NCBI GenBank assembly: GCA_007693855.1 | Contig: RECU01000063.1 | Coordinates: 472-64,471 of the forward strand | Direction: 5' to 3' | Length of the DNA: 64,000 nucleotides | DNA from: Gammaproteobacteria bacterium | GTDB taxonomy: Bacteria > Pseudomonadota > Gammaproteobacteria > Steroidobacterales > PWYM01 | Part shown: piece after piece, positions 1-64,000 of the stretch | Numbering within the stretch: position 1 is the first letter of the stretch | Layout of the letters: every line of letters starts with the position of its first letter | The notes under the pieces: model-generated | The model's database searches: none | What the model saw: the letters and a program-made list of their open reading frames with translations, nothing else | What the model was told of the DNA's origin: nothing | Program-made: the position numbers and the translations under genes

Positions 1-324
1 GCGCGGATTCCGGCCGAGCACAAGGTGCCCGAAGGCGGCAAGTACGTGCTCCGTGAGGCGGCCCGACGGGTGATTCCTGCCGGCGTGATTGACCGGCCGA
101 AAGGCTACTTTCCGGTGCCGGCACTGAAGTATCTGCGCGGGCCGTACCTCGAACGCGTCCGTGACGTGCTCACCGATCGGCGGGCGCGCGAGCGCGGCCT
201 GTTCAACCCGCGCTATGTCGACACGCTGCTGGCCGCGCCGGAAGCGCACATCACGCCGCTGCGCGGCTCCAAGCTCTGGCAGCTCGCCCTGCTGGAGACC
301 TGGCTCCAGACCCGGGGGCTGTAG
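1..324 (+). CDS. asnO: asparagine synthase-family glutamine amidotransferase of the NAGGN pathway, C-terminal fragment (5' end outside window)
   Basis: The frame-1 ORF is open from base 1; the ORF track starts it at an internal GTG at 25. The tail (..RPKGYFPVPALKYL..KLWQLALLETWL..) is typical of asparagine-synthase C-termini. The stop is 3 nt before ngg. Confidence 0.7.
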   Translation, partial: ARIPAEHKVPEGGKYVLREAARRVIPAGVIDRPKGYFPVPALKYLRGPYLERVRDVLTDRRARERGLFNPRYVDTLLAAPEAHITPLRGSKLWQLALLETWLQTRGL

Positions 325-327
325 CCC

Positions 328-2115
328 ATGACCGATCGCCGGCACCGCCATCCGCAACGCCCGCAGCAGTACCGGATCGACCGCCTGCGCTCGCGGACCA
401 TGCGCCCGGCCGGGGGGGCCGGGCGCGACCAGGAGGGCACGCCGCCAAGCAACGTAAGCCTCGACTGCGGCTGGGGCAAACTGCATTTCGCCCAGACTTT
501 CGAAGACGCCGCCGACCTCACGCGCGCACTGCAGAACGAGCGCCCCGATCAGCGCGATATCGCCTTCTACGTGCGCGATCCGCACGTGGTCCTCAGCAAG
601 GCGCCGCAGGACGTGTTCCTCGACCCCTCGCACACCTACCGGCTGGACCTGCACACCTACCGGCCCAGCCGCGGGCGCCATCCCGGATTCCACATCCGCC
701 GGCTGTGCACCCTGGCCGACGCCGAAGCGGTCAACCGGATCTATGCCGCCTGGCACATGGTGCAGGTCGATCCGCAGTTCTTCTGGGCCAAGCGCGACAG
801 CCGCGCGCTGACCGTCTTCGTTGCCGAGGACGATGCCAGCGGCGAGATCCTCGGGGCCGTCACCGGGGTCGATCACCGCCGGGTGTTCGAAGACCCGGAG
901 TGCGGTTCCTCGCTGTGGTGCCTGGCGGTGGACCCGCAGGCGCAGCATCCGCGCCTCGGGGAAATGCTGGTGCGCCAGCTCGCCGAGCATTTCCAGACCC
1001 GCGGCTGCCACTACATGGACCTCTCGGTGCTGCACGACAACAGCAAGGCCATTGCGCTGTACGAAAAACTCGGCTTCGTCCGGGTGCCGGTGTTCGCGCT
1101 GAAAAATCGCAATTCGATCAATGAAAAGCTGTTCTCGGGGCCGCCGCCCGAAGATGCCCTGAACCCTTATGCCCGGATCATCGTCGACGAAGCCCGCCGG
1201 CGCGGCATCAATCTCGAGGTGCTCGACGCTGAGGCCGGTTATTTCCGGCTGAGCTACGGTGGCCGCGCGGTCGTCTGCCGGGAATCACTGACCGAGCTGA
1301 CCACGGCGATCGCCATGAGCCGCTGCGATGACAAGGCCGTCACCCGGCGCATCATGGCGGGCGCCGGCCTGTCCGTACCGCGCCAGCAGGCCGCAGGCGA
1401 CGCCGAGGCCAATGCCGCGTTTCTCGAGGAATGCGCCAGCCTGGTGGTCAAGCCCGCGCGCGGCGAACAGGGCCGGGGCATCAGTGTCGATATCGATGAT
1501 GCCGCTGGGCTGGAAGCCGCCATCGCGGCGGCGCGCCAGGTGGACGCCAATGTCCTGCTCGAGGAATTCGTGGCCGGCCAGGACCTGCGGGTCATCGTCA
1601 TCGATTACCGTGTCGTCGCCGCGGCGGTGCGCCGCCCGCCGCGCGTGCGCGGCAACGGCCAGCACTCGGTGCGCCAGCTGATCGAGCGTCAGAGCCGTCG
1701 CCGACAGGCGGCCACCGGGGGCGAGTCGCGCATCCCCATCGACGCCGAAACGGAACGCTGCCTGGCCCGTGAAGGTCTCACGCTCGACGATATCCCCGAG
1801 GAGGGCCGCGCCATCGAGGTCCGCCGTACGGCCAACCTGCACACCGGGGGCACCATCCATGACGTCACCGACGAGCTCAGCCTGACGCTGGTCCAGGCGG
1901 CCGTGCAGGCGGCCCGGGCGCTTGGCATCCCGGTGGTCGGCATGGACCTCATGGTGCCCGACCCGGCCGGAGAGGAGTACTGGATCATCGAGGCCAACGA
2001 GCGTCCCGGGCTGGCCAACCACGAGCCCCAACCGACCGCCGAGCGCTTCGTCGACCTGCTCTTTCCGCAATCCATCCCGACGCATCTGCGCAAGTATCGA
2101 GGGAGCCATCTTTGA
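328..2115 (+). CDS. ngg: N-acetylglutaminylglutamine synthetase (GNAT acetyltransferase fused to ATP-grasp ligase)
   Basis: 595 aa. The N-terminal half is GNAT-like (..SKAIALYEKLGFVRV..). The C-terminal half is an ATP-grasp ligase of RimK/cyanophycin-synthetase type (..VVKPARGEQGRGI.., ..IIEANERPGLANH..). It sits between the amidotransferase and the M42 peptidase, as in known NAGGN clusters. Confidence 0.8.
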   Translation: MTDRRHRHPQRPQQYRIDRLRSRTMRPAGGAGRDQEGTPPSNVSLDCGWGKLHFAQTFEDAADLTRALQNERPDQRDIAFYVRDPHVVLSKAPQDVFLDPSHTYRLDLHTYRPSRGRHPGFHIRRLCTLADAEAVNRIYAAWHMVQVDPQFFWAKRDSRALTVFVAEDDASGEILGAVTGVDHRRVFEDPECGSSLWCLAVDPQAQHPRLGEMLVRQLAEHFQTRGCHYMDLSVLHDNSKAIALYEKLGFVRVPVFALKNRNSINEKLFSGPPPEDALNPYARIIVDEARRRGINLEVLDAEAGYFRLSYGGRAVVCRESLTELTTAIAMSRCDDKAVTRRIMAGAGLSVPRQQAAGDAEANAAFLEECASLVVKPARGEQGRGISVDIDDAAGLEAAIAAARQVDANVLLEEFVAGQDLRVIVIDYRVVAAAVRRPPRVRGNGQHSVRQLIERQSRRRQAATGGESRIPIDAETERCLAREGLTLDDIPEEGRAIEVRRTANLHTGGTIHDVTDELSLTLVQAAVQAARALGIPVVGMDLMVPDPAGEEYWIIEANERPGLANHEPQPTAERFVDLLFPQSIPTHLRKYRGSHL

Positions 2116-3242
2116 AACGTCTGAAAATCGACAGTGCCTACCTGAAGAAAATCCTCAAGAAGCTCCTGGAGATCCCCAGCCCCTCGGGCTATACGGACCA
2201 GATCGTCCACTTCTGCTGCCGCGAACTCGAGCGCCTGGACGTACCCTACGAACTCACCCGGCGCGGTGCCATCCGGGCGGTGCTCAAGGGCCAGCAGCAC
2301 ACGCCGGCGCGGGCGCTGATCGCCCATGTGGACACGCTCGGCGCCCAGGTCAAGGATCTCAAGGACAATGGCCGACTGGCGCTGGTGCGGATCGGGCACT
2401 GGTCGTCACGCTTCGCCGAAGGTGCGCGCTGCACCGTATTCACCCGCCAGGGCGCCTACCGGGGCACCATCCTGCCCCTGAAAGCCTCGGGCCACACCTT
2501 CAACGAGGAAATCGACACCCAGCCGGTCTCGTGGGATCACATCGAGCTGCGCGTCGATGCAATGTGCTTCGGGCGCAAGGACCTGTTCGACCTGGGCTTT
2601 GCCATCGGCGACTTTGTCGCCATCGATCCGCAGCCGGAATTCCTCGACAACGGCTTCATCAACTCGCGACATCTCGATGACAAGGCCGGTGTGGCGGTGA
2701 TGTTCGCGACCATCAAGTCCCTCAAGGAAGCGGCGCTCGAGCTGCCGGTGGACACCTACTTCCTGTATTCGATCGCCGAGGAGGTGGGGGTCGGCGCCTC
2801 CACCATTCTGCATGGCGACATCGCCTCCATGGTGACCATCGATAATGGCACGCAGGCCCCCGGACAGAACTCCAGCGAGTTCGGTGTCACCGTGGCCATG
2901 GCCGACATGACCGGCCCCTTCGACTACCACCTCACCCGCAAGCTGATCGATCTCTGTGAGGACTATGGCATCCGCCATCACAAGGACATCTTCCGCTACT
3001 ATCGCTGTGACAGTGCCTCGGCCATCGAGGCCGGCAACGACATCCGTACGGCGCTGATCACTTTCGGCATCGATGCCAGCCACGGTTACGAACGAATCCA
3101 CATGCATGCCCTGATCTCGCTCTCGGAGCTGGTCGGCCTGTACGCCCAGAGCCCGGTGAAAATCGCCCGTGACGCCATCGAACTCGGGCCCCTCAAGGGC
3201 TTCACGCATCAGCCGGTGAAACGCGCGGAAGGTGCGGAGTAA
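2112..3242 (+). CDS. M42 family metallopeptidase associated with the NAGGN osmoprotectant system
   Basis: M42 metal-ligand motifs are present (AHVDTLG, RHLDDKAG, IAEEVG, DASHGYE). A TTG start overlaps the ngg stop (TTGA) and is preceded by GGGAG. Confidence 0.8.
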   Translation: MKRLKIDSAYLKKILKKLLEIPSPSGYTDQIVHFCCRELERLDVPYELTRRGAIRAVLKGQQHTPARALIAHVDTLGAQVKDLKDNGRLALVRIGHWSSRFAEGARCTVFTRQGAYRGTILPLKASGHTFNEEIDTQPVSWDHIELRVDAMCFGRKDLFDLGFAIGDFVAIDPQPEFLDNGFINSRHLDDKAGVAVMFATIKSLKEAALELPVDTYFLYSIAEEVGVGASTILHGDIASMVTIDNGTQAPGQNSSEFGVTVAMADMTGPFDYHLTRKLIDLCEDYGIRHHKDIFRYYRCDSASAIEAGNDIRTALITFGIDASHGYERIHMHALISLSELVGLYAQSPVKIARDAIELGPLKGFTHQPVKRAEGAE

Positions 3243-4168
3243 TGAAGGAGACCCCGATGATCTACCGCGCGATGCGCGATACCCCGGCCCGCCGCCTGAC
3301 CGCAGGGATGGCTGCCCTGGCGCTGTTGCTGTTCACGTGGCTCGGCGCGGCCCAGGCCGACGTTGGCCAGCCGGCGGCCTGGGCGCTTGAGCGCGACGAC
3401 AGCCGGATCGTGCTGCTGGGCTCGATCCATCTCCTGCCGCCTGGCATGGCCGAGCTGCCGACGCGCGTGCGCGAGCTCTATGAGCACGCCGACACCCTGA
3501 TCATGGAGCTCGCGATGGACCAGCTCGACCCGGTGGCCTTCCAGCGGGAGGTGAACCGGCTCGGCAGCCAGCCCGAAGGCGGCTCGCTGGCCGCCAGCCT
3601 GGGGGAAGCCCGCTGGCAGGAGGCGCAGGCGCTGGCGCGCGAAATCGACCTCGATCTCATGCTGCTTGGGAACGTCAAGCCGTGGCTGGCCGCGCTGACC
3701 ATCACCCAGCTCAGGCTCGTACAGCTCGGCTTCGCCGCGGAGTTCGGTCTGGAGGTCCAGCTGACTGGTCTGGCGGTGCGTGACGGCAAGCCGATCGAGG
3801 GCCTGGAGACCGCCGAAGCACAGCTCGGGGTGTTCGCCGGCCTGTCGAACGACGAGCAGATCGACATGCTGATGCAGAGTCTCGGGGATGCGGTCACGCT
3901 GCGCGACGACGTCGATACGATCGTCTCCGCCTGGCGCAGCGGTGATGTCGCGCGCATGGATGACGAACTGCTCGCGCCGGTGCGGGAATCTCCAGGGCTC
4001 TACGAGGCGGTGGTGGTGCAGCGCAATCGCGACTGGATCGCGCCGATCGAGGCGCTGCTGGAGCGCCCGGGCACGCATCTCGTCGTGGTCGGCGCCCTGC
4101 ATCTGGTCGGCGAAGACAGTGTGGTCGCGATGCTGGAAGCCCGCGGCCACGCGCTGCAGCGCCTCTGA
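3242..4168 (+). CDS. TraB/GumN family protein (exported)
   Basis: It has a signal-like N-terminus and the family motifs LLGSIHLLPPG and VVVGALHLVGEDSVV. The ATG overlaps the preceding stop (TAATG). Confidence 0.75.
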   Translation: MKETPMIYRAMRDTPARRLTAGMAALALLLFTWLGAAQADVGQPAAWALERDDSRIVLLGSIHLLPPGMAELPTRVRELYEHADTLIMELAMDQLDPVAFQREVNRLGSQPEGGSLAASLGEARWQEAQALAREIDLDLMLLGNVKPWLAALTITQLRLVQLGFAAEFGLEVQLTGLAVRDGKPIEGLETAEAQLGVFAGLSNDEQIDMLMQSLGDAVTLRDDVDTIVSAWRSGDVARMDDELLAPVRESPGLYEAVVVQRNRDWIAPIEALLERPGTHLVVVGALHLVGEDSVVAMLEARGHALQRL

Positions 4169-4190
4169 GCCGGCCTCCCCGGCCGAGGAC

Positions 4191-4355
4191 TCAGACTTCG
4201 GTCATCTCGAAATCTTCCTTGCCGGCACCGCAGTCCGGACACCGCCAGGACAGCGGCACGTCGGCCCAGGCCGTGCCCGGCGCAAGGCCGGCATCGGGAT
4301 CGCCTGCAGCCTCGTCGTACACGTAACCGCAGATCAGACACATCCATGTTTTCAT
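4191..4355 (-). CDS. rubredoxin
   Basis: 54 aa from [15 protein letters not shown].. with two CxxCG iron knuckles (CLICG, CPDCG) and WxxxPxxWxCP spacing. Confidence 0.9.
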
Positions 4356-4479
4356 CGGGACACCACGAGGTAACAATACACCGCGCGCATTGTCCCACCT
4401 CCGGCACTGTCGGCAAAATAGCCGATCACCGCAGTCGCACGGACTGCCGCCACTTCAAGCACTCGAGCAAGGACGCCCA

Positions 4480-5754
4480 ATGAGCAGCACACTGATCGAA
4501 CAGGCCCGTGAGGTCATTCCCGGTGGCGTGAATTCACCGGTCCGCGCCTTTGGCGCCGTCGGCGGCGACCCGGTCTTCATCCGCGAGGCGAGCGGCGCCT
4601 ACATGTGGGGCGAGGATGGCCGCCGGTATATCGACTACATCGGCTCCTGGGGGCCGATGATCCTCGGGCATGCCCACCCTTCGGTGATCGAGGCGGTCCG
4701 CGACGCCGCCACGCGGGGGCTCTCCTACGGTGCGCCCACCGTGGCCGAGACCACGCTCGCCCGCCGCATCCGCGACCTCGTGCCTTCGATGGAACTCACC
4801 CGGATGTGCAGCTCCGGCACCGAGGCCACCATGAGCGCCATCCGGCTGGCCCGCGGCTACACCGGCCGCGACACCATCGTGAAATTCGAAGGCTGTTACC
4901 ACGGGCACTCGGACTCGCTGCTGATCAAGGCGGGCTCAGGCGCACTGACCCTTGGTGTGCCGAGCTCTCCCGGTGTGCCCGCCGCGCTGGCTGCCCACAC
5001 CCTGACCCTGGACTTCAACGACACCGCCCAGCTCGAGCAGCTGTTCGCCGAGCGCGGCGGCGAGCTTGCCTGCGTGATCATCGAGCCGATCACCGGCAAC
5101 ATGAACATGATCGCGCCGGAGCCCGGCTATCTGGAAACGCTGCGCCGGCTCTGCGATGAACACGGCGTGGTGCTGATCTTCGATGAAGTCATGACCGGCT
5201 TCCGCGTCCATCGCGGCGGTGCGCAGGGGCTGCTCGGCGTGCGCCCGGACCTCACCACGCTCGGCAAGATCATCGGTGGCGGGATGCCGGTAGGCGCATT
5301 CGGTGGCCGGCGCGAGATCATGGCGCAGCTGGCGCCGCTGGGGCCCGTCTACCAGGCCGGCACGCTGTCAGGCAATCCGGTGGCGATGGCTGCCGGCCTG
5401 GCCACCCTGGAAGGGCTCAGCCGACCGGGCTTCCACGAGGCGCTTGCCGAGCGCACCCGAGCCCTGGTCGACGGGCTGAAGGCCGCCGCCGACGAGGCCG
5501 ACGTCCCGATGTGCGTGGAGGCGATTGGCGGGATGTTCGGCTGCTTTTTCACCGACGCACCGAAAGTCACGCGTTACGCCCAGGTCGTGGCCTGCGACCA
5601 GACGCGCTTCCGGGCCTTCTTCCACGGCATGCTCTCGCGCGGGATTTACCTCGCGCCCTCGGCCTTCGAGGCGGGCTTCGTCTCCGGCGCCCACAGCGAA
5701 GCCGACATTGCCGAGACGATCGCGGCGGCCCGCGAGGTGTTCGCCAGTCTGTAG
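4480..5754 (+). CDS. hemL: glutamate-1-semialdehyde 2,1-aminomutase
   Basis: [24 protein letters not shown].. is the classic HemL N-terminus. The protein is class III aminotransferase throughout. The ORF-track start at 4390 gives a non-conserved extension. Confidence 0.95.
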
Positions 5755-5784
5755 GGCAACCGACCCATCGAGCCCGCCAGTCGC

Positions 5785-5808
5785 CGCCCAGTGGCTACCG
5801 ACTGGGCG
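5785..5808. terminator. 8-bp GC hairpin between convergent hemL and glcB (possible bidirectional terminator, no U tract)
   Basis: cgcccagt-ggctaccg-actgggcg is read directly from the sequence. Its function is inferred only from position. Confidence 0.3.
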
Positions 5809-5812
5809 CGGC

Positions 5813-8017
5813 TCAGCCGGGCCGGTCGCTTTTGTATTTCAGCCGCCAGGCATGCAGCAGGGGCTCGGTGTAGCCGGACGGCTGGGTCGAGCCCTCGAAG
5901 ACCAGATCACAGGCTGCGCGGAAGGCGTGTGAGGCCGCGAAGTCCGGCGCCATCGGCCGATAGGCTGGATCGCCGGCATTCTGCCGATCCACCACCTCGG
6001 CCATGCGCTCGAGCGAGGCCTGCACATCCTCCCGGCTGACGATCCCGTGGCGCAGCCAGTTGGCGATGTGCTGACTGGAGATGCGCAGCGTGGCGCGGTC
6101 TTCCATCAGCCCCACGCCATGGATGTCCGGCACCTTGGAGCAGCCCACGCCCTGCTCCACCCAACGCACCACATAGCCGAGGATACCCTGACAGTTATTG
6201 TCGAGCTCCTCGCGACGGGCCTGGTCCGGCCAGTCCGGCGACCCTGCCACCGGCACGGTGAGCAGCGCCTCAAGACGCGCGTCGGCATCGTCAGGCCCCT
6301 CGGCCAGCGCCGCCTGACGCGCGGCCACATCGACGTCGTGATAATGCAGGGCGTGCAGGACCGCCGCCGTCGGCGAGGGCACCCACGCCGTGCTGGCACC
6401 GGCCTGCGGATGGCCGATCTTCTGCTCGAGCATCGCAGCCATCAGATCCGGCATGGCCCACATGCCCTTGCCGATCTGCGCCCGCCCGGCCAGACCGCAG
6501 TCCAACCCGACCCGCACATTGTTGCGCTCGTAGGCCTGGATCCAGGCGGCGGTTTTCATGTCGCCCTTGCGGAGCATGGGCCCGGCTTCCATGGCCGTGT
6601 GCATCTCGTCGCCGGTGCGATCGAGGAAGCCTGTGTTGATGAACACCACGCGCGAGGCGGCCGCGGCGATGCAGGCGGCGAGGTTCAGCGTGGTGCGCCG
6701 TTCCTCATCCATGATGCCCATCTTGAGCGTGTCCCGCGGCAGCCCGAGCATGTCCTCGACGCGCGCGAACAGCGTGCTGGCGAAGGCCACCTCCGCCGGG
6801 CCATGCATCTTCGGCTTGACGATGTACACCGACCCCGTGCGCGAGTTCCGGATGGCGCTGTCGCCCTGGTCATCCTCGCCACGACGCAGATCGTGCAGCG
6901 CCAGCAGGCTGGTGATCGCGGCGTCCAGCAACCCCTCGAACACCTCATTTCCCTCGGCGTCCAGCACGGCCGGGGTGGTCATCAGGTGACCCACGTTGCG
7001 CACGAACATCAGCGCGCGGCCGTGCAGGCTCAGCCCCTGGCCATCAGGGGCCTGGTATTCGCGATCCGCGGCCAGCCGGCGGGTGACCTGGCGCCCGCCC
7101 TTCTCGAAGCGCTCCTCGAGATCCCCGCGCATCAGGCCGAGCCAGTTCCGATAGACCCCGACCTTGTCTGCGGCATCTACCGCGGCGACCGAGTCCTCGC
7201 AGTCCATGATGGCAGATACCGCCGCCTCGACCAGTACGTCCTTGATCCCGGCGGCATCATCCCGCCCGACCGGGTGGTTCGGATCGAACTGGATCTCGAG
7301 GTGCAGCCCATGGTTCACCAGCAGCACGCAGTCAGGGTCATCCGCCGGGCCCCGCCAGCCGGCGAACTGGGCAGGCTCGAGCAGCCCCGTCAGCGCACCG
7401 TCACCCAGCGTCACCTCCAGCGTGCCGCCGCGCACGCGGTAGGCCTGTGCCTCGGCATGCGAGCCGTGCGCCAGCGGCGCCGCGCGGTCCAGGACGGCCC
7501 GCGCATAGGCGATCACCCGGGCACCACGCACCGGGTTGTAACCCTCACCGGCCGCGGCCCCAGCGTCATCGGCGATGGCATCGGTGCCGTACAGGGCATC
7601 GTAGAGACTGCCCCAGCGGGCGTTGGCGGCATTCAGCGCATAGCGGGCATTGCTGACGGGCACCACCAGCTGCGCACCCGCCAGAGAGGCGACTTCGACA
7701 TCGACGTTGGCGGTGCTGGCCTGCACCGTGGCCGGCACGGGTTGCAAATAGCCGATGTCCTCGAGAAAGGCGCGATAGGCCGGCAGATCCTCGATGGGGC
7801 CCGGGTGGGCACGGTGCCACTCGTCGATCGCCTGTTGCAGGCGCTCGCGCTCAACCAGCAGCGCCCGATTCTGCGGCGTGAGCTCGTGCACCAATGCATC
7901 GAGCCCTGCCCAGAAGTGCTCGGCGCTGACGCCGGTGCCTGGCAGGGCCTCGTGCTCGATGAAGTGGTCCAGCTCGGCGGCCACCGACAACCGTCCGCGG
8001 GTCATGCGCTTGCTCAT
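5813..8017 (-). CDS. glcB: malate synthase G
   Basis: [30 protein letters not shown].. aligns with the GlcB N-terminus, and the length (~734 aa) fits. AGGAGG lies just upstream of ATG 8017. Confidence 0.95.
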
Positions 8018-8051
8018 GTGACCTCCTGTCACGCCCTTGCGTCGAACCGCG

Positions 8052-8081
8052 ATGATAGCCGCAACGCCGCGGCGGCGACAA
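8052..8081 (-). promoter_or_regulatory. candidate sigma70 promoter for glcB (TTGTCG-N18-TATCAT)
   Basis: Hexamers read on the minus strand between the upstream terminator and the glcB start. Sequence match only. Confidence 0.3.
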
Positions 8082-8130
8082 AAGCACTCACCCGAAGCCG
8101 CCGGGCGGGTGGGCCCTGCCGCGACACCAC

Positions 8131-8161
8131 AAAAAAGGGCCGGGACATGACGTCCCGGCCC
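8131..8161 (-). terminator. Rho-independent terminator of the TonB-dependent receptor gene
   Basis: The minus strand reads gggccgggac-gtcat-gtcccggccc followed by TTTTTT, 26 nt after the stop at 8187. Confidence 0.7.
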
Positions 8162-8186
8162 CGAAGGGACTCCCCTGTGTGCCCGC

Positions 8187-11100
8187 TCAGAAGCTCAGCT
8201 GCGCCCCGAGGAAGAAGTACCGGCCACGCGGACCGACCGGCCAGGAGACATTGGTAATGAACGGCTCGCGATCGGTGACATTGTTCACGCCGCCGTAGAT
8301 GCGCAGGTCGTCGTTGTACCACCAGCTGGCGTTCATGTTGTGCACGAAGGTGCTGCCGGTGAAGCCCGCGTCACCATAGAGCTGCTGGGTGACGGTCACA
8401 TCACCGAGCAGCAGCGACTGGCTGCTCTGGTAGAGCGTCTGCCAGCCGGCCGACAGCGGCCCGCGCTGCCAGTTGAGGCTGGCCTGGGCATTCCACTTCG
8501 GCGTGCGCCGCTCGCGCAGACGCGGATCCACGGCCGTGGGATCCGTGCGGCTGGTGAAGCGGTCCAGCTTCTCCTGCTTGGAACCGATCAGACGGACGTT
8601 GAAGTCGTTGTCGCCGAGCGAGAAACCGTAAGCTGCGGCGAAATCGTAACCCCGGGCCTTCAGCGACGCGAAGTTCACGAAGGTCTGGTTCACGAAGCGG
8701 AAGCCGCCGAACTGCGCACTCGAGGGGTTGGTCTCGCGCGTGAACAGGGTGCAGAACACGTTGTTCGGGAAGTCCGCCGCGTCATAGCAGCTGTCCACCG
8801 TCTCCTGCGCGGTGATGGCCTCGATGCCGTCCTTCAGCTCGACGTCCCAGTAGTCGACGGTGAGCGAGAAGCCCGGCAGGAAGCTCGGCTGCAGCACGAA
8901 GCCGATCGTAAACGTGTCCGCGGTCTCCTCCTCGAGCTCCGCGTTGCCCCCGAGCACACCACCGAAGCGCGCCGACAGCGGATCCGTGAACCCGGGCGGC
9001 AGGGCCGGCAGCGGCAGGCCAGCGGCCTCGGCGCCCGCCTGGCAGTTGGCCGCACGCAATGCGGCATCCGGCGCGTTGGCGATCTCCGCGGCATCGCAGG
9101 GGTCCACCGGCCGGAAGGTGGCCGGGTTGGTGATGAAGGTCTCGCGCAGGTTCGGCGCGCGCACCGCCCGGGAAATCGTGCCACGGAAGCTGATGTCATC
9201 GACCGGGGCATACACCAGACCCACCTTCCAGGCATCCACGCCGCCGATCCGGTTGTAGTCGGCATAGCGGTAGGCCGCGTCGAAGGTCAGCTCGCGGGCG
9301 AAACGCTGGTCGGCGATCAGCGGCACGGCGATTTCGATGAAGGCTTCGGTCGACTCGATCCGACCGCTGGAATCGCGGTAGATGAACAGGTTGTCGAAGC
9401 CCAGCGAGTTGTTGCCGCTCACATCGGCGATATTGGTGCCCGCGGGGAATGGCGAGCCCGGCGGCAGGATGCCCTGCAGGAACGGGTCGCGACGGCTGGT
9501 GGCCTTCTCGCTGCGGTGCTCGCCGCCGACGGCGAAGCCGATCGGGCCGGCCGGCAGGTTCAGGAAATTCTCCGTGTCACCGACCAGCTGGGCGGTGAAC
9601 ACCCGCTGTCGGTACTTGAACTCGTCACGCAACGTGGGGTTGAAGAATTCTGCTGCCGCGGGATCGATGGAGTTCTGACCGCCCCAGATGTTGGCCGGCA
9701 CGCACTGGCCGTCGCCCGGGGTGAAGCTGTAGATGCCAGGATCGAAGTCCGGAATCCCGAACAGGGTGGTGAACGGTACGGCATCCGGATCGAGATCTGA
9801 ACGGCAGACCGGGTTGCCCGTCGCCGGATCGGTCACCACGTCGATGGCCGCAAAGAAGCGGTCCAGGATGATGGTGTTGAAGCGGTCCTTGCGGTCGAAG
9901 TTGCCGACGTTGGCGGCCACCTCCCAGAACCAGCCGTTGTTCAACTCGCCCTCGAGCCCGGCGACCACGCGCATGGTGTCGCGGTCGATGTCGGTACGGG
10001 AACCGCCGGTGTCGGTGGGATCGCGGGTGATCCACAGCCCCCCCGGCAGCCCGGTGATCGCCCCGGCGAACCCACCCGGCTCGACCGCGCTGGTGCCCAG
10101 CAGTTCCTGCGGCAGGAAGGGGTTCTCCGGCGACCCATAGAGCAGGTCGAAGAAGCCGTTCTGGATGACGTTGCGGCGGCTTTCGCCGCGCGAGTACGCC
10201 AGCTCGCCGAAGGCATTGACGCTGCTGGTCAGCTCGTAACGGCCGTTGAGGTTCAGGGTCAGCTGACGGGTCTTCGGGTAGAGCGAGTCGGCGTTGTAGC
10301 GATCGGGCACGCCGTCGCCGCCGAACTGGTTGAAGCTGCCGACCACCAGGCCATCCTGGTAGGGTCGCAGTTGGCCGTCGCCAGTGCGGGTCCAGCACCC
10401 CCCGGCGTAGTCGAAGCGGAAAATACCGTCCTGCTGCCAGCCGGGATCACCCAGCACCGAGGGCAGGTAGAACTGGTTGTTGAAGCCCACGAAGGACTGA
10501 TCGCAGTCGGGTGTGCCGTCGCCGTCCAGATCCACATCGTGGAAGATGTCGAGATTGAACGGCGAGATGATGCCCGGCGCGTTGCTGATGGAGAACGTCG
10601 GCTGCGGCAGGATCGCGCGCGAGGGAGCATTGCTGCGACGCTCGATCAGTGCCAGCTCGGCCGGCGACAGGTCCGCGACGGTCAGCGATGTGCCATTCAC
10701 CGTGTTGTAACGATCGAGAAAGTTCTCGGCCGTCTGCGGGATGAACAGACCGTAGGGGAAGCGGAATTCATCGGTGTTGTAGAACTCGAAGAACAGCGGT
10801 GTGGCCGAGGCCGAAATGTCGCCCTTCTGGAAGCGCAGATCCGGGTTGGCCTGGCCGCGGGCAATCCCGTTGTTGCGCGACCAGGGACGATCACCGGTGC
10901 GCAGGGCGTTGTCCTGGCGGAAATCAGCGGCGAACACCAGGTTGCCGCGCCCGCCGGCGAAATTCAGGCCGCCGATATAATCCACGTTGAGCGATTCGGC
11001 GTCGCCGCGGCTGGACAGGCCGCCGCGTACATTGAGCTCCTGGCCCTCGAAATCGTCCTTGAGGATGAAGTTCACCACACCCGTGACCGCATCGGCGCCA

Positions 11101-11603
11101 TACACGGCGGAGGCGCCGCCGGTCAGCACCTCGACGCGCTCGATCAGCGCGTTCGGGATGGAGCTGATGTCCACGGCCGCGCTGCCCTCGGTACCGCCGC
11201 CGACATAGCGACGGCCGTTCACCAGCGTCAGGGTGCGCGTTGAGCCCAGGCCCCGCAGGTTCAGGACGTTGGTACCGGTGGTGCTGTTTTCGGCGCTTTC
11301 AGACCCCAGCAGGGCGGGCACGCGGTTCAGCACATCGGCGATATTGGGCTGGCCCGAGAGGCGGATCTCGTCCTCGGAGACCAGCTGCACCGGCACCGGC
11401 GAGGCGAGATTCGGATCACGCGCGATGCGTGTTCCGGTGACGACGATCTCTTCGAGCAGCTGGGGGGCGCCCTCGGCGTCCTGAGCGGCCGCAGGCGCGG
11501 CCATCATGGCCATCGCGGTAGCGACGGCAGCGGCGACCGGCGCGCCGGCGCGGCGACGGGTAAAGTGCTGTGCCCGCAGGCGGGCGTGGGACGTGGGGGC
11601 CAT
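8187..11603 (-). CDS. TonB-dependent receptor (1138 aa)
   Basis: It has a signal peptide, a plug motif ([50 protein letters not shown]) and a C-terminal barrel ending in ..[15 protein letters not shown] lies 6 nt before ATG 11603. Confidence 0.9.
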
Positions 11604-11749
11604 GCTGGTTCCTCCGCGGAAGTCTCGAGACAGGACGTTGTCGTTGCGCTGTGGACGCGGGCATGGTCCAGTCATGCCGCATCCTCCCCTGGTGCTGCGC
11701 CCTGATCAGCCGGCAAAAAACCACGGACTGGCCCAGGACACAGATCATG

Positions 11750-11778
11750 TTGATACGTCTTCAACTCACCGATTGCAA
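11750..11778 (-). promoter_or_regulatory. candidate sigma70 promoter for the receptor gene (TTGCAA-N17-TATCAA)
   Basis: Hexamers read on the minus strand in the only AT-richer patch of the 330-bp intergenic region. This implies a ~140-nt leader. Confidence 0.35.
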
Positions 11779-11933
11779 GCAGTTTGGTGAAAAAACAACG
11801 GTTCCGCAGACGGTCCTGCAGCAGAGCACCGAGCAGGTGGGCCAACTTGGTGCAAACCACGGCCCAGCGCGCACCAAAACGATGCGCAGCCGCCACAGTT
11901 GCAGCCGATCTGTCCGGACAAATAGCGCCCTGA

Positions 11934-12524
11934 TTACCCGTCGCGTTGTAACGACGCGACGACCGGCAACAGGGCGTCCAGTCGGGCTTCGGCATCCTCG
12001 AGTTCGAGCAGGGCCTGCTTGTCGGGCATGGCGATCGGCAGCAGTTCGGCCAGCCGGTATCCGACCCAGCTGGCGTCCTCGTAGTCCTTGTCGATCGCGT
12101 CGTACAGCGGCCCGAGATCCGACAACACCGTCTCCAGCAGGCGCGCGAGGCGCGCGTGGCGGAGTGCAATAGGCAGCTTGGTCTCGGGGGCCAGGAACTC
12201 GACCCGGGCCATGTTCAGCCCATCCTCCTGGACCCGCGCATCCTGCAACCGGAAGCGACCCTGGCCGTGCGCGGTGACGCCGAGCAGTCCGTCCTCCCCC
12301 TGGTCCCAGTCGACGATGCGCGCCATGGTGCCGATCTGCGCTGTGCGCGCGGGACCGCCAGCCTCGCGACCCTCATGGATCAGCACCACCCCGAAGCCAT
12401 GGCCACCCTTGAGACAGCGGCTCACCATGTCGAGATAGCGGGGTTCGAAGATACGCAGCGGCAGCGGGCCGCCAGGGAACAGCACCGTATTCAGCGGAAA
12501 CAGCGGAATCTCGGGTTCACTCAT
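11934..12524 (-). CDS. LON peptidase substrate-binding (Lon N-terminal) domain protein
   Basis: IPLFPLNTVLFPGGPLPLRIFEPRYLDM.. is the Lon N-domain signature. No AAA or protease domain is present. ATGA overlap with mpl. Confidence 0.8.
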   Translation of the reverse strand: MSEPEIPLFPLNTVLFPGGPLPLRIFEPRYLDMVSRCLKGGHGFGVVLIHEGREAGGPARTAQIGTMARIVDWDQGEDGLLGVTAHGQGRFRLQDARVQEDGLNMARVEFLAPETKLPIALRHARLARLLETVLSDLGPLYDAIDKDYEDASWVGYRLAELLPIAMPDKQALLELEDAEARLDALLPVVASLQRDG

Positions 12525-13924
12525 GAGGACTCCCGACCATTCGAGGTTATCGGCGCGCGGCCCTTCAGCGCCTGCTCAAGTTTTCGAGGCAAGCCCCCGA
12601 ACGCGCCGTTGGACATGATCACCACCTCGTCACCCTCCACCAGTTCGTCGGCCAGGCGTGCCACCAGCGCATCGACATCGTCAGTCACCACGAGCCGCTC
12701 GCCGAGTGCCGCAAGCGCCTCCGCCGGCGTCCAGCCCAGCTCGGGTGGCCGGAAGAGGTGCACCCGGTCGGCGGCCTCCAGCGCCCCGGCCAGCGCCCCG
12801 ACATGAGCGCCCTGGCGCATGGTGTTGGAGCGTGGCTCCAGCACCGCCACCAGGCGCCGGTCCGGCTGCTGGCTGCGCAGGGCGGCGAGGGTTTCCCGGA
12901 TCGCCGTGGGATGATGAGCGAAGTCGTCATACAGTGTCACGCCCTGGAAGCGGCCACGCCGCTCGAGCCGCCGACGCACCCCCTGGAACTCCGCCAGCGC
13001 CTTCAGCGCCGTGTCCACCGGTACGCCCGCGTGGCGGGCGGCGGCCACGGCAGCCAGCGCGTTCTGCAGATTGTGCTGCCCTGCCAGCGCCCACACCGCT
13101 GTACCCGCCGGCTGGCCGGCGACGCTCACCGCGAAGCGCGATTTCGCGCCGACAAGTTCATAGCCCCCGTGCCAGTCGGCCTGCCTCTGCGCCTCGGTGG
13201 TGAAACGTTCCGGCGGCGTCCAGCAGCCCATCTCCAGCATGCGCTCGATATTCGCATCGGCAGCGTTGGCGATCACCAGCCCCCTGCCCGGCAGGGTGCG
13301 CATCAGCTGGTGGAACTGCCAGAGAATGGCATCGACGTCGCGATAGATATCGGCGTGGTCGTACTCGATGTTGGTGATGGCCAGGGTGCGCGGCCGGTAA
13401 TGCACGAACTTGGCGCGCTTGTCGAAAAATGCCGTGTCGTATTCATCCGCCTCGATCACGAAGAAACGGCCTTCGCCCAGGCGCGCGGAGATGCCGAAAT
13501 TGCGCGGCACGCCACCGATCAGAAACCCTGGAGACAACCCGGCGTACTCCAGAATCCAGGCCAGCATGCTCGCCGTGGTGGTCTTGCCATGCGTGCCGGC
13601 GACCGCCAGCACCCAGCGCCCGGCGAGCACGTGGCGCGCCAGCCAGGCCGGGCCGGACTCGTAAGCCCGACCACTGTCCAGCAACTCCTCGATCACCGGC
13701 TGGCCGCGACGCATGACGTTGCCGACGACCACGCGATCCACGCTCTCCGGCACCTGCCCCGCATCGTAGCCTTCGTGAATGCGCACGCCAAGCTTGCGCA
13801 GCTGGGTGCTCATCGGGGGATAGACGTTCTGGTCGGCCCCGGTCACGGTGTGGCCCGCGGCCTTGGCGAGCGCGGCGAGCCCGCCCATGAACGTACCGCA
13901 GACGCCGAGAAGGTGCAGATGCAT
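12521..13924 (-). CDS. mpl: UDP-N-acetylmuramate:L-alanyl-gamma-D-glutamyl-meso-diaminopimelate ligase
   Basis: MHLHLLGVCGTFMGGLAALAK.. matches the Mpl N-terminus, with a Mur ligase P-loop (GTHGKTT). ATG 13924 is preferred over the TTG at 13930 used by the ORF track. Confidence 0.9.
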   Translation of the reverse strand: MHLHLLGVCGTFMGGLAALAKAAGHTVTGADQNVYPPMSTQLRKLGVRIHEGYDAGQVPESVDRVVVGNVMRRGQPVIEELLDSGRAYESGPAWLARHVLAGRWVLAVAGTHGKTTTASMLAWILEYAGLSPGFLIGGVPRNFGISARLGEGRFFVIEADEYDTAFFDKRAKFVHYRPRTLAITNIEYDHADIYRDVDAILWQFHQLMRTLPGRGLVIANAADANIERMLEMGCWTPPERFTTEAQRQADWHGGYELVGAKSRFAVSVAGQPAGTAVWALAGQHNLQNALAAVAAARHAGVPVDTALKALAEFQGVRRRLERRGRFQGVTLYDDFAHHPTAIRETLAALRSQQPDRRLVAVLEPRSNTMRQGAHVGALAGALEAADRVHLFRPPELGWTPAEALAALGERLVVTDDVDALVARLADELVEGDEVVIMSNGAFGGLPRKLEQALKGRAPITSNGRESS

Positions 13925-13992
13925 GCGCAATCCTGTCGCGATGGCAGGCTGGCAGACTGCCGCCTGGCCGGGGCAAGGTCAATCGCGGCGTG

Positions 13993-14508
13993 TCAGGCCG
14001 GTAACAGCCATTGGCGGCGCACGCTGGTGTCGAGGATGATGACAGCCAGCGCAAGCAGCACGCCGACCGCGTAATGCGCCCCGAGCGCGCGCGAGAGCAC
14101 GAAACCGGTGATGTCGATCGACCACACCATCAGCGCGAAGAACGCCAGCAGCGCGAGTGGCGGCACAGCCTCGGCGCGGATGCCGGCATCGAGCCAGGTC
14201 ACCACCGGCAGCATCACCAACCCGAGCAGCGTGGCCGTGCCGAGCAGCGCCGTGGCCGTCTGGCGAAACCGCGCGCCGTGGCCCCGCCAGCGCAGCACCA
14301 GCGCGTAGGCCCCGAAGGTCAGCGCGAGATGCATGGCAGTCTCCGCTGCGGCTCGGGGAAACAGGTTACCCAGCGCCATGAGCGAGATCACCTGGACGGC
14401 GGTCGCCGTCACCAGGACCAGGCCCAGCAGCAGCCCCGCAGACGGAACATCCTCAGGCCCGCGCCGATGAAACGCGATGTCGATGAACAGCTGAAGCAGT
14501 GGCCACAT
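13993..14508 (-). CDS. hypothetical polytopic inner-membrane protein
   Basis: 171 aa with about five hydrophobic segments and coding-like composition. No family was recognised by eye. Confidence 0.55.
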   Translation of the reverse strand: MWPLLQLFIDIAFHRRGPEDVPSAGLLLGLVLVTATAVQVISLMALGNLFPRAAAETAMHLALTFGAYALVLRWRGHGARFRQTATALLGTATLLGLVMLPVVTWLDAGIRAEAVPPLALLAFFALMVWSIDITGFVLSRALGAHYAVGVLLALAVIILDTSVRRQWLLPA

Positions 14509-14583
14509 GCCGGGGGAACCTGTCTTCCGCGGGGGTCCGCATGATAGCGTAGCCCGCCCGCCGGCCGCCGAGAGTGCGCGCGC

Positions 14584-15696
14584 ATGACCGAAACGTCTGA
14601 TGTTCCGCCGGGCAGCGTGCCTGCGCTGCTGGCCACCCAGGAGGCGCTTGAGCCATTGATCGGACGGCTGGACGCCGCACCCGTGGTGGCGCTCGACACC
14701 GAGTTCCTGCGCGAGTCGACCTATTTTGCCCAGCTGTGTCTGCTACAGGTCGGCATGCCCGGCGAGGTGGCCTGCATCGACCCGCTGGCAGGCCTCGAGC
14801 TCACCCGGTTCTGGCAGGTCGTACTGCGCGAGCGACCGCTGATGCTGATGCATGCCGCCCGCCAGGATCTCGAACTGATCCGCCAGCACACCGGCGCCCT
14901 GCCTGCGAGCCTGTTCGACACCCAGGTGGCCGCCGCGCTGCTCGGCCACCCCGCCCAGCTGGGCTACGCCGGGCTGGTGGAGCGGCTGCTCGGCGTGCAG
15001 CTGGACAAGAGCCATGCCCGCACCGACTGGTCACGACGCCCCCTCGCCGCGGCCAAGCTCGCCTATGCTGGCGATGACGTCCGCTATCTCCCCGAACTGC
15101 ATGCGCAGCTCGGCGCCGAACTCGAGCGCCGCGGCCGAGCGGCCTGGGCGGCGGAGGACTGCGAGTCCCTGCTGAATCCGGCGCTCTACGAAAACCCGCC
15201 AGAGACGGCCTGGCAGCGGGTCAAGGGCCTGCGCCGCCTGCAGGGCCGCGCCCGCGCAGCGGCCCGTGCCCTGGCGGCCTGGCGCGAAGTCACGGCCGAG
15301 CGGCTGGACCGCCCGCGCCGCTGGGTATTGAGCGATGAGCAGCTGCTGGCCCTGGCCGACGCGCTGCCGGAGGATCGCGCCGCCCTCGACGCCGTCCCGG
15401 GACTGCCGCCGGGACTGGTCCGGCGCCGCGGTGATGCGCTGCTCGAAGTGGTGACCGGGATTCCGGTGTCGGCGCCGGAGGAGACCGACCCGGCGCCGCT
15501 CGACGATGCCGAAAAGAAGACCCTGGCGCGCCTCGCCTCGCTGGCGCGCGAGCTGGCCGACCAGCTCGACCTGGAACCCGAGGTGCTGGCCACGCGCGCG
15601 GAGCTCACCTCGGCCGTGCGCGGCACGCCGACGGGACGACCGTTTGTCGGCTGGCGGCTGGAGGTGATCGGTCGGCAGCTGCTGGCTGCCGTGTAG
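14584..15696 (+). CDS. rnd: ribonuclease D
   Basis: DEDD exonuclease motifs are present (ALDTEF, HAARQDLE, YAGDDVRYL), followed by an HRDC-like C-terminus. Confidence 0.9.
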   Translation: MTETSDVPPGSVPALLATQEALEPLIGRLDAAPVVALDTEFLRESTYFAQLCLLQVGMPGEVACIDPLAGLELTRFWQVVLRERPLMLMHAARQDLELIRQHTGALPASLFDTQVAAALLGHPAQLGYAGLVERLLGVQLDKSHARTDWSRRPLAAAKLAYAGDDVRYLPELHAQLGAELERRGRAAWAAEDCESLLNPALYENPPETAWQRVKGLRRLQGRARAAARALAAWREVTAERLDRPRRWVLSDEQLLALADALPEDRAALDAVPGLPPGLVRRRGDALLEVVTGIPVSAPEETDPAPLDDAEKKTLARLASLARELADQLDLEPEVLATRAELTSAVRGTPTGRPFVGWRLEVIGRQLLAAV

Positions 15697-15728
15697 CGCG
15701 CCGGCCTGCTGGCCCGCGCAAGCGCCCG

Positions 15729-16376
15729 TCAGGCCTCGCCCACCGCTTCGAGAACGCGCCGATAGACCTCGTCGACGTCCCCCACGGCATCGACAGTCCT
15801 AAGCAGCCCCCGAGCGCGATAGAACTCGATCAGCGGCTCGGTCTGCGAGCGGTAAACCTCGAGACGTGTGGCCACGGTATCCTCGTTGTCATCGGCGCGC
15901 TGCAGCAGCTCGCCACCCGCCTCCAGACACGCGTCGATCTCGCTCTGCGGCGAGAAATGGATGTTCAGCAGTTTTCCCGTTTTCGAGCAGCTCCGCCGGC
16001 CGGTGACGCGCTTGACCAGGATGTCGAAATCCACCTGCATCAACACGGCCGCATCCAGCGACTGACCAATATCCTCCAACACCCGGTCCAGCGCTTCGGC
16101 CTGGGCGCCATTGCGGGGATACCCATCGAGGATGAACCCGTTGGCCGCGTCGGGGCTGCTGAGCCGCTCACGAATGATGCCGAGCACGATGTCGTCCGAC
16201 ACCAGCTCGCCGGCATCCATGGCCGCCTTGGCCCGGCGGCCAAGTTCGCTGCCGGACGACACGGCCGCGCGCAGCAGGTCGCCGGTGGAGATCTGCGGAA
16301 TTCCCCGCTCGGCCATGATCTTCTGGGCCTGGGTGCCCTTGCCGGAACCCGGCGCACCCAGCATGACGATACGCAT
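15729..16376 (-). CDS. adk: adenylate kinase
   Basis: MRIVMLGAPGSGKGTQAQ..ISTGDLLR.. The ORF-track start at 16433 adds a non-conserved leader. Confidence 0.95.
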   Translation of the reverse strand: MRIVMLGAPGSGKGTQAQKIMAERGIPQISTGDLLRAAVSSGSELGRRAKAAMDAGELVSDDIVLGIIRERLSSPDAANGFILDGYPRNGAQAEALDRVLEDIGQSLDAAVLMQVDFDILVKRVTGRRSCSKTGKLLNIHFSPQSEIDACLEAGGELLQRADDNEDTVATRLEVYRSQTEPLIEFYRARGLLRTVDAVGDVDEVYRRVLEAVGEA

Positions 16377-16551
16377 AATGATGTAACCCCTGGACAGGCC
16401 GATTGGCCCGAGTCGCCACCTCGAGGGCGCCAAAGGCTATAGCGTGCCGCCTGAACGGTCAAACATCGCGGATACCGGCTGCGGTCGTGCGGCCAGTTTC
16501 GGTACCATGGTGGCACGCTCCCGCGACCCTCATCAGCCGAACGGTGTGCCC

Positions 16552-17802
16552 ATGGCCAAGCGAAAAAACCTCTTCTACGCCCAGTCCGGCGGCCCGACCG
16601 CCGTGATCAACGCCACCGCCTGCGGGGTGATCGAGACCGCCCGCCGACACCGCGACCGCATCGGGCGGGTCTACGCGGGGCGCAACGGCATTATCGGCGC
16701 GCTGGAGGAGGACATGATCGACGTGTTCCGGGAGAGCGCCTCGACCATCGCCGCCCTGCGCCACACCCCGGGCGCGGCGTTCGGCTCCGCGCGCTTCAAG
16801 CTCAAGGGGCTCGAGGAGAGCGCGGCGGAGTACGAGCGGCTGATCGAAGTCTTCCGTGCGCATGACATCGGCTATTTTCTCTATAACGGCGGCAATGATT
16901 CGATGGACACGGCCCACAAGGTCAGCCAGCTGTCCACCCGCCTGGGCCATCCGATCGCCTGTATCGGCGTGCCGAAGACGGTCGACAACGACCTGCCGAT
17001 CACCGACAACTGCCCCGGCTTCGGTTCGGTGGCGAAGTACGTCGCCATCTCCACGCTGGAGGCGGCCTTGGATGTCCGCAGCATGTCGCGCACCTCCACC
17101 AAGGTCTTCATCCTTGAGGTCATGGGCCGGCATGCCGGCTGGATCGCCGCGGCCGGCGGGCTGGCCGGCGAGGGCCGGGACGACCCGCCGCACCTCATCC
17201 TGTTTCCGGAGGTCCCCTTCGACCAGGCCGCCTTCCTGGCCAAAGTCCGCCAGAGCGTGGAGCGCAACGACTACTGCGTGATCGTCGCCTCGGAGGGCGC
17301 GCGCTATGCCGACGGCCGGTTCCTGGCCGATGCCGGCACGCGCGATGCCTTCGGACACGTGCAGCTCGGCGGTGTCGGCCAGGTGCTCGCCGCCATGGTC
17401 AAGGACGAACTCGGCTACAAATACCACTACGCGATCGCCGATTACCTGCAGCGTTCCGCCCGCCACATCGCCTCGGCCGTGGACGAGGAACAGGCCTACG
17501 CCGTAGGGCGCGCCGCCGTGGAACTCGCCCTCGAAGGCCAGACGGCCGTCATGCCGACGATCGAGCGACGCGCGGACTCCCCATACCGCTGGCGCATCGG
17601 CGTCGCCCCGCTGGCGCGCGTCGCCAACCGCGAGAAAATGCTGCCGCGCAGCTTCATCCGCCGGGACGGTTTCGGTATCACCGCCGCCTGCCGCCGTTAT
17701 CTCGCCCCGTTGATCGTCGGCGAGGCCTACCCGCCCTACCGGCGCGGCCTGCCGCGCTACGCGACGATCAAGGGTGTGCCGGTGCGCCGCCGTCTCGGCT
17801 GA
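16552..17802 (+). CDS. pfp: pyrophosphate-dependent 6-phosphofructokinase
   Basis: The PFK fold runs from MAKRKNLFYAQSGGPTAVINA.. GGNDS carries Asp at the position of E. coli PfkA Gly104. PKTVDND carries Lys at the position of Gly124. Both are PPi-type signatures. Confidence 0.85.
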   Translation: MAKRKNLFYAQSGGPTAVINATACGVIETARRHRDRIGRVYAGRNGIIGALEEDMIDVFRESASTIAALRHTPGAAFGSARFKLKGLEESAAEYERLIEVFRAHDIGYFLYNGGNDSMDTAHKVSQLSTRLGHPIACIGVPKTVDNDLPITDNCPGFGSVAKYVAISTLEAALDVRSMSRTSTKVFILEVMGRHAGWIAAAGGLAGEGRDDPPHLILFPEVPFDQAAFLAKVRQSVERNDYCVIVASEGARYADGRFLADAGTRDAFGHVQLGGVGQVLAAMVKDELGYKYHYAIADYLQRSARHIASAVDEEQAYAVGRAAVELALEGQTAVMPTIERRADSPYRWRIGVAPLARVANREKMLPRSFIRRDGFGITAACRRYLAPLIVGEAYPPYRRGLPRYATIKGVPVRRRLG

Positions 17803-18003
17803 CACCGCCGGGAGGCGACACGCCCGCCGGCTGAATCCACGCCGGGGGGCGCTGCGTATATCGGGAACGTCCATGACCGGCAGGCGGCGCGGACGGTAAC
17901 ATAGGCACCACACCTCGCTCCCTGACCGCGACCGAGCGCGTATGCTTTGACGCGGGGGGCTCGCCGTCGACGGATGTCGGCCACTAGCTTGTACAGGTCA
18001 CAC

Positions 18004-19149
18004 ATGTCGAATCAGCACGACACCTCCCCGCCCAACCGTCGTCGATGGCCCCGCCTGCTTGCGATCGTGGTCGGTCTGATCCTGGTCCTCATCGTGGCGC
18101 GCGCCTGGCTGGGCGGCGCGGACACGCCGGAAAACGGTCCGCCCCCCGCTGCCGTGGTGGAGACGGTCCGGGCCGAGACCCGCGTGATCACCGAGGCCGT
18201 GCGCGGCGTGGGTACCCTGCGCGCCAGCGCGGAAATCGACATCAGCCCCGAAGTGGGCGGGCGCATCACCCTGCTGGCCTTCCGCGAGGGCGGCCGCGTC
18301 GAGGCGGGTCAGGTGCTGGTGGAGTTGCGCGACGCACGCCTGCGCGAACAGCTGAACTCGCGCGAAGCCGCGCTGGCCGCGGCTGTCAGCCGGGCCCGCA
18401 ACGCCGAGCGGGTGCACGCGCGGGCCGAAACGCTGCGCGCCCAGCGCCAGATTTCCGAAGGCGACTACGAGCAGGCCTTCACGGACATGCAGGCCGCCCA
18501 GGCGGACGTGCGCGGCCTGGAAGCCGACATCGCGGCCCTGCGCGAGCAGATGGCCGAGATGACGCTGCGCGCGCCCTTTGCCGGGGAAATCTCCGAGCAG
18601 CAGGTCGACGAGGGGGCCTTCGTGGAGGCGGGTCGGCGCATCGCCACACTGTACCGGGCCGACCCCCTGCACATGAGCTTCAGTATCCCTGAGCGCTACG
18701 CCGGCCGGATCTCGCTGGAGGACGAGGTGGAGATCACGGTCGCGAGCTTTCCCGGCGAACGCTTCGCCGCCGAACTCGACGTCATCAGCCCAAGCGTCGA
18801 TGAGCGCAGCCGCACCCTCGGGCTGCGTGCCACCATCGCCAACCCCGAGGGCCGGCTGCGCCCGGGCGGCTTCGCCACCGCGCGGGTCATCGTCGAGCGC
18901 CGCGACGATCTGCCGGTCCTGCCCGAGGAGGCGCTGATCGGCACGCGCGACGGGTTCATCGTGTTCGTCGTCGAGGACGGTCGGGCGGTGCGCCGCGAAG
19001 TGCGCACGGGGCTGCGCGACAACGGCATGGTCAGCATCGTCGAGGGACTGGCGGCTGGCGAGCAGGTGGTCCGCCTTGGCCACCAGCGCGTCAGTGATGG
19101 CACGCGTGTCGAAGTCGTCAGCGACGCCCAGTCGGCCAACACCCGCTGA
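18004..19149 (+). CDS. efflux RND transporter periplasmic adaptor subunit
   Basis: It has an N-terminal membrane anchor, a coiled-coil hairpin region and beta-barrel motifs of the HlyD/AcrA family. It lies 15 nt upstream of the RND permease. An alternative start exists at 17947. Confidence 0.85.
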   Translation: MSNQHDTSPPNRRRWPRLLAIVVGLILVLIVARAWLGGADTPENGPPPAAVVETVRAETRVITEAVRGVGTLRASAEIDISPEVGGRITLLAFREGGRVEAGQVLVELRDARLREQLNSREAALAAAVSRARNAERVHARAETLRAQRQISEGDYEQAFTDMQAAQADVRGLEADIAALREQMAEMTLRAPFAGEISEQQVDEGAFVEAGRRIATLYRADPLHMSFSIPERYAGRISLEDEVEITVASFPGERFAAELDVISPSVDERSRTLGLRATIANPEGRLRPGGFATARVIVERRDDLPVLPEEALIGTRDGFIVFVVEDGRAVRREVRTGLRDNGMVSIVEGLAAGEQVVRLGHQRVSDGTRVEVVSDAQSANTR

Positions 19150-19164
19150 GCAGGAGAGGCCAGC

Positions 19165-22100
19165 ATGATCTGGAATTTCTGCATCAAGCGCCCCGTCTTC
19201 ACCACGGTCATTTTCCTGGTGCTGGCGATCTTCGGCGGCTACGGCTACCTGCAGATGCCGGTGCAGGAAAACCCGGATGTGGAATTCCCGGTGGTCAGCG
19301 TGAATGTCGCCCTGCCGGGCGCCGCCCCGGAGGTGATCGAAAGCGAAATCATCGACATCATCGAGGAGGAGATCAACACCATCGAGGGCATCCGCCAGCT
19401 GCGCTCCGAGGCGCGGCAGGATGTTGGCAGCATCGTGGTGGTGTTCGATCTGTCACGCGACCTGGAACTGGCCACCCAGGACGTGCGCGATGCCGTCGAT
19501 CGCGTCCGCCGGCGTCTGCCGCGCGATGCCGAAGCACCGATCGTGCGCAAACTCGATCTGGATGCTCAGCCGATCATGTGGGTGGCCATCCAGGGTGACG
19601 AGCGCTGGGACCGCGTCCAGCTCACGCGCTACACCGAGGACGTCCTTAAGGCACGCCTCGAGAGTCTGCCGGGGGTCGGGCAGATCATCGTCGGCGGCGC
19701 GCGCCGCTACGCCGCCCGCGTGCGCCTGGACCCGGAACGCCTGGCCGCCCATCAGCTCACCGTCCAGGATGTGGTCAACACCATCCAGGCCAACAACATC
19801 AGCATCCCGACCGGACGCGTCCAGGGCGCCACCCGCGAATTTCGCATCAACACCCGCGGGCAGTTTGCCGACGCCGGCCCGATCAACGACCTGGTGATCA
19901 CCACCGTCAACGGTGCACCGGTGCGCATCGGGGATGTCGGCCAGGCCATCGACGATGTGCAGAACGACCGACAGGTGGCCCGCTTTGCCGGCGAGGCGAC
20001 CGTCGGCATGGGCATCATCAAGCAGTCCGGCGCGAATGCGGTGGCGATGTCCAGCGCGGTGCGCGACGCACTTGAGGTGCTCGGCCCGGAGTTTCCCGCG
20101 GGGCTGCGCTACACGATCTCGAGCGACGACACCGAGTTCGTCGAGGAAAGCATCCGCGATCTGATCACCACCATCTTCCTCGCCACCACCCTGGTGGTGC
20201 TGGTGGTGCTGATTTTCCTGCGGACCTTCAAGGGCACGCTGGTGGCCGCCGTGGCCATTCCGGCGGCGCTGCTGGCAGGCTTCGCGGTCATCAACGCCCT
20301 GGGGTTCTCGATCAACCAGGTCACCATGCTGGCGCTGATCCTGGTGGTCGGCATCGTCGTCGACGATGCGATCGTGGTGCTCGAGCGCACGCAGCGCCAC
20401 CGCGAGGAAGGCGCCGAGCGCGAGCCTGCCGCACGCATCGGCACCACCGAAGTCGCGTTCCCGAACATCGCCAACTCGCTGGCCCTGGCGGCGGTCTTTC
20501 TGCCGGTGGCCTTTTCCGGCGGCATCATCGGGCAGTTCTTCCTCGAATTCGGCATCACCGTGACGGCGACGGTGTTCGCCTCGACCTTCGTGGCGCTCAC
20601 CTTGACCCCGATGCTCTGCGCGCTGCTGCTCGACCGCAATCCGCCCCAAAGCCGGCTGTTCGCGTGGTCTGAGCGCAGCTTCGCGCAACTGGAACGCGGC
20701 TACACGCGACTGCTGGCCGCCGCGCTGCGGCGCCGGCTGCTGACGGTGGCCATCGGCGCCGGCGCCTTCGTGGTCGGCATTGTCGCGCTGATCAACAGCC
20801 CGGCGGAGTTTGCCCCCTCCCCGGACCGTGCAGGATTCATCATCAGCTTCGAGGCCCCGGAGGGTGCCACGCTGCAGGAAACCGATCGCTTTGCAGGCCG
20901 CATTGAGGCCATGCTCGCGGACATGCCCGAGGTCCTGCACCAGTTCGTCGGCATCGGGCTGGGTGCCGGGGGGCCTGGCAACCCGAACACGGGCGTGGTG
21001 TTTCTGTCCCTCACCCCGCGCCATGATCGCGATCGCCACCAGGTCGAGATCATGCAGGACATGCGCGAGCGACTGGCGCGTATTCCCGATGGCCGGGCCT
21101 TCGTGTTCGAATTCGGGCCCGGCGGCCTCGCTGGCCAGCCGATCGAGCTGATCCTGCAGCACCCGGATCTCGAGGTGCTCGGTGCCGCGCAGGACCAGTT
21201 GATGGCCTGGATGGGCGAGCGCCGCGACAAGTTCGTCGGCGTGCGCACCAACCTGCGCTTCAACACGCCGGAAATCCAGGTCGATCTCGACCGCGACCGC
21301 ATCAGTGAGGCCGGCCTGTCCGCAATGCAGGTGGCCGACACCCTGCGCTATCTGATGGCGGAGGGTCCGATCTCCCAGGTCGAGCGTGACGCCAAGCGCT
21401 ATGACGTGATCCTCGACATCGCCGGCCGCGGCAACCTCACCCCCGAGGTGCTGCGCAACATCTACCTGCGAAACGGCGATGGACTGGTGCCGATCGACAA
21501 CCTGGTCACCCTCACCGAAGCAGTCGGCCCGAGCACCATCAACCGCTACAACCGCATGCGCGCCGCCACGATCAGCGCGAGCACGCCGCCCGGCGTGGTC
21601 CTCGGCGACGCCACCGACGTCCTGGCCCAGTATGTCGAGCGGGAACTGCCGATCGGCGTGGAGTACGCCTTCTCCGGCCAGGCGGAGGATTTCGCGGAAT
21701 CGTTTTTCTATCTGACGATCGCCTTCGCGCTCTCGATCGTCTTCATCTACCTGGTGCTGGCCGCACAGTTCGAATCCTTCGCCCTGCCACTGACCATCAT
21801 GGCCGCACTGCCGCTGGCCACGGTGGGCGCCTTCGGCTCCCTCTGGCTGCTGGGCATGCCGATCAGCGTGTATGTCTTCATCGGCATCATCATGCTCATG
21901 GGGTTGGTGACCAAGAACAGCATCCTGCTGATCGACTACACCAACGTGCTGGTGGCCCGCGGCCGCGCGCCCATGGAGGCCGCGCTCGAAGCCGGCACCA
22001 CGCGTCTGCGCCCGGTGCTCATGACCGCCATCTCGACCATCCTCGGCATGATGCCCATCGCCTTCGGGTTCGGCGCGGGTGGCGAGGTCAGGGCGCCGCT

Positions 22101-22257
22101 CGGCGTCGCGGTTGCCGCCGGACTGTTCAGCTCGACGCTGCTGACGCTGGTGGTCGTCCCCGTGCTCTACACCTATCTCCGGCAGTTCGAGGCGCTCTGG
22201 CGCAAGCGGATGGCGACACCGCCGAGCGGCAGTAGCCGGCAGGAGGCTGGCGCATGA
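19165..22257 (+). CDS. efflux RND transporter permease subunit (AcrB/HAE-type)
   Basis: 1030 aa. [24 protein letters not shown].. with 12-TM/two-large-loop organisation and a conserved TM4 segment ..[12 protein letters not shown].. Confidence 0.92.
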
Positions 22258-22544
22258 AATTCGTCCACCTGAGTTTTCCGTTCGAATACATGGACGAGAT
22301 CGAGGCCTTGCTGGATCAGCATGCCATCCGCAATTACGCCCGCTACCCGCGGGTACACGGCCGCGACCCCCGCGGGAAGCACTTCGGAACGCAGGTGTTT
22401 CCGGGCAACTTCACGGTCGTACAGGCCCTGGTCGAAGACGAGGCGCTACCCGCCCTGATGAATGACCTCAGGGCCTTTCGCGATGCCCGCGAAGCCCACC
22501 GTGGCACCGAGGCGGTGGTGCTGCCGATCGAGGAGCGGCTTTAG
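22254..22544 (+). CDS. small transporter-associated protein (about 96 aa, alpha/beta, P-II/CutA-like pattern)
   Basis: The ATG overlaps the permease stop (ATGA), and AGGAGG lies 7 nt upstream inside the permease gene. Composition is balanced and non-artefactual. It may belong to the small family that some pipelines label PG0541-family transporter-associated protein; this is from recollection and not verified. Confidence 0.6.
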   Translation: MKFVHLSFPFEYMDEIEALLDQHAIRNYARYPRVHGRDPRGKHFGTQVFPGNFTVVQALVEDEALPALMNDLRAFRDAREAHRGTEAVVLPIEERL

Positions 22545-24856
22545 GCTGCGGGGGCCCGGGCCATGGGCTCGGGCCGTGAGACGATATAGCCCTGGGCAAA
22601 ATCCACGCCCAGACTTCGGACCGCCTCGAAGGCCTCCTGATCCTCGAGCTGCTCGGCGACCACCTGGAACTTCAGCGTGCGGCCCAGCTCGACGACCGCG
22701 CTGACCATGGCGCGGTGGACGGTGTCCTCGTCCAGATCGCGCGTGAAGGTGCCATCGATCTTCAGATAGTCCAGCGACAGGCTCTTCAGGTTCGCAAACG
22801 AGCCCATGCCACTACCGAAGTCGTCCAGCGCGAAGCGACAGCCCATGCCATGCAGCACATTGATGAACCGACGGGCATGGTCGAGGTTGCCGATCACCGA
22901 GATTTCCGGAATTTCGAAACACAGCTGTTCGGGCGAAACCCCCGTGTGATCGAGACATTCGACGACGAACTCCAGAAACCCCTCGTCGCCCAGCGTCTGG
23001 CCCGACAGGTTGATGCTGCAACTGCGCCGGTCGGGCAGACGCAACGCGCCGCTGCTGATGGCCGCGAGCGTAGTCTGTACCACCCAGCGATCGATATGCG
23101 TCATCAGGTGGTAACGTTCGGCCGAGGCCATGAACTGACCCGGGGGGATGGCGGCGCCGCTGTCGTCACGCAGGCGCAACAGCACCTCGACGGCCGGCCC
23201 CTGCGCCACTCGCCCGCCCAGGGCGATGATGGCCTGTGTGTACAGCTCGAAGCGTCCCTCCTTGAGCGCCGCCTGGATTTTCTGCAGCCACTGGATCTCG
23301 CCACGCTGCCGGGCCAGCGCCTCGTCGCGCGCGGAGTAGACGTGCACGCGGCCGCGGCCCTGCTGTTTGGCCACGTAACAGGCGGAGTCCGCCGCCGAGA
23401 GGACATCCTCCAGACTGCCGCTCTCCTTGCCGATCTGAACCAGGCCCACGGACACGCCGACATTGAAGATCTTGTTCTGCCAGACGAAGCGGTAGCCGGC
23501 CACCGCCTGGCAGACATCCTCGGCGATCTGACGGGCCTTCTCCAACGGACAGCCGACCAGCAGCATGCCGAACTCGTCGCCGCCGAGGCGGGCCACGGAG
23601 TCCGAGTCGCGGACCTCCTCGCGAATCAGCCCGGAGAGCTCCCGGAGCATGTTGTCGCCTGCCACGTGACCGCAGGTGTCGTTGACCGCCTTGAACCGGT
23701 CGAGGTCGAGATAGCACAGCACATGCGAACCGTCCTCGGAGCGCGCGGAGACCAGCGCCTCTTCCAGGCGCCGCTGGAACTCGTGGCGGTTCAGCAGGCC
23801 GGTCAGAGCGTCATGGCTGGCCTGATAGGACATCTGCCGGGTCAGCCTTCGCATCTCGGTGACGTCGTGCAGCACCACCACACAGCCGGTGAGCTGACCC
23901 GCCGGATCGCGCAGCGGCGAGGCGGTCAGTTCGACGGAGCATTCGCGCGTGCCGGTCTTGGACAGCAGCACGGCGCGGCGGCCCAGATTGACCCGCCGTC
24001 GCTCGCTCAGGCTGCGCGCCACGGGGTCGCCCAGGGACTTGCGATCGACCTCGTCGATCAGCGCAACGAGATCCACCAGTCCGCGGCCCGCCGCCGCGCT
24101 GCGCGCCACCCCGAGCAATTGCTCCGCAGCCTCGTTCATGTAGACGATCTGGCCGTCGGGATCCGTAGTGATCACCCCCTCGCCAATCGAATCGAGGGTC
24201 AGCCGGGCCTGCAGGCGGCCGCGCTGCAGACCGGCATCAAGCCCCTTGCGCCAGCCGATGTCGCGGGCCACGGTGAGCACCGCCGGCACGCCGTCGTGCG
24301 TGATCCGTTGGCAGGCCAGTTCGACGGTCAGAGGCTCGTCGCCGCTGCCGGAGAGCTGTACCTCGAGTTTCTGCGGCGCCGACGCGGGGCCTTCAGTGGG
24401 CAGATCGGCCAACATGCGGCGCGTGGAGGCCCGCCAGGCTGGTCGTACCAGATCGATGAACGGACGGCCGACCGGCGTCGCGGCCTCAGCACCGAGCTGC
24501 AGCTTCGCTGCGTCGTTGGCGAACACCACACTGTCCTCGGTGTGTACCAGCACCACCTCCGGTTGCGCCGTGAGCCAGGGCTCGAGCGTGCGCCAGTCCG
24601 CGCCGCGCTCCGCCTGGTCGCTGCGGGCACGCTGGGCGGCCAGCCGCTGGACGGCGACGACTGCCGTATCGAATGCGGGATCATCGCGAGGTCTGAGGTC
24701 GGCTGCGCCCTCGCCGGCCACGACCCGCTCGACCGCTGCCGCCAGCGCCGACAAGTCACTCTGCCTGCGCCTGCGCGCGGTCACCAGGGCCACTGCCAGC
24801 GCAACGGCCACACCGCCGGCCGCCACCGCCAAGCCGAGCAAGGGCAGCTCGCTCAT
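22541..24856 (-). CDS. membrane-anchored PAS/PAS-GGDEF-EAL signalling protein
   Basis: It has an N-terminal TM segment and two PAS-like regions. The GGDEF motif is intact (RLGGDEFGML). The EAL domain has EVLLR, DDFGSG and KIDG motifs. Start is set at MSELPLLGLAV.. (ATG 24856). Confidence 0.9.
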   Translation of the reverse strand: MSELPLLGLAVAAGGVAVALAVALVTARRRRQSDLSALAAAVERVVAGEGAADLRPRDDPAFDTAVVAVQRLAAQRARSDQAERGADWRTLEPWLTAQPEVVLVHTEDSVVFANDAAKLQLGAEAATPVGRPFIDLVRPAWRASTRRMLADLPTEGPASAPQKLEVQLSGSGDEPLTVELACQRITHDGVPAVLTVARDIGWRKGLDAGLQRGRLQARLTLDSIGEGVITTDPDGQIVYMNEAAEQLLGVARSAAAGRGLVDLVALIDEVDRKSLGDPVARSLSERRRVNLGRRAVLLSKTGTRECSVELTASPLRDPAGQLTGCVVVLHDVTEMRRLTRQMSYQASHDALTGLLNRHEFQRRLEEALVSARSEDGSHVLCYLDLDRFKAVNDTCGHVAGDNMLRELSGLIREEVRDSDSVARLGGDEFGMLLVGCPLEKARQIAEDVCQAVAGYRFVWQNKIFNVGVSVGLVQIGKESGSLEDVLSAADSACYVAKQQGRGRVHVYSARDEALARQRGEIQWLQKIQAALKEGRFELYTQAIIALGGRVAQGPAVEVLLRLRDDSGAAIPPGQFMASAERYHLMTHIDRWVVQTTLAAISSGALRLPDRRSCSINLSGQTLGDEGFLEFVVECLDHTGVSPEQLCFEIPEISVIGNLDHARRFINVLHGMGCRFALDDFGSGMGSFANLKSLSLDYLKIDGTFTRDLDEDTVHRAMVSAVVELGRTLKFQVVAEQLEDQEAFEAVRSLGVDFAQGYIVSRPEPMARAPAA

Positions 24857-25137
24857 GCCTGGCCTGTCCCAGCTGCTGTTCGCCCGCGCTCTGGCATGAA
24901 GCATGTCCCGTCTGGCCGGCGAACCGGCGAGCTGCGTACCCCCGGGAGACCACAGCCTCCCTGGAAGGGGCCTGCGTGCACTCGGACCAACGTTGCAGAA
25001 TAGCCGATGGCCGGCTCGTCGGCGCCGTGCTTTCACCATAATATGCCTGCCCGGATCCGAGGCTTTGCCTTGTACCGGTGAGGCGTTCTCCGTACCCTTA
25101 CCGGACCTCAATCCAGTGCCTGGAGCCATGATGACGA

Positions 25138-25784
25138 GCATTGAGCTTGCCCGGGAACAGATGCTGGGCCAGCAGATTCGTGCCTGGGAAGTCCTCGACG
25201 AGCGCGTGATCGCCGCAATGCGCAGCGTACCACGTGAGCAGTTCGTCCCCGAGGCCTACCAGGACCTGGCCTTCGCCGACGCCCCGATACCCCTCGCCCA
25301 CGGCGAGGAGATGATGGCGCCAAAGATCGAAGGCCGCATGTTGCAGGCCCTGGCCCTGTCGCCGGAGGACAGCGTCCTCGAGATCGGCACCGGCAGTGGC
25401 TTCATCACCGCCTGTCTGGCAAGTCTGGCAGGCTCGGTGCTCAGCCTGGACATCCACGATGACTTTGTCATTGCAGCCGGGCCCCGGCTGGCCGCCCTCG
25501 GCAAGACTGCGGCGCGACTGCAGACGGCCGATGTTTTCAGTTTCCGGCCGAGCGAGACGTTCGACGCGATCGCCCTGACGGGCTCGTTGCCGCAGTTCGA
25601 CGAGCGCTTTGTCGACTGGCTGAACCCTGGTGGTCGACTGTTCTGCATCGTCGGGCAGGCCCCGGTCATGGACGCCCGCCTCATCCAGAAGACCGCGACC
25701 GGCGAATGGCTGGAAGAGTCCCTGTTTGAAACCGTCGTGCCACCACTGCGCAACGCGTTGCGCCCGCCCCGATTCCAGTTCTGA
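25138..25784 (+). CDS. protein-L-isoaspartate O-methyltransferase family protein
   Basis: SAM-binding motif VLEIGTGSGFITACLA and a Pcm-like N-terminus (..AMRSVPREQFVP..). Start at MMTSIELAREQ. Confidence 0.8.
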
Positions 25785-25804
25785 ATGTTCAAGGTCAGCA
25801 GTGT

Positions 25805-26134
25805 ATGAAGGAACTCACGCCAGTCCAGTACCGCCAGCGCTGGAGCGAAGAGGACGAACGCGAAGGCCGCGTGGTCATGATCGATGTGCGCGAGGATCAC
25901 GAACTCGAGGTCTCCCGTCTGCCCAACGCCATTCACATTCCCATGGGGGAAGTGCCGGGCCGAATGAGCGAACTGGACCGCGAGCGCCCGCTGGTCGTGC
26001 TGTGTCGCAGCGGCGGACGTAGCGGCCAGATCGTGCAGTATCTGCAGCAGCAGGGCTTCGAGGACATCTACAATCTCGCCGGCGGCATCAACGAGTGGGC
26101 CGAGACCGTCGATACGACACTGACGGTCTATTGA
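25805..26134 (+). CDS. rhodanese-like domain protein
   Basis: 109 aa with active-site loop CRSGGRS and a GGINEW tail. Confidence 0.85.
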   Translation: MKELTPVQYRQRWSEEDEREGRVVMIDVREDHELEVSRLPNAIHIPMGEVPGRMSELDRERPLVVLCRSGGRSGQIVQYLQQQGFEDIYNLAGGINEWAETVDTTLTVY

Positions 26135-26143
26135 ACCCTTTTC

Positions 26144-26172
26144 GGTCTACTGATGTAGTGTTATAGTAGACC
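26144..26172. promoter_or_regulatory. 8-bp inverted repeat (ggtctact-N13-agtagacc) in the AT-rich spacer upstream of tolC; contains TATAGT
   Basis: Read directly from the sequence. A role as operator, promoter or processing hairpin is inference. Confidence 0.3.
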
Positions 26173-26200
26173 ACAACACCTGACTTGCAGGACATTGCTC

Positions 26201-27601
26201 ATGCTTTCCCGGCTCCTCGCCCCTGTCGCCCTTGCGCCTGTTGCTCTCGCGCTGATCGCCGTCGCCTGCCCGGTCCAGGCTGAGGAGCGCCTGCTGGACA
26301 TCTACCAGCGTGCCCTGCAGAGCGATCCACGGATCCGCGAAGCCGAAGCCATTTACCAGGCAGAACTGGAAACCCGACCGCAGGCGCGGGCCGCCATGCT
26401 GCCGCAGATCACCGGCACCGCCTCGCGCAGCTGGAGCGATGCCGAGGGCAGCCAGCGATTCCTCAATTTCAACCCGATCGAGAACGAACTCCAGACCATC
26501 GAAACGGCCTTCGAACAGGATGCCCGCACGACCAACTGGCAGATCGAGTTGCGCCAGACCCTGTTCCGCTGGGACCAGTGGATCAATTTCCGCCAGAGCG
26601 ACAAGCGCATCGCCCGGGCGGAAACCGAATTCGAGGCCGCCAAGCAGGATCTCATGCTGCGCGTATCGGAAGCCTACTTCGAGGTGCTGGCGGCGCAGGA
26701 CACCCTCGGCGCCGCCCAGGCAACGCAGCGGGCGATCGAGCGTCAGCTGGAGCAGGCGCAGACGCGCTTCGAAGTCGGCCTGATCGCCATTACCGACGTC
26801 CAGGAAGCCCAAGCCGCATTCGACCGTTCCGTGGCCGACGAAATTGCCGCCCAGCGGGTGCTGGCCTCGGCCCGGGAAGCGCTGCGCGAGCTGACCGGGG
26901 AGCACGTCACCCGCCTGGCTGCCCCGCGCGACGAGCTGCCCCTGGTGCCGCCGTCACCGGCTTCGGAAAGCGCCTGGGTGGACACGGCACTGGCGCAGAA
27001 CCTGGAACTCGTGGCCACCCGGATCGCCTCTGAAATCGCCAGCGACGACGTGCGCATCCGCCGCACCGGTCACTACCCGACACTCGATCTGGTCGCCAGC
27101 CGCAGCGATGTCACCACGCGCGCCGACCGGTCCAACAACGGCGGTCCGACCACACCCTTCGACAGCGACTCACAATCCGACAGCATTTCCATCCAGTTAC
27201 GCGTGCCGCTGTTCAGCGGTGGCGGCACGTCCTCGCAGGTGCGTGAAGCCGTGTTCCGCCACCGAGCGGCCCGCGAAGCCGTGGATCGGGTGTCCCGCCA
27301 GACCGAACGCCAGGCCCGTGACGCCTACATGGGTGTGGTCACGGAGATCAGCCGGGTGCGCGCTCTCGAACAGGCAGTGACCTCATCGCGCACCGCGCTG
27401 GAGGCCACCGAGACCGGGTTCGAGGTCGGCACCCGCACCACGGTTGACGTGCTCGATGCGCGCCGGCGCCTGTTCGATGCGGAGACCACCTATGCGCGCA
27501 GCCGCTACGACTACATCGTGAACGTGCTTCGCCTCAAGCGCTCCTCGGGCATTCTCGCCCTGCAGGACCTCGAGGAAGTGGACAGCTGGCTGGAGCGCTG
27601 A
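26201..27601 (+). CDS. tolC: TolC family outer-membrane channel
   Basis: It has a signal peptide, then LLDIYQRALQSDPRIREAEA.., and tandem OEP repeats. ATG 26201 lies two codons inside the TTG start used by the ORF track. Confidence 0.9.
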   Translation: MLSRLLAPVALAPVALALIAVACPVQAEERLLDIYQRALQSDPRIREAEAIYQAELETRPQARAAMLPQITGTASRSWSDAEGSQRFLNFNPIENELQTIETAFEQDARTTNWQIELRQTLFRWDQWINFRQSDKRIARAETEFEAAKQDLMLRVSEAYFEVLAAQDTLGAAQATQRAIERQLEQAQTRFEVGLIAITDVQEAQAAFDRSVADEIAAQRVLASAREALRELTGEHVTRLAAPRDELPLVPPSPASESAWVDTALAQNLELVATRIASEIASDDVRIRRTGHYPTLDLVASRSDVTTRADRSNNGGPTTPFDSDSQSDSISIQLRVPLFSGGGTSSQVREAVFRHRAAREAVDRVSRQTERQARDAYMGVVTEISRVRALEQAVTSSRTALEATETGFEVGTRTTVDVLDARRRLFDAETTYARSRYDYIVNVLRLKRSSGILALQDLEEVDSWLER

Positions 27602-27608
27602 GAAGCGC

Positions 27609-28892
27609 TCAGCGCTCGCGCGACGGCGCCGCCTCGAGCAGCGGCTCGATCAGCCCGAGCAGCCGCACCAGCGCCCCGCGGTTTCCCTCCACCACCGCAC
27701 GACCCCGCTCGCCCATGGCGTCGCGGGCCGACCGGTCGGCCAGCAGCGCCATGACTGCCAGTGCCAGCGTGTCGGCGTCGCGAACCTCGCGCGCAGCCCC
27801 TTCGGCCAGGAATTGCCGAGCGATGTCCTCGCTGTTGAAGGTGTGCGGTCCGACCAGCACCGGCAGGCCGAGCGAGGCCGGTTCGAGCAGGTTGTGCCCC
27901 CCGATCGGCACCAGGCTGCCGGCGACCAGGGCGACGTCCGAGGCGGCATAAAAGGTCATCAGTTCACCCAGGGTATCGCCCAGGAACACCGCCTGCGCCG
28001 GGCGCAGCCGGTGGCCGCTGCTGCGACGGACATACCCGATGCCCTCACGCTCCAGCCACTCGGCCACGGGACCGAAGCGCTCGGGATGACGCGGGACCAG
28101 CAGCAGCACGGCCTCCGGAAACTGGCGCAGCACCTGCCGATGGGCGGCCAGCGCGATCGCCTCTTCGCCGGCATGGGTACTTGCCGCCACCCACACCGGC
28201 CGCGCGCCGGCCTGCGCGGCCCTGAACTCGCGCCCAAGCTGGCGCACCTCCTCGGGCAACTCGTAGTCGAACTTGAGGTTACCGGTGACGTGGGTGCGTG
28301 CGGCCGGGGCGCCCACCGACTGGAAGCGCTCCGCGTCGGCCTGGCTCTGCGCGGCGATCACGATGCCATGCGACAGGGTTTCGCGAAACAGGCTGACCAG
28401 TCGCCGGTAGCGTCCCACCGAGCGCGGTGAGATCCGTGCACTGGCCAGTACCAGGGGTATCCCCCTGCGTCCACACTCGTTGAACAGGTTGGGCCAGAGC
28501 TCGGTCTCCATGATGATGGCGAGGTCCGGGCGCACCCGATCAAAGAAACGGCGCACGGACCCCGGAAGGTCATAGGGCACGAAGCGACGATCGACACTGC
28601 TACCGAACAGCGCCGTGGCGCGGGCCGCGCCGGTCGGCGTCATCGAGGTGATGACCAGGGGCCGGTCGGGGTACTGACGCTGCAGCGCCCGCACCAGCGA
28701 TGCCGCAGCCTGCACTTCGCCGACCGAGACCGCGTGCACCCAGATCGCCCCCGGGCGCGATAACCGGCGCCCCAGGCCGAAGCGTTGCCCGAGGTGCTTC
28801 CAATAGCCGCGGTTCCGGCGCCCCCGCCAGAGAATGACCCCGATCAGCACCGGGGTCAGCAGGTAGGACAGCGTGATGTAGAGTATGCGCAA
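27609..28892 (-). CDS. waaA: 3-deoxy-D-manno-octulosonic acid (Kdo) transferase
   Basis: The N-terminal membrane helix and WVHAVSVGE motif are present, with GT30 family features throughout. TTG start. Confidence 0.9.
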   Translation of the reverse strand: MRILYITLSYLLTPVLIGVILWRGRRNRGYWKHLGQRFGLGRRLSRPGAIWVHAVSVGEVQAAASLVRALQRQYPDRPLVITSMTPTGAARATALFGSSVDRRFVPYDLPGSVRRFFDRVRPDLAIIMETELWPNLFNECGRRGIPLVLASARISPRSVGRYRRLVSLFRETLSHGIVIAAQSQADAERFQSVGAPAARTHVTGNLKFDYELPEEVRQLGREFRAAQAGARPVWVAASTHAGEEAIALAAHRQVLRQFPEAVLLLVPRHPERFGPVAEWLEREGIGYVRRSSGHRLRPAQAVFLGDTLGELMTFYAASDVALVAGSLVPIGGHNLLEPASLGLPVLVGPHTFNSEDIARQFLAEGAAREVRDADTLALAVMALLADRSARDAMGERGRAVVEGNRGALVRLLGLIEPLLEAAPSRER

Positions 28893-28923
28893 GGTGCGCC
28901 CGGAAAAACCGCGGGGCGTCAGC

Positions 28924-29685
28924 TCATCCGCACTTCGAATCGCCGCAGTTCAGACAGGTCATGCAGCCGTCCATCATGACGACCGCCACCGTGTTGCACT
29001 TCGTGCAGAGTTGCGCACCCTCGGGGAACTCGCTCTTTGCAAAGGCGTCCTGCTGACTGGTGGCCGCCTCGAACTCCTGGCGTTTCTGTTCGATCAGCCG
29101 TTTCTGATGCTCATCCAGGCCCTGCGGGCGCAACAGCCCGATGGTGACCAGGTGCTTCTCGACGATGTGACCCAGCTCGGCGATCAGCGAGGGCATGAAC
29201 TTGCCGCCCGGCTGCCAGTAGCCGCCACGCGGATCGAACACGGCCTTGAGCTCGTCGACGATGAAGGTCACGTCGCCACCCTTGCGGAACACCGCCGACA
29301 TGATGCGCGTCAACGCCACGATCCACTGGTAATGGTCGAGATTCTTCGAGTTGATGAAAATCTCGAAGGGGCGACGCTGCTCGTGCTCCGTACCTTCGTT
29401 GAGAATGATGTCGTTGATGGTCACGTACATGGCATGGTCCGACACCGGCGTCTTGACCTTGTAGGTCGAGCCGATGAGCACTTCCGGACGCTCGAGCTTC
29501 TCGTGCATCCGGATGACCTTGGCGGATTCCTTCTGCGCCTCCGTCTGGGCGGGCGCAGACGCGGCCGGCGCTGGCGTGCCGGCCGCGGCGCTGACCTCGA
29601 CCGCCGGCACCTTGTCTGCCTGCTCGGCCTCCGGCTTCTGCACGCCGTAGTTGATGATTTTCCTGTCGATCTTGATACGCGTCAT
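28924..29685 (-). CDS. nrdJb: class II ribonucleotide reductase, C-terminal subunit NrdJb
   Basis: It corresponds to the C-terminal part of monomeric NrdJ enzymes. It ends in the Cys-rich tail CTKCNTVAVVMMDGCMTCLNCGDSKCG. It lies 35 nt downstream of nrdJa, as in the split Pseudomonas-type enzyme. Confidence 0.85.
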   Translation of the reverse strand: MTRIKIDRKIINYGVQKPEAEQADKVPAVEVSAAAGTPAPAASAPAQTEAQKESAKVIRMHEKLERPEVLIGSTYKVKTPVSDHAMYVTINDIILNEGTEHEQRRPFEIFINSKNLDHYQWIVALTRIMSAVFRKGGDVTFIVDELKAVFDPRGGYWQPGGKFMPSLIAELGHIVEKHLVTIGLLRPQGLDEHQKRLIEQKRQEFEAATSQQDAFAKSEFPEGAQLCTKCNTVAVVMMDGCMTCLNCGDSKCG

Positions 29686-29720
29686 GGGAACGCTTCCCCC
29701 TGCTTGTCGGCCGCGGCCGA

Positions 29721-32700
29721 TCAGAACTTGCCGTAATACCCTTCCTTGAGCGCATCGTAGAGATTCGCGGCGGTATGCACTTCACCGTCGTATTCGATCT
29801 CCTCGTCGCCGCGGACCTTGACTTCGCTGCCGTCTTCCAGAGTGAACACGTAGGTGGTGTTCTTGAGATCGGACTCCTTCACCAGCACGCCCTGGAACGC
29901 CTCGGGATTGAAGCGGAAGGTGGTGCAGCCCTTGAGACCCTGCTCGTAGGCATACATGTAGATGTCCTTGAAATCCTCGTAGTCGTAGTCTGTCGGCACG
30001 TTGGCCGTCTTCGAGATCGAGGAGTCCACCCACAGCTGTGCAGCCGCCTGGATGTCGACATGCTGGGTCGGGGTGACATCGTCGGCCACCGTGAAATACT
30101 CGGGCAGCTGTTCCTCGGGCTTGTCGGAAAACGGCATCGCCTTCGGATTGATCAGGTGCCGGTAGGCCAGCAGCTCGAAGGAGAACACGTCCACCCGCTC
30201 CTTGCTCTTGCGCCCCTCACGGATCACGTTGCGGAAATAGTGGTGCGCGAAGCTCGGCTCGATGCCGTTGGAGGCATTGTTGGCCAGCGACAGCGAGATC
30301 GTACCGGTGGGCGCGATCGAACTGTGGTGCGTGAACCGGGCGCCGACCTCGGCCAGCTGGTCGACCAGCTCGGGCGCGGCGTCCGCCACCCGCTGCATGT
30401 AGCGGCTGTAGCGGGAGTGCAGGATGCGCCCCGGGATACGATCGCCTGGCTGGTAGCCGTCCCGCACCATCTCCGGGCGCTTGCGCAGCATCTCCGGGGT
30501 GACCGTGAACTCCTCGAGCATGATCGGCGCCGGGCCTTTTTCGCGGGCCAGCTCGAGTGCCGTCTCCCAGCCGGCCAGGGCCATTTCGCGCGAGACATTC
30601 TGGGTGAATGCCACCGAGGAGCGCGAGCCATATTTCATGGTCATCATGGTGATGGTCGAACCGAGCCCGAGGAAGCCCATGCCGTGGCGGCGCTTGCGGG
30701 TGATTTCCTCGCGCTGGCGGCCGAGCGGCAGGCCGTTGATCTCCACGACGTTATCGAGCATGCGCGTGAACACCCGGACGACATCGCGATACTGCTCCCA
30801 GTCGAACCGTGCCTTGTCCGTGAACGGATCGATGACGAACTTGGTCAGGTTGACCGAGCCAAGCAGGCAGGAACCGTAAGGCGGCAGCGGCTGTTCGCCG
30901 CAGTTGTGCGCATGCAGGCCGTTGCCATCGAAGCAGTTCACCCCAGGCACCTGGACGTCGTAGACCTCTGCCACGCCGTCGGTGACCAGGGCGCTGACCC
31001 GTGCGATGAAACGTTCCTGGTAGAGCGTCTCGCCGGCCGCGGCCAGCCAGCTCTCGAGCCGCTGCTGGCGCTCGGTGTCGGCGAATCCAATGCGCCGGGC
31101 GAACTCGGCAAGATTGCTGCCACGAAGCATCAGCTGGCCCGCCTGGGCATCGACCGACGCGATCACCCCGAGCCGCTGCAGCATACGCTGCAGCGCGCCC
31201 AACGACGGGCCATCGTGGCCGAGGTTGACATCATTGCCGCCCAGCAGCACGAGCTGCAGCTGGCCGTCGCGCTCCTCGAGACGGCCGCGCACGTCGAACC
31301 ACGCACGCAGGAAGCCGGCATGGAAACGGCTTGAGGTGCGCTCCACAGCCGCCGACACCTCGCCGCTGCCGGCCGCAAGCCCCAGACGACGTGCCAGGCC
31401 GGAGAGCCCGGGCACAGCCAGACGGTATTCACCGCGCTCAGGCACTTCCTGCCAGCCCACAAACCCGGTGCCGCCGGTCAGGGCCTTGGCCGCGTCGGTC
31501 ACCCGACCCATGATGCCGCGCACGCTGCCGGCAATGCCGGCATACGGGGCATTCGCCGCCACGGGGGTGCGCCACAGCGACAGCCAGGCCTGCTCCTGCT
31601 CGACGCGCCCGCGACTGACGAGCATGCCCAACAGATAGCCTTCATCCTCTGAAAGCTCACCGGTCCAGTACGGGTTGTGACGATGATCCTGCAGCAGCAC
31701 CCGGTCGCCCCGGCGCAGCTCACCGGCCTCACACCAGGCGGTCACGGGCTGACCGGCTGCGAAGCCCGTCACGCGCCGCACGCGATGATCCGGCGTCAGC
31801 CGTAAAGTATGCCCCTCGGCAGTCTCCAGCCGCAGGACTTCGCGGATCCCGGTCTGGAAGAAGCCGGCCTCGGTGGTGTCATGCAGCCGCCCGTCGACGC
31901 GCACACTGAAGCGGCGACCGAGCAGCTCACCGACCTGCCGCGGACCCTCGCCCGTATTCACCCAGGTATCAGCCGTGACGCAGGGGTTGGTGGCGCGGAT
32001 GTCCTCGCACCACCAGTTGTTGTTCATCTCGTTGACCCGATCGATCAGCACGAAGCCCGGCTCGGCGAAATCGTAGGTCGAGGCCATGATGACGTCCCAC
32101 ACCCGCCGCGCCGGCACCGTCCGGTACACCTTGCAGGCCACCAGACCGACCTCGTTGCGGGCGTAGCGTCGGTCTTCCCCTGGCCACTCGCGCCAGACGA
32201 AGGTCTCTTCGTCGGCGAGATCCAGCGACTCCTGACGCACCTCTGCCTCGGTCACCGGAAAGGCCAGGCGCCAGGGCTGATCCTCGCGCACCGCCTGCAT
32301 GAATTCGTCGGTGATCAGCAGCGAGAGGTTGAACTGGCGCAGCCGGCCGTCTTCCCGCTTGGCCCGAACGAAGTCCAGGGCATCCGGATGGCCCACGTCG
32401 AACGTGCCCATCTGCGCGCCGCGCCGGCCACCGGCCGAGGACACGGTGAAACACATGCGATCGTAGATATCCATGAACGACAGCGGCCCGGAGGTGTACG
32501 CACCGGCACCCGAAACATAGGCCCCGCGCGGCCGCAGGGTGGAGAACTCGTAGCCGATACCGCAGCCGGCCTTCAGCGTGAGCCCGGCCTCGTGCACCTT
32601 GTTCAGGATGTCATCCATCGAATCCTCGATGGTGCCGGAGACCGTGCAGTTGATCGTGGAGGTGGCCGGCTTGTGCGCCAGCGCCCCGGCGTTGGAGGTG

Positions 32701-32951
32701 ATGCGGCCGGCGGGAATCGCCCCGCGCTGCAGCGCCCAGACAAACCGCTCATACCAGTATTCCCGCACCTCCGGCGCCTCGACATCCGCCAGGGCACGGG
32801 CCACGCGGGCGTAGGTGTCCTGGATGCTGCGGTCTACCGGGGTACCGTCCTTGGTGGCGAGACGGTACTTCTTTTCCCAGATATCGAGCGAGGCTTCCTG
32901 AAACGGGATCTCGGCACTCGGTGGTGTATCCATCTTCACGGCGATCTTCAT
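29721..32951 (-). CDS. nrdJa: adenosylcobalamin-dependent (class II) ribonucleotide reductase NrdJa, interrupted by an in-frame intein
   Basis: Start at MKIAVKMDTPPSAEIPFQE.. (ATG 32951). RNR motifs are present (SNAGA, CGIGYEFS.LRPRG, ATNP|CGEQPLPPYGSC, SIAPTGT). After removing 360 intein residues the mature protein is about 716 aa. Confidence 0.9.
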   Translation of the reverse strand: MKIAVKMDTPPSAEIPFQEASLDIWEKKYRLATKDGTPVDRSIQDTYARVARALADVEAPEVREYWYERFVWALQRGAIPAGRITSNAGALAHKPATSTINCTVSGTIEDSMDDILNKVHEAGLTLKAGCGIGYEFSTLRPRGAYVSGAGAYTSGPLSFMDIYDRMCFTVSSAGGRRGAQMGTFDVGHPDALDFVRAKREDGRLRQFNLSLLITDEFMQAVREDQPWRLAFPVTEAEVRQESLDLADEETFVWREWPGEDRRYARNEVGLVACKVYRTVPARRVWDVIMASTYDFAEPGFVLIDRVNEMNNNWWCEDIRATNPCVTADTWVNTGEGPRQVGELLGRRFSVRVDGRLHDTTEAGFFQTGIREVLRLETAEGHTLRLTPDHRVRRVTGFAAGQPVTAWCEAGELRRGDRVLLQDHRHNPYWTGELSEDEGYLLGMLVSRGRVEQEQAWLSLWRTPVAANAPYAGIAGSVRGIMGRVTDAAKALTGGTGFVGWQEVPERGEYRLAVPGLSGLARRLGLAAGSGEVSAAVERTSSRFHAGFLRAWFDVRGRLEERDGQLQLVLLGGNDVNLGHDGPSLGALQRMLQRLGVIASVDAQAGQLMLRGSNLAEFARRIGFADTERQQRLESWLAAAGETLYQERFIARVSALVTDGVAEVYDVQVPGVNCFDGNGLHAHNCGEQPLPPYGSCLLGSVNLTKFVIDPFTDKARFDWEQYRDVVRVFTRMLDNVVEINGLPLGRQREEITRKRRHGMGFLGLGSTITMMTMKYGSRSSVAFTQNVSREMALAGWETALELAREKGPAPIMLEEFTVTPEMLRKRPEMVRDGYQPGDRIPGRILHSRYSRYMQRVADAAPELVDQLAEVGARFTHHSSIAPTGTISLSLANNASNGIEPSFAHHYFRNVIREGRKSKERVDVFSFELLAYRHLINPKAMPFSDKPEEQLPEYFTVADDVTPTQHVDIQAAAQLWVDSSISKTANVPTDYDYEDFKDIYMYAYEQGLKGCTTFRFNPEAFQGVLVKESDLKNTTYVFTLEDGSEVKVRGDEEIEYDGEVHTAANLYDALKEGYYGKF
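30903..31982 (-). mobile_element. intein (360 aa; Hint domain plus degenerate LAGLIDADG-type endonuclease insert) in NrdJa
   Basis: Cys1 is verified (TGC, plus-strand gca at 31980-31982; block A CVTADTWV). Block B is LTPDH and block F is EVYDVQVPGVNCFDGNG. Block G is LHAHN, with the Asn codon at 30903-30905, followed by +1 Cys. The flanks rejoin to the universal ATNP-CGEQPLPPYGSC. Confidence 0.85.
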
Positions 32952-33090
32952 GATTCGACACTGGCTCCCCTGGCTGGCCCGGGCCGGACGCTGACAAGCT
33001 GTCCGGCGGCGGAACGGGCGTCTGTCCCGCTGTGCCCGCGCGACCCTGCAGCCACTGCGAGCGGGATGATTCTTTGTGGTGACCCCTGGA

Positions 33091-33106
33091 ACACAAGATA
33101 TTGTGC
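33091..33106. promoter_or_regulatory. NrdR-box-like palindrome 1 (ACACAAGATATTGTGC)
   Basis: It fits the published NrdR consensus acaCwAtATaTwGtgt. It lies 12 nt downstream of the -10 hexamer of the nrdJ promoter, around the predicted transcription start. Confidence 0.6.
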
Positions 33107-33117
33107 CCTGTGCCTGA

Positions 33118-33146
33118 ACTGTAGGCCCCAGTCCGGGGAGTGTCAA
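33118..33146 (-). promoter_or_regulatory. sigma70 promoter of nrdJa-nrdJb (TTGACA-N17-TACAGT) with AT-rich upstream tract
   Basis: The minus strand reads agccTTGACActccccggactggggccTACAGTtc. About 60 nt upstream of the -35 are A/T-rich (UP-element-like) in an otherwise GC-rich region. Confidence 0.55.
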
Positions 33147-33269
33147 GGCTTTTGTAAAACCAGAAAATAAAGGGTTTACTCTAACAAAAACAATTGATTA
33201 CTTCGACAATAGGCGCGTTTTTCCGGGGCATTCCGGATTATCGGCGGGGCCGGTCCGCCCTGCGACCAG

Positions 33270-33285
33270 ACACAAGATCTTGTGG
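33270..33285. promoter_or_regulatory. NrdR-box-like palindrome 2 (ACACAAGATCTTGTGG; core CACAAGATCTTGTG is a perfect 14-bp palindrome)
   Basis: Near-duplicate of box 1, 179 bp centre to centre, upstream of the promoter. Confidence 0.55.
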
Positions 33286-33455
33286 CTGCTAACGCACAGG
33301 TTCTCCACCTGCCACGCACCGCTTGTCCACACCTTGATCCACAGCCCGCGCCCCGCCAGCCGGGTGGGAGCCCCCCCCGGTCGCGGCCGATGGGGTTGAA
33401 AGCCGACACCTCCGCCCTCATAGCCCCCTGAACTGGGGCCCTGGGGTGAGGCGCT

Positions 33456-33484
33456 GGAACTATTGCGCCTCGGACCGGTCCTGA
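33456..33484 (+). promoter_or_regulatory. candidate sigma-E/AlgU-type promoter upstream of the DegP-like protease (GGAACTA-N16-TCCTGA)
   Basis: It compares with GGAACTT-N16-TCAAA (E. coli RpoE) and GAACTT-N16/17-TCTGA (AlgU). It lies about 70 nt before ATG 33556. Confidence 0.35.
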
Positions 33485-33555
33485 ACACGCACGGGCGGTG
33501 GCCAGCGGATGTCCGCGTCGCCCGTTTGAATCCGCCGTCTCATCAGAGGGTTGCC

Positions 33556-34977
33556 ATGAACACAGTTCGAACCGCCTGCCGACCGCGCCCCAACCGCCTG
33601 CTGCTGCCGCTGCTCGCGCTGACCGTGGCGGGCGCCGCCGCGCTGGCCCCGTCGCAGGCGACGGCCGCACTGCCGCTGGACGTCTCCGGCGAACGCCTGC
33701 CCAGCCTGGCGCCGATGATCGAGGAAGTCTCGCCAGCGGTCGTCAACATCGCGGTCCGCGGCAGCGTGGAAGTCCGCAACCCGTTCATGGAAGACCCGTT
33801 CTTCCGGCGCTTCTTCGGCATGCCCGAAGAAGGCCCGGGCCAGCGGCGGCGCTTCCAGAGCGCAGGCTCCGGGGTGATCGTGGATGCCGAACAGGGCTAC
33901 CTGCTGACCAACCACCACGTCATCCAGAATGCCGAGGAAATCACCATCACGCTGGTCGACGGCCGCGAACTCAAGGCCGAGGTCGTCGGCTCCGACCGCG
34001 GGTCGGACATCGCGGTACTCAAGGTCGACAGCAATGGCCTCAAGGCCATTCGCGTGGCCGATTCCGACGAATCGCGCGTAGGCGACTTCGTGGTGGCCAT
34101 CGGCAATCCCTTCGGCCTGGCCCACACCGTCACCTCCGGTATCGTCAGCGCCCTCGGGCGCTCGGGCCTGAACCCGGAGGGCTACGAGGACTTCATCCAG
34201 ACCGATGCCTCAATCAACCCCGGCAACTCCGGGGGCGCGCTGGTCAACCTGCGCGGTGAACTCATCGGTATCAATACGGCGATCTTTGCCGCCCGTGGCG
34301 GCGGCAATATCGGCATCGGCTTCGCCATTCCGGTGAACATGGCCCAGGCCATCATGGACCAGATCCTCGAGTTCGGCGAAGTCCGCCGCGGCCTGCTGGG
34401 CGTGAACATCTTCCCGGTGACACAAAGCACCGCCGAGGCCTATGGGCTCGACGAGGCGCGTGGCGCCCTGGTCGTGCAGGTCAGCCCGGGCTCGGCCGCC
34501 GAGCAGGCGGGCGTGCAGATCGACGATGTCATCATTTCGGTCAACGACCGCCGTGTCGACGATCCCAACCAGCTGCGCAACACCATCGGCATGAAGCGGG
34601 TGGGCGAAGAAGTGCGCCTGGGTCTCATCCGCGACGGGCAGCGCGTGAACCTGACCGCCACGCTGCAGGAGGCCGGGACCGCGGAAATTGAGAGCGGTGA
34701 TGCCGGCAGCATTGATCCCGCACTCGAGGGCGCGCAGTTCTCCAACTACACCTCGGCGCGGCCGAACTACATCGGCCAGGATGGCGTGCTGGTCACCGAG
34801 GTGGCTGACGGCACCCCAGCCGCCCAGCGGGGGCTGCGCAACGGCGACATCATCCTCGCGGTGAACCGCAACCGGGTGCGTAACCTGGCCGAGCTGCAGA
34901 CGGCGATCGAGGGCTCCGGAGCGGTGATCCTGCGGGTGCGACGCGGCAACCAGAATCTGCTCGTGCCGATCCGCTGA
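33556..34977 (+). CDS. Do-family periplasmic serine endopeptidase (DegP/DegQ/MucD-like), two PDZ domains
   Basis: It has a signal peptide, the motifs SPAVVNI and TNHHV, the catalytic GNSGGAL, and two PDZ-like repeats. Start at MNTVRTACRP.. Confidence 0.9.
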   Translation: MNTVRTACRPRPNRLLLPLLALTVAGAAALAPSQATAALPLDVSGERLPSLAPMIEEVSPAVVNIAVRGSVEVRNPFMEDPFFRRFFGMPEEGPGQRRRFQSAGSGVIVDAEQGYLLTNHHVIQNAEEITITLVDGRELKAEVVGSDRGSDIAVLKVDSNGLKAIRVADSDESRVGDFVVAIGNPFGLAHTVTSGIVSALGRSGLNPEGYEDFIQTDASINPGNSGGALVNLRGELIGINTAIFAARGGGNIGIGFAIPVNMAQAIMDQILEFGEVRRGLLGVNIFPVTQSTAEAYGLDEARGALVVQVSPGSAAEQAGVQIDDVIISVNDRRVDDPNQLRNTIGMKRVGEEVRLGLIRDGQRVNLTATLQEAGTAEIESGDAGSIDPALEGAQFSNYTSARPNYIGQDGVLVTEVADGTPAAQRGLRNGDIILAVNRNRVRNLAELQTAIEGSGAVILRVRRGNQNLLVPIR

Positions 34978-35018
34978 GTGCTGCGCCGCGACACCTGCGG
35001 CACTGCTACACTGGCGGG

Positions 35019-36977
35019 GTGAACGCGCCATGGCACGCCACCCCGCCACTTCGCCGCCTGCGACTGCTCGCGGCGGCGTTGATGATCTGCGCGCCCGCAG
35101 CGTCGGCGATCGCCGACGCTGACCCCCTGCTGCTGCTCGAGGCCCAGCGCGCAGCCTTCCGCGAGGCCTGGCCCCATGCCGAGCGCGGCCAGTGGGCGCG
35201 GATCGAGCCCAGCCTGGCGCTGCTCGAGGACTATGTACTCTATCCCGAGCTTCGTGGCGCCTGGCTGCGCGCCACGGTCTCGCAGCGCAGCCGCGACGAA
35301 CTGCTGGCCTACCTGGACCGTTACCCCGGGCATCCTTCGGGCCGAGAACTCATGCTGCGCTGGCTCTCGGTGCTGGCCAGCCGCGAAGACTGGCCGGGGT
35401 ATCTCGAGGTGTATCACCGGCTTGGCGGCTCGGAGAGTGCGCGGCTGCGCTGCCTGGCCGCGCGCGCCGAGCTCGCCACCGGCCTCACGGAGGGCTGGCA
35501 CGAGCGCGCACTGGCGTTGTGGCGGGTGGGCATCAGCCAGCCGGAGGACTGTGACCCGGTGTTCGCGCGCCTGCGCCGCGACGGTCATCTCGACGAGGCC
35601 GCCGTGCGCGAGCGGATGGCGTTGGCCATCGAGGCCCGGCAGTTCCAGCTCGCGCGCTTCCTCGCCCGCTCGCTGCCCGCCGAGGACCTCCGGCTGGTCG
35701 AGCGCTGGGAGGCGATGCAGGAGGACCCCGCAGCGCGTCTGGGCGGGTACCCGGAATCTTCAGACCGCGACGCCGAGTGGGCGCGGGTGCGCTATGGGCT
35801 GCTGGTGCTGGCCGCGCGCGACACGGAACTGGCGTTCAACCACTGGCAGCGCCTGGCGCCACACTACGCCACCGCCGATGCCGACGAGGTCGGCCGGCGC
35901 ATCGCGCTGGCGGGTGCCCGGCGCAATCGCCCGAACGCCGACACTCTGCTGGCAGCGCTACCCGGTGCGGCGGTCGATCTCGAGGTCCGTCACTGGCGGC
36001 TGCGCCTGGCGCTGCGCGAGGGCGACTGGGCCGGCGCGCTGGACGCCACCACCACGCCCGAGGATGACACCGCACTGAGCTTCTGGCGCGGCCGCGCGCT
36101 GGAGGCGCTGGCGCAGCCCGAGCAGGCCGCCGCAGCCTTCCGGCAAGTGGCCGACGAACGCAATCTCTACGGCTTTCTCGCCGCCGAGCGCAGTGGCCGC
36201 CCCAAAGCCCTGCAGCATCGTCCCACGCCGGTCGATCTGCGGTTGCGCCTGGCACTGGAGGCGCGCCCCGAGTTCATCCACGCGCGCGAACTGTTCAAGG
36301 TCGGCTTGGACAGCCGCGGGCGCAGCGCCTGGGCCCGCGCCATCGCCGATCTACCCCCGGAGGCGCTCGCCCAGGCGGCCCTGCTGGCGCATGAGTGGGG
36401 CTGGCACTCGCGTGCCATCGCGACCGCGGCACGCGCGGGGCTGATGGATGACCTCGAAATCCGCTACCCGCTGGCCTGGCAGGAGCGCTTCAGCGAGACC
36501 GCGGCCCAGGCGCGGCTGCCCAGTCCATGGACGATCGGCGTGGCGCGCAATGAGAGCCTGTTCGTGCCCGACATCGCCTCACCGGCCGGCGCGGTCGGAC
36601 TCATGCAGCTGATGCCGGCCACCGGCCGCGAGGTCGCCCGCGAGCTGCGCCTGCCCTTCCAGGGCCTGGCGACGCTCATCGATCCGGACACCAATATCCG
36701 CCTGGGGACCCGCTATCTGGAACGCATGCTGGCGCGCTTCGACCAGCATTTCGTGCTGGCCACGGCAGCCTACAACGCGGGACCGACGCGGGTGCAACGC
36801 TGGCTGCCGGACACGGCTCTGCCGGCCGATGCCTGGATCGAACTGATTCCCTTCGACGAAACACGGACCTACGTCCACCGGGTCATGGCCAGCAAAGCGA
36901 TCTTCCACTGGCGGCTGACCGGCGAGGAGCTCGCGCTCGCGGAGATCATGCGCGACGTCCCACCGGCTGGCCTATAA
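35019..36977 (+). CDS. slt: soluble lytic murein transglycosylase (Slt70-like)
   Basis: It has a long superhelical N-terminal region plus a catalytic domain with ESLFVP.., GLMQLMPATG and AAYNAGP. GTG start. Confidence 0.85.
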   Translation: MNAPWHATPPLRRLRLLAAALMICAPAASAIADADPLLLLEAQRAAFREAWPHAERGQWARIEPSLALLEDYVLYPELRGAWLRATVSQRSRDELLAYLDRYPGHPSGRELMLRWLSVLASREDWPGYLEVYHRLGGSESARLRCLAARAELATGLTEGWHERALALWRVGISQPEDCDPVFARLRRDGHLDEAAVRERMALAIEARQFQLARFLARSLPAEDLRLVERWEAMQEDPAARLGGYPESSDRDAEWARVRYGLLVLAARDTELAFNHWQRLAPHYATADADEVGRRIALAGARRNRPNADTLLAALPGAAVDLEVRHWRLRLALREGDWAGALDATTTPEDDTALSFWRGRALEALAQPEQAAAAFRQVADERNLYGFLAAERSGRPKALQHRPTPVDLRLRLALEARPEFIHARELFKVGLDSRGRSAWARAIADLPPEALAQAALLAHEWGWHSRAIATAARAGLMDDLEIRYPLAWQERFSETAAQARLPSPWTIGVARNESLFVPDIASPAGAVGLMQLMPATGREVARELRLPFQGLATLIDPDTNIRLGTRYLERMLARFDQHFVLATAAYNAGPTRVQRWLPDTALPADAWIELIPFDETRTYVHRVMASKAIFHWRLTGEELALAEIMRDVPPAGL

Positions 36978-36984
36978 TTCCGGC

Positions 36985-37944
36985 ATGTCTGAAAAATCCA
37001 TCTGCATTCTTGGCGGCACCGGCTTCCTCGGCACCCGCCTGGCGACACGTCTCGCGCGCGACGGCCACAGTCTGCTGGTCCCCAGCCGCTATCGCGAAGG
37101 CGGACGGCATCTGCTGGTGCTGCCCAGCCTGACCCTGGTCCAGGACGATCCGCACGATCGCGACCGGCTGGCAGCGCGGCTGCGCGGCTGCGACGTGGTG
37201 ATCAACCTGGTCGGCATCCTGAACGAACGTGGGCGCGATGGCTCGGGCTTTCGCCGCGCGCATACCGAGTTCGCCCGCACCGTCGTGCATGCCGCCCGCG
37301 AGGCCGGCGTCCGGCGGCTGCTGCACATGAGCGCGCTCAAGGCCAATGCCGAGCGCGGGCCAAGCCATTACCTGCGCAGCAAGGGCGAGGCCGAGCAGGT
37401 GGTGCGCGAAGAATGCGGCCCGGACCTCGCCTGGACGATCTTCCAGCCCTCGGTGATCTTCGGGCCGAACGACAGCTTCCTCAACCGCTTCGCCGGGCTG
37501 CTCCGGTTCCTGCCGGTGCTGCCGCTGGCGCGGCCGGACGCCCGCTTTGCGCCGGTATATGTGGAGGACGTGGTCGAGGCCATGGTGCGCTGCCTCGAGG
37601 ATGCCGACACCTGGGGCCAGACCTACCAGCTCTGCGGGCCAACCATCTACACGCTGCGTGAACTGGTCACCTATGTGGCCGACACCCTGGAACGGCGCCG
37701 GGCGATTGTCGGCCTGCCGGACTGGGCCTCGCGACTGCAGGCACGGATCATGGACTTCGTGCCTGGCAAACCCTTCTCCACCGACAACGACCGCTCGCTG
37801 ACGGTCAACAGCGTGTGCAGCGACTCGGGTTTCGAGGCGCTGGGGCTGCGGCCACGGTCACTGGAGACCGTCGCACCCCGCTACCTGCGCCGCGACACCG
37901 AGCGCCGACGCCTGAGCGATCTGCGCGCCTCGGCACGCCGCTAG
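36985..37944 (+). CDS. complex I NDUFA9-subunit-family NAD(P)-binding protein (atypical SDR)
   Basis: Rossmann motif ILGGTGFLG plus the typical ..YLRSKGEAE.. and PSVIFGP segments. Confidence 0.8.
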   Translation: MSEKSICILGGTGFLGTRLATRLARDGHSLLVPSRYREGGRHLLVLPSLTLVQDDPHDRDRLAARLRGCDVVINLVGILNERGRDGSGFRRAHTEFARTVVHAAREAGVRRLLHMSALKANAERGPSHYLRSKGEAEQVVREECGPDLAWTIFQPSVIFGPNDSFLNRFAGLLRFLPVLPLARPDARFAPVYVEDVVEAMVRCLEDADTWGQTYQLCGPTIYTLRELVTYVADTLERRRAIVGLPDWASRLQARIMDFVPGKPFSTDNDRSLTVNSVCSDSGFEALGLRPRSLETVAPRYLRRDTERRRLSDLRASARR

Positions 37945-38988
37945 CCGCAGGTCGCCCTCCAGCAGGGCCGCCAGCGCGGCGTGTCGGGCCTCCGGCGCCA
38001 GGGCGCCGAGTTCGGCCGCCCTGGCGTGGAAGTCGGGCATGTCCGCGGACAGTGCGATCAGGCGATGGAAGGCCGGCACCAGGTCGCGATAGGTGGCCAC
38101 CGCCAGCAGGTGGGCGTTGTTCAGCGGCCGGGCGAAGAACCCGTCGAACGTCGGGCCTTCGACCCAGTCGGCACGCTGTTCAGCGTAGTCCAGGCGGAGC
38201 TGCTGGAACGCCTCGGCCTCGGCCTGGCGCATCTCCTCGGCGGACAGGCCACTGGCATAGAGGGCGGCGAGGCGCTCACGCTGGCGCTCCAGCAGCGCAT
38301 CGAGCACGCCGCGACGTGCCAGCAGCCGCTCGTAGTCGGCCAGGGCCGCCGCCTGCCCGGTGTGTGTCAGCCACAGGCGCGTGCCGTGCTCCTCGACCGC
38401 CGTGGCGTAGGCCTCGTTGAAGCGCGTGTCATCGGCGATATACAGCTGCTGGTGGGCGAGCTCATGGAAGATGATGCCGGCGAGGTAGGTCTCGCCGCGA
38501 CTGACCATGGTGTTCAGCAGCGGGTCGGCAAACCGCCCGAGCGTCGAGTAGGCGGCGACCTGGCCGACCTGCACATGGTAGCCCTCGGCCGCCAGGCGGG
38601 TCGCGTGCCGCCGGGCCCGCTGCTCGCTGAAGTAGCCCCGGTAGCTGAGACAGCCCGCGACCGGGAAACACCAGATTTTCGGTGCCAGGGAAAACTCCGG
38701 AACCGCGACCACATTCCACACCACCGCCTCACGACCCAGGTCGGCATAGCGGGTGTAGCTGGCATTGTCGGGCAGACCCAGCGTCTCGACCGCGAAGCGA
38801 CGGATCGCCTGGGCCTGTTCGAGCGCACGGGTAAGCTCTGTATCGATGCCAGGATCGGCCAACACCCGGTCGATGGGCTCGGCGGCGCGCATCAGCGCCA
38901 GGTGGCCACTGGCCGCCTGCATGTAATAGCAGCCGCCGAGCGGCAGCAGGGCGATCAGCAGAAGGATCAGCAGGCCGGGCGTGCGCAT
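37858..38988 (-). CDS. putative zinc aminopeptidase lipoprotein (DUF2265/'aminopeptidase' family)
   Basis: It has a lipobox (LLPLGGC) and an HExxH motif (HELAH). Its 3' end overlaps the convergent gene by 87 nt. Confidence 0.75.
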
Positions 38989-39043
38989 GGTCACCGACGA
39001 TAGCACGCGGCTCTGCGATAATGGCGGGATGGAAAACCCCTCG

Positions 39044-40273
39044 ATGGAGATCTACCAGGTCGGCGGCGCGGTGCGCGACCGGCTGCTCGGCCGGCCCGTG
39101 GTCGAGACCGACTGGGTGGTTGTCGGCGCCCGGCCCGAGGCGCTGCGCGCGCGTGGCTTCAAGCAGGTCGGCCGCGATTTTCCAGTGTTCCTGCATCCGG
39201 ACACCGGCGAGGAGTACGCGCTGGCCCGCACCGAGCGCAAGACCGCGCCGGGCTACCACGGCTTCGAGTTCGACTGCGCCGAGACCGTGACGCTGGAGGA
39301 GGACCTGGCGCGCCGCGACCTGACCATCAACGCCATGGCCATGGCTGCTGACGGCCGCGTGATCGACCCCTGGGGCGGCCAGCGCGACCTCCAGGCCCGG
39401 TTGCTGCGACACGTCTCGCCTGCCTTCATCGAAGACCCGGTTCGCATCCTGCGGGTGGCCCGCTTTGCCGCCCGCTTCGCCCCGCTGGGTTTCAGGGTCG
39501 CCGACGAGACCCTGGCGCTGATGCAGGCCATGGTGGTCGACGGCGAGGTCGATGCGCTGGTGCCCGAGCGGGTCTGGCAGGAAACCCACCGGGCGCTTGG
39601 CGAGGACTCGCCCCAGGTGTTCTTCGAAGTGCTGCGGGCCTGCGGCGCGCTGGCCCGGATCTTCCCGGAGATCGAGGCGCTGTTCGGCGTGCCACAACCC
39701 GAGCGCTGGCACCCCGAAATCGACACCGGTGTGCACTTCCTGATGGTGATGGAACAGGCCGCGCTGCTCTCGCCCAAGACCACCGTGCGCTTTGCCGCCC
39801 TGTGCCACGACCTGGGCAAGGGCGAAACCGACCCGGCGATCTGGCCCAGCCACCGCGGGCATGAGGAGGCCAGCGTGCGCCTGACCCACGCGCTGTGTGA
39901 TCGGCTGCGCGTGCCCAACGCGCATCGTGATCTCGCGGTGAAGGTCTCGCGCTACCACGGCCTGGTGCATCGCGCCCACGAACTGCGGCCGCAGACGCTG
40001 CTGAAGATGATTGAGGCCGTCGACGGCCTGCGGCGACCGGAACTGCTGGAGGATTTCCTGCTGGCCTGCGAGGCCGACGCCCGCGGGCGCACCGGGCTTG
40101 AGTTCGACCCTTACCCGCAGGCGGCCCTGATCCAGGCGGCGGCGCGTGCCGCTGGTGAAGTTCAGGCCAAGGCACTGCTCGCCGACGGCCTGCAGGGCAA
40201 GGCCCTGGGCGACGCGCTGCACGCGCGGCGCGTGCACGCCATCAGCGAACGTCTCGCCGACCAGCGGCTCTGA
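39044..40273 (+). CDS. cca: multifunctional CCA-adding enzyme (tRNA nucleotidyltransferase with HD domain)
   Basis: [16 protein letters not shown].. matches the Cca N-terminus. An HD-domain segment (..HFLMVM..CHDLGKG..) is present. An alternative ATG exists at 39029. Confidence 0.9.
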
Positions 40274-40329
40274 GCTCGCCGCCGGAGCCAGGGCCGGAGC
40301 CGGGGCCACACCCGGTCAACGCCGATCGC

Positions 40330-41541
40330 TCACAGCCGGTCGCGCAGATCCCGCAACCCGAACCCGGGCGGGGTCGTCTCCAGGCCACGCACCAGCGCCA
40401 TCACACGAAAGCGCTCCCCCATCTCGCCGGGCAGTACCAGGGTCTTCACCGCCTGCAGGGCCTGCAGCGCCGAAGCGTCGCCAGCCCCCGCCTCCGGCAG
40501 CAGGCCCTCGAGCCCGCCATCGAGCAGGTAATGCGCCTGGGTGGTGAAGCCCGCCACCTCCCAGCCAGCCGCCACCGCGGCCTCGGCCACGGCGGTGAAA
40601 TCCACCCAGGCGGTGATGTCCTGCAGCCCGGGCAGGACCAGCGGATCGTCGTGGGCGCGCTGCCGGTAATGGCAGCGCAGCGTGCCGCCCGTGCGCTCGG
40701 GCAGATACAGCTCGGCCCGCGGCAGTCCGTAATCGATGAACAGCGCCGCGCCGCGCTCGAACCCCCCAAGCAGCGTCGCCAGCCAGGGCGCAAGCAGCGG
40801 ACAGAACTCGCCCTCGGCCCCCGCAGGCAGCCCGTCCAGTGCCTCGCCAAGCTGTGCGCGCACGCTCGCGGCGAACGCCGGATCGAACGGTGCGGTGCGC
40901 CAGCAGAACCCCCCGGCCTCATCCAGCGCCACCCCCAACTGCAGCGGACCCTCGGCGCTGACACGGAAGCGCTCGACCGGCAGGGCGTCGAGCACCTCGT
41001 TGGCCACCAGGATGCCGGCCGCCTCCCCCTCAGGGGGTGACTGCACCCAGGCCACCCGCGCGAGCAGGGGTGCCGGCAGGCGCTCGGCCAGGCGGGCACG
41101 CTGGCGGGCGGCGAGCTCGGCACTGGGCTCGAGCACGAGATAGCGCGTCGGCAGGGCATCGAGTTCGGCCAGGGCCGGCAGCAGCGAGGCGGCCAGCGCG
41201 CCGGTTCCGGCCCCGGGCTCCAGCAGCACCGGGCGCGCCAGCGCCTGCAGCAGCGGCGCGAGCTGGCGTGCCAGCGCCTGGCCGAACAGGGGCGTGAGCT
41301 CAGGCGCCGTGATGAAGTCGCCTGCCGGCCCCAGCTTGGTGCTGCCGGCGCTGTAATACCCAAGCCCCGGCGCGTAGAGCGCAAGCTCCATGTACCGCGC
41401 AAAGCTCAGCCAGCCGCCGGCCGCCTGAAGTGCGGCGACGAGGTGCGCACGCACACGTTCTCCATGCGCCAGCGCGTCGGGTTCGGGCGGCGGCAGGGCC
41501 GCTGCAGAGGATGTCCTGGGGGGTAACGTCGCGCGGGACAC
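40330..41541 (-). CDS. class I SAM-dependent methyltransferase, MidA/NDUFAF7 (DUF185) family
   Basis: ..FARYMELALYAPGLGYYSAG..FITAPE.. is the family signature. No in-frame ATG lies upstream of it, so I use GTG at 41541 (VSRATLPP..). The rest of the 827-aa track ORF is antisense to folM. Confidence 0.8.
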   Translation of the reverse strand: MSRATLPPRTSSAAALPPPEPDALAHGERVRAHLVAALQAAGGWLSFARYMELALYAPGLGYYSAGSTKLGPAGDFITAPELTPLFGQALARQLAPLLQALARPVLLEPGAGTGALAASLLPALAELDALPTRYLVLEPSAELAARQRARLAERLPAPLLARVAWVQSPPEGEAAGILVANEVLDALPVERFRVSAEGPLQLGVALDEAGGFCWRTAPFDPAFAASVRAQLGEALDGLPAGAEGEFCPLLAPWLATLLGGFERGAALFIDYGLPRAELYLPERTGGTLRCHYRQRAHDDPLVLPGLQDITAWVDFTAVAEAAVAAGWEVAGFTTQAHYLLDGGLEGLLPEAGAGDASALQALQAVKTLVLPGEMGERFRVMALVRGLETTPPGFGLRDLRDRL

Positions 41542-41634
41542 GGCCGAATCCGTGGCGTAGACCAGACCGTAGTGTACCCTTGCATCCCGCCGGCGCGCGC
41601 CGGTGCCCTGTGGTAACGCTGGAAAGTTTTTCTC

Positions 41635-42396
41635 ATGAGCGAACTGACTCCCCCGATCCCGCTTGACGGCAAGTGGGCACTGATCACGGGTGCGGCCAAG
41701 CGCATTGGTGCGGTCGTCGCCGACACCCTGCATGCCGCTGGCGCCAACATCGCCATTCACTATCGCGGCTCGGCTGCCGAGGCCGAGAAGCTGCAGGCGA
41801 AGCTCGAGGCCCGGCGGGCCGATTCGACGCTGCTGCTGCAGGCCGACATCCTCGATACCGCCGCGCTGCCCGGCATGGTCGAGCAACTGATCAAGCACGC
41901 CGGCCGGCTCGATGTGCTGATCAACAACGCCTCGAGCTTCTATCCCACGCCCCTCGGCACCGTCACCGAGGCGCAGTGGGACGACCTGATGGGCAGCAAT
42001 CTGAAGGCACCGCTGTTCCTCTCGCAGGCGGCCCTGCCCCATCTCAAGGCCGCGCGCGGCAGCATCGTCAACATGGTCGATATCCACGCCCAACGCCCGC
42101 TGCGTGATCACACCGTGTACGGCCCGGCCAAGGCCGGCCTGGTGATGCTGACGCTGACGCTGGCCAAGGATCTCGGTCCGGACGTGCGCGTCAACGGCGT
42201 GGCCCCGGGAGCGATCCTCTGGCCCGACGACGGCATGAGCGACAAGCTCAAGGCAGGCATTCTGCGGCGTGTGCCCCTGAAGCGCGTCGGCGAGCCGAGC
42301 GACATCGCCCGCACCATCCTGTTCCTGACCCGCGATGCGCCCTACATCACCGGGCAGGTGATTGCCGTTGACGGTGGCCGCAGCCTGAACTGGTAG
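41635..42396 (+). CDS. folM: pteridine reductase / dihydromonapterin reductase-type SDR
   Basis: ALITGAAKRIG Rossmann motif, NNAS, and catalytic Y..K (YGPAKAG). The size and pattern fit FolM/PTR1-like enzymes. Confidence 0.7.
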   Translation: MSELTPPIPLDGKWALITGAAKRIGAVVADTLHAAGANIAIHYRGSAAEAEKLQAKLEARRADSTLLLQADILDTAALPGMVEQLIKHAGRLDVLINNASSFYPTPLGTVTEAQWDDLMGSNLKAPLFLSQAALPHLKAARGSIVNMVDIHAQRPLRDHTVYGPAKAGLVMLTLTLAKDLGPDVRVNGVAPGAILWPDDGMSDKLKAGILRRVPLKRVGEPSDIARTILFLTRDAPYITGQVIAVDGGRSLNW

Positions 42397-42444
42397 CGCC
42401 GGCCTGCCTTTGCATCCAGGGCAGCCTGCGTGCGAGGCTAGGGG

Positions 42445-43818
42445 ATGAACCTGTTCGCCAGTCTGCCGCTGCTCCCCGCCCTGCGCGAGGCGATCGATGC
42501 CGCGGGCTACACCGAGCCCACCGCGGTGCAGGCCGAGACGCTGCCGGCCATCCTGGCCGGGCGTGACGTGATCGCCCAGGCGCCCACCGGCAGCGGCAAG
42601 ACGGCGGCCTTCGGCCTGGGCCTGCTGCAGCGGCTGGACGTGGGCGGCGTGCGCACCCAGGCGCTGGTGCTCTGTCCCACCCGTGAGCTGGCAGACCAGG
42701 TGGCACGCGAAGTGCGCCGACTGGCCATGGCCATTCCGAACGTCAAGCTGCTGCTGCTCACCGGCGGCGTGCCGCTGGGCCCTCAGCTCGCCTCGTTGAC
42801 GCACGCCCCGCACATCGTCGTCGGCACGCCGGGGCGCGTGGCCGACCTGCTGCGGCGGCAGGCGCTTTCCGCGGCGGACATCGCCACCCTGGTCCTGGAT
42901 GAAGCCGACCGCATGCTCGACATGGGCTTCGAGGAGATCCTCGAGGAGATCATCGGGCAGCTGCCGCGCGAGCGCCAGACGCTGCTGTTCTCGGCCACCT
43001 GGCCCGAGTCCGTGAGACAGATCGCGCGCGCGGCCCTGCGCTCACCGCTGGAGGTGAGCGTAGAGGGTGCCGTGAGCCAGCCGGAGATCGCCCAGTGGTT
43101 TCATGAGGTCGACACCCGCGACAAACCCGCGGCGCTGGCCGCCCTGCTGCAGCGGCACCAGCCGGCCTCGACCGTGGTGTTCTGCAATACCCGCGACGAT
43201 GCCGACACGCTGTGCGACGCCCTGCAGATCAAGGGGTTCGCCACCGCCGCGCTGCACGGGAAACTCGAGCAGCGCGAGCGCGACGAGGTGCTCATCCGGT
43301 TCGCCAATGGCAGCCTGAACGTGCTCGTGGCCAGCGATGTCGCCGCCCGCGGGCTCGACGTCAAGGCGCTGGCCTGCGTGGTGAACTACGAGTTGCCGGG
43401 CGATCCGGATGTCTACGTGCACCGCATCGGGCGGACCGCCCGGGCAGGCAATACCGGGCTGGCCCTGAGCCTGGTCGCCGCCCGGGAAATGCCGCGGGCA
43501 TTGCGGCTGGGCGAGCACCTGGGCATGCCCCTGCCATGGGCGAAGATCCCACCCGCGGACGGCGACGCAGCGCCCATTCCCCGCGCCGAGATGCGCACCT
43601 TGCGGATCGAGGGCGGGCGCAGTGACAAGCTTCGCCCGGGCGACCTCCTGGGGGCCCTGACCGGCGAGGCCGGGCTGGCCGCCCAGCACATCGGCAAGAT
43701 CGACATCCTGGCCACGCGGGCCTTCGTGGCCGTGCACCGCGAGCAGGCGGATCGCGCCCTCAAGGCACTGCAGGCCGGAAAGATCAAGGGGCGACGCTTC
43801 CGGGTGAGAAAGCTCTAG
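42445..43818 (+). CDS. dbpA: ATP-dependent RNA helicase DbpA
   Basis: DEAD-box motifs are present (AQAPTGSGKT, DEAD, SAT, HRIGRTAR). The C-terminal DbpA RNA-binding domain is present (..RIEGGRSDKLRPGDLLGAL..). Confidence 0.9.
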   Translation: MNLFASLPLLPALREAIDAAGYTEPTAVQAETLPAILAGRDVIAQAPTGSGKTAAFGLGLLQRLDVGGVRTQALVLCPTRELADQVAREVRRLAMAIPNVKLLLLTGGVPLGPQLASLTHAPHIVVGTPGRVADLLRRQALSAADIATLVLDEADRMLDMGFEEILEEIIGQLPRERQTLLFSATWPESVRQIARAALRSPLEVSVEGAVSQPEIAQWFHEVDTRDKPAALAALLQRHQPASTVVFCNTRDDADTLCDALQIKGFATAALHGKLEQRERDEVLIRFANGSLNVLVASDVAARGLDVKALACVVNYELPGDPDVYVHRIGRTARAGNTGLALSLVAAREMPRALRLGEHLGMPLPWAKIPPADGDAAPIPRAEMRTLRIEGGRSDKLRPGDLLGALTGEAGLAAQHIGKIDILATRAFVAVHREQADRALKALQAGKIKGRRFRVRKL

Positions 43819-43831
43819 CCCGACCGGGGCG

Positions 43832-44044
43832 CTAGTAGTGCGGGGGGCGCTCGTCGCCCGGGCCCGCCTCACCGGCCTGCGCACGCTCGAGCAGCTGGCG
43901 CAGGCGCTGAAGCTGCGCCTGGAGATCATCGATGCGGTCCTGCTGGCGGATGATCACGCCGTCGAGCTGGTTCACCAGATCGTCCAGAAAGGCATAGCGG
44001 CCTTCGAGGTCGGTCAGCCGCTGCTCCAGCTCGGTCGAACTCAC
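43832..44044 (-). CDS. slyX: SlyX family protein
   Basis: 70-aa coiled coil (LEQRLTDLEGRYAFLDDLVNQL..) ending in ..ERPPHY. Confidence 0.85.
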   Translation of the reverse strand: MSSTELEQRLTDLEGRYAFLDDLVNQLDGVIIRQQDRIDDLQAQLQRLRQLLERAQAGEAGPGDERPPHY

Positions 44045-44065
44045 GTGTTCACCTCAGCACGTCTT

Positions 44066-45445
44066 TCAATAGGCGCCAATGTAGAACTCGGCCGGGGTGC
44101 GCGGCAGCCAGGTGGGCGCCTCCTCCAGCGCGCGGGCTGGCGCCATCGCCGGCATCGCCAGGGTCCCGGTCGGGCAGGCCCCCGTGGCGAGGTAGTCCAG
44201 TGCAGTACGCAGCGAGGCCTCGTCCGGATCACCGAGCGCGAAGTCGAGGTCGTCCGCGGCCCTGCACAGTACCGGCGCACCATCGACCGGCAGGCCGCCG
44301 AAGTAGTCGGCGCGGCCATCGGCATTCGCGATATCGAAGCTGATCGGACGCAACCTCAGGCCACAGGCCGTCGAATCGAAGCCCTCCTGCCCCACCGGTT
44401 TCCCAAAGGTCCGGTCGCCGACCATGGCGACCTCGAGATGGGGCTCGAGGCCATTGAGCAGCAGTTCGCTGGCCGACGCGCTACCACGCGAGGTGATGAA
44501 GACGATACGCGCGGGCATGACCGTCTGTGGCAGGGGTTCGAATCGGTATTCCTCGTTCAAGGCAGAGCGCGCCGGATTGAAGCGGATCTGGTAGTAGACC
44601 TCGCCCTGGGCCGCAAGCCCCCCCAGCAGATCGCCGAGCAGCTCCGCGGTACTGACCAGGCCGCCACCGTTGTAGCGGAGGTCGATCACGTAATCGGTAA
44701 TTCCCGCTTCCCGGAACTCCTGGAACAGAGTATTCAGCGCCGTATCGGCCGTCCGGATGAAGGCCCGAAAATCGATGTAGGCGATCCCCGGCGTGCCCGG
44801 CTGCGCAAAGACCTGATGGGTCGGGATCGGCACGGTGTCCACCTCGGCCTTGGCCACGGTGACTTCGAACTCGCTGCCGTCAAGTCGACGGATGCGGAAG
44901 GTGCGCTGGAGCCCGACGTCGGGCGGCCCGGCGGCTTGCTGAAGCTCGGACGAGTTGGTGACCGGCTGCCCATTGATACTCAGGATCACCTGGCCGCGCT
45001 CGAACCCGGCCGCCTCGGCCGGACTGCCCTGGACCACGAAGGTGATTCGCATGCCACCGCCCTCCGGCCGCGAGCCGAAGCCGAACCCGGCAAAGGCGCC
45101 GGACTGGATGAAGGCGTTGTCCTCGGCGATGGTGGTCAGAAAGCTGAAGCGCGCGCCTCGCTTGCGCTGCACCCGGGCGGGCTCGACCAGGAAGCTGAGC
45201 AACTCCTGGGCGGTGGACCGACTGGAAGCCGTGGCCCCCTCGGGCAGCAGATCGTTGTAGAGGTATTTCGTGCGCATCTCGCTGAGCACGAACTGGCGCT
45301 CCTGCAGGCTGGTGCACCCGGTGGCCGCGCCGCCACCACCGCCCCCCCCGCCGATAGGCGGTGGCGCCGACTCGCCGCCACTTCCGCCGCCACAGCCACT
45401 CAGCAGAAGGACACACATCGTCAGTGATACTGCATGGCGGATCAT
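44066..45445 (-). CDS. S41 family (C-terminal processing-type) peptidase lipoprotein
   Basis: It has a lipobox (LLLSGCGGG), a poly-Gly linker, a PDZ-like segment, and S41 core motifs (DLRYNGGG, ITSRGSASASELL). ATGA overlap with folK. Confidence 0.85.
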   Translation of the reverse strand: MIRHAVSLTMCVLLLSGCGGGSGGESAPPPIGGGGGGGGAATGCTSLQERQFVLSEMRTKYLYNDLLPEGATASSRSTAQELLSFLVEPARVQRKRGARFSFLTTIAEDNAFIQSGAFAGFGFGSRPEGGGMRITFVVQGSPAEAAGFERGQVILSINGQPVTNSSELQQAAGPPDVGLQRTFRIRRLDGSEFEVTVAKAEVDTVPIPTHQVFAQPGTPGIAYIDFRAFIRTADTALNTLFQEFREAGITDYVIDLRYNGGGLVSTAELLGDLLGGLAAQGEVYYQIRFNPARSALNEEYRFEPLPQTVMPARIVFITSRGSASASELLLNGLEPHLEVAMVGDRTFGKPVGQEGFDSTACGLRLRPISFDIANADGRADYFGGLPVDGAPVLCRAADDLDFALGDPDEASLRTALDYLATGACPTGTLAMPAMAPARALEEAPTWLPRTPAEFYIGAY

Positions 45446-45963
45446 CGCTCATCTCCATGGGCGCCAGGCGCTTCAGCCAGCGTCTCCAGCCGGCCCCGGC
45501 GTGTCAAGTCGGCCATGCCAGCCGACGCCTCGCGCCAGTGCTCGACGAAGCGCTGGCCGGTCAGGGGATGACGGTGGTCGGGCGCGAGGTCGGCGAGCGG
45601 ACGCAGCACGAAGGCGTATTCGAGCACATCACGCCGCGGCAGCCGCAGCGGCGCGCTGACCAGGTCGCCATAACACAGCAGGTCGAGATCGAGGGTGACT
45701 TCGGGCTGGCCGCGCACACGCCCGGTGGCCTGCTCGATGGTTTTCAGGGTGGCGATCAGCGCCTCGGGTGCAAGCGTCGTGCGCCCCCGCACCACCATGT
45801 TCAGATACGCCGCGCCGCCGCCAATGGCCTCGCTCGCGTAGACCTCGGAGGCGCGCATGTCCTCGAGCACTTCCCCGAGCGCGAGGCAGGCGTGTTTCAG
45901 GTGCCCGACCGGGCGAGCATTGCTGCCGAGGCCGATGAAGACCTCAACCGTCGAAGTCGCCAT
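45442..45963 (-). CDS. folK: 2-amino-4-hydroxy-6-hydroxymethyldihydropteridine diphosphokinase
   Basis: VFIGLGSN.. together with ..LDLDLL.. and RxF(V/L)L.PL motifs. It overlaps the folB 3' end by 20 nt. Confidence 0.9.
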   Translation of the reverse strand: MATSTVEVFIGLGSNARPVGHLKHACLALGEVLEDMRASEVYASEAIGGGAAYLNMVVRGRTTLAPEALIATLKTIEQATGRVRGQPEVTLDLDLLCYGDLVSAPLRLPRRDVLEYAFVLRPLADLAPDHRHPLTGQRFVEHWREASAGMADLTRRGRLETLAEAPGAHGDER

Positions 45964-46309
45964 CGCGACGCTCGATGATCACGCCCACTTCGCGCGCGCC
46001 GCGCACGGCACCGGGCTTGCCGACGCTGAGCTTCACCCACTTCACGCCGAACTCGGTGATCATGATCCGCGCCAGCGCCTCGGCCAGGGTCTCGACCAGG
46101 CGGAATTCCGACGCCTCGATGAAGGCGATCAGCCGCTGGGCGACGTCGTGATAGTTCAGCGCGTCCTCGATGCGATCGGTGGCGGCGGCATCGCGGGCCT
46201 TGGTGGCGAACTCGAGATCGATGGCAATGGTCTGGCGCACCTTGCGCTCCCAGTCCCAGATCCCTATCACGGCCTCCACCTGGAGCCCCCTGAGATAAAT
46301 GATGTCCAT
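45944..46309 (-). CDS. folB: dihydroneopterin aldolase
   Basis: MDIIYLRGLQVEAVIGIWDWER..L.Y.. is the typical FolB sequence. The ORF-track start at 46435 is a GC-rich extension. Confidence 0.9.
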   Translation of the reverse strand: MDIIYLRGLQVEAVIGIWDWERKVRQTIAIDLEFATKARDAAATDRIEDALNYHDVAQRLIAFIEASEFRLVETLAEALARIMITEFGVKWVKLSVGKPGAVRGAREVGVIIERRDGDFDG

Positions 46310-46329
46310 ACGGCTGTAGCTTCCCTGCG

Positions 46330-47391
46330 TCAGTGGTGGACATGGGCCTCGCGCGGCGGCGCGAGCTCGTCGAGTTTCCAGCGCGGCCGCGCCTGCATCG
46401 TCGGCAGGTCGGCCGTGGCGTCTCCCAGCCGGCACAGGCCCGCCAGGGCGATCATCGCGCCGTTGTCGGTACAGAAGGCCGGCCGCGGATAATAGACGGC
46501 CCCGCCCCGCGAGGCGACCTCCTCGGCCAGCCGACGGCGCAGTTCGCGGTTGGCCCCCACTCCGCCGGCCACCACCAGCCGCTCGAGCCCGGTCTGCTTG
46601 AGGGCCTTGAGGCTGCGCGCGACCAGGGTATCGACCACCGCGGCCTGAAACGAGGCGGCGATGTCGGCGCGGGTCTGCGGCGCGAGGGTGCCATCGTCGC
46701 CGGCGGCCTCTCGCACGGCCAGCATCACGGCGGTTTTCAGCCCCGAAAAGCTGAAATCCAGTCCCGGCCGGTCGAGCATGGGCCGCGGCAGACGGTAGCG
46801 CTTCGGATCGCCCTCCTCGGCCAGCACCGCCAGCCGTGGGCCACCGGGATAGGGCAGGCCCAGCAGCTTGGCGGTCTTGTCGAAGGCCTCACCCGCCGCG
46901 TCATCCAGCGTGTCGCCCAGGGTGGTGTAGCGCCCGACGCCGTCGACCCGCACCAGCATGCTGTGCCCCCCGGAGACCAGCAGGGCAAGAAACGGCATGG
47001 TCGGCGCCGGGTCCTCGAGCAGCGGCGCCAGCAGGTGTCCTTCCATGTGGTGCACCGGGAGCGCCGGCACGCCCCAGGCATAGGCCAGCGCGCTGGCCAC
47101 CCCGGCGCCCACCATCAGCGCCCCGACCAGGCCGGGCCCGGCGGTATAGGCCACAGCGTCCACCTCGCCTTCGGCCACGCCAGCCTCGGCAAAGGTGGCC
47201 CGCACCAGCGGCACCAGCCGGCGCAGGTGGTCGCGGGAGGCGAGCTCGGGCACGACCCCGCCGAAGGCCGCATGCAGGTCGACCTGACTGAACAGCTGAT
47301 GGGCGAGCAGGCGCACGGCGCCGTCGGCGTCGCGGGCGCAGAGGGCGACGCCGGTCTCGTCACAGCTGGTTTCAATGCCAAGCACGCGCAT
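46330..47391 (-). CDS. tsaD: tRNA N6-adenosine threonylcarbamoyltransferase
   Basis: [17 protein letters not shown].. and HMEGHLL, with the Kae1/TsaD family pattern throughout. It is divergent from rpsU, as in many gammaproteobacteria. Confidence 0.95.
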
Positions 47392-47563
47392 GGCGGGCAC
47401 CTTTCCGAGGGCGATGGCGCGGGGGTCACGCAATTTTGCAATTGTAGCGCGGAGGCAGTAAGCTTTCCGCCCTTTGTCGCTGGCCCGAGCGGGTCGCCTG
47501 ATGGCGTCCGGCCGGTCAGTTTTATTTTTCTGCCCCGCAGGGGCTCTGGGATACGAGGTCAAG

Positions 47564-47779
47564 ATGCCGAGCGTTCGCGTCAAAGAAAGCGAGCATTTCG
47601 ATGCCGCATTGCGGCGGTTCAAGCGTGCCTGCGAAAAGGCTGGCGTGCTCACCGAACTGCGTCGCCGCGAGTACTACGAGAAGCCCACGCAGGAGCGTAA
47701 GCGCAAGAAAGCCGCTGCCGTGAAGCGCCACCTGAAGAAGCTGTCGCGCGAGCAGGGCCGTCGCACCCGCCTGTATTGA
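47564..47779 (+). CDS. rpsU: 30S ribosomal protein S21
   Basis: [38 protein letters not shown]..; GAGG lies before the ATG. Confidence 0.97.
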
Positions 47780-47815
47780 TCTCCGCGAGACGCACACCTG
47801 CGTCGAGGCCGTGAC

Positions 47816-48262
47816 ATGAGCCTCAAAAGCCAACTCAACGACGACGTCAAGACCGCCTTGCGCGCCGGCGACAAGGCGCGGCTGGTCGTGCTGCGGATGG
47901 CGCTCGCCGCGATCAAGCAGCGCGAGGTGGACGAGCGCATCGAACTCGACGAGGCGCAGGAACTCGCCACGCTCGAGAAGATGATCAAGCAGCGGCGTGA
48001 ATCCGCCGCCCAGTACGAGCGCGGCCAGCGCGAGGATCTCGCGGCCAAGGAACGCGCCGAGATCGACCTGCTCTCCGCCTACCTGCCCGCGCAACTGACC
48101 GACACCGAGATCGACGCCCTGGTCGAGGCCGCGATCGCCGAGACCGGCGCGGCCTCGGTGCGGGACATGGGTCAGGTGATGGGCCTGCTCAAGCAGCGCG
48201 CCGCCGGGCGTGCCGACATGGGGCAGGTCAGCCAGCGCGTCAAGGCGCGCCTGGCCGGCTGA
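47816..48262 (+). CDS. GatB/YqeY domain-containing protein
   Basis: MSLKSQLNDDVKTALRAGDK..L..LR...IKQ.EVD is the YqeY signature. It lies between rpsU and dnaG. Confidence 0.9.
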   Translation: MSLKSQLNDDVKTALRAGDKARLVVLRMALAAIKQREVDERIELDEAQELATLEKMIKQRRESAAQYERGQREDLAAKERAEIDLLSAYLPAQLTDTEIDALVEAAIAETGAASVRDMGQVMGLLKQRAAGRADMGQVSQRVKARLAG

Positions 48263-48362
48263 GCGGCCGGCCGCCCCCGCCGCTGCACCACCGGCGAGCG
48301 CCCCTTGCGCCCGCGCGCCCGCCGCGCGGTACACTGAGCGATCCCGCATGCAGGCTGTCAGC

Positions 48363-50105
48363 ATGAGCGGACGCATCCCACAGGCCTTCATCGACGAGCT
48401 GCTCGCACGCGCCGACATCATCGAGGTGCTCGGCAGCCGCCTGCAGCTGAAAAAGGCCGGGCGCGAATACAAGGCGCTGTGCCCGTTCCACAACGAAAAA
48501 ACCCCATCCTTCACGATCAGCCCTGACAAGGGCTTCTACCATTGCTTCGGCTGCGGCGCCCACGGCACAGCACTGGGATTTCTGATGGAGCACGACCGCC
48601 TGCCCTTCGTCGAGGCGGTCGAGGAGCTCGCCGGGATGGTCGGGCTGGAGGTGCCACGGGAAGACAGCCCGGCGGCCCGGGTGCAGCGGTCTCATCACGA
48701 GCTCCTCGCCCAGGCGGCGAGGATTTACCGGGAACTGCTGAAGGACTCCGCCGACGCCGTAGCCTACCTGAAGGGCCGTGGCATCGACGGCCCCACCGCG
48801 GCACGCTTTCACCTCGGCTATGCGCCCGATGCCTGGGACACGATCCAGCAGCGCCTCGGCGGCGGACCGGACGCCGAGCAGGCGCTGCTTGAGGTCGGCC
48901 TGCTCACCGAGAACGAGCGCGGCCGCCGCTATGACCGCTTCCGGGGGCGCATCATGTTCCCGATCCGCGATCTGCGTGGCCGCGTGATCGGCTTCGGCGC
49001 CCGGGTGCTCGGCGAAGGCGAGCCCAAGTACCTGAACTCACCCGAGACACCGGTGTTCCACAAGGGCCGCGAGCTTTACGGTCTGTATGAGGCGCGCCAG
49101 GCGCTGCGCCAGGTGACGCGGCTGGTGGTGGTTGAGGGTTACATGGACGTGATCGGCCTGGCCCGCCACGGGATCGCCTACGCGGTGGCCACGCTGGGTA
49201 CGGCGACCACCTCCGAGCAGCTGGCCCGGCTGTTCCGCGTTGCCGACGAGGTGGTGTTCTGCTTCGACGGCGACCGCGCCGGCCGGGCTGCCGCCTGGCG
49301 GGCGCTCGAGAACGCCCTGCCTGAAGCCCGCGAGGGCCGACAGATCGGCTTTCTGTTCCTGCCGGAGGGCGAGGACCCCGACTCGCTGGTGGCGCGCGAG
49401 GGCGCCAACGCCTTCGAGGCACGCTTGTCACAGGTCCAGCCGCTGTCGGATTTTCTGGTCGAGCGGCTGGCCCAGGCGGTCGATACCGACACGGTGGACG
49501 GCCGCGCCCGACTCGCCGAGCAGGCCCGCCCGCTGCTGGCGCGACTGCCGCCAGGGGTGTACCGCGAGCTGTTGCTGGAGAAACTCGCCGCCACGGTCGG
49601 ACTGGGTGCGGCCCGGCTGGAGAAACTGCTGGCGGCGGGCGACCAGGGCGCAGGCGGCGGACCGGCGGACCGGCGCCCCCCCGCCCGCCCGCGCCCGCGA
49701 AGCGGCCGCGCGAGCCTCGTGCGCCAGGCGCTGCTGCGACTGCTGCATTGTCCGCGGGCCGCACTGGAGGGGCCGGATCCCGACTTCCTGGCCACCCTGG
49801 ATCGCCCGGGGGCGGCACTGCTGCAGGCGGTGATCGAGGACATCCGGGCGCACCCCCGGATCACCCCGGCGATGCTGCTGGAGCACTGGCGCGAGCATCC
49901 CGAGGGCCGCCACCTCGGCCGGCTGCTGGACACCGAACTGCTGGTCGATGATGATGCCGCGGCGGACGAATACCGCGACATCATGCAGCGGCTGGCCGTC
50001 GAGGCCCGCCGGGCGCGTATCGAAGAACTGAGCGCACGCAGCGGCGCCCTGGAAGAGGCCGAGAAGGCTGAACTGCGGGCGCTGATCGCGGCCAGCGGCC
50101 GCTAG
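48363..50105 (+). CDS. dnaG: DNA primase
   Basis: It has the zinc-ribbon motif [19 protein letters not shown] and the Toprim motif VVVEGYMDV. Start at [14 protein letters not shown]; an alternative ATG exists at 48348. Confidence 0.93.
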
Positions 50106-50202
50106 CCACCGCGTCGCGGCCCACTCCACGAACTTCTGGAAACGTTTCGACTCAAAGCATATACTTGACAGTTTGCCCCCGTCCGCATGGGAGGTCTTCC
50201 CC

Positions 50203-52134
50203 TTGTCCGAAAACCTAAGTCAGCTGACCGAAGCGCGCCAGTCGGAACTCAAGCTCCTCATTGCCAAGGGCAAGGAGCAGGGCTACCTGACCTACGCAGA
50301 GGTCAACGACCACCTGCCCAACGATATCGTCGATCCGGAACAGATCGAGGACATCGTGAACATGATCAACGACATGGGCATCACGGTGCACGAAAAGGCG
50401 CCGGATGCCGAGGAACTGCTGCTCTCCGATGCGGCGGTCTCCAGCGACGATGACGCCGCCGAGGAAGCCGCAGCAGCGCTCGCCACCGTCGACAGCGAGT
50501 TCGGCCGCACCACCGATCCGGTGCGCATGTATATGCGCGAGATGGGCTCGGTGGAACTGCTCACCCGCGAAGGCGAGATCCGGATTGCCAAGCGCATCGA
50601 GGAAGGGCTGGATCAGGTCCGGGTGGCGCTGTCGCACTTCCCAGGCACCATCAATACCTTGCTGAGCGCCTATGAGGGCGTGCGAAGCGGCGAGACCCGC
50701 CTGCAGGATCTGGTCACCGGCATCATCGACCCGAATGCGCCCGACGAGATCGCCTCGCCGAACACCCCGAAGAACGATGATGAGGCCTCTGGCAAGGGTC
50801 CCAAGGCCGACAAGGACAAGAAAGACGCGGGCAAGAAAGGCGCCAAGGGCAAGGCCGCCAGCGACGATGACGACGACGACGATGACGACGACGCCGACAG
50901 CGACGAACCGGTCGATACCGGCGCCGACCCGGTGGAAACCGAAACGCGCATGGTGGCGCTGGCCGCAGACCTCAAGAAGCTGGTCAACGCACTGAACCGC
51001 CATGGCATGCGTCATGCGTCCACGCGCAAGGCGCGCGAGGCCGTCACCGCCACGTTCATGGAGTTCAAGCTGGCGCCCAAGCTGTTCGAGCTGATGGTGC
51101 ATGACCTGCGCGAGACCGTCGGCCAGGTCCGCAGCCTCGAGCGTGAGGTGATGGCCATCTGCGTGCGCGATGCCGGCATGCCGCGCAAGGACTTCATCAA
51201 CAGCTTCCCGAAAAACGAGACCAACCTCGAGTGGGTCGAGAAGCACATCCGGGCCAAGCGCAAGCATTCCTCCCAGCTCGGCAAGCTGAAAGACGAAATC
51301 ATCCGTCGCCAGAAGAAGCTCGCCAAACTGGAGACCGAGGCTCACCTGTCGATCGCCGAGATCAAGGAGATCAACCGGCAGATGTCGATCGGCGAGGCCA
51401 AGGCGCGCCGCGCCAAGAAGGAAATGGTCGAGGCCAACCTGCGCCTGGTGATCTCCATCGCCAAGAAATACACCAACCGCGGGCTGCAGTTCCTGGACCT
51501 CATCCAGGAGGGCAACATCGGTCTGATGAAGGCGGTGGACAAGTTCGAATACCGGCGGGGCTACAAGTTCTCGACCTATGCGACCTGGTGGATCCGCCAG
51601 GCCATCACGCGTTCGATTGCCGACCAGGCCCGCACCATTCGTATCCCGGTGCACATGATCGAGACCATCAACAAGCTCAATCGCATCAGCCGCCAGATGC
51701 TCCAGGAGATGGGCCGCGAGCCCACGCCCGAGGAGCTGGCCGAGCGCATGGACATGCCCGAGGACAAGGTGCGCAAGGTCCTGAAGATCGCCAAGGAGCC
51801 GATCTCCATGGAGACGCCCATCGGGGACGACGAAGACTCGCACCTCGGCGATTTCATCGAAGACACCACAGCCGCCTCGCCGATCGATGCGGCGACGGTC
51901 GAGGGCCTGCGCGAGACCACCCACTCGGTACTCGCCGGCCTGACGCCGCGCGAGGCCAAGGTGCTGCGCATGCGCTTCGGCATCGACATGAACACCGACC
52001 ACACCCTCGAGGAGGTCGGCAAACAGTTCGATGTCACCCGTGAGCGTATCCGTCAGATAGAGGCGAAGGCGCTGCGCAAGCTGCGTCACCCCTCGCGGTC
52101 TGACCAGCTTCGCAGTTTCCTGATCGACGACTGA
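50203..52134 (+). CDS. rpoD: RNA polymerase sigma factor RpoD (sigma70)
   Basis: (M)[38 protein letters not shown].. matches region 1.1, and [12 protein letters not shown] lies in region 2. The likely start is TTG 50203, 8 nt after GGGAGG. No in-frame ATG is available. Confidence 0.95.
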
Positions 52135-52144
52135 GGCCACGGCA

Positions 52145-52170
52145 GGCGCTGTGACCGGCATCACGGCGCC
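52145..52170 (+). terminator. 10-bp hairpin (one G.U pair) 10 nt after the rpoD stop; weak U tail
   Basis: ggcgctgtga-ccggca-tcacggcgcc is read directly from the sequence. Terminator function is inferred from position. Confidence 0.35.
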
Positions 52171-52242
52171 GCTTCCCTGCTCTGCTAGCGTGGCGGGTGC
52201 GCGTGGCGACTTCCCGCCCCGCGAGCAGCGCGGAGCAGCACC

Positions 52243-53559
52243 GTGGCCATGGCCGTCAATCTTCAATCCACCGTCGCAGCGCCGGCCTCGGTCAGCGCTC
52301 CCGATCGCCTGCGCGTCCTCATCGCTGCCGGTGACCAGACCCTGCGCGCCACCCTGTCACGCTACATCATGCGTGAATGGCCGGCGGCCACCATCACCGC
52401 CTGCAACGATTCGGGGCCGATGCTCGCGCGCAAACTCCATGCCCTGCACGGCTACGACCTGATCCTCACCGGCTGCGATTTCGCCTCCAACAGCCGGCTG
52501 TGGGATGACGGTGGGCTGCGCTGGCTGGAACAGATCCGCGATGGCGGGCTGCACCCGCCGATCGTGATCGTGGCCGACTGCGGCAGCGAGTACACGGCCG
52601 TGCAGACCATGGCGGCGGGGGCTGCCGACTACCTGCCACAGGAACTGCTCAGCCGCGAACTGCTGATCGGCAGGATCCAGCGGCTGCTGGGCGACCCGAA
52701 CTCGGGCGCCACCGAGCTCACCCGCAAGGCCAGGCGGACTGCCGCCCACATGGGTGTGCGCCCGTACGGCTACGAACTGCTGGACTGCCTGGATTACAGT
52801 GGACGCCGCGCCGTGTTCCTGGCCCGCAGCCGCGAGCTCGAGCGCCAGGTCGTGCTGAAGACGCTCTGCGCCGAGGAAGGCGCGCTTACCCTGGATCCGG
52901 AATACCAGCGCTTCGCCCGCGAGTTCAATCTGATCTCGTATTTCAATCATCCCGCGGTCGCCGGGATCTTCGAGTTCAAGGCGAATCGGCACCACTGCTA
53001 CATCGCCATGGAGTATTTCCCGCGCGGCGACCTGCGCCAGCACATGCGTCGGGGGCTCGGTGCGGAGGCAGGCCTGCAGCTTTTCGGCGCGCTGCTCGAC
53101 GCGCTGCAGCTGGTCCATGAGGCCGGCATCGTGCACCGTGACATCAAGCCCTCTAACGTGATGCTGCGGGATAAGGATCGCGTGGCGCTCATCGACTTCG
53201 GCCTGGCTCGACAGGTCAGCGACTTCGTCAACCTCACCATCGCGGGCGAAGTCCACGGCACCCCCTATTACATGAGCCCGGAACAGGCCGAGGGCAACGA
53301 GACCGACGAGCGCAGCGATCTCTACAGCTGCGGCATCCTGCTGTTCGAGCTGCTCACCGGCGAGAAGCCGTTCCGCGCCGCCAACGTGCCGGCGATTCTC
53401 GATCAGCATGTGCACGCACCGGTCCCGGAGTTGCCAGCCCCGTGGCGGCCACTGCAGCCGGTGCTCGCGCGGCTGCTGGAAAAAGCCCCCAAGGCGCGCT
53501 ACCAGGACGTGGCCAGCGTGCGCAGTGACCTGCGCAAGGCGCTCGCCGAACTGCGCTGA
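52243..53559 (+). CDS. receiver-like (degenerate REC) domain fused to a Hanks-type Ser/Thr protein kinase
   Basis: Residues ~23-148 have a CheY-like beta/alpha pattern (LRVLIAAGD.., YDLILTGCDF, PPIVIVADCG, AGAADYLPQ). Residues ~175-430 carry VVLK, HRDIKPSNVML, DFGLAR and GTPYYMSPEQ. Start is GTG 52243 or ATG 52249. Confidence 0.8.
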   Translation: MAMAVNLQSTVAAPASVSAPDRLRVLIAAGDQTLRATLSRYIMREWPAATITACNDSGPMLARKLHALHGYDLILTGCDFASNSRLWDDGGLRWLEQIRDGGLHPPIVIVADCGSEYTAVQTMAAGAADYLPQELLSRELLIGRIQRLLGDPNSGATELTRKARRTAAHMGVRPYGYELLDCLDYSGRRAVFLARSRELERQVVLKTLCAEEGALTLDPEYQRFAREFNLISYFNHPAVAGIFEFKANRHHCYIAMEYFPRGDLRQHMRRGLGAEAGLQLFGALLDALQLVHEAGIVHRDIKPSNVMLRDKDRVALIDFGLARQVSDFVNLTIAGEVHGTPYYMSPEQAEGNETDERSDLYSCGILLFELLTGEKPFRAANVPAILDQHVHAPVPELPAPWRPLQPVLARLLEKAPKARYQDVASVRSDLRKALAELR

Positions 53560-53562
53560 CCC

Positions 53563-54573
53563 TCAGCGCTCGATGATGGGCAGCAAGGCGCCGTCGGCGC
53601 CCCGGCGCGGCAGCACGAACTCGTCCAGCAGGGCTTGCCGGACCTCTTCGTTTTCGGCCTGCACGAGCCGCCGGACAGCCCAGGGATCGAGGTGCGCGGC
53701 GAAGCCGGCGATGAAGTCGTACATGAAATCCCGCAGCACGGTCTCCGGACGGAAACCGATCCAGGTCGTCACCCGCGGGAACAGGCCGGCGGCGCTGAGC
53801 GCCACCAGTTCCTTGTCGGCCGGGTCGACCGCCATCGCCGCCACCACCCCCACGCCCATGCCAAGGCGCACGTAAGTCTTGATGACGTCGGCATCGCGCG
53901 CAGTGAACACCACCTCCGGCGTCAGCCCCTGACGCTCGAAGGCGCTGCGAAACGACGACTCGCCACGCTCGGAGAAGACGTAGGTCACCAGCGGATACTC
54001 GGCGAGATCCTGCAGCGTCGCGGGCCGCTCGAGCCGGGTCAGCGGATGGTCCGCCGGCACCAGGATCACCCGGTCCCAGCGATAGCAGGGCAGGCGCAGG
54101 AGGTTGGGGAACAGTTCATCGCCACCGGTGGCGATCACGAACTCCACGCGCTTGGCCTCGACCATGTCGGCGAGCTGCTCCGAGGTCCCCTGGTGCAGGC
54201 TGAGCGAGACGTCGGGGTAGTCCGCCCGGAACTTGGCGATGGCCCGCGGCAGCACGTAGCGGGCCTGGGTGTGCGTGGTGCCGATGGACAGCAGGCCGCG
54301 GTTGTCCTTGTTGATGTTCTGGGCGATGCGCCGGATGTTCTCGGCCTCGCGCAGGATGACCGCGGCGCGCTCGATCACCTCCCGGCCCTCCACCGTGATC
54401 TCGGTCAGGCTCTTGCCGCGGCGGATGAACAGCTTCAGGCCCAGCTCGTCCTCGAGCTGGCGGATCTGCTTGCTGACCGCCGGCTGGGAGGTGTGCAGCC
54501 GCTCGGCGGCGGCCGTGATGTTCAGGCCGTTCTCGGCGACCGCCAGGACATAGCGCAGCTGCTGCAGTTTCAT
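53563..54573 (-). CDS. cysB: CysB-family LysR-type transcriptional regulator
   Basis: MKLQQLRYVLAVAENGLNITAAAERLHTSQPAVSKQIRQLEDELG.. closely parallels the CysB/Cbl N-terminus. About 336 aa. Confidence 0.75.
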   Translation of the reverse strand: MKLQQLRYVLAVAENGLNITAAAERLHTSQPAVSKQIRQLEDELGLKLFIRRGKSLTEITVEGREVIERAAVILREAENIRRIAQNINKDNRGLLSIGTTHTQARYVLPRAIAKFRADYPDVSLSLHQGTSEQLADMVEAKRVEFVIATGGDELFPNLLRLPCYRWDRVILVPADHPLTRLERPATLQDLAEYPLVTYVFSERGESSFRSAFERQGLTPEVVFTARDADVIKTYVRLGMGVGVVAAMAVDPADKELVALSAAGLFPRVTTWIGFRPETVLRDFMYDFIAGFAAHLDPWAVRRLVQAENEEVRQALLDEFVLPRRGADGALLPIIER

Positions 54574-54654
54574 ACGCGAATTATCCGCCGTTGCGCGGCC
54601 GGGCGCCACGCGGCCGTGCCTGCTGGACCAATACGCGGCCCGAGCACACCTGGC

Positions 54655-55797
54655 TCAGCGCTGCAGGATGGCCACTGCGCTGACCCCGGGCGCGCCATAG
54701 ACATGTGAGTAGCCGACCCGCGGGCGCCCCGGCACCTGCCGCGGCCCCGCCGCGCCGCGCAGCTGCAGGACGTTCTCATAGACCTGGCGCAGGCCCGAGG
54801 CGCCGATCGGCTCGCCGTTGGCCAGGCAGCCGCCGTCGGTATTCACCGGCAGGCGACCCCCGATCTCGGTCTCGCCCTCGCGCAGCATGCGCGCCTGCTC
54901 GCCATCGGCACAGAAGCCATTCTCGGCCATGTGCATGATTTCGGCGCCGGACTCGGTGTCCTGCAGCTGGGCGATGTCGATGTCCTCCGGGCCCAGGCCC
55001 GCCGCCTCGAAGGCTGCACGCGAGGCGGTCACCGACGGGCTTGGTGCCTGTTCGAGCGCCTGACAGGGGCTGAACACCTCGAAGGAGCCGAAGTGACGGG
55101 TGCGCATGCTCACGGCCTTGACGTAAATCGGCGTACGCCCCAGCCGGCGCACCAGATCACCCCGGCAGAGTACCAGCGCCACGGCGCCCTCACTCGGCGA
55201 GCAGAACATGTACTTGCGCAGCGGGTGGCTGACCATCGGGGAGCTGGCGATCTCCTCATAGGACACCGGCCGACGGCGCCAGGCGTAAGGGTTGTGCTCG
55301 GCGTTGCGGAAGGCCTTCTCGGCCACCCGGATCAGCGCATCCTCGGTGAGACCATGATCGTGCATGTACTTCTGGATCTTCATGGCGAAGAACTGGGTGG
55401 TCAGCGCGAGTCCCACCTCGCCGTACCACTGGCCCAGGCCCCAGTCGGCCGGATTGACCTCGAAAGCCCCCCGCGGATGCTTGTCGAAGCCCACCGCCAT
55501 GGCGATGTCGTGCTCGCCGGAGCGGATCGCGGCTACCGCCGCCGCCAGTGCGCTGCCCCCGGTGGCGCAGCCGTTGGCCACGTTGATGAACGACAGCCCC
55601 GTCAGCCCCAGACGATTGACCATGGTGTCGGCATTGCCGGCGCTGGTGCTGCCGCCGAAGGCGCACTGGATATCGCGCCACTGCAGGCTGGCGTCCGCCA
55701 GCGCCTCGCGGGCGGCGTGGACGCCCTGCTCCAGCCCGGACACCCCCTCGGTCCGTCCAAAGGGGTGGATGCCGATGCCGATGATTGCCACGTCCAT
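54655..55797 (-). CDS. thiolase-superfamily protein (SCP-x/lipid-transfer-type, non-acetoacetyl-CoA thiolase)
   Basis: MDVAIIGIGIHPFGR.. with thiolase N- and C-terminal domain patterns. It pairs with the upstream DUF35 gene, 1 nt apart. Confidence 0.8.
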   Translation of the reverse strand: MDVAIIGIGIHPFGRTEGVSGLEQGVHAAREALADASLQWRDIQCAFGGSTSAGNADTMVNRLGLTGLSFINVANGCATGGSALAAAVAAIRSGEHDIAMAVGFDKHPRGAFEVNPADWGLGQWYGEVGLALTTQFFAMKIQKYMHDHGLTEDALIRVAEKAFRNAEHNPYAWRRRPVSYEEIASSPMVSHPLRKYMFCSPSEGAVALVLCRGDLVRRLGRTPIYVKAVSMRTRHFGSFEVFSPCQALEQAPSPSVTASRAAFEAAGLGPEDIDIAQLQDTESGAEIMHMAENGFCADGEQARMLREGETEIGGRLPVNTDGGCLANGEPIGASGLRQVYENVLQLRGAAGPRQVPGRPRVGYSHVYGAPGVSAVAILQR

Positions 55798-55798
55798 G

Positions 55799-56245
55799 TC
55801 AGCCCTCCTCGCCATCTGCAGCCAGCGGACGGAAGGCGAAGGTCACCACTTCCCGGCCTGCCGCGTCGGTGGTCAGCGGCACAAACGTCAGTTCCATCTC
55901 CATGCCGATCGCCAGCTGTGCGGGATCAGCCACCGTCAGCGGGGCCTCCACGCGGGTCTCGCCGGGCAGCTCCACGTAGCCCACACCGTAGGGGCGGAAG
56001 CGGTCGGGCGTGGCCGGGCCGGCATACGGCAGCTTGGGCGGAAACGACTGGATGGTCCAGGTCCACAGCCGCCCGCGCGTGCCCAGCCTGCGCTGCGCGA
56101 CCCGGTCGCTGCAGCAGGCGGGGCAACTGGTCTGCGCCGGGAAGACAATGGTGCCGCAGTCGTGGCATTCGCTGCCCAGCAGCCTCGGCGCCTCGTCGGG
56201 CCAGGTGAACAGGGCCGGGTCGACCGGAACGCGCTCGGCGGACAT
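55799..56245 (-). CDS. Zn-ribbon/OB-fold protein (DUF35 family)
   Basis: It has a rubredoxin-like knuckle (CHDCGTIVFPAQTSCPAC) followed by an OB-fold segment. Start at MSAERVPV (ATG 56245). Confidence 0.8.
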   Translation of the reverse strand: MSAERVPVDPALFTWPDEAPRLLGSECHDCGTIVFPAQTSCPACCSDRVAQRRLGTRGRLWTWTIQSFPPKLPYAGPATPDRFRPYGVGYVELPGETRVEAPLTVADPAQLAIGMEMELTFVPLTTDAAGREVVTFAFRPLAADGEEG

Positions 56246-56388
56246 GGTGTCTTCTCCCCCCAGTGGGCCCGCGGGTGCGTGCCCGGGGGCCGGCGTGCAT
56301 GAGCCTGGCTGCAACATAGCGGGCGGCGACGCACAGAACAAGCCGCCGGATTGCGCTCTACCGAGACGCGGTAGGGGCAAGCCCTGAT

Positions 56389-56829
56389 TTACCCCCCGGC
56401 AGCACCCATGGGAGGCTCCCCCAGCAGCAGCAGGACGGCCACGTTCCATATCACGTGCAGGCCGATTGCCGGCAGCACACTGTCGTGACGATCGCGGAAC
56501 AGGCCGAACACCAGCGACGGCGCAAAGACGAGGGTGGCATGCACCGCACCGCGAAGCGGCAGATGGGCGAGCGAGAACAGCACGCTGGTCAGCAGATTGG
56601 CCAGCGTCAGCGGGCCGGCGGCCCGGGCGGCCGTGCGCCGGAGCAGCCAGGGCTGCAGCAGGCCGCGAAAGACCAGCTCCTCAAGCACCGGGTAGACCAG
56701 ACCGAACAGCAGCAGGGCCGTCCATGCAGGCCCCGCCCCGGCGCCGAACACCAGCCGGGCGCCGAACACCACCGCAATGCCCAGCACGCAGGCGGTCCAC
56801 CACCAGGGATCGCGCCACCAGGCCGTCAC
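56389..56829 (-). CDS. CPBP-family (CAAX-type) intramembrane glutamic endopeptidase, minimal 146-aa form
   Basis: All three family motifs are present: EELVFRG (EExxxR), FSLAH (FxxxH) and HVIWN (HxxxN), embedded in about four hydrophobic helices. GTG start at 56829. Confidence 0.8.
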   Translation of the reverse strand: MTAWWRDPWWWTACVLGIAVVFGARLVFGAGAGPAWTALLLFGLVYPVLEELVFRGLLQPWLLRRTAARAAGPLTLANLLTSVLFSLAHLPLRGAVHATLVFAPSLVFGLFRDRHDSVLPAIGLHVIWNVAVLLLLGEPPMGAAGG

Positions 56830-56836
56830 GACGCGC

Positions 56837-56854
56837 CTGTCACCGTTCTGTCAC
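56837..56854 (+). promoter_or_regulatory. Pho box (CTGTCAC-CGTT-CTGTCAC)
   Basis: Two identical 7-mers at 11-bp periodicity compare with the E. coli consensus CTGTCATAWAWCTGTCAY. TACGGT lies 10 nt downstream as a possible -10. The site is about 165 nt upstream of the OprO/P-type porin start. Confidence 0.55.
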
Positions 56855-57017
56855 ACGGCATTGTTACGGTCTGCACGTTGGCAAATGACAACACCGCATC
56901 CTTTCTGCAACAGCGGGCCGCGCCAGTATACGGCGGCGGCTTCAAATCGTTCCGGTTGTGCCGCTCGCGACTGGCGCAGCCCTTAGAAAAACCCACCGTA
57001 GAAGCAAGGGGTAACCC

Positions 57018-58463
57018 ATGAAAACATCGCGAACACTGGGGCTGGCGGTCGCCGCCCTGATGGGCAGCATGGCGGTCAGCGCGCCCGCGCTGGCCTCACC
57101 GGAGACCGACCGGCTGATCGAGATCCTGGTCGCCAAGGGCATCCTCACCCAGCAGGAGGCCGAGGCCATTCGTGCCGAGGTGGCCGAGCCACAGCCCTCG
57201 GCGCTGGAGACCCCGGTGCGCAGTGACGTGCAGTACGATCCGGTCGAGCCCTTCACCGATGACGAGCCGGCGATCCGCGTCCGACGCCTGGCGATCGACT
57301 CAGCCGACGGCCGCGACCGCTTCAGCATCCGTGGCCGTCTCCAGTACGACGTGGAACGGGTCGATTTCGGCAGCGACATCCAGAACGTCGCGCGCCAGGG
57401 CAACCCCTTCCCGAGCTACGGCAGCCGCTTCCGGCGCCTGCGCCTCGGTGCGCTGGGCATCATGCACAACGACTGGGAATGGCAGCTCGAAGTCGACTTC
57501 TCGGATGAGGAAGTCGGCCTGGCCAACGCCTACATCGCCTACCTGATGCCCCATGGGCGCCTGGCTTTCGGCCACTTCAAGGAGCCCTTCGGCCTGGAGT
57601 ACGCGACGAGCTCGCGGCGCATCACCTTCATGGAGCGCTCCGCCGCCTCGGATGCCTACAAGGTCAATCGCGAGCCCGGCATCATGTACGAGACGATTCA
57701 GCCGAACTGGTATGGCGCCTTCGGCGTTTTCGGTGGCGGCACTGCCTTTAACCGTGACGTCGAAGAGGGCTGGGCGCTGTCCGGGCGCCTGACCGGCGCG
57801 CCGTATCTGGACGGCAACAACTACGTGCACATCGGCGCGGCGGTCAACCAGCGGCGTAATGCCGTCAACAAGGCCACCAACCTCTATGAGTCGGTGCGGT
57901 TGCGCACCCGCGAGGGCGCCCGCGCCATCGACGCGCGTCTGATCGGCCGTGACGATCTCGAAGGCGTCAGCAAGTTCACCCGCTACGGCCTGGAACTCGC
58001 CGCCGGTCGCGGCCCATGGTCGATGCAGGGCGAGTACATCTGGGTCGACATCGATCTTGACCGCGACGCGCTGGTCCGCGCGCTCGGCGCCAACGCCACA
58101 TCCGAAAGCTCCCTCACCCAGAAAGGCTGGTACGTCCAGGGGAGTTACTTCCTGACCGGTGAGCACAGCAACTATCGCGCCTTCTCGGGCGATTTCGGCC
58201 GGGTCACCCCGAACCGGAATTTCTCGCTGCGTGAGGGGGGCTGGGGTGCCTGGGAGGCGGCGGTGCGCTATTCGATGGCGGACTCACTGGAGCACACCCG
58301 GCCAGGTCGCGGGCAGAAGCTCGAGCACTGGACGGCAGGCCTCAACTGGTACCTGAACCCGGAAGTCATCTTCAAGTTCAACGTCATGTATCTCGAGGGC
58401 GAGCGCGACGTGTTCAAGGATGACGGCTGGGTGTATGGCGCCCGCTTCCAATACGAATTCTGA
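57018..58463 (+). CDS. OprO/OprP-family (phosphate-selective-type) porin
   Basis: It has a signal peptide. Family hallmarks are present: FRRLRLGALG..WEWQLEVDF..LANAYIAYL..FGHFKEPFGLEY..ITFMERS.. The C-terminus is ..GLNWYLNP..ARFQYEF. Confidence 0.85.
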   Translation: MKTSRTLGLAVAALMGSMAVSAPALASPETDRLIEILVAKGILTQQEAEAIRAEVAEPQPSALETPVRSDVQYDPVEPFTDDEPAIRVRRLAIDSADGRDRFSIRGRLQYDVERVDFGSDIQNVARQGNPFPSYGSRFRRLRLGALGIMHNDWEWQLEVDFSDEEVGLANAYIAYLMPHGRLAFGHFKEPFGLEYATSSRRITFMERSAASDAYKVNREPGIMYETIQPNWYGAFGVFGGGTAFNRDVEEGWALSGRLTGAPYLDGNNYVHIGAAVNQRRNAVNKATNLYESVRLRTREGARAIDARLIGRDDLEGVSKFTRYGLELAAGRGPWSMQGEYIWVDIDLDRDALVRALGANATSESSLTQKGWYVQGSYFLTGEHSNYRAFSGDFGRVTPNRNFSLREGGWGAWEAAVRYSMADSLEHTRPGRGQKLEHWTAGLNWYLNPEVIFKFNVMYLEGERDVFKDDGWVYGARFQYEF

Positions 58464-58484
58464 TTCAGGCGAGGACTCTTCATC

Positions 58485-60116
58485 ATGAAACGACTCACAC
58501 CATTGGCCCTGGCCATGGCGCTCGCCTACTCCGCCAGCGCCTCGGCCGCATTACTCAACGGCAATTTCGCGGAATACGATCCCCCTCAGGACGGCTCGAC
58601 TGCAGGTTACGACCAGAGCGAAGGCCCACCCGGCTGGTACGTCACTGCCACGGTGAGCGGCGGCTCGGTGGTCTATGACGCCGCAGGCGCTGCGACCAGC
58701 GGTGGTTACTGGCTGTACGAGGCACCCATTACCAGGGGCTTCGGCGACAGCAAGTTCGAGCAGTGCGTCGCGGTGACCGACGCCGAGGCGCTGGAGATCA
58801 GCTACTCGGTGTTTGCCGACACGCCCACCGTGGACGCCACCGCGCTGGGCATCCGCGTCAATCCCAACTTCTACGCGAACCTCGAGGACTGCCTGGAGGC
58901 CCAGGCACTCGACGCCGGCGGCAACCGCCTGAGCGATGGCGGCGCACGCCCGAACGACAATGTCGACTTCACGCTGGGCGCCGACGACGGCAACCAGTGG
59001 ATCGTGCGCACCCCTGATCAGGAACCCAATCTGCGTTACACCACAGCAGACATCCCGGACGGCACGCGCTTTATGAACCTCAGCATGCGCGCACGCGACA
59101 GGCCGGATGGTGGCCGGACCAATGTCAGCCTGCGACTGGACGACATCCGGGTCGTGCAGGGCGGCGTGGACCGCGTGATCAACGGCAGTTTCACGCATGC
59201 TCCGCTGTTCGACGGCGCCCCGCTGGTCACCGGCGGCGGCTGGGTCGTCAACCGCGGCGGCGACGCGGACCTGAAGGCTGCGGTCGGCCCGACAACTTTC
59301 GCGCTCTCCGGCGACAACGTGTTCTACTTCGAAACGCTGACCGGCAACTTCGGCCTGAACGGTCTCGACCAGTGTTTCTCCCTGGACGGGGCGGACATCC
59401 GGCCCTCACTGTTCGCGCTCACGCAGCGCCCGGACCCGGAGCTGCAGATCCGCGTCAACGTGGATTTCTTCACCGACGACAGCTGCACGACGGAAGCCGC
59501 GAGCGGACTGCGTATCCGGGAAGACTTCGTGCTTGATGGCGAGGCCGGCGAGTGGCTGCCACTGGTCGCTGGCACCAGCCGCGGACCTGGCGAGTACGCG
59601 GACGCCACCCATGCGCTGCTCAGCATTCGGGCACGTGACCGGACCAACGCTGCAGGCGATGGCCCCGGCGAGTTTACACGGGCCGTGGCTATCGATGATG
59701 TCAGCGTTGCTGCCGGCGTGGCCACGCCAACGTTCAGCCCGCCGCCCGGGTCCTTCGTCGATTCGGTGACGGTGACGCTGTCCTCGTCGACCGATGGTGC
59801 GGTGATTTACTACACCCTCGACGGCTCGGACCCGGACGACACCTCTGCCAACGTACCGAGCGGTGGCACGGTGGAGATCACCTCCAGCTCGACCCTGACG
59901 GCGCGGGCGTTCGCCGATGGCGAGTTCTCGGGTCCGCGTGCCGGTGACTACACCATCACCGCCCCGCCCCCGCCGCCGCCCCCGCCGCCGCGTGAGCTGA
60001 GCACCGGCTGCAGCGTGTCGGGCCAGCCTTCACCGCTGGATCCGACACTCTGGGTGCTCGCGGGCCTGGCCGGCATGAGCATACTCTGGAGACGGCGCCG
60101 GACACGACAGCGCTAG
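58485..60116 (+). CDS. exported protein: two CBM4/9-like beta-sandwich modules, a chitobiase/hexosaminidase-C-like domain, a Pro9 linker and a C-terminal sorting signal
   Basis: Signal peptide (..SASA|ALL). Duplicated modules at aa 23-225 and 231-409. PTFSPPPGSF..AVIYYTLDGSDP matches the CHB_HEX_C-type domain. The tail is STGCSVSGQPSPLDPT-LWVLAGLAGMSILW-RRRRTRQR. It lies 21 nt after the porin gene. Confidence 0.8.
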   Translation: MKRLTPLALAMALAYSASASAALLNGNFAEYDPPQDGSTAGYDQSEGPPGWYVTATVSGGSVVYDAAGAATSGGYWLYEAPITRGFGDSKFEQCVAVTDAEALEISYSVFADTPTVDATALGIRVNPNFYANLEDCLEAQALDAGGNRLSDGGARPNDNVDFTLGADDGNQWIVRTPDQEPNLRYTTADIPDGTRFMNLSMRARDRPDGGRTNVSLRLDDIRVVQGGVDRVINGSFTHAPLFDGAPLVTGGGWVVNRGGDADLKAAVGPTTFALSGDNVFYFETLTGNFGLNGLDQCFSLDGADIRPSLFALTQRPDPELQIRVNVDFFTDDSCTTEAASGLRIREDFVLDGEAGEWLPLVAGTSRGPGEYADATHALLSIRARDRTNAAGDGPGEFTRAVAIDDVSVAAGVATPTFSPPPGSFVDSVTVTLSSSTDGAVIYYTLDGSDPDDTSANVPSGGTVEITSSSTLTARAFADGEFSGPRAGDYTITAPPPPPPPPPRELSTGCSVSGQPSPLDPTLWVLAGLAGMSILWRRRRTRQR

Positions 60117-60149
60117 CTGCTGCCAGGCTGCTGGCCTGAACCTGGCAAG

Positions 60150-60181
60150 GCCCACCGGCGCGATGCGTCGGTGGGCTTTTC
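60150..60181 (+). terminator. Rho-independent terminator after the porin/cargo operon
   Basis: gcccaccg-N11-cggtgggc followed by TTTT, 33 nt after the stop. Confidence 0.6.
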
Positions 60182-60184
60182 TGC

Positions 60185-61135
60185 TCAGCGTTCGGTCGTC
60201 GCCGCATCCCTGACCTTGCGCTTGCGCTCCACGGCGCGCCTGCCCGGACCGCCCTTCATCGCTTCGCGACAATGGTCGTAGAACGCATCGGCGAGCCTCG
60301 TTTCCCCGACTCCGGCGGGCGTCATGAACACGTACTCCTGGAGAATCTTCGGACGAAACGGCACGAGCACAATGCCCGTATCCACGTAGCGCTGCGCCAG
60401 CAGATCGCTGACCAGGGCAATGCCCACCCCGGCCCCGGAAAACGCACACGCGGCGCCGACATGGTGAGTCTCCAGGCGAATCGATGGACGCACGCGCGCC
60501 TCACGAAACGCCTCCTCGATGCGCATGCGCGTCTCGCCGCCACGCCCGATCAGGATCAGCGGCTCACCGTCGAGATCCCCCGCACCCAGAGACCGCTTGT
60601 CCGCCAGCCGATGCCCCTCGGGTACCGCGCACACGGTCGTGGCCACCTGCAGGGGCCGCACGGTGATGCCGGGATGCTCGACAGGCAGTTTGCCGAAACC
60701 GCAATCCACACTGCGCGTGGAGACCAGGTTGATGATCGAGGGCCGGCTGCGTGAGTCCAGCGACAGCTGCACCTTGGGTCGCGACTCCATGAAACCTGCG
60801 ATGATCCCGACCAGCGGCCCCTCGGCAAAACTCGGCACGGCAACGACCCGCAGGTGGCCTGCATCGAGCTGCTGCATGTTCGCGGCCAGACTTGCGATCC
60901 GGTCCAGGCCCACGAAGGCAAGGTCCACCTCCTCGAACAGCAGCATCGCCTGAGGTGTTGGTACCAGCCTGCCCTTCTCACGGTGGAAGATGGCGAAACC
61001 CAGCTCCTGCTCGAGCTGTGCCAGCAGCCGACTGACCGCAGGCTGACTCAAGCCCAGTCGCTTGGCCGCAGCGGTCACCGAACCCATGCGGATGATCTCG
61101 CGAAAGCCCTCGAGACTGCGCAGGCTGAGCTTCAC
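60185..61135 (-). CDS. LysR family transcriptional regulator
   Basis: N-terminal HTH (..GSVTAAAKRLGLSQPAVSRLLAQLEQELGF..F.R) with a LysR substrate-binding domain. It is divergent from the TonB-dependent receptor. Confidence 0.9.
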   Translation of the reverse strand: MKLSLRSLEGFREIIRMGSVTAAAKRLGLSQPAVSRLLAQLEQELGFAIFHREKGRLVPTPQAMLLFEEVDLAFVGLDRIASLAANMQQLDAGHLRVVAVPSFAEGPLVGIIAGFMESRPKVQLSLDSRSRPSIINLVSTRSVDCGFGKLPVEHPGITVRPLQVATTVCAVPEGHRLADKRSLGAGDLDGEPLILIGRGGETRMRIEEAFREARVRPSIRLETHHVGAACAFSGAGVGIALVSDLLAQRYVDTGIVLVPFRPKILQEYVFMTPAGVGETRLADAFYDHCREAMKGGPGRRAVERKRKVRDAATTER

Positions 61136-61186
61136 CGGTTCACCCCATACCGCCAGCGTATGGCCTGATCAACAAAGCCAATAATC

Positions 61187-61216
61187 TTGCGGACTTCGGC
61201 ATGCCGTTCCTAGACT
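61187..61216 (+). promoter_or_regulatory. candidate sigma70 promoter for the second receptor gene (TTGCGG-N18-TAGACT)
   Basis: Hexamer match in the 147-bp divergent spacer. Sequence match only. Confidence 0.3.
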
Positions 61217-61282
61217 CGGGAAAACGCTGAAACACTCAGGCTGTCTGTTTGCAGCCACAATCATTACCGGGGAGAAGATTTC

Positions 61283-64000
61283 ATGGCGAACCGCAGGAAG
61301 TATACCGGAAGACTGTCCCTGAGCAGGCTGGCGGTGCGGGCAGCACTGTTGCCGGTCGCAGCAACCGGGCTGAGCGTCTCGGCGGTTGCGCAGGACACCA
61401 CAACCAGGACCATTGACGAAGTCGTCGTCACCGGCTCGCGCATTGTGCGTCGCGACATGGATTCGGTGGGGCCGCTGACCACGATCACCCAGGACGATAT
61501 CGCCGCGGTCGCGCCGCTGGGCATCGGGCAGATCCTGCAGTCGCTGCCGGCCGCCGGTGTCAGCCTGAACTCCAACGGCACGCAGGGCACCTCGTTTGGT
61601 GTCAGCTCCGCAAACCTGCGCTACCTCGGCAGTGTCGAGGGCAGCGGCAACCGCACGCTGGTGCTGGTCGATGGCCGACGCTGGATCAACGCGGTGGGCG
61701 GTCGGGGTTTTCGCGACTTCGTCGACCTCAACACCATCCCGATGGGCATCGTGGACTCCGTCGAAGTCCTCAAGGATGGCGCCTCCGCCATTTACGGCGC
61801 CGATGCCATCTCCGGCGTCATCAATATCCGCACCCGCCGCGACGTCGACGGGCTAGAGGCCACTTTCACCGGTGGCCAGACATCACGCTCGGACGGTCGC
61901 AATCTGGGCCTGCAGCTGGTCTACGGCAACCAGTTCGAACGCAGCTCCATCCTGCTGTCGGCCAACTACGTCGATGTCGAGCCGATCTTCACCACCGACC
62001 GGCGGCTGACAACCAGGACGTCCGTCCCGCTGACCTCGCCACCCGTCAGTCCGCGCGGACTCTTCGCGCTGCCGGGCCTGACTACGGGCGCGCAGCGCCT
62101 GACGCGGATTCCCGGCGCGGCAGGGACGGCGCCCGGTGACTTCCGTCTCGCCAGCTTGCCTGATGACGACTTCAATCCGCTGGCACAGGGTCTCTACCTT
62201 GGCGGCCCCAGTGAGCGCATCGGCCTGTTCGGCCGCGTCACCAGCGAGCTGACCAGCAGCACCACCATGTATACCGAGGCGCTGTTCAACCGGCGGCAAT
62301 CGAGTCAGCTGTTCTCACCGTTTCCGCTGAACATCACGGGTGCCCAGGGCTACACCATCCCCGCAGATCATCCGTTCAACCCCTTCGATGTGGACTTTGC
62401 CGGCGGCACCAACCTGCGGTTGCAACGCTGGCTCGATGATGTCGGCAACCGCAGCAACAATCAGGACGTCAAGACGCTGCGCGTGCTGACGGGCTTTGAA
62501 GGAAACGTCAATGTCTTCTCGCGCGACTGGCTCTGGGACGCCTTCGGCTCCTACTCGCAGAACGAGGCGACGTTCATCTCGCTGAACCAGGTCGTGTTCG
62601 ACCGCATTGCGCTGGCGCTGGGTCCCAACGACCGCTGTGTTGCCAACAACTGCGTGCCGCTGAACATCTTCGGCACCATCACCCCGGAGATGGCCGACTA
62701 CATCCGTCAGACGGCACGCGATGAACACCGCACCACGATGATCAATGCCGGCTTCAACGTCACCGGGTCGCTGGTGGAGTTGCCGGCAGGCCCCCTCGGC
62801 GTCGCCTCTGGCGTGGAGTTCCGTCGCGAGACGGGTCTCGACCGCCCGGACGAAGGCGTCAACCTGCCGGCGCAGTTCGTGACCACCAACCGCACCTCGG
62901 GTGCACCGCGCGACGGCACCTCGGGCAGCTACAACGTCAAGGAGGCCTTCCTCGAGTTCGACATCCCGCTGCTCGCCGACACGCCGGGGTTCAACCGGCT
63001 GGACCTGAGCGCCGCGGTCCGCCACTCCGACTACAGCACCTTCGGCAGTGAGACTACCAGCAAGCTGGGTCTGGCCTGGCGGCCGATCGAGGACGTGCTG
63101 CTGCGCGGTACGTGGTCGGAGGGGTTCCGCGCACCGTCCATCCTGGAACTCTTCCAGGGCGGTCGTGAAACCAACTTCCCGGCCATTGATCCCTGCAACG
63201 GCGGCGGCGCGGGCCTGCCCGGCTGTGCCGGTGTACCCACCACCTACAACCAGGCGAACTTCGGATCAGGCCTGATTCGCGGTCTCACCGGTGGCAATCC
63301 GGACCTGCTCGCCGAGACGGCTGAGACCGTCAGCGTAGGCCTGGTCCTTACACCGCGGTTCGTCGAAGGCCTGTCGTTCTCCATCGACTGGTTCAAGATC
63401 GACATCGAGGATGCGATCGCCTTCCGCAGTGCCCAGGCCATCCTCTCGGCCTGCGCCAACCAGGGCGGGGCCAACTGCAACCTGGTTCAGCGCGACCCGA
63501 CCACCGGCGAGGTGCTGCGCCTGCTGCAGTCGGTCAGCAACTTCGCTGCGGTCGAGGTCGAGGGCGTGGACTTCACCGTCCGCTATGGGTTCACGACGCC
63601 AATTGGTGATTTCACCACCGTATTTGACGCCTCGCGGCTGATCCATTTCATCAACAAAGTTCCACAGCCAGACGGCAGCGTGGTGGTAGAGGAACGCGCG
63701 GGGCTGGGCGACAGGGCGCGCAGCACATTGCCTCACTGGAAGGGCACAGGCTCGCTGCGCTGGAGCCAGGGCCCATTTGAAGCCGGCTGGCGCGGCCGCT
63801 ATATCGGCAGCTCGACAGATGTACCGAATAACCCCGTCAACGGTGGCAGGCACGGCTCGATCATCTATCATGACCTGCAGTTCGTTTATAACCTCGACCA
63901 GTTCGATGCCAGCGTCACGCTCGGCATCGACAATGTGACCGACCGTTCTCCGCCGGCATCACGTGCCAATGCGCCCATCAACTTCGACATCTACACCTAC
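61283..64000 (+). CDS. TonB-dependent receptor, 3' end outside window (>=906 codons)
   Basis: It is not in the ORF track because there is no stop in the window. I translated it by hand from ATG 61283 (GGAGAAG 5 nt upstream). The product reads MANRRKYTGRLSLS..AQDTTTRTIDEVVVTGSRI..TLVLVDGRRW..VEVLKDGASAIYGADAISGVINI..RGTWSEGFRAPSILELF.. The frame is still open at 64000. Confidence 0.9.
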   Translation, partial: MANRRKYTGRLSLSRLAVRAALLPVAATGLSVSAVAQDTTTRTIDEVVVTGSRIVRRDMDSVGPLTTITQDDIAAVAPLGIGQILQSLPAAGVSLNSNGTQGTSFGVSSANLRYLGSVEGSGNRTLVLVDGRRWINAVGGRGFRDFVDLNTIPMGIVDSVEVLKDGASAIYGADAISGVINIRTRRDVDGLEATFTGGQTSRSDGRNLGLQLVYGNQFERSSILLSANYVDVEPIFTTDRRLTTRTSVPLTSPPVSPRGLFALPGLTTGAQRLTRIPGAAGTAPGDFRLASLPDDDFNPLAQGLYLGGPSERIGLFGRVTSELTSSTTMYTEALFNRRQSSQLFSPFPLNITGAQGYTIPADHPFNPFDVDFAGGTNLRLQRWLDDVGNRSNNQDVKTLRVLTGFEGNVNVFSRDWLWDAFGSYSQNEATFISLNQVVFDRIALALGPNDRCVANNCVPLNIFGTITPEMADYIRQTARDEHRTTMINAGFNVTGSLVELPAGPLGVASGVEFRRETGLDRPDEGVNLPAQFVTTNRTSGAPRDGTSGSYNVKEAFLEFDIPLLADTPGFNRLDLSAAVRHSDYSTFGSETTSKLGLAWRPIEDVLLRGTWSEGFRAPSILELFQGGRETNFPAIDPCNGGGAGLPGCAGVPTTYNQANFGSGLIRGLTGGNPDLLAETAETVSVGLVLTPRFVEGLSFSIDWFKIDIEDAIAFRSAQAILSACANQGGANCNLVQRDPTTGEVLRLLQSVSNFAAVEVEGVDFTVRYGFTTPIGDFTTVFDASRLIHFINKVPQPDGSVVVEERAGLGDRARSTLPHWKGTGSLRWSQGPFEAGWRGRYIGSSTDVPNNPVNGGRHGSIIYHDLQFVYNLDQFDASVTLGIDNVTDRSPPASRANAPINFDIYTY

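Follow-up and report, generated by a model that had tools for sequence, protein, structure and literature searches.

We find that the window, the whole stretch of 64,000 nucleotides analysed here, probably carries a JDVT-CTERM/MrtJ sorting module, with a single enzyme devoted to a single cargo. The protease and the cargo tail each score above the cutoff of their curated family, so that the match to JDVT-CTERM/MrtJ is no chance resemblance, and the pair belongs to a kind already catalogued and defined by computation. An earlier note on this DNA had proposed that a CPBP protease sorts just one cargo, encoded next to it, a proposal upheld by curated models, tail conservation and co-occurrence, and had guessed at the JDVT-CTERM class, where the cutoffs of both NF033191 and NF033192 are passed. 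Both parts are members of their families, the tag is conserved, and from genome to genome it co-varies with the protease.

Organization of the locus

All three open reading frames were found at the coordinates and in the divergent layout first reported:

56389..56829, minus strand: protease gene mrtJ (146 aa, GTG start)
56830..57017, no strand: mrtJ/porin divergent intergenic/promoter region (188 bp)
56837..56854, plus strand: Pho-box-like PhoB site CTGTCAC-CGTT-CTGTCAC (14/14 match to CTGTCAYNNNNCTGTCAY)
57018..58463, plus strand: OprO/OprP-family outer-membrane porin gene (481 aa)
58485..60116, plus strand: JDVT-CTERM cargo gene (543 aa)
Cargo residues 1-21: signal peptide
Cargo residues ~22-228: CBM4/22-like jelly-roll 1
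Cargo residues ~229-412: CBM4/22-like jelly-roll 2
Cargo residues ~413-492: Ig-like CHB_HEX_C domain (Pfam CHB_HEX_C_1, 48.4 bits)
59964..59990, plus strand: cargo Pro9 linker/stalk (residues 494-502, read from the sequence)
59997..60113, plus strand: JDVT-CTERM sorting domain (residues 505-543)
60150..60182, plus strand: intrinsic-terminator-like hairpin (12-14 bp GC-rich stem, then UUUUCU)

It is reasonable to read the porin and cargo genes as a two-gene operon divergent from the protease gene, as the earlier note did, because the divergent region spans 188 bp, the porin-to-cargo gap is 21 nt and a strong hairpin with a U-tract follows the cargo gene. This hairpin sits between the cargo stop codon and a convergent LysR gene and folds at -42.1 kcal/mol (z -3.76), with equally stable structures in 0/200 shuffles. 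A strict consensus terminator scan missed it. Pfam scans of the ~50 window ORFs returned no sortase, exosortase or rhombosortase, as had been claimed, and no type II secretion genes.

The protease

The mrtJ product scores 94.4 bits against the NCBIfam equivalog NF033192 (CPBP_JDVT_MrtJ; cutoff 75) and 70.2 bits against the Pfam Rce1-like family. The motifs previously described as intact, EELVFRG (50-56), FSLAH (85-89) and HVIWN (125-129), correspond to the general motifs EExxxR (50-55), FxxxH (85-89) and HxxxN (125-129), and E50, E51, R55, F85, H89, H125 and N129 are invariant in nine homologues. The five best NCBIfam matches are all myxosortase-family models, of which the MrtJ model alone is above cutoff; the MrtX, MrtC, MrtP and MrtZ models, whose N-terminal domains the window protease lacks, give 26-60 bits against cutoffs of 180-325 (MrtX, 26.3 against 180). 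A sequence-level match in the PDB was not found. The protein is thus predicted to be a minimal CPBP (Rce1-like) glutamic intramembrane endopeptidase that would act as the JDVT-CTERM sorting enzyme.

The C-terminal tag

Reading of the cargo sequence confirmed the Pro9 linker and the tripartite tail with Cys509. The C-terminal end reads ...A-P9-RELSTGCSVSGQPSPLDPTLWVLAGLAGMSILWRRRRTRQR, and the sorting domain within it is composed of LSTG-C509-SVSGQPSPL-D519P520-TLWVLAGLAGMSILW-RRRRTRQR, that is, a single Cys, a DP at +10, a transmembrane helix (predicted at 520-542 in the AF2 model) and an Arg cluster. The tail scores 32.8 bits against NF033191 JDVT-CTERM (cutoff 27; taken alone, the tail gives 38.9 bits) and 24.1 bits against TIGR03901 MYXO-CTERM (cutoff 20). 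The hallmarks of JDVT-CTERM are one Cys and a near-invariant DP ~9 residues later (bioRxiv 10.1101/2023.06.07.544157). The likeness once drawn between LDPT and an (I/L)DVT signature is spurious, JDVT being an abbreviation of Janthinobacterium, Duganella, Vibrio and Thioalkalivibrio (Haft, bioRxiv 10.1101/2023.06.07.544157), although LDPT does hold the real DP motif. An HMM built from the tails of 16 orthologues and searched against all six-frame window ORFs matched the cargo ORF only (81.7 bits; next matches at E>3), which bears out the claim that no other window protein has such a tail.

Co-variation of tag and protease

Every one of the 16 orthologues (at least 50% identity) retains the tail, with Cys and DP strictly conserved, and a curated-positive MrtJ occurs in 10 of the 12 genomes with tailed cargos; both of these checks, like the HMM searches, had been put forward in the earlier note. 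MrtJ adjoins the cargo locus in the window, L001, L009, L010/11 and L052, lies downstream on the same strand in L028, is an adjacent fragment in L019 and, in L021, has a second tailed cargo 3.2 kb away; the cargo of L016 belongs to a different contig of that MAG, L102. For L020/L055, L023/L057, L024/L061, L026/L058 and L017/L052, MrtJ lies elsewhere in the same MAG, on a separate contig. NF033192 was passed by 10/10 MrtJ homologues tested, non-adjacent ones included. Cys and DP are also present in unrelated cargos adjoining MrtJ, among them the M4 protease of L002, where the porin is absent. Adjacency of MrtJ and cargo is not universal, since 66/89 MrtJ-like loci have no tailed ORF within 5 kb by the tail HMM.

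In the clade-B cargo homologues (Marinimicrobium, Alcanivorax) Cys and DP are lost and the porin is kept. No MrtJ lies within 6 kb of these homologues, and clade-B genomes were absent among the 80 matches listed, of 118, in a pattern-limited MrtJ search (Fisher p = 0.0015 for Cys/DP loss without detected MrtJ). Distant homologues of the cargo body bear other tags: that of L033 is an IPTL-CTERM, and those of clade B end in an unclassified tail lacking Cys. These comparative sequence data support a tie between tag and protease.

The cargo body and the porin

The description of the cargo as having no recognisable catalytic domain holds insofar as the protein is non-catalytic; it is not featureless, as it comprises two CBM4/22-like domains and an Ig-like CHB_HEX_C domain. 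Its AF2 model has a mean pLDDT of 86.5, falling below 50 over residues 502-519, directly after the Pro9 run. The best Foldseek match is the tandem CBM22 of Xyn10C (4xup, E 4e-9), and the TM-score to CBM4-2, normalised to target length, is 0.65-0.69. The Cys pairs C94/C136 and C297/C334 are invariant. Divergence follows a gradient, with a variable N-terminal tip and a conserved Ig-like domain and tail, which fits a presumed C-terminal anchoring and exposed tip.

The porin matches Pfam Porin_O_P (183.5 bits, residues 102-481) and, from residue 91, OprO (4rjw, E 7e-18) and OprP (2o4v, E 2e-13) in the PDB. Besides a signal peptide, it has a conserved extension of ~75 aa at its N-terminus, with a motif, ETDRLIEILVAKGILTQQEAEAIR, shared by clades A and B; in both clades it lies directly upstream of the cargo without exception. 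Far from the unexpected partner it had been taken for, the porin is a conserved partner of the cargo family that stands outside the sorting system. It occurs at 9/89 MrtJ loci, all nine with this cargo's family. Homologues without Cys/DP and detected MrtJ still keep the porin, so that, on this sequence pattern, it accompanies the cargo body and not the sorting machinery. We read the two operon genes as a conserved pair that may work together, independently of the sorting enzyme.

Relation to known systems and proposed mechanism

Like described JDVT-CTERM/MrtJ systems, the window locus has a short CPBP protease whose core holds ~98 conserved positions and a tag built of one Cys, DP, a Leu-rich helix and an Arg cluster; further shared features are a cargo gene next to the enzyme gene, roughly one per genome, and occurrence in Gammaproteobacteria, haloalkaliphiles included. 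The window locus differs in its CBM-like/Ig-like cargo family and obligatory OprO/P-type porin, which fall outside the neighbourhoods that Haft reported (DUF4266, DUF3570, TlpA; bioRxiv 10.1101/2023.06.07.544157), in a DP at +10 instead of +9, in the presence of a Pho-box-like site, and in that enzyme and cargo are not strictly adjacent because the porin gene lies between them. We found no experimental work on MrtJ or any JDVT-CTERM protein in the literature. The view that CPBP-linked sorting is barely characterised is nevertheless out of date, as cleavage of MYXO-CTERM by MrtX was shown in 2025; for MrtX of Myxococcus xanthus, cleavage, Cys dependence and surface sorting have been demonstrated experimentally (PMC11980579), whereas MrtJ is defined by computation. 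The MYXO-CTERM/MrtX system (Guo, Haft and Wall, mBio 2025) has a homologous CPBP core, a Cys-containing tripartite tag and a working model of Sec export, Cys lipidation, Cys-distal cleavage and surface display that would also apply here; MrtX differs in its housekeeping role, its additional N-terminal domain, its ~35 cargos and its dependence on type II secretion. Eukaryotic/archaeal Rce1 (type II CAAX prenyl protease) shares the glutamic intramembrane protease superfamily, the catalytic motifs and a cut that follows a lipid-modified Cys, but its substrate is a cytosolic CAAX tetrapeptide, whereas the window Cys would face the periplasm and precede a transmembrane helix. GlyGly-CTERM/rhombosortase, PEP-CTERM/exosortase and IPTL-CTERM follow the same tripartite logic with other enzyme families and with tags that lack Cys and DP; none of these tags or enzymes is present in the window.

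By homology to MYXO-CTERM/MrtX, the cargo would be exported by Sec through its N-terminal signal peptide, and its C-terminal helix would retain it in the inner membrane while the Arg cluster stays cytoplasmic. Cys509 would be modified by an enzyme, probably by lipidation, and MrtJ would cleave just after the Cys, taking off the helix and Arg tail, so that the mature cargo would be lipid-tethered at its C-terminus and transferred to the outer membrane or cell surface. MrtX and Rce1 are the models from which the putative cleavage site, the modification of the Cys and the final location of the cargo are extrapolated. Tethered in this way, the tandem CBM-like cargo could act as a binding protein next to an OprO/P-type channel.

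SusD/SusC and TbpB/TbpA pair N-terminally lipidated lipoproteins with TonB-dependent barrels. They offer a functional analogy, in that a binding protein with a lipid tether is encoded next to a channel of the outer membrane; the window pair would differ in having its anchor at the C-terminus and a diffusion porin as its barrel.

Alternative readings

The tail might be a mere inner-membrane anchor that is left unprocessed, with the CPBP acting on a different or general substrate. The cargo body is compatible with a plain anchor, as clade-B homologues manage with a Cys-less helix-plus-Arg tail and no adjoining protease, and many MrtJ-like loci lack a tailed ORF nearby; we nonetheless judge this unlikely, given that Cys and DP are strict both in the orthologues and in unrelated MrtJ-adjoining cargos, that the curated tail and protease models co-occur, that loss of Cys/DP goes together with no detectable MrtJ, and that the homologue MrtX cuts its tag (PMC11980579). 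A strict MYXO-CTERM/myxosortase system, with a housekeeping sortase, many cargos and type II secretion, would agree with the TIGR03901 score and with the JGI label of two cargo orthologues, 'MYXO-CTERM domain-containing protein'. It is very unlikely in view of the higher JDVT-CTERM score, the single Cys plus DP, a protease far below the cutoffs of the larger myxosortases and devoid of their N-terminal domains, the single cargo in 64 kb adjacent to its enzyme, and the gammaproteobacterial lineage.

It is similarly hard to credit that the porin belongs to the sorting/export machinery, as an outer-membrane conduit or insertion partner, and is not the functional partner of the mature cargo. Its invariable place upstream of the cargo and its conserved, probably periplasmic extension, absent from OprO/P, would suit such a role, but other JDVT cargos have no porin and the porin remains where tag and MrtJ are lost. 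OprO/P-type barrels (2o4v, 4rjw) are, moreover, narrow anion channels and cannot pass a folded ~50 kDa protein. That the protease is an Abi-type bacteriocin self-immunity protein unrelated to sorting is extremely improbable, even though its CPBP superfamily (Pfam Rce1-like) includes Abi proteins. Since every top family match is a myxosortase-family model, the clustering with Abi CPBPs that the earlier note had considered was not found; other CPBP families fall far below their cutoffs and an Abi-type model never appears. With no bacteriocin gene found nearby and conserved synteny with a tagged cargo, this reading is effectively refuted. The JDVT-CTERM/MrtJ module is the reading we retain.

The shared promoter and phosphate

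New in this analysis is the Pho-box-like site in the promoter that mrtJ and the porin gene share; only 8 bp separate this site from the start codon of mrtJ, and the porin ATG follows 181 bp downstream of it. The site is the sole window match at ≤1 mismatch (0.16 expected) to a consensus that derives from E. coli/Pseudomonas, the hosts here being uncultured bacteria, and that is quoted in bioRxiv 10.1101/2021.04.14.439775. The site recurs at the same position in L001, L010/L011 and L052, the equivalent promoters of L009, L023, L026, L012 and L014 hold sites scoring 12/14, and roughly half of all porin promoters score no better than background. Intergenic blocks conserved with L001 and L010/L052 comprise the Pho-box-like site, GGCATTGTTACGGT, GTTGGCAAAT, CCAGTATACGG and an AAGGGG ribosome-binding site. 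Phosphorus-uptake genes adjoin the cargo family in three clades; the PhnS-like binding proteins are below equivalog cutoffs.

OprP and OprO of Pseudomonas aeruginosa, Pho-regulated phosphate/polyphosphate porins, resemble the window porin in Porin_O_P membership, PDB homology and the upstream Pho-box-like site. The window porin differs in its low identity to OprO, as judged from the alignment and not from a computed figure, in its extra conserved N-terminal extension of ~75 aa and in its predicted co-transcription with a tagged surface protein. The conserved Pho-box-like site and the phosphorus-uptake neighbours in three clades suggest that the cargo/porin locus may be a phosphate-starvation module. 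We regard regulation of the porin-cargo operon by PhoB as somewhat likely and propose, more tentatively, that the operon may serve to import a substrate that contains phosphorus or is otherwise anionic.

Organization of the locus

Gene calling reproduced the positions proposed in the earlier note for a protease gene and two genes on the opposite strand:

56389-56829, minus strand: mrtJ, CPBP protease, 146 aa (ORF call)
57018-58463, plus strand: porin, 481 aa (ORF call)
58485-60116, plus strand: cargo, the C-terminally tagged protein, 543 aa (ORF call)

A spacer of 188 bp lies between the protease and porin genes and one of 21 nt between the porin and cargo genes, an arrangement compatible with one divergent gene and a two-gene operon. 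A scan for consensus promoters and terminators gave no match, and folding of the RNA revealed a stable hairpin with a U-tract 3′ of the cargo gene (-42.1 kcal/mol, z -3.76) that falls outside the loop and T-run rules of the scan. The Pfam content of the ~50 ORFs in the window is that of an ordinary chromosome, including dnaG-rpoD, tsaD, ribonucleotide reductase, kdtA, degP, RND efflux genes and two TonB-dependent receptors, and the immediate surroundings of mrtJ consist of the porin, the cargo and a ChsH2-like/thiolase pair. The block adjoining mrtJ (52243-56242) encodes a receiver-domain Ser/Thr kinase fusion, a CysB-like LysR, a thiolase-like protein and a ChsH2-type OB-fold protein; it is conserved in related loci of the window's own lineage (L001, L010) and absent in the related locus L009, which places it outside the module. 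Elsewhere in the window, the Ribonuc_red_lgC match of the ribonucleotide reductase large subunit (29721-33197, minus strand) spans residues 184-1093 vs a 523-position profile, implying that the predicted protein carries an insertion of ~390 aa, possibly an intein, and the gene is followed by a separate TSCPD-domain ORF (28924-29781, minus strand).

A JDVT-CTERM tag on the cargo

The cargo C-terminus reads A-P9-RELSTG-C509-SVSGQPSPL-D519P520-TLWVLAGLAGMSILW-RRRRTRQR. NF033191, the NCBIfam model of the JDVT-CTERM sorting signal (cutoff 27), gives residues 508-539 a score of 32.8 bits and the isolated tail one of 38.9. JDVT stands for Janthinobacterium, Duganella, Vibrio and Thioalkalivibrio, and the tag is defined by exactly one Cys, a near-invariant DP ~9 residues on, a Leu-rich helix and an Arg cluster; a genome typically encodes a single cargo, which lies beside the protease in 16/17 cases with an MrtJ-type protease at ≤4 kb (Haft, bioRxiv 10.1101/2023.06.07.544157). 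In the window cargo C509 is the sole Cys of the tail, D519-P520 lies at +10 (vs +9 in the related locus L002 and the cargo homologue P0006), a terminal helix is modeled at 520-542, and the last residues of the protein are RRRRTRQR. The N-terminus, MKRLTPLALAMALAYSASASA/AL, was judged by eye to be a putative Sec signal with an AxA site. The earlier note had arrived at the JDVT class through a supposed (I/L)DVT motif; the class stands, as both curated models are passed when the tail and protease are run against the NCBIfam sorting models, and the rationale falls, as JDVT denotes four genera. The mistaken argument still reached the right class because LDPT includes the genuine DP.

An HMM built from ortholog tails and run against all six frames of the window matched the cargo ORF alone (81.7 bits; next E>3), leaving one tailed ORF in 64 kb, 1.6 kb from mrtJ. 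Pfam scans of the ~50 window ORFs identified no sortase, exosortase, rhombosortase or type II secretion gene, and no rhomboid was found in the window. The same searches uphold the earlier claim that the window holds no other tailed protein and no exosortase, rhombosortase or sortase.

MrtJ as the predicted cognate protease

The window protease scores 94.4 bits (cutoff 75) on NF033192, the equivalog model for 'JDVT-CTERM system glutamic-type intramembrane protease MrtJ'. Homologues from 10 related loci score 85.5-111 bits on this model, 10/10 above cutoff; the ten include those of L055, L057, L058, L061 and L021, the last on the same contig as L102. The motifs EELVFRG (50-56), FSLAH (85-89) and HVIWN (125-129), reported previously from the sequence, are all present in the translated ORF, residues E50, E51, R55, F85, H89, H125 and N129 are invariant in the alignment of MrtJ homologues, and EExxxR, FxxxH and HxxxN/D are intact. 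A PDB sequence search with MrtJ returned no match at E up to 1, and there is thus no direct structural anchor to MmRce1.

We weighed this assignment against other C-terminal sorting systems and other CPBP families. The tail also passes TIGR03901, the MYXO-CTERM model (24.1 vs a cutoff of 20); this score is lower than its own JDVT score, and the protease lies far under the cutoff of each of the other myxosortase models (MrtP 60.2/250, MrtC 43.8/195, MrtX 26.3/180, MrtZ 17.8/325), so that both strict MYXO-CTERM/MrtX membership of the system and MrtX, MrtC, MrtP or MrtZ identity of the protease are rejected. The GlyGly-CTERM/rhombosortase and PEP-CTERM/exosortase systems share the motif-helix-basic cluster plan proposed for the tail in the earlier note; the window tail has no match to TIGR03501 (GlyGly-CTERM) or TIGR02595 (PEP-CTERM) at E up to 10, the corresponding enzymes were not found in the window, and both systems are set aside for this locus. 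A further candidate was a CPBP protein of the Abi type involved in bacteriocin immunity, a clustering that was named in advance as an argument against a sorting role. Mrt-family models take the first five places among the NCBIfam matches of the protease, the scores of other CPBP families are far under their own cutoffs, no Abi-type model occurs among the matches and no bacteriocin gene among the neighbors; the protease therefore groups with the Mrt models, and the Abi reading is rejected. Weak matches to NTTRR-F1 (14.3 vs 70), CARD and PRIMA1 were treated as noise. Taken on its sequence-testable defining features, all of which are present, the locus belongs to the JDVT-CTERM/MrtJ class.

Co-variation of tag and protease

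The 24 full-length homologues of the cargo (P0001-P0024) fall into three groups, and the closest relative, at locus L015, has a cargo 98% identical to that of the window.

Groups of cargo homologues, with identity to the window cargo and C-terminal tail
Clade A: window and P0001-P0015; at least 50% identity; JDVT tag, 16/16 match NF033191
Clade B: P0016-P0020 (Marinimicrobium, Alcanivorax); 35-37% identity; ...PLNRS(T/A)GS-helix-RRR, no Cys and no DP
Clade C: P0021-P0024; 34-38% identity over ~75% of the query; tail absent

Loss of the tag from cargo orthologues, anticipated as evidence against the system, was not seen, the tag being kept in all 16 close orthologues. The MrtJ-porin-cargo triad is kept in L009, where the flanking genes are entirely different, and in L010/L011, L001 and L052, and L028 has the three genes in the order porin, cargo, MrtJ. 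Loci L017 and L052 are probably a single triad split by a contig break within the porin gene. Five MAGs have a tailed cargo and porin without an adjacent MrtJ and encode MrtJ on a separate contig of the same MAG (cargo/MrtJ contig pairs L020/L055, L023/L057, L024/L061, L026/L058 and L016/L102). Clade-B loci of four genomes have porin then cargo with no MrtJ within 6 kb, and these genomes have no MrtJ among the matches listed (best 80 of 118); at clade-C loci neither porin nor MrtJ was found. The co-occurrence check suggested in the earlier note gave, among genomes related to one another and within the best 80 of 118 matches, MrtJ in 10/12 genomes with a tailed cargo vs 0/6 genomes whose homologue lacks the Cys or the tail (Fisher p = 0.0015). 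The link between protease and tag is thus supported, since distant homologues without the tag have no detectable MrtJ.

MrtJ loci were searched for with a profile made from a five-sequence alignment. A porin occurs in only 9/89 MrtJ-like loci, and all nine are loci of the window cargo's family; at L002 an unrelated JDVT-tagged M4 metalloprotease lies beside MrtJ without a porin. Porin pairing also outlasts loss of the tag in clade B, where no MrtJ was found within 6 kb or among the matches listed. Judged by gene content, MrtJ goes with the tag and the porin goes with the cargo body. The same two observations, the scarcity of porins at MrtJ loci and their retention where the tag is lost, led us to reject the porin as an export conduit.

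Several relatives depart from the simple layout. MAG T3Sed10_137 encodes two JDVT-tagged cargo paralogues, one (L016 4415-9276) between two Porin_O_P genes without MrtJ and the other (L021) with no porin and with MrtJ 3.2 kb away, so the rule of one cargo per genome is not strict. Far larger JDVT-tagged relatives, with stop-to-stop ORFs of 1168-1715 codons, occur in Pseudomonadales/Gammaproteobacteria MAGs (L020, L023, L024, L026) with a porin directly upstream, their MrtJ lying on another contig with no cargo beside it. At L019 (4726-5973) the porin ORF is shortened, and a minus-strand MrtJ fragment of 87 codons overlaps its 5′ part; a deletion spanning the divergent promoter, or faulty assembly, may account for this. 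At L009 the genes for a Na/Pi symporter and a CYTH protein separate the tagged cargo from a rhomboid-family gene ~3 kb downstream (12444-13184), which probably has no part in sorting. To judge by isolate names (CSSed, T3Sed10, LW138R), the MAGs in which the cargo family is concentrated (L001, L015-L026, L037-L048) appear to come from soda lakes and from other alkaline or saline settings, a biased choice of habitat for a putative phosphate-starvation module. Phosphate is often abundant in waters of these types.

The cargo body and its alternative tails

The AlphaFold2 model of the cargo (mean pLDDT 86.5) predicts jelly-rolls at ~22-228 and 229-412, an Ig-like domain at 413-492 that corresponds to Pfam CHB_HEX_C, disorder around Cys509 just past Pro9, and the terminal helix. 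Its best PDB match in Foldseek is the tandem CBM22-1-CBM22-2 of Xyn10C (E 4e-9), and the single jelly-rolls reach TM-scores, normalized to target length, of 0.65-0.69 against CBM4-2. In keeping with the earlier view that the cargo has no recognizable catalytic domain, none was found, and two CBM-like jelly-rolls and an Ig-like domain occupy the body instead. Invariant features of the jelly-rolls are the Cys pairs C94/C136 and C297/C334, which fit an extracytoplasmic protein, and an S-x-R-A-R-D-R strand in each; an anionic ligand would fit the numerous invariant Arg residues.

Neighboring genes of the module evolve at very different rates. Between the window and L010 (6536-9647), identity is 96% for the porin, 78% for MrtJ and ~56% for the cargo, and within the cargo it rises toward the C-terminus.

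Identity of window cargo segments to the homologues P0009/P0010
CBM-like domain 1: 42-48%
CBM-like domain 2: ~52%
Ig-like domain: 76-82%
Cargo tail: up to 97%

P0009 has a tail nearly identical to that of the window cargo and just 42% identity in domain 1. Such graded divergence is expected for a protein anchored at its C-terminus with an exposed, fast-evolving or recombining tip, and suggests diversifying selection or cassette-like recombination at that tip.

The clade-B tail (L012 8001-9578, L013 7813-9360, L025, L030) is an unclassified tripartite PLNRS(T/A)GS-x-G, helix, RRR sequence without Cys or DP, and its 'PLNRSTG' lead-in also occurs in some JDVT tails (P0011, P0014, P0015). Clade-B tails lie below the curated sorting cutoffs (GlyGly-CTERM 12.2 vs 15.5, MYXO-CTERM 15.6 vs 20), a GlyGly-CTERM guess was given up for this reason, and no processing enzyme is apparent near those loci. 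A distant body homologue at L033 (5854-9681) has an IPTL-CTERM tail (21.8 vs 20.5) and a choice-of-anchor U domain, and Wenzhouxiangella MAG homologues (L037, L039, L042, L043) end in an unclassified 'VPVNHP-helix-RR' tail. Because distant homologues bear other tags, the cargo body acts like the 'choice-of-anchor' modules of Haft.

The porin and a Pho-box-like promoter

The porin matches Pfam PF07396 Porin_O_P (183.5 bits), a family common to OprO and OprP, and shows PDB homology to OprO (E 7e-18) and OprP (E 2e-13); no NCBIfam model matched. Phosphate and polyphosphate selectivity of OprO and OprP is determined by an Arg ladder and a Lys cluster, and the alignment is too distant for these to be read reliably in the window porin. 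Unlike OprO and OprP, the window porin has a conserved N-terminal extension of ~75 aa (57096-57290, residues ~27-91), which includes a helix-like motif, ETDRLIEILVAKGILTQQEAEAIR, kept in clades A and B.

The following site lies in the promoter region common to mrtJ and the porin gene:

56837-56854: Pho-box-like site CTGTCAC-CGTT-CTGTCAC, 14/14 vs consensus CTGTCATNNNNCTGTCAT, with C or T allowed as the final base of both 7-mers

The consensus, two CTGTCAT-type 7-mers in 11-bp phase, is that quoted in bioRxiv 10.1101/2021.04.14.439775 and derives from distant model organisms. This site is the sole match in the window at ≤1 mismatch (0.16 expected); the porin ATG is 181 bp downstream of it and the mrtJ start 8 bp away. 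It keeps its position in L001, L010/L011 and L052, and L010 and L052 add a third repeat in phase. Sites of 12/14, a score reached by 1.1% of background windows, precede the porin gene in L009, L023 and L026 (binomial P for 5/14 = 2.6e-7, conservatively 6.6e-5). Equivalent promoters of clades B and C have 12/14 sites as well, which brings the family promoters at this score to five. The single 12/14 site of L012 lies 59 bp before an ABC operon preceding porin and cargo, and L014 has just two, one in front of the cargo homologue and one 68 bp ahead of the adjacent ABC transporter. The phosphorus theme recurs among neighboring genes: in L009 a Na/Pi symporter adjoins the cargo, L012 and L014 have PhnS-like ABC transporters (under equivalog cutoffs), and L014 also has a PPK2 above cutoff (378 vs 302) and a metallophosphoesterase. 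We rejected the downstream LysR gene (60185-61135) as a phosphorus link, its match to a phosphonate-associated LysR subfamily being second-best and too weak (110 bits vs cutoff 341). In the long porin 5′ leader (56855-57017), the blocks GGCATTGTTACGGT, GTTGGCAAAT and CCAGTATACGG are conserved with L001 and L010/L052 and are candidates for the mrtJ promoter, a -10 element or leader structure.

From these sites we judge PhoB control of the locus to be reasonably probable. About half of the porin promoters are at background Pho-box score and the consensus comes from distant organisms, and we therefore treat the Pho layer as a well-supported hypothesis rather than a result. A role of cargo and porin in phosphorus or anion acquisition is suggested more tentatively by the gene neighborhoods and promoter sites.

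Discussion

Our core explanation, which we consider probable, is that the locus is a JDVT-CTERM/MrtJ sorting module. What the sequences show is that both parts belong to their families, that the catalytic motifs are intact, that the tag is conserved and that tag and enzyme vary together across genomes. By analogy with the MrtX study (PMC11980579) and Rce1 biology, the cargo would be exported via Sec and held by its C-terminal helix, with the Arg cluster on the cytoplasmic side; Cys509 would be modified by a further enzyme (Lgt has been suggested for MYXO-CTERM), MrtJ would cut directly past the Cys, and the lipid-tethered product would be moved to the outer membrane or cell surface.

A broader and rather unlikely reading would make porin and cargo a hitherto undescribed phosphate-starvation uptake device, in which a surface-exposed, C-terminally lipid-anchored, MrtJ-processed tandem CBM-like protein captures an anionic phosphorus compound (polyphosphate, a phosphonate or a phosphorylated polymer, for example) and hands it on to the OprO/P-type channel, and in which lineages fit one binding module with JDVT-CTERM, a Cys-less tail, IPTL-CTERM or no anchor. 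Such a device would resemble SusCD and TbpAB in pairing a binding lipoprotein with a barrel and would differ from them in its diffusion porin and C-terminal anchor.

The JDVT-CTERM/MrtJ class is already published, and curated annotation models name both parts; its definition is computational only. Our literature search found no experimental report on MrtJ or JDVT-CTERM, nothing on MrtJ other than the work of Haft and the study of MrtX, and no paper on the porin-cargo pair. The cargo family, its fixed pairing with an OprO/P-type porin and the predicted Pho control are new. From the viewpoint of genome annotation the locus is ordinary. It is a compact three-gene, one-cargo example with a confident structural model and a predicted inducer, phosphate limitation, and relatives without the tag and, as far as checked, without the enzyme provide natural controls. 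The locus is thus a convenient test bed for MrtJ-type sorting, and for possible cooperation between a C-terminally tethered binding protein and an anion porin.
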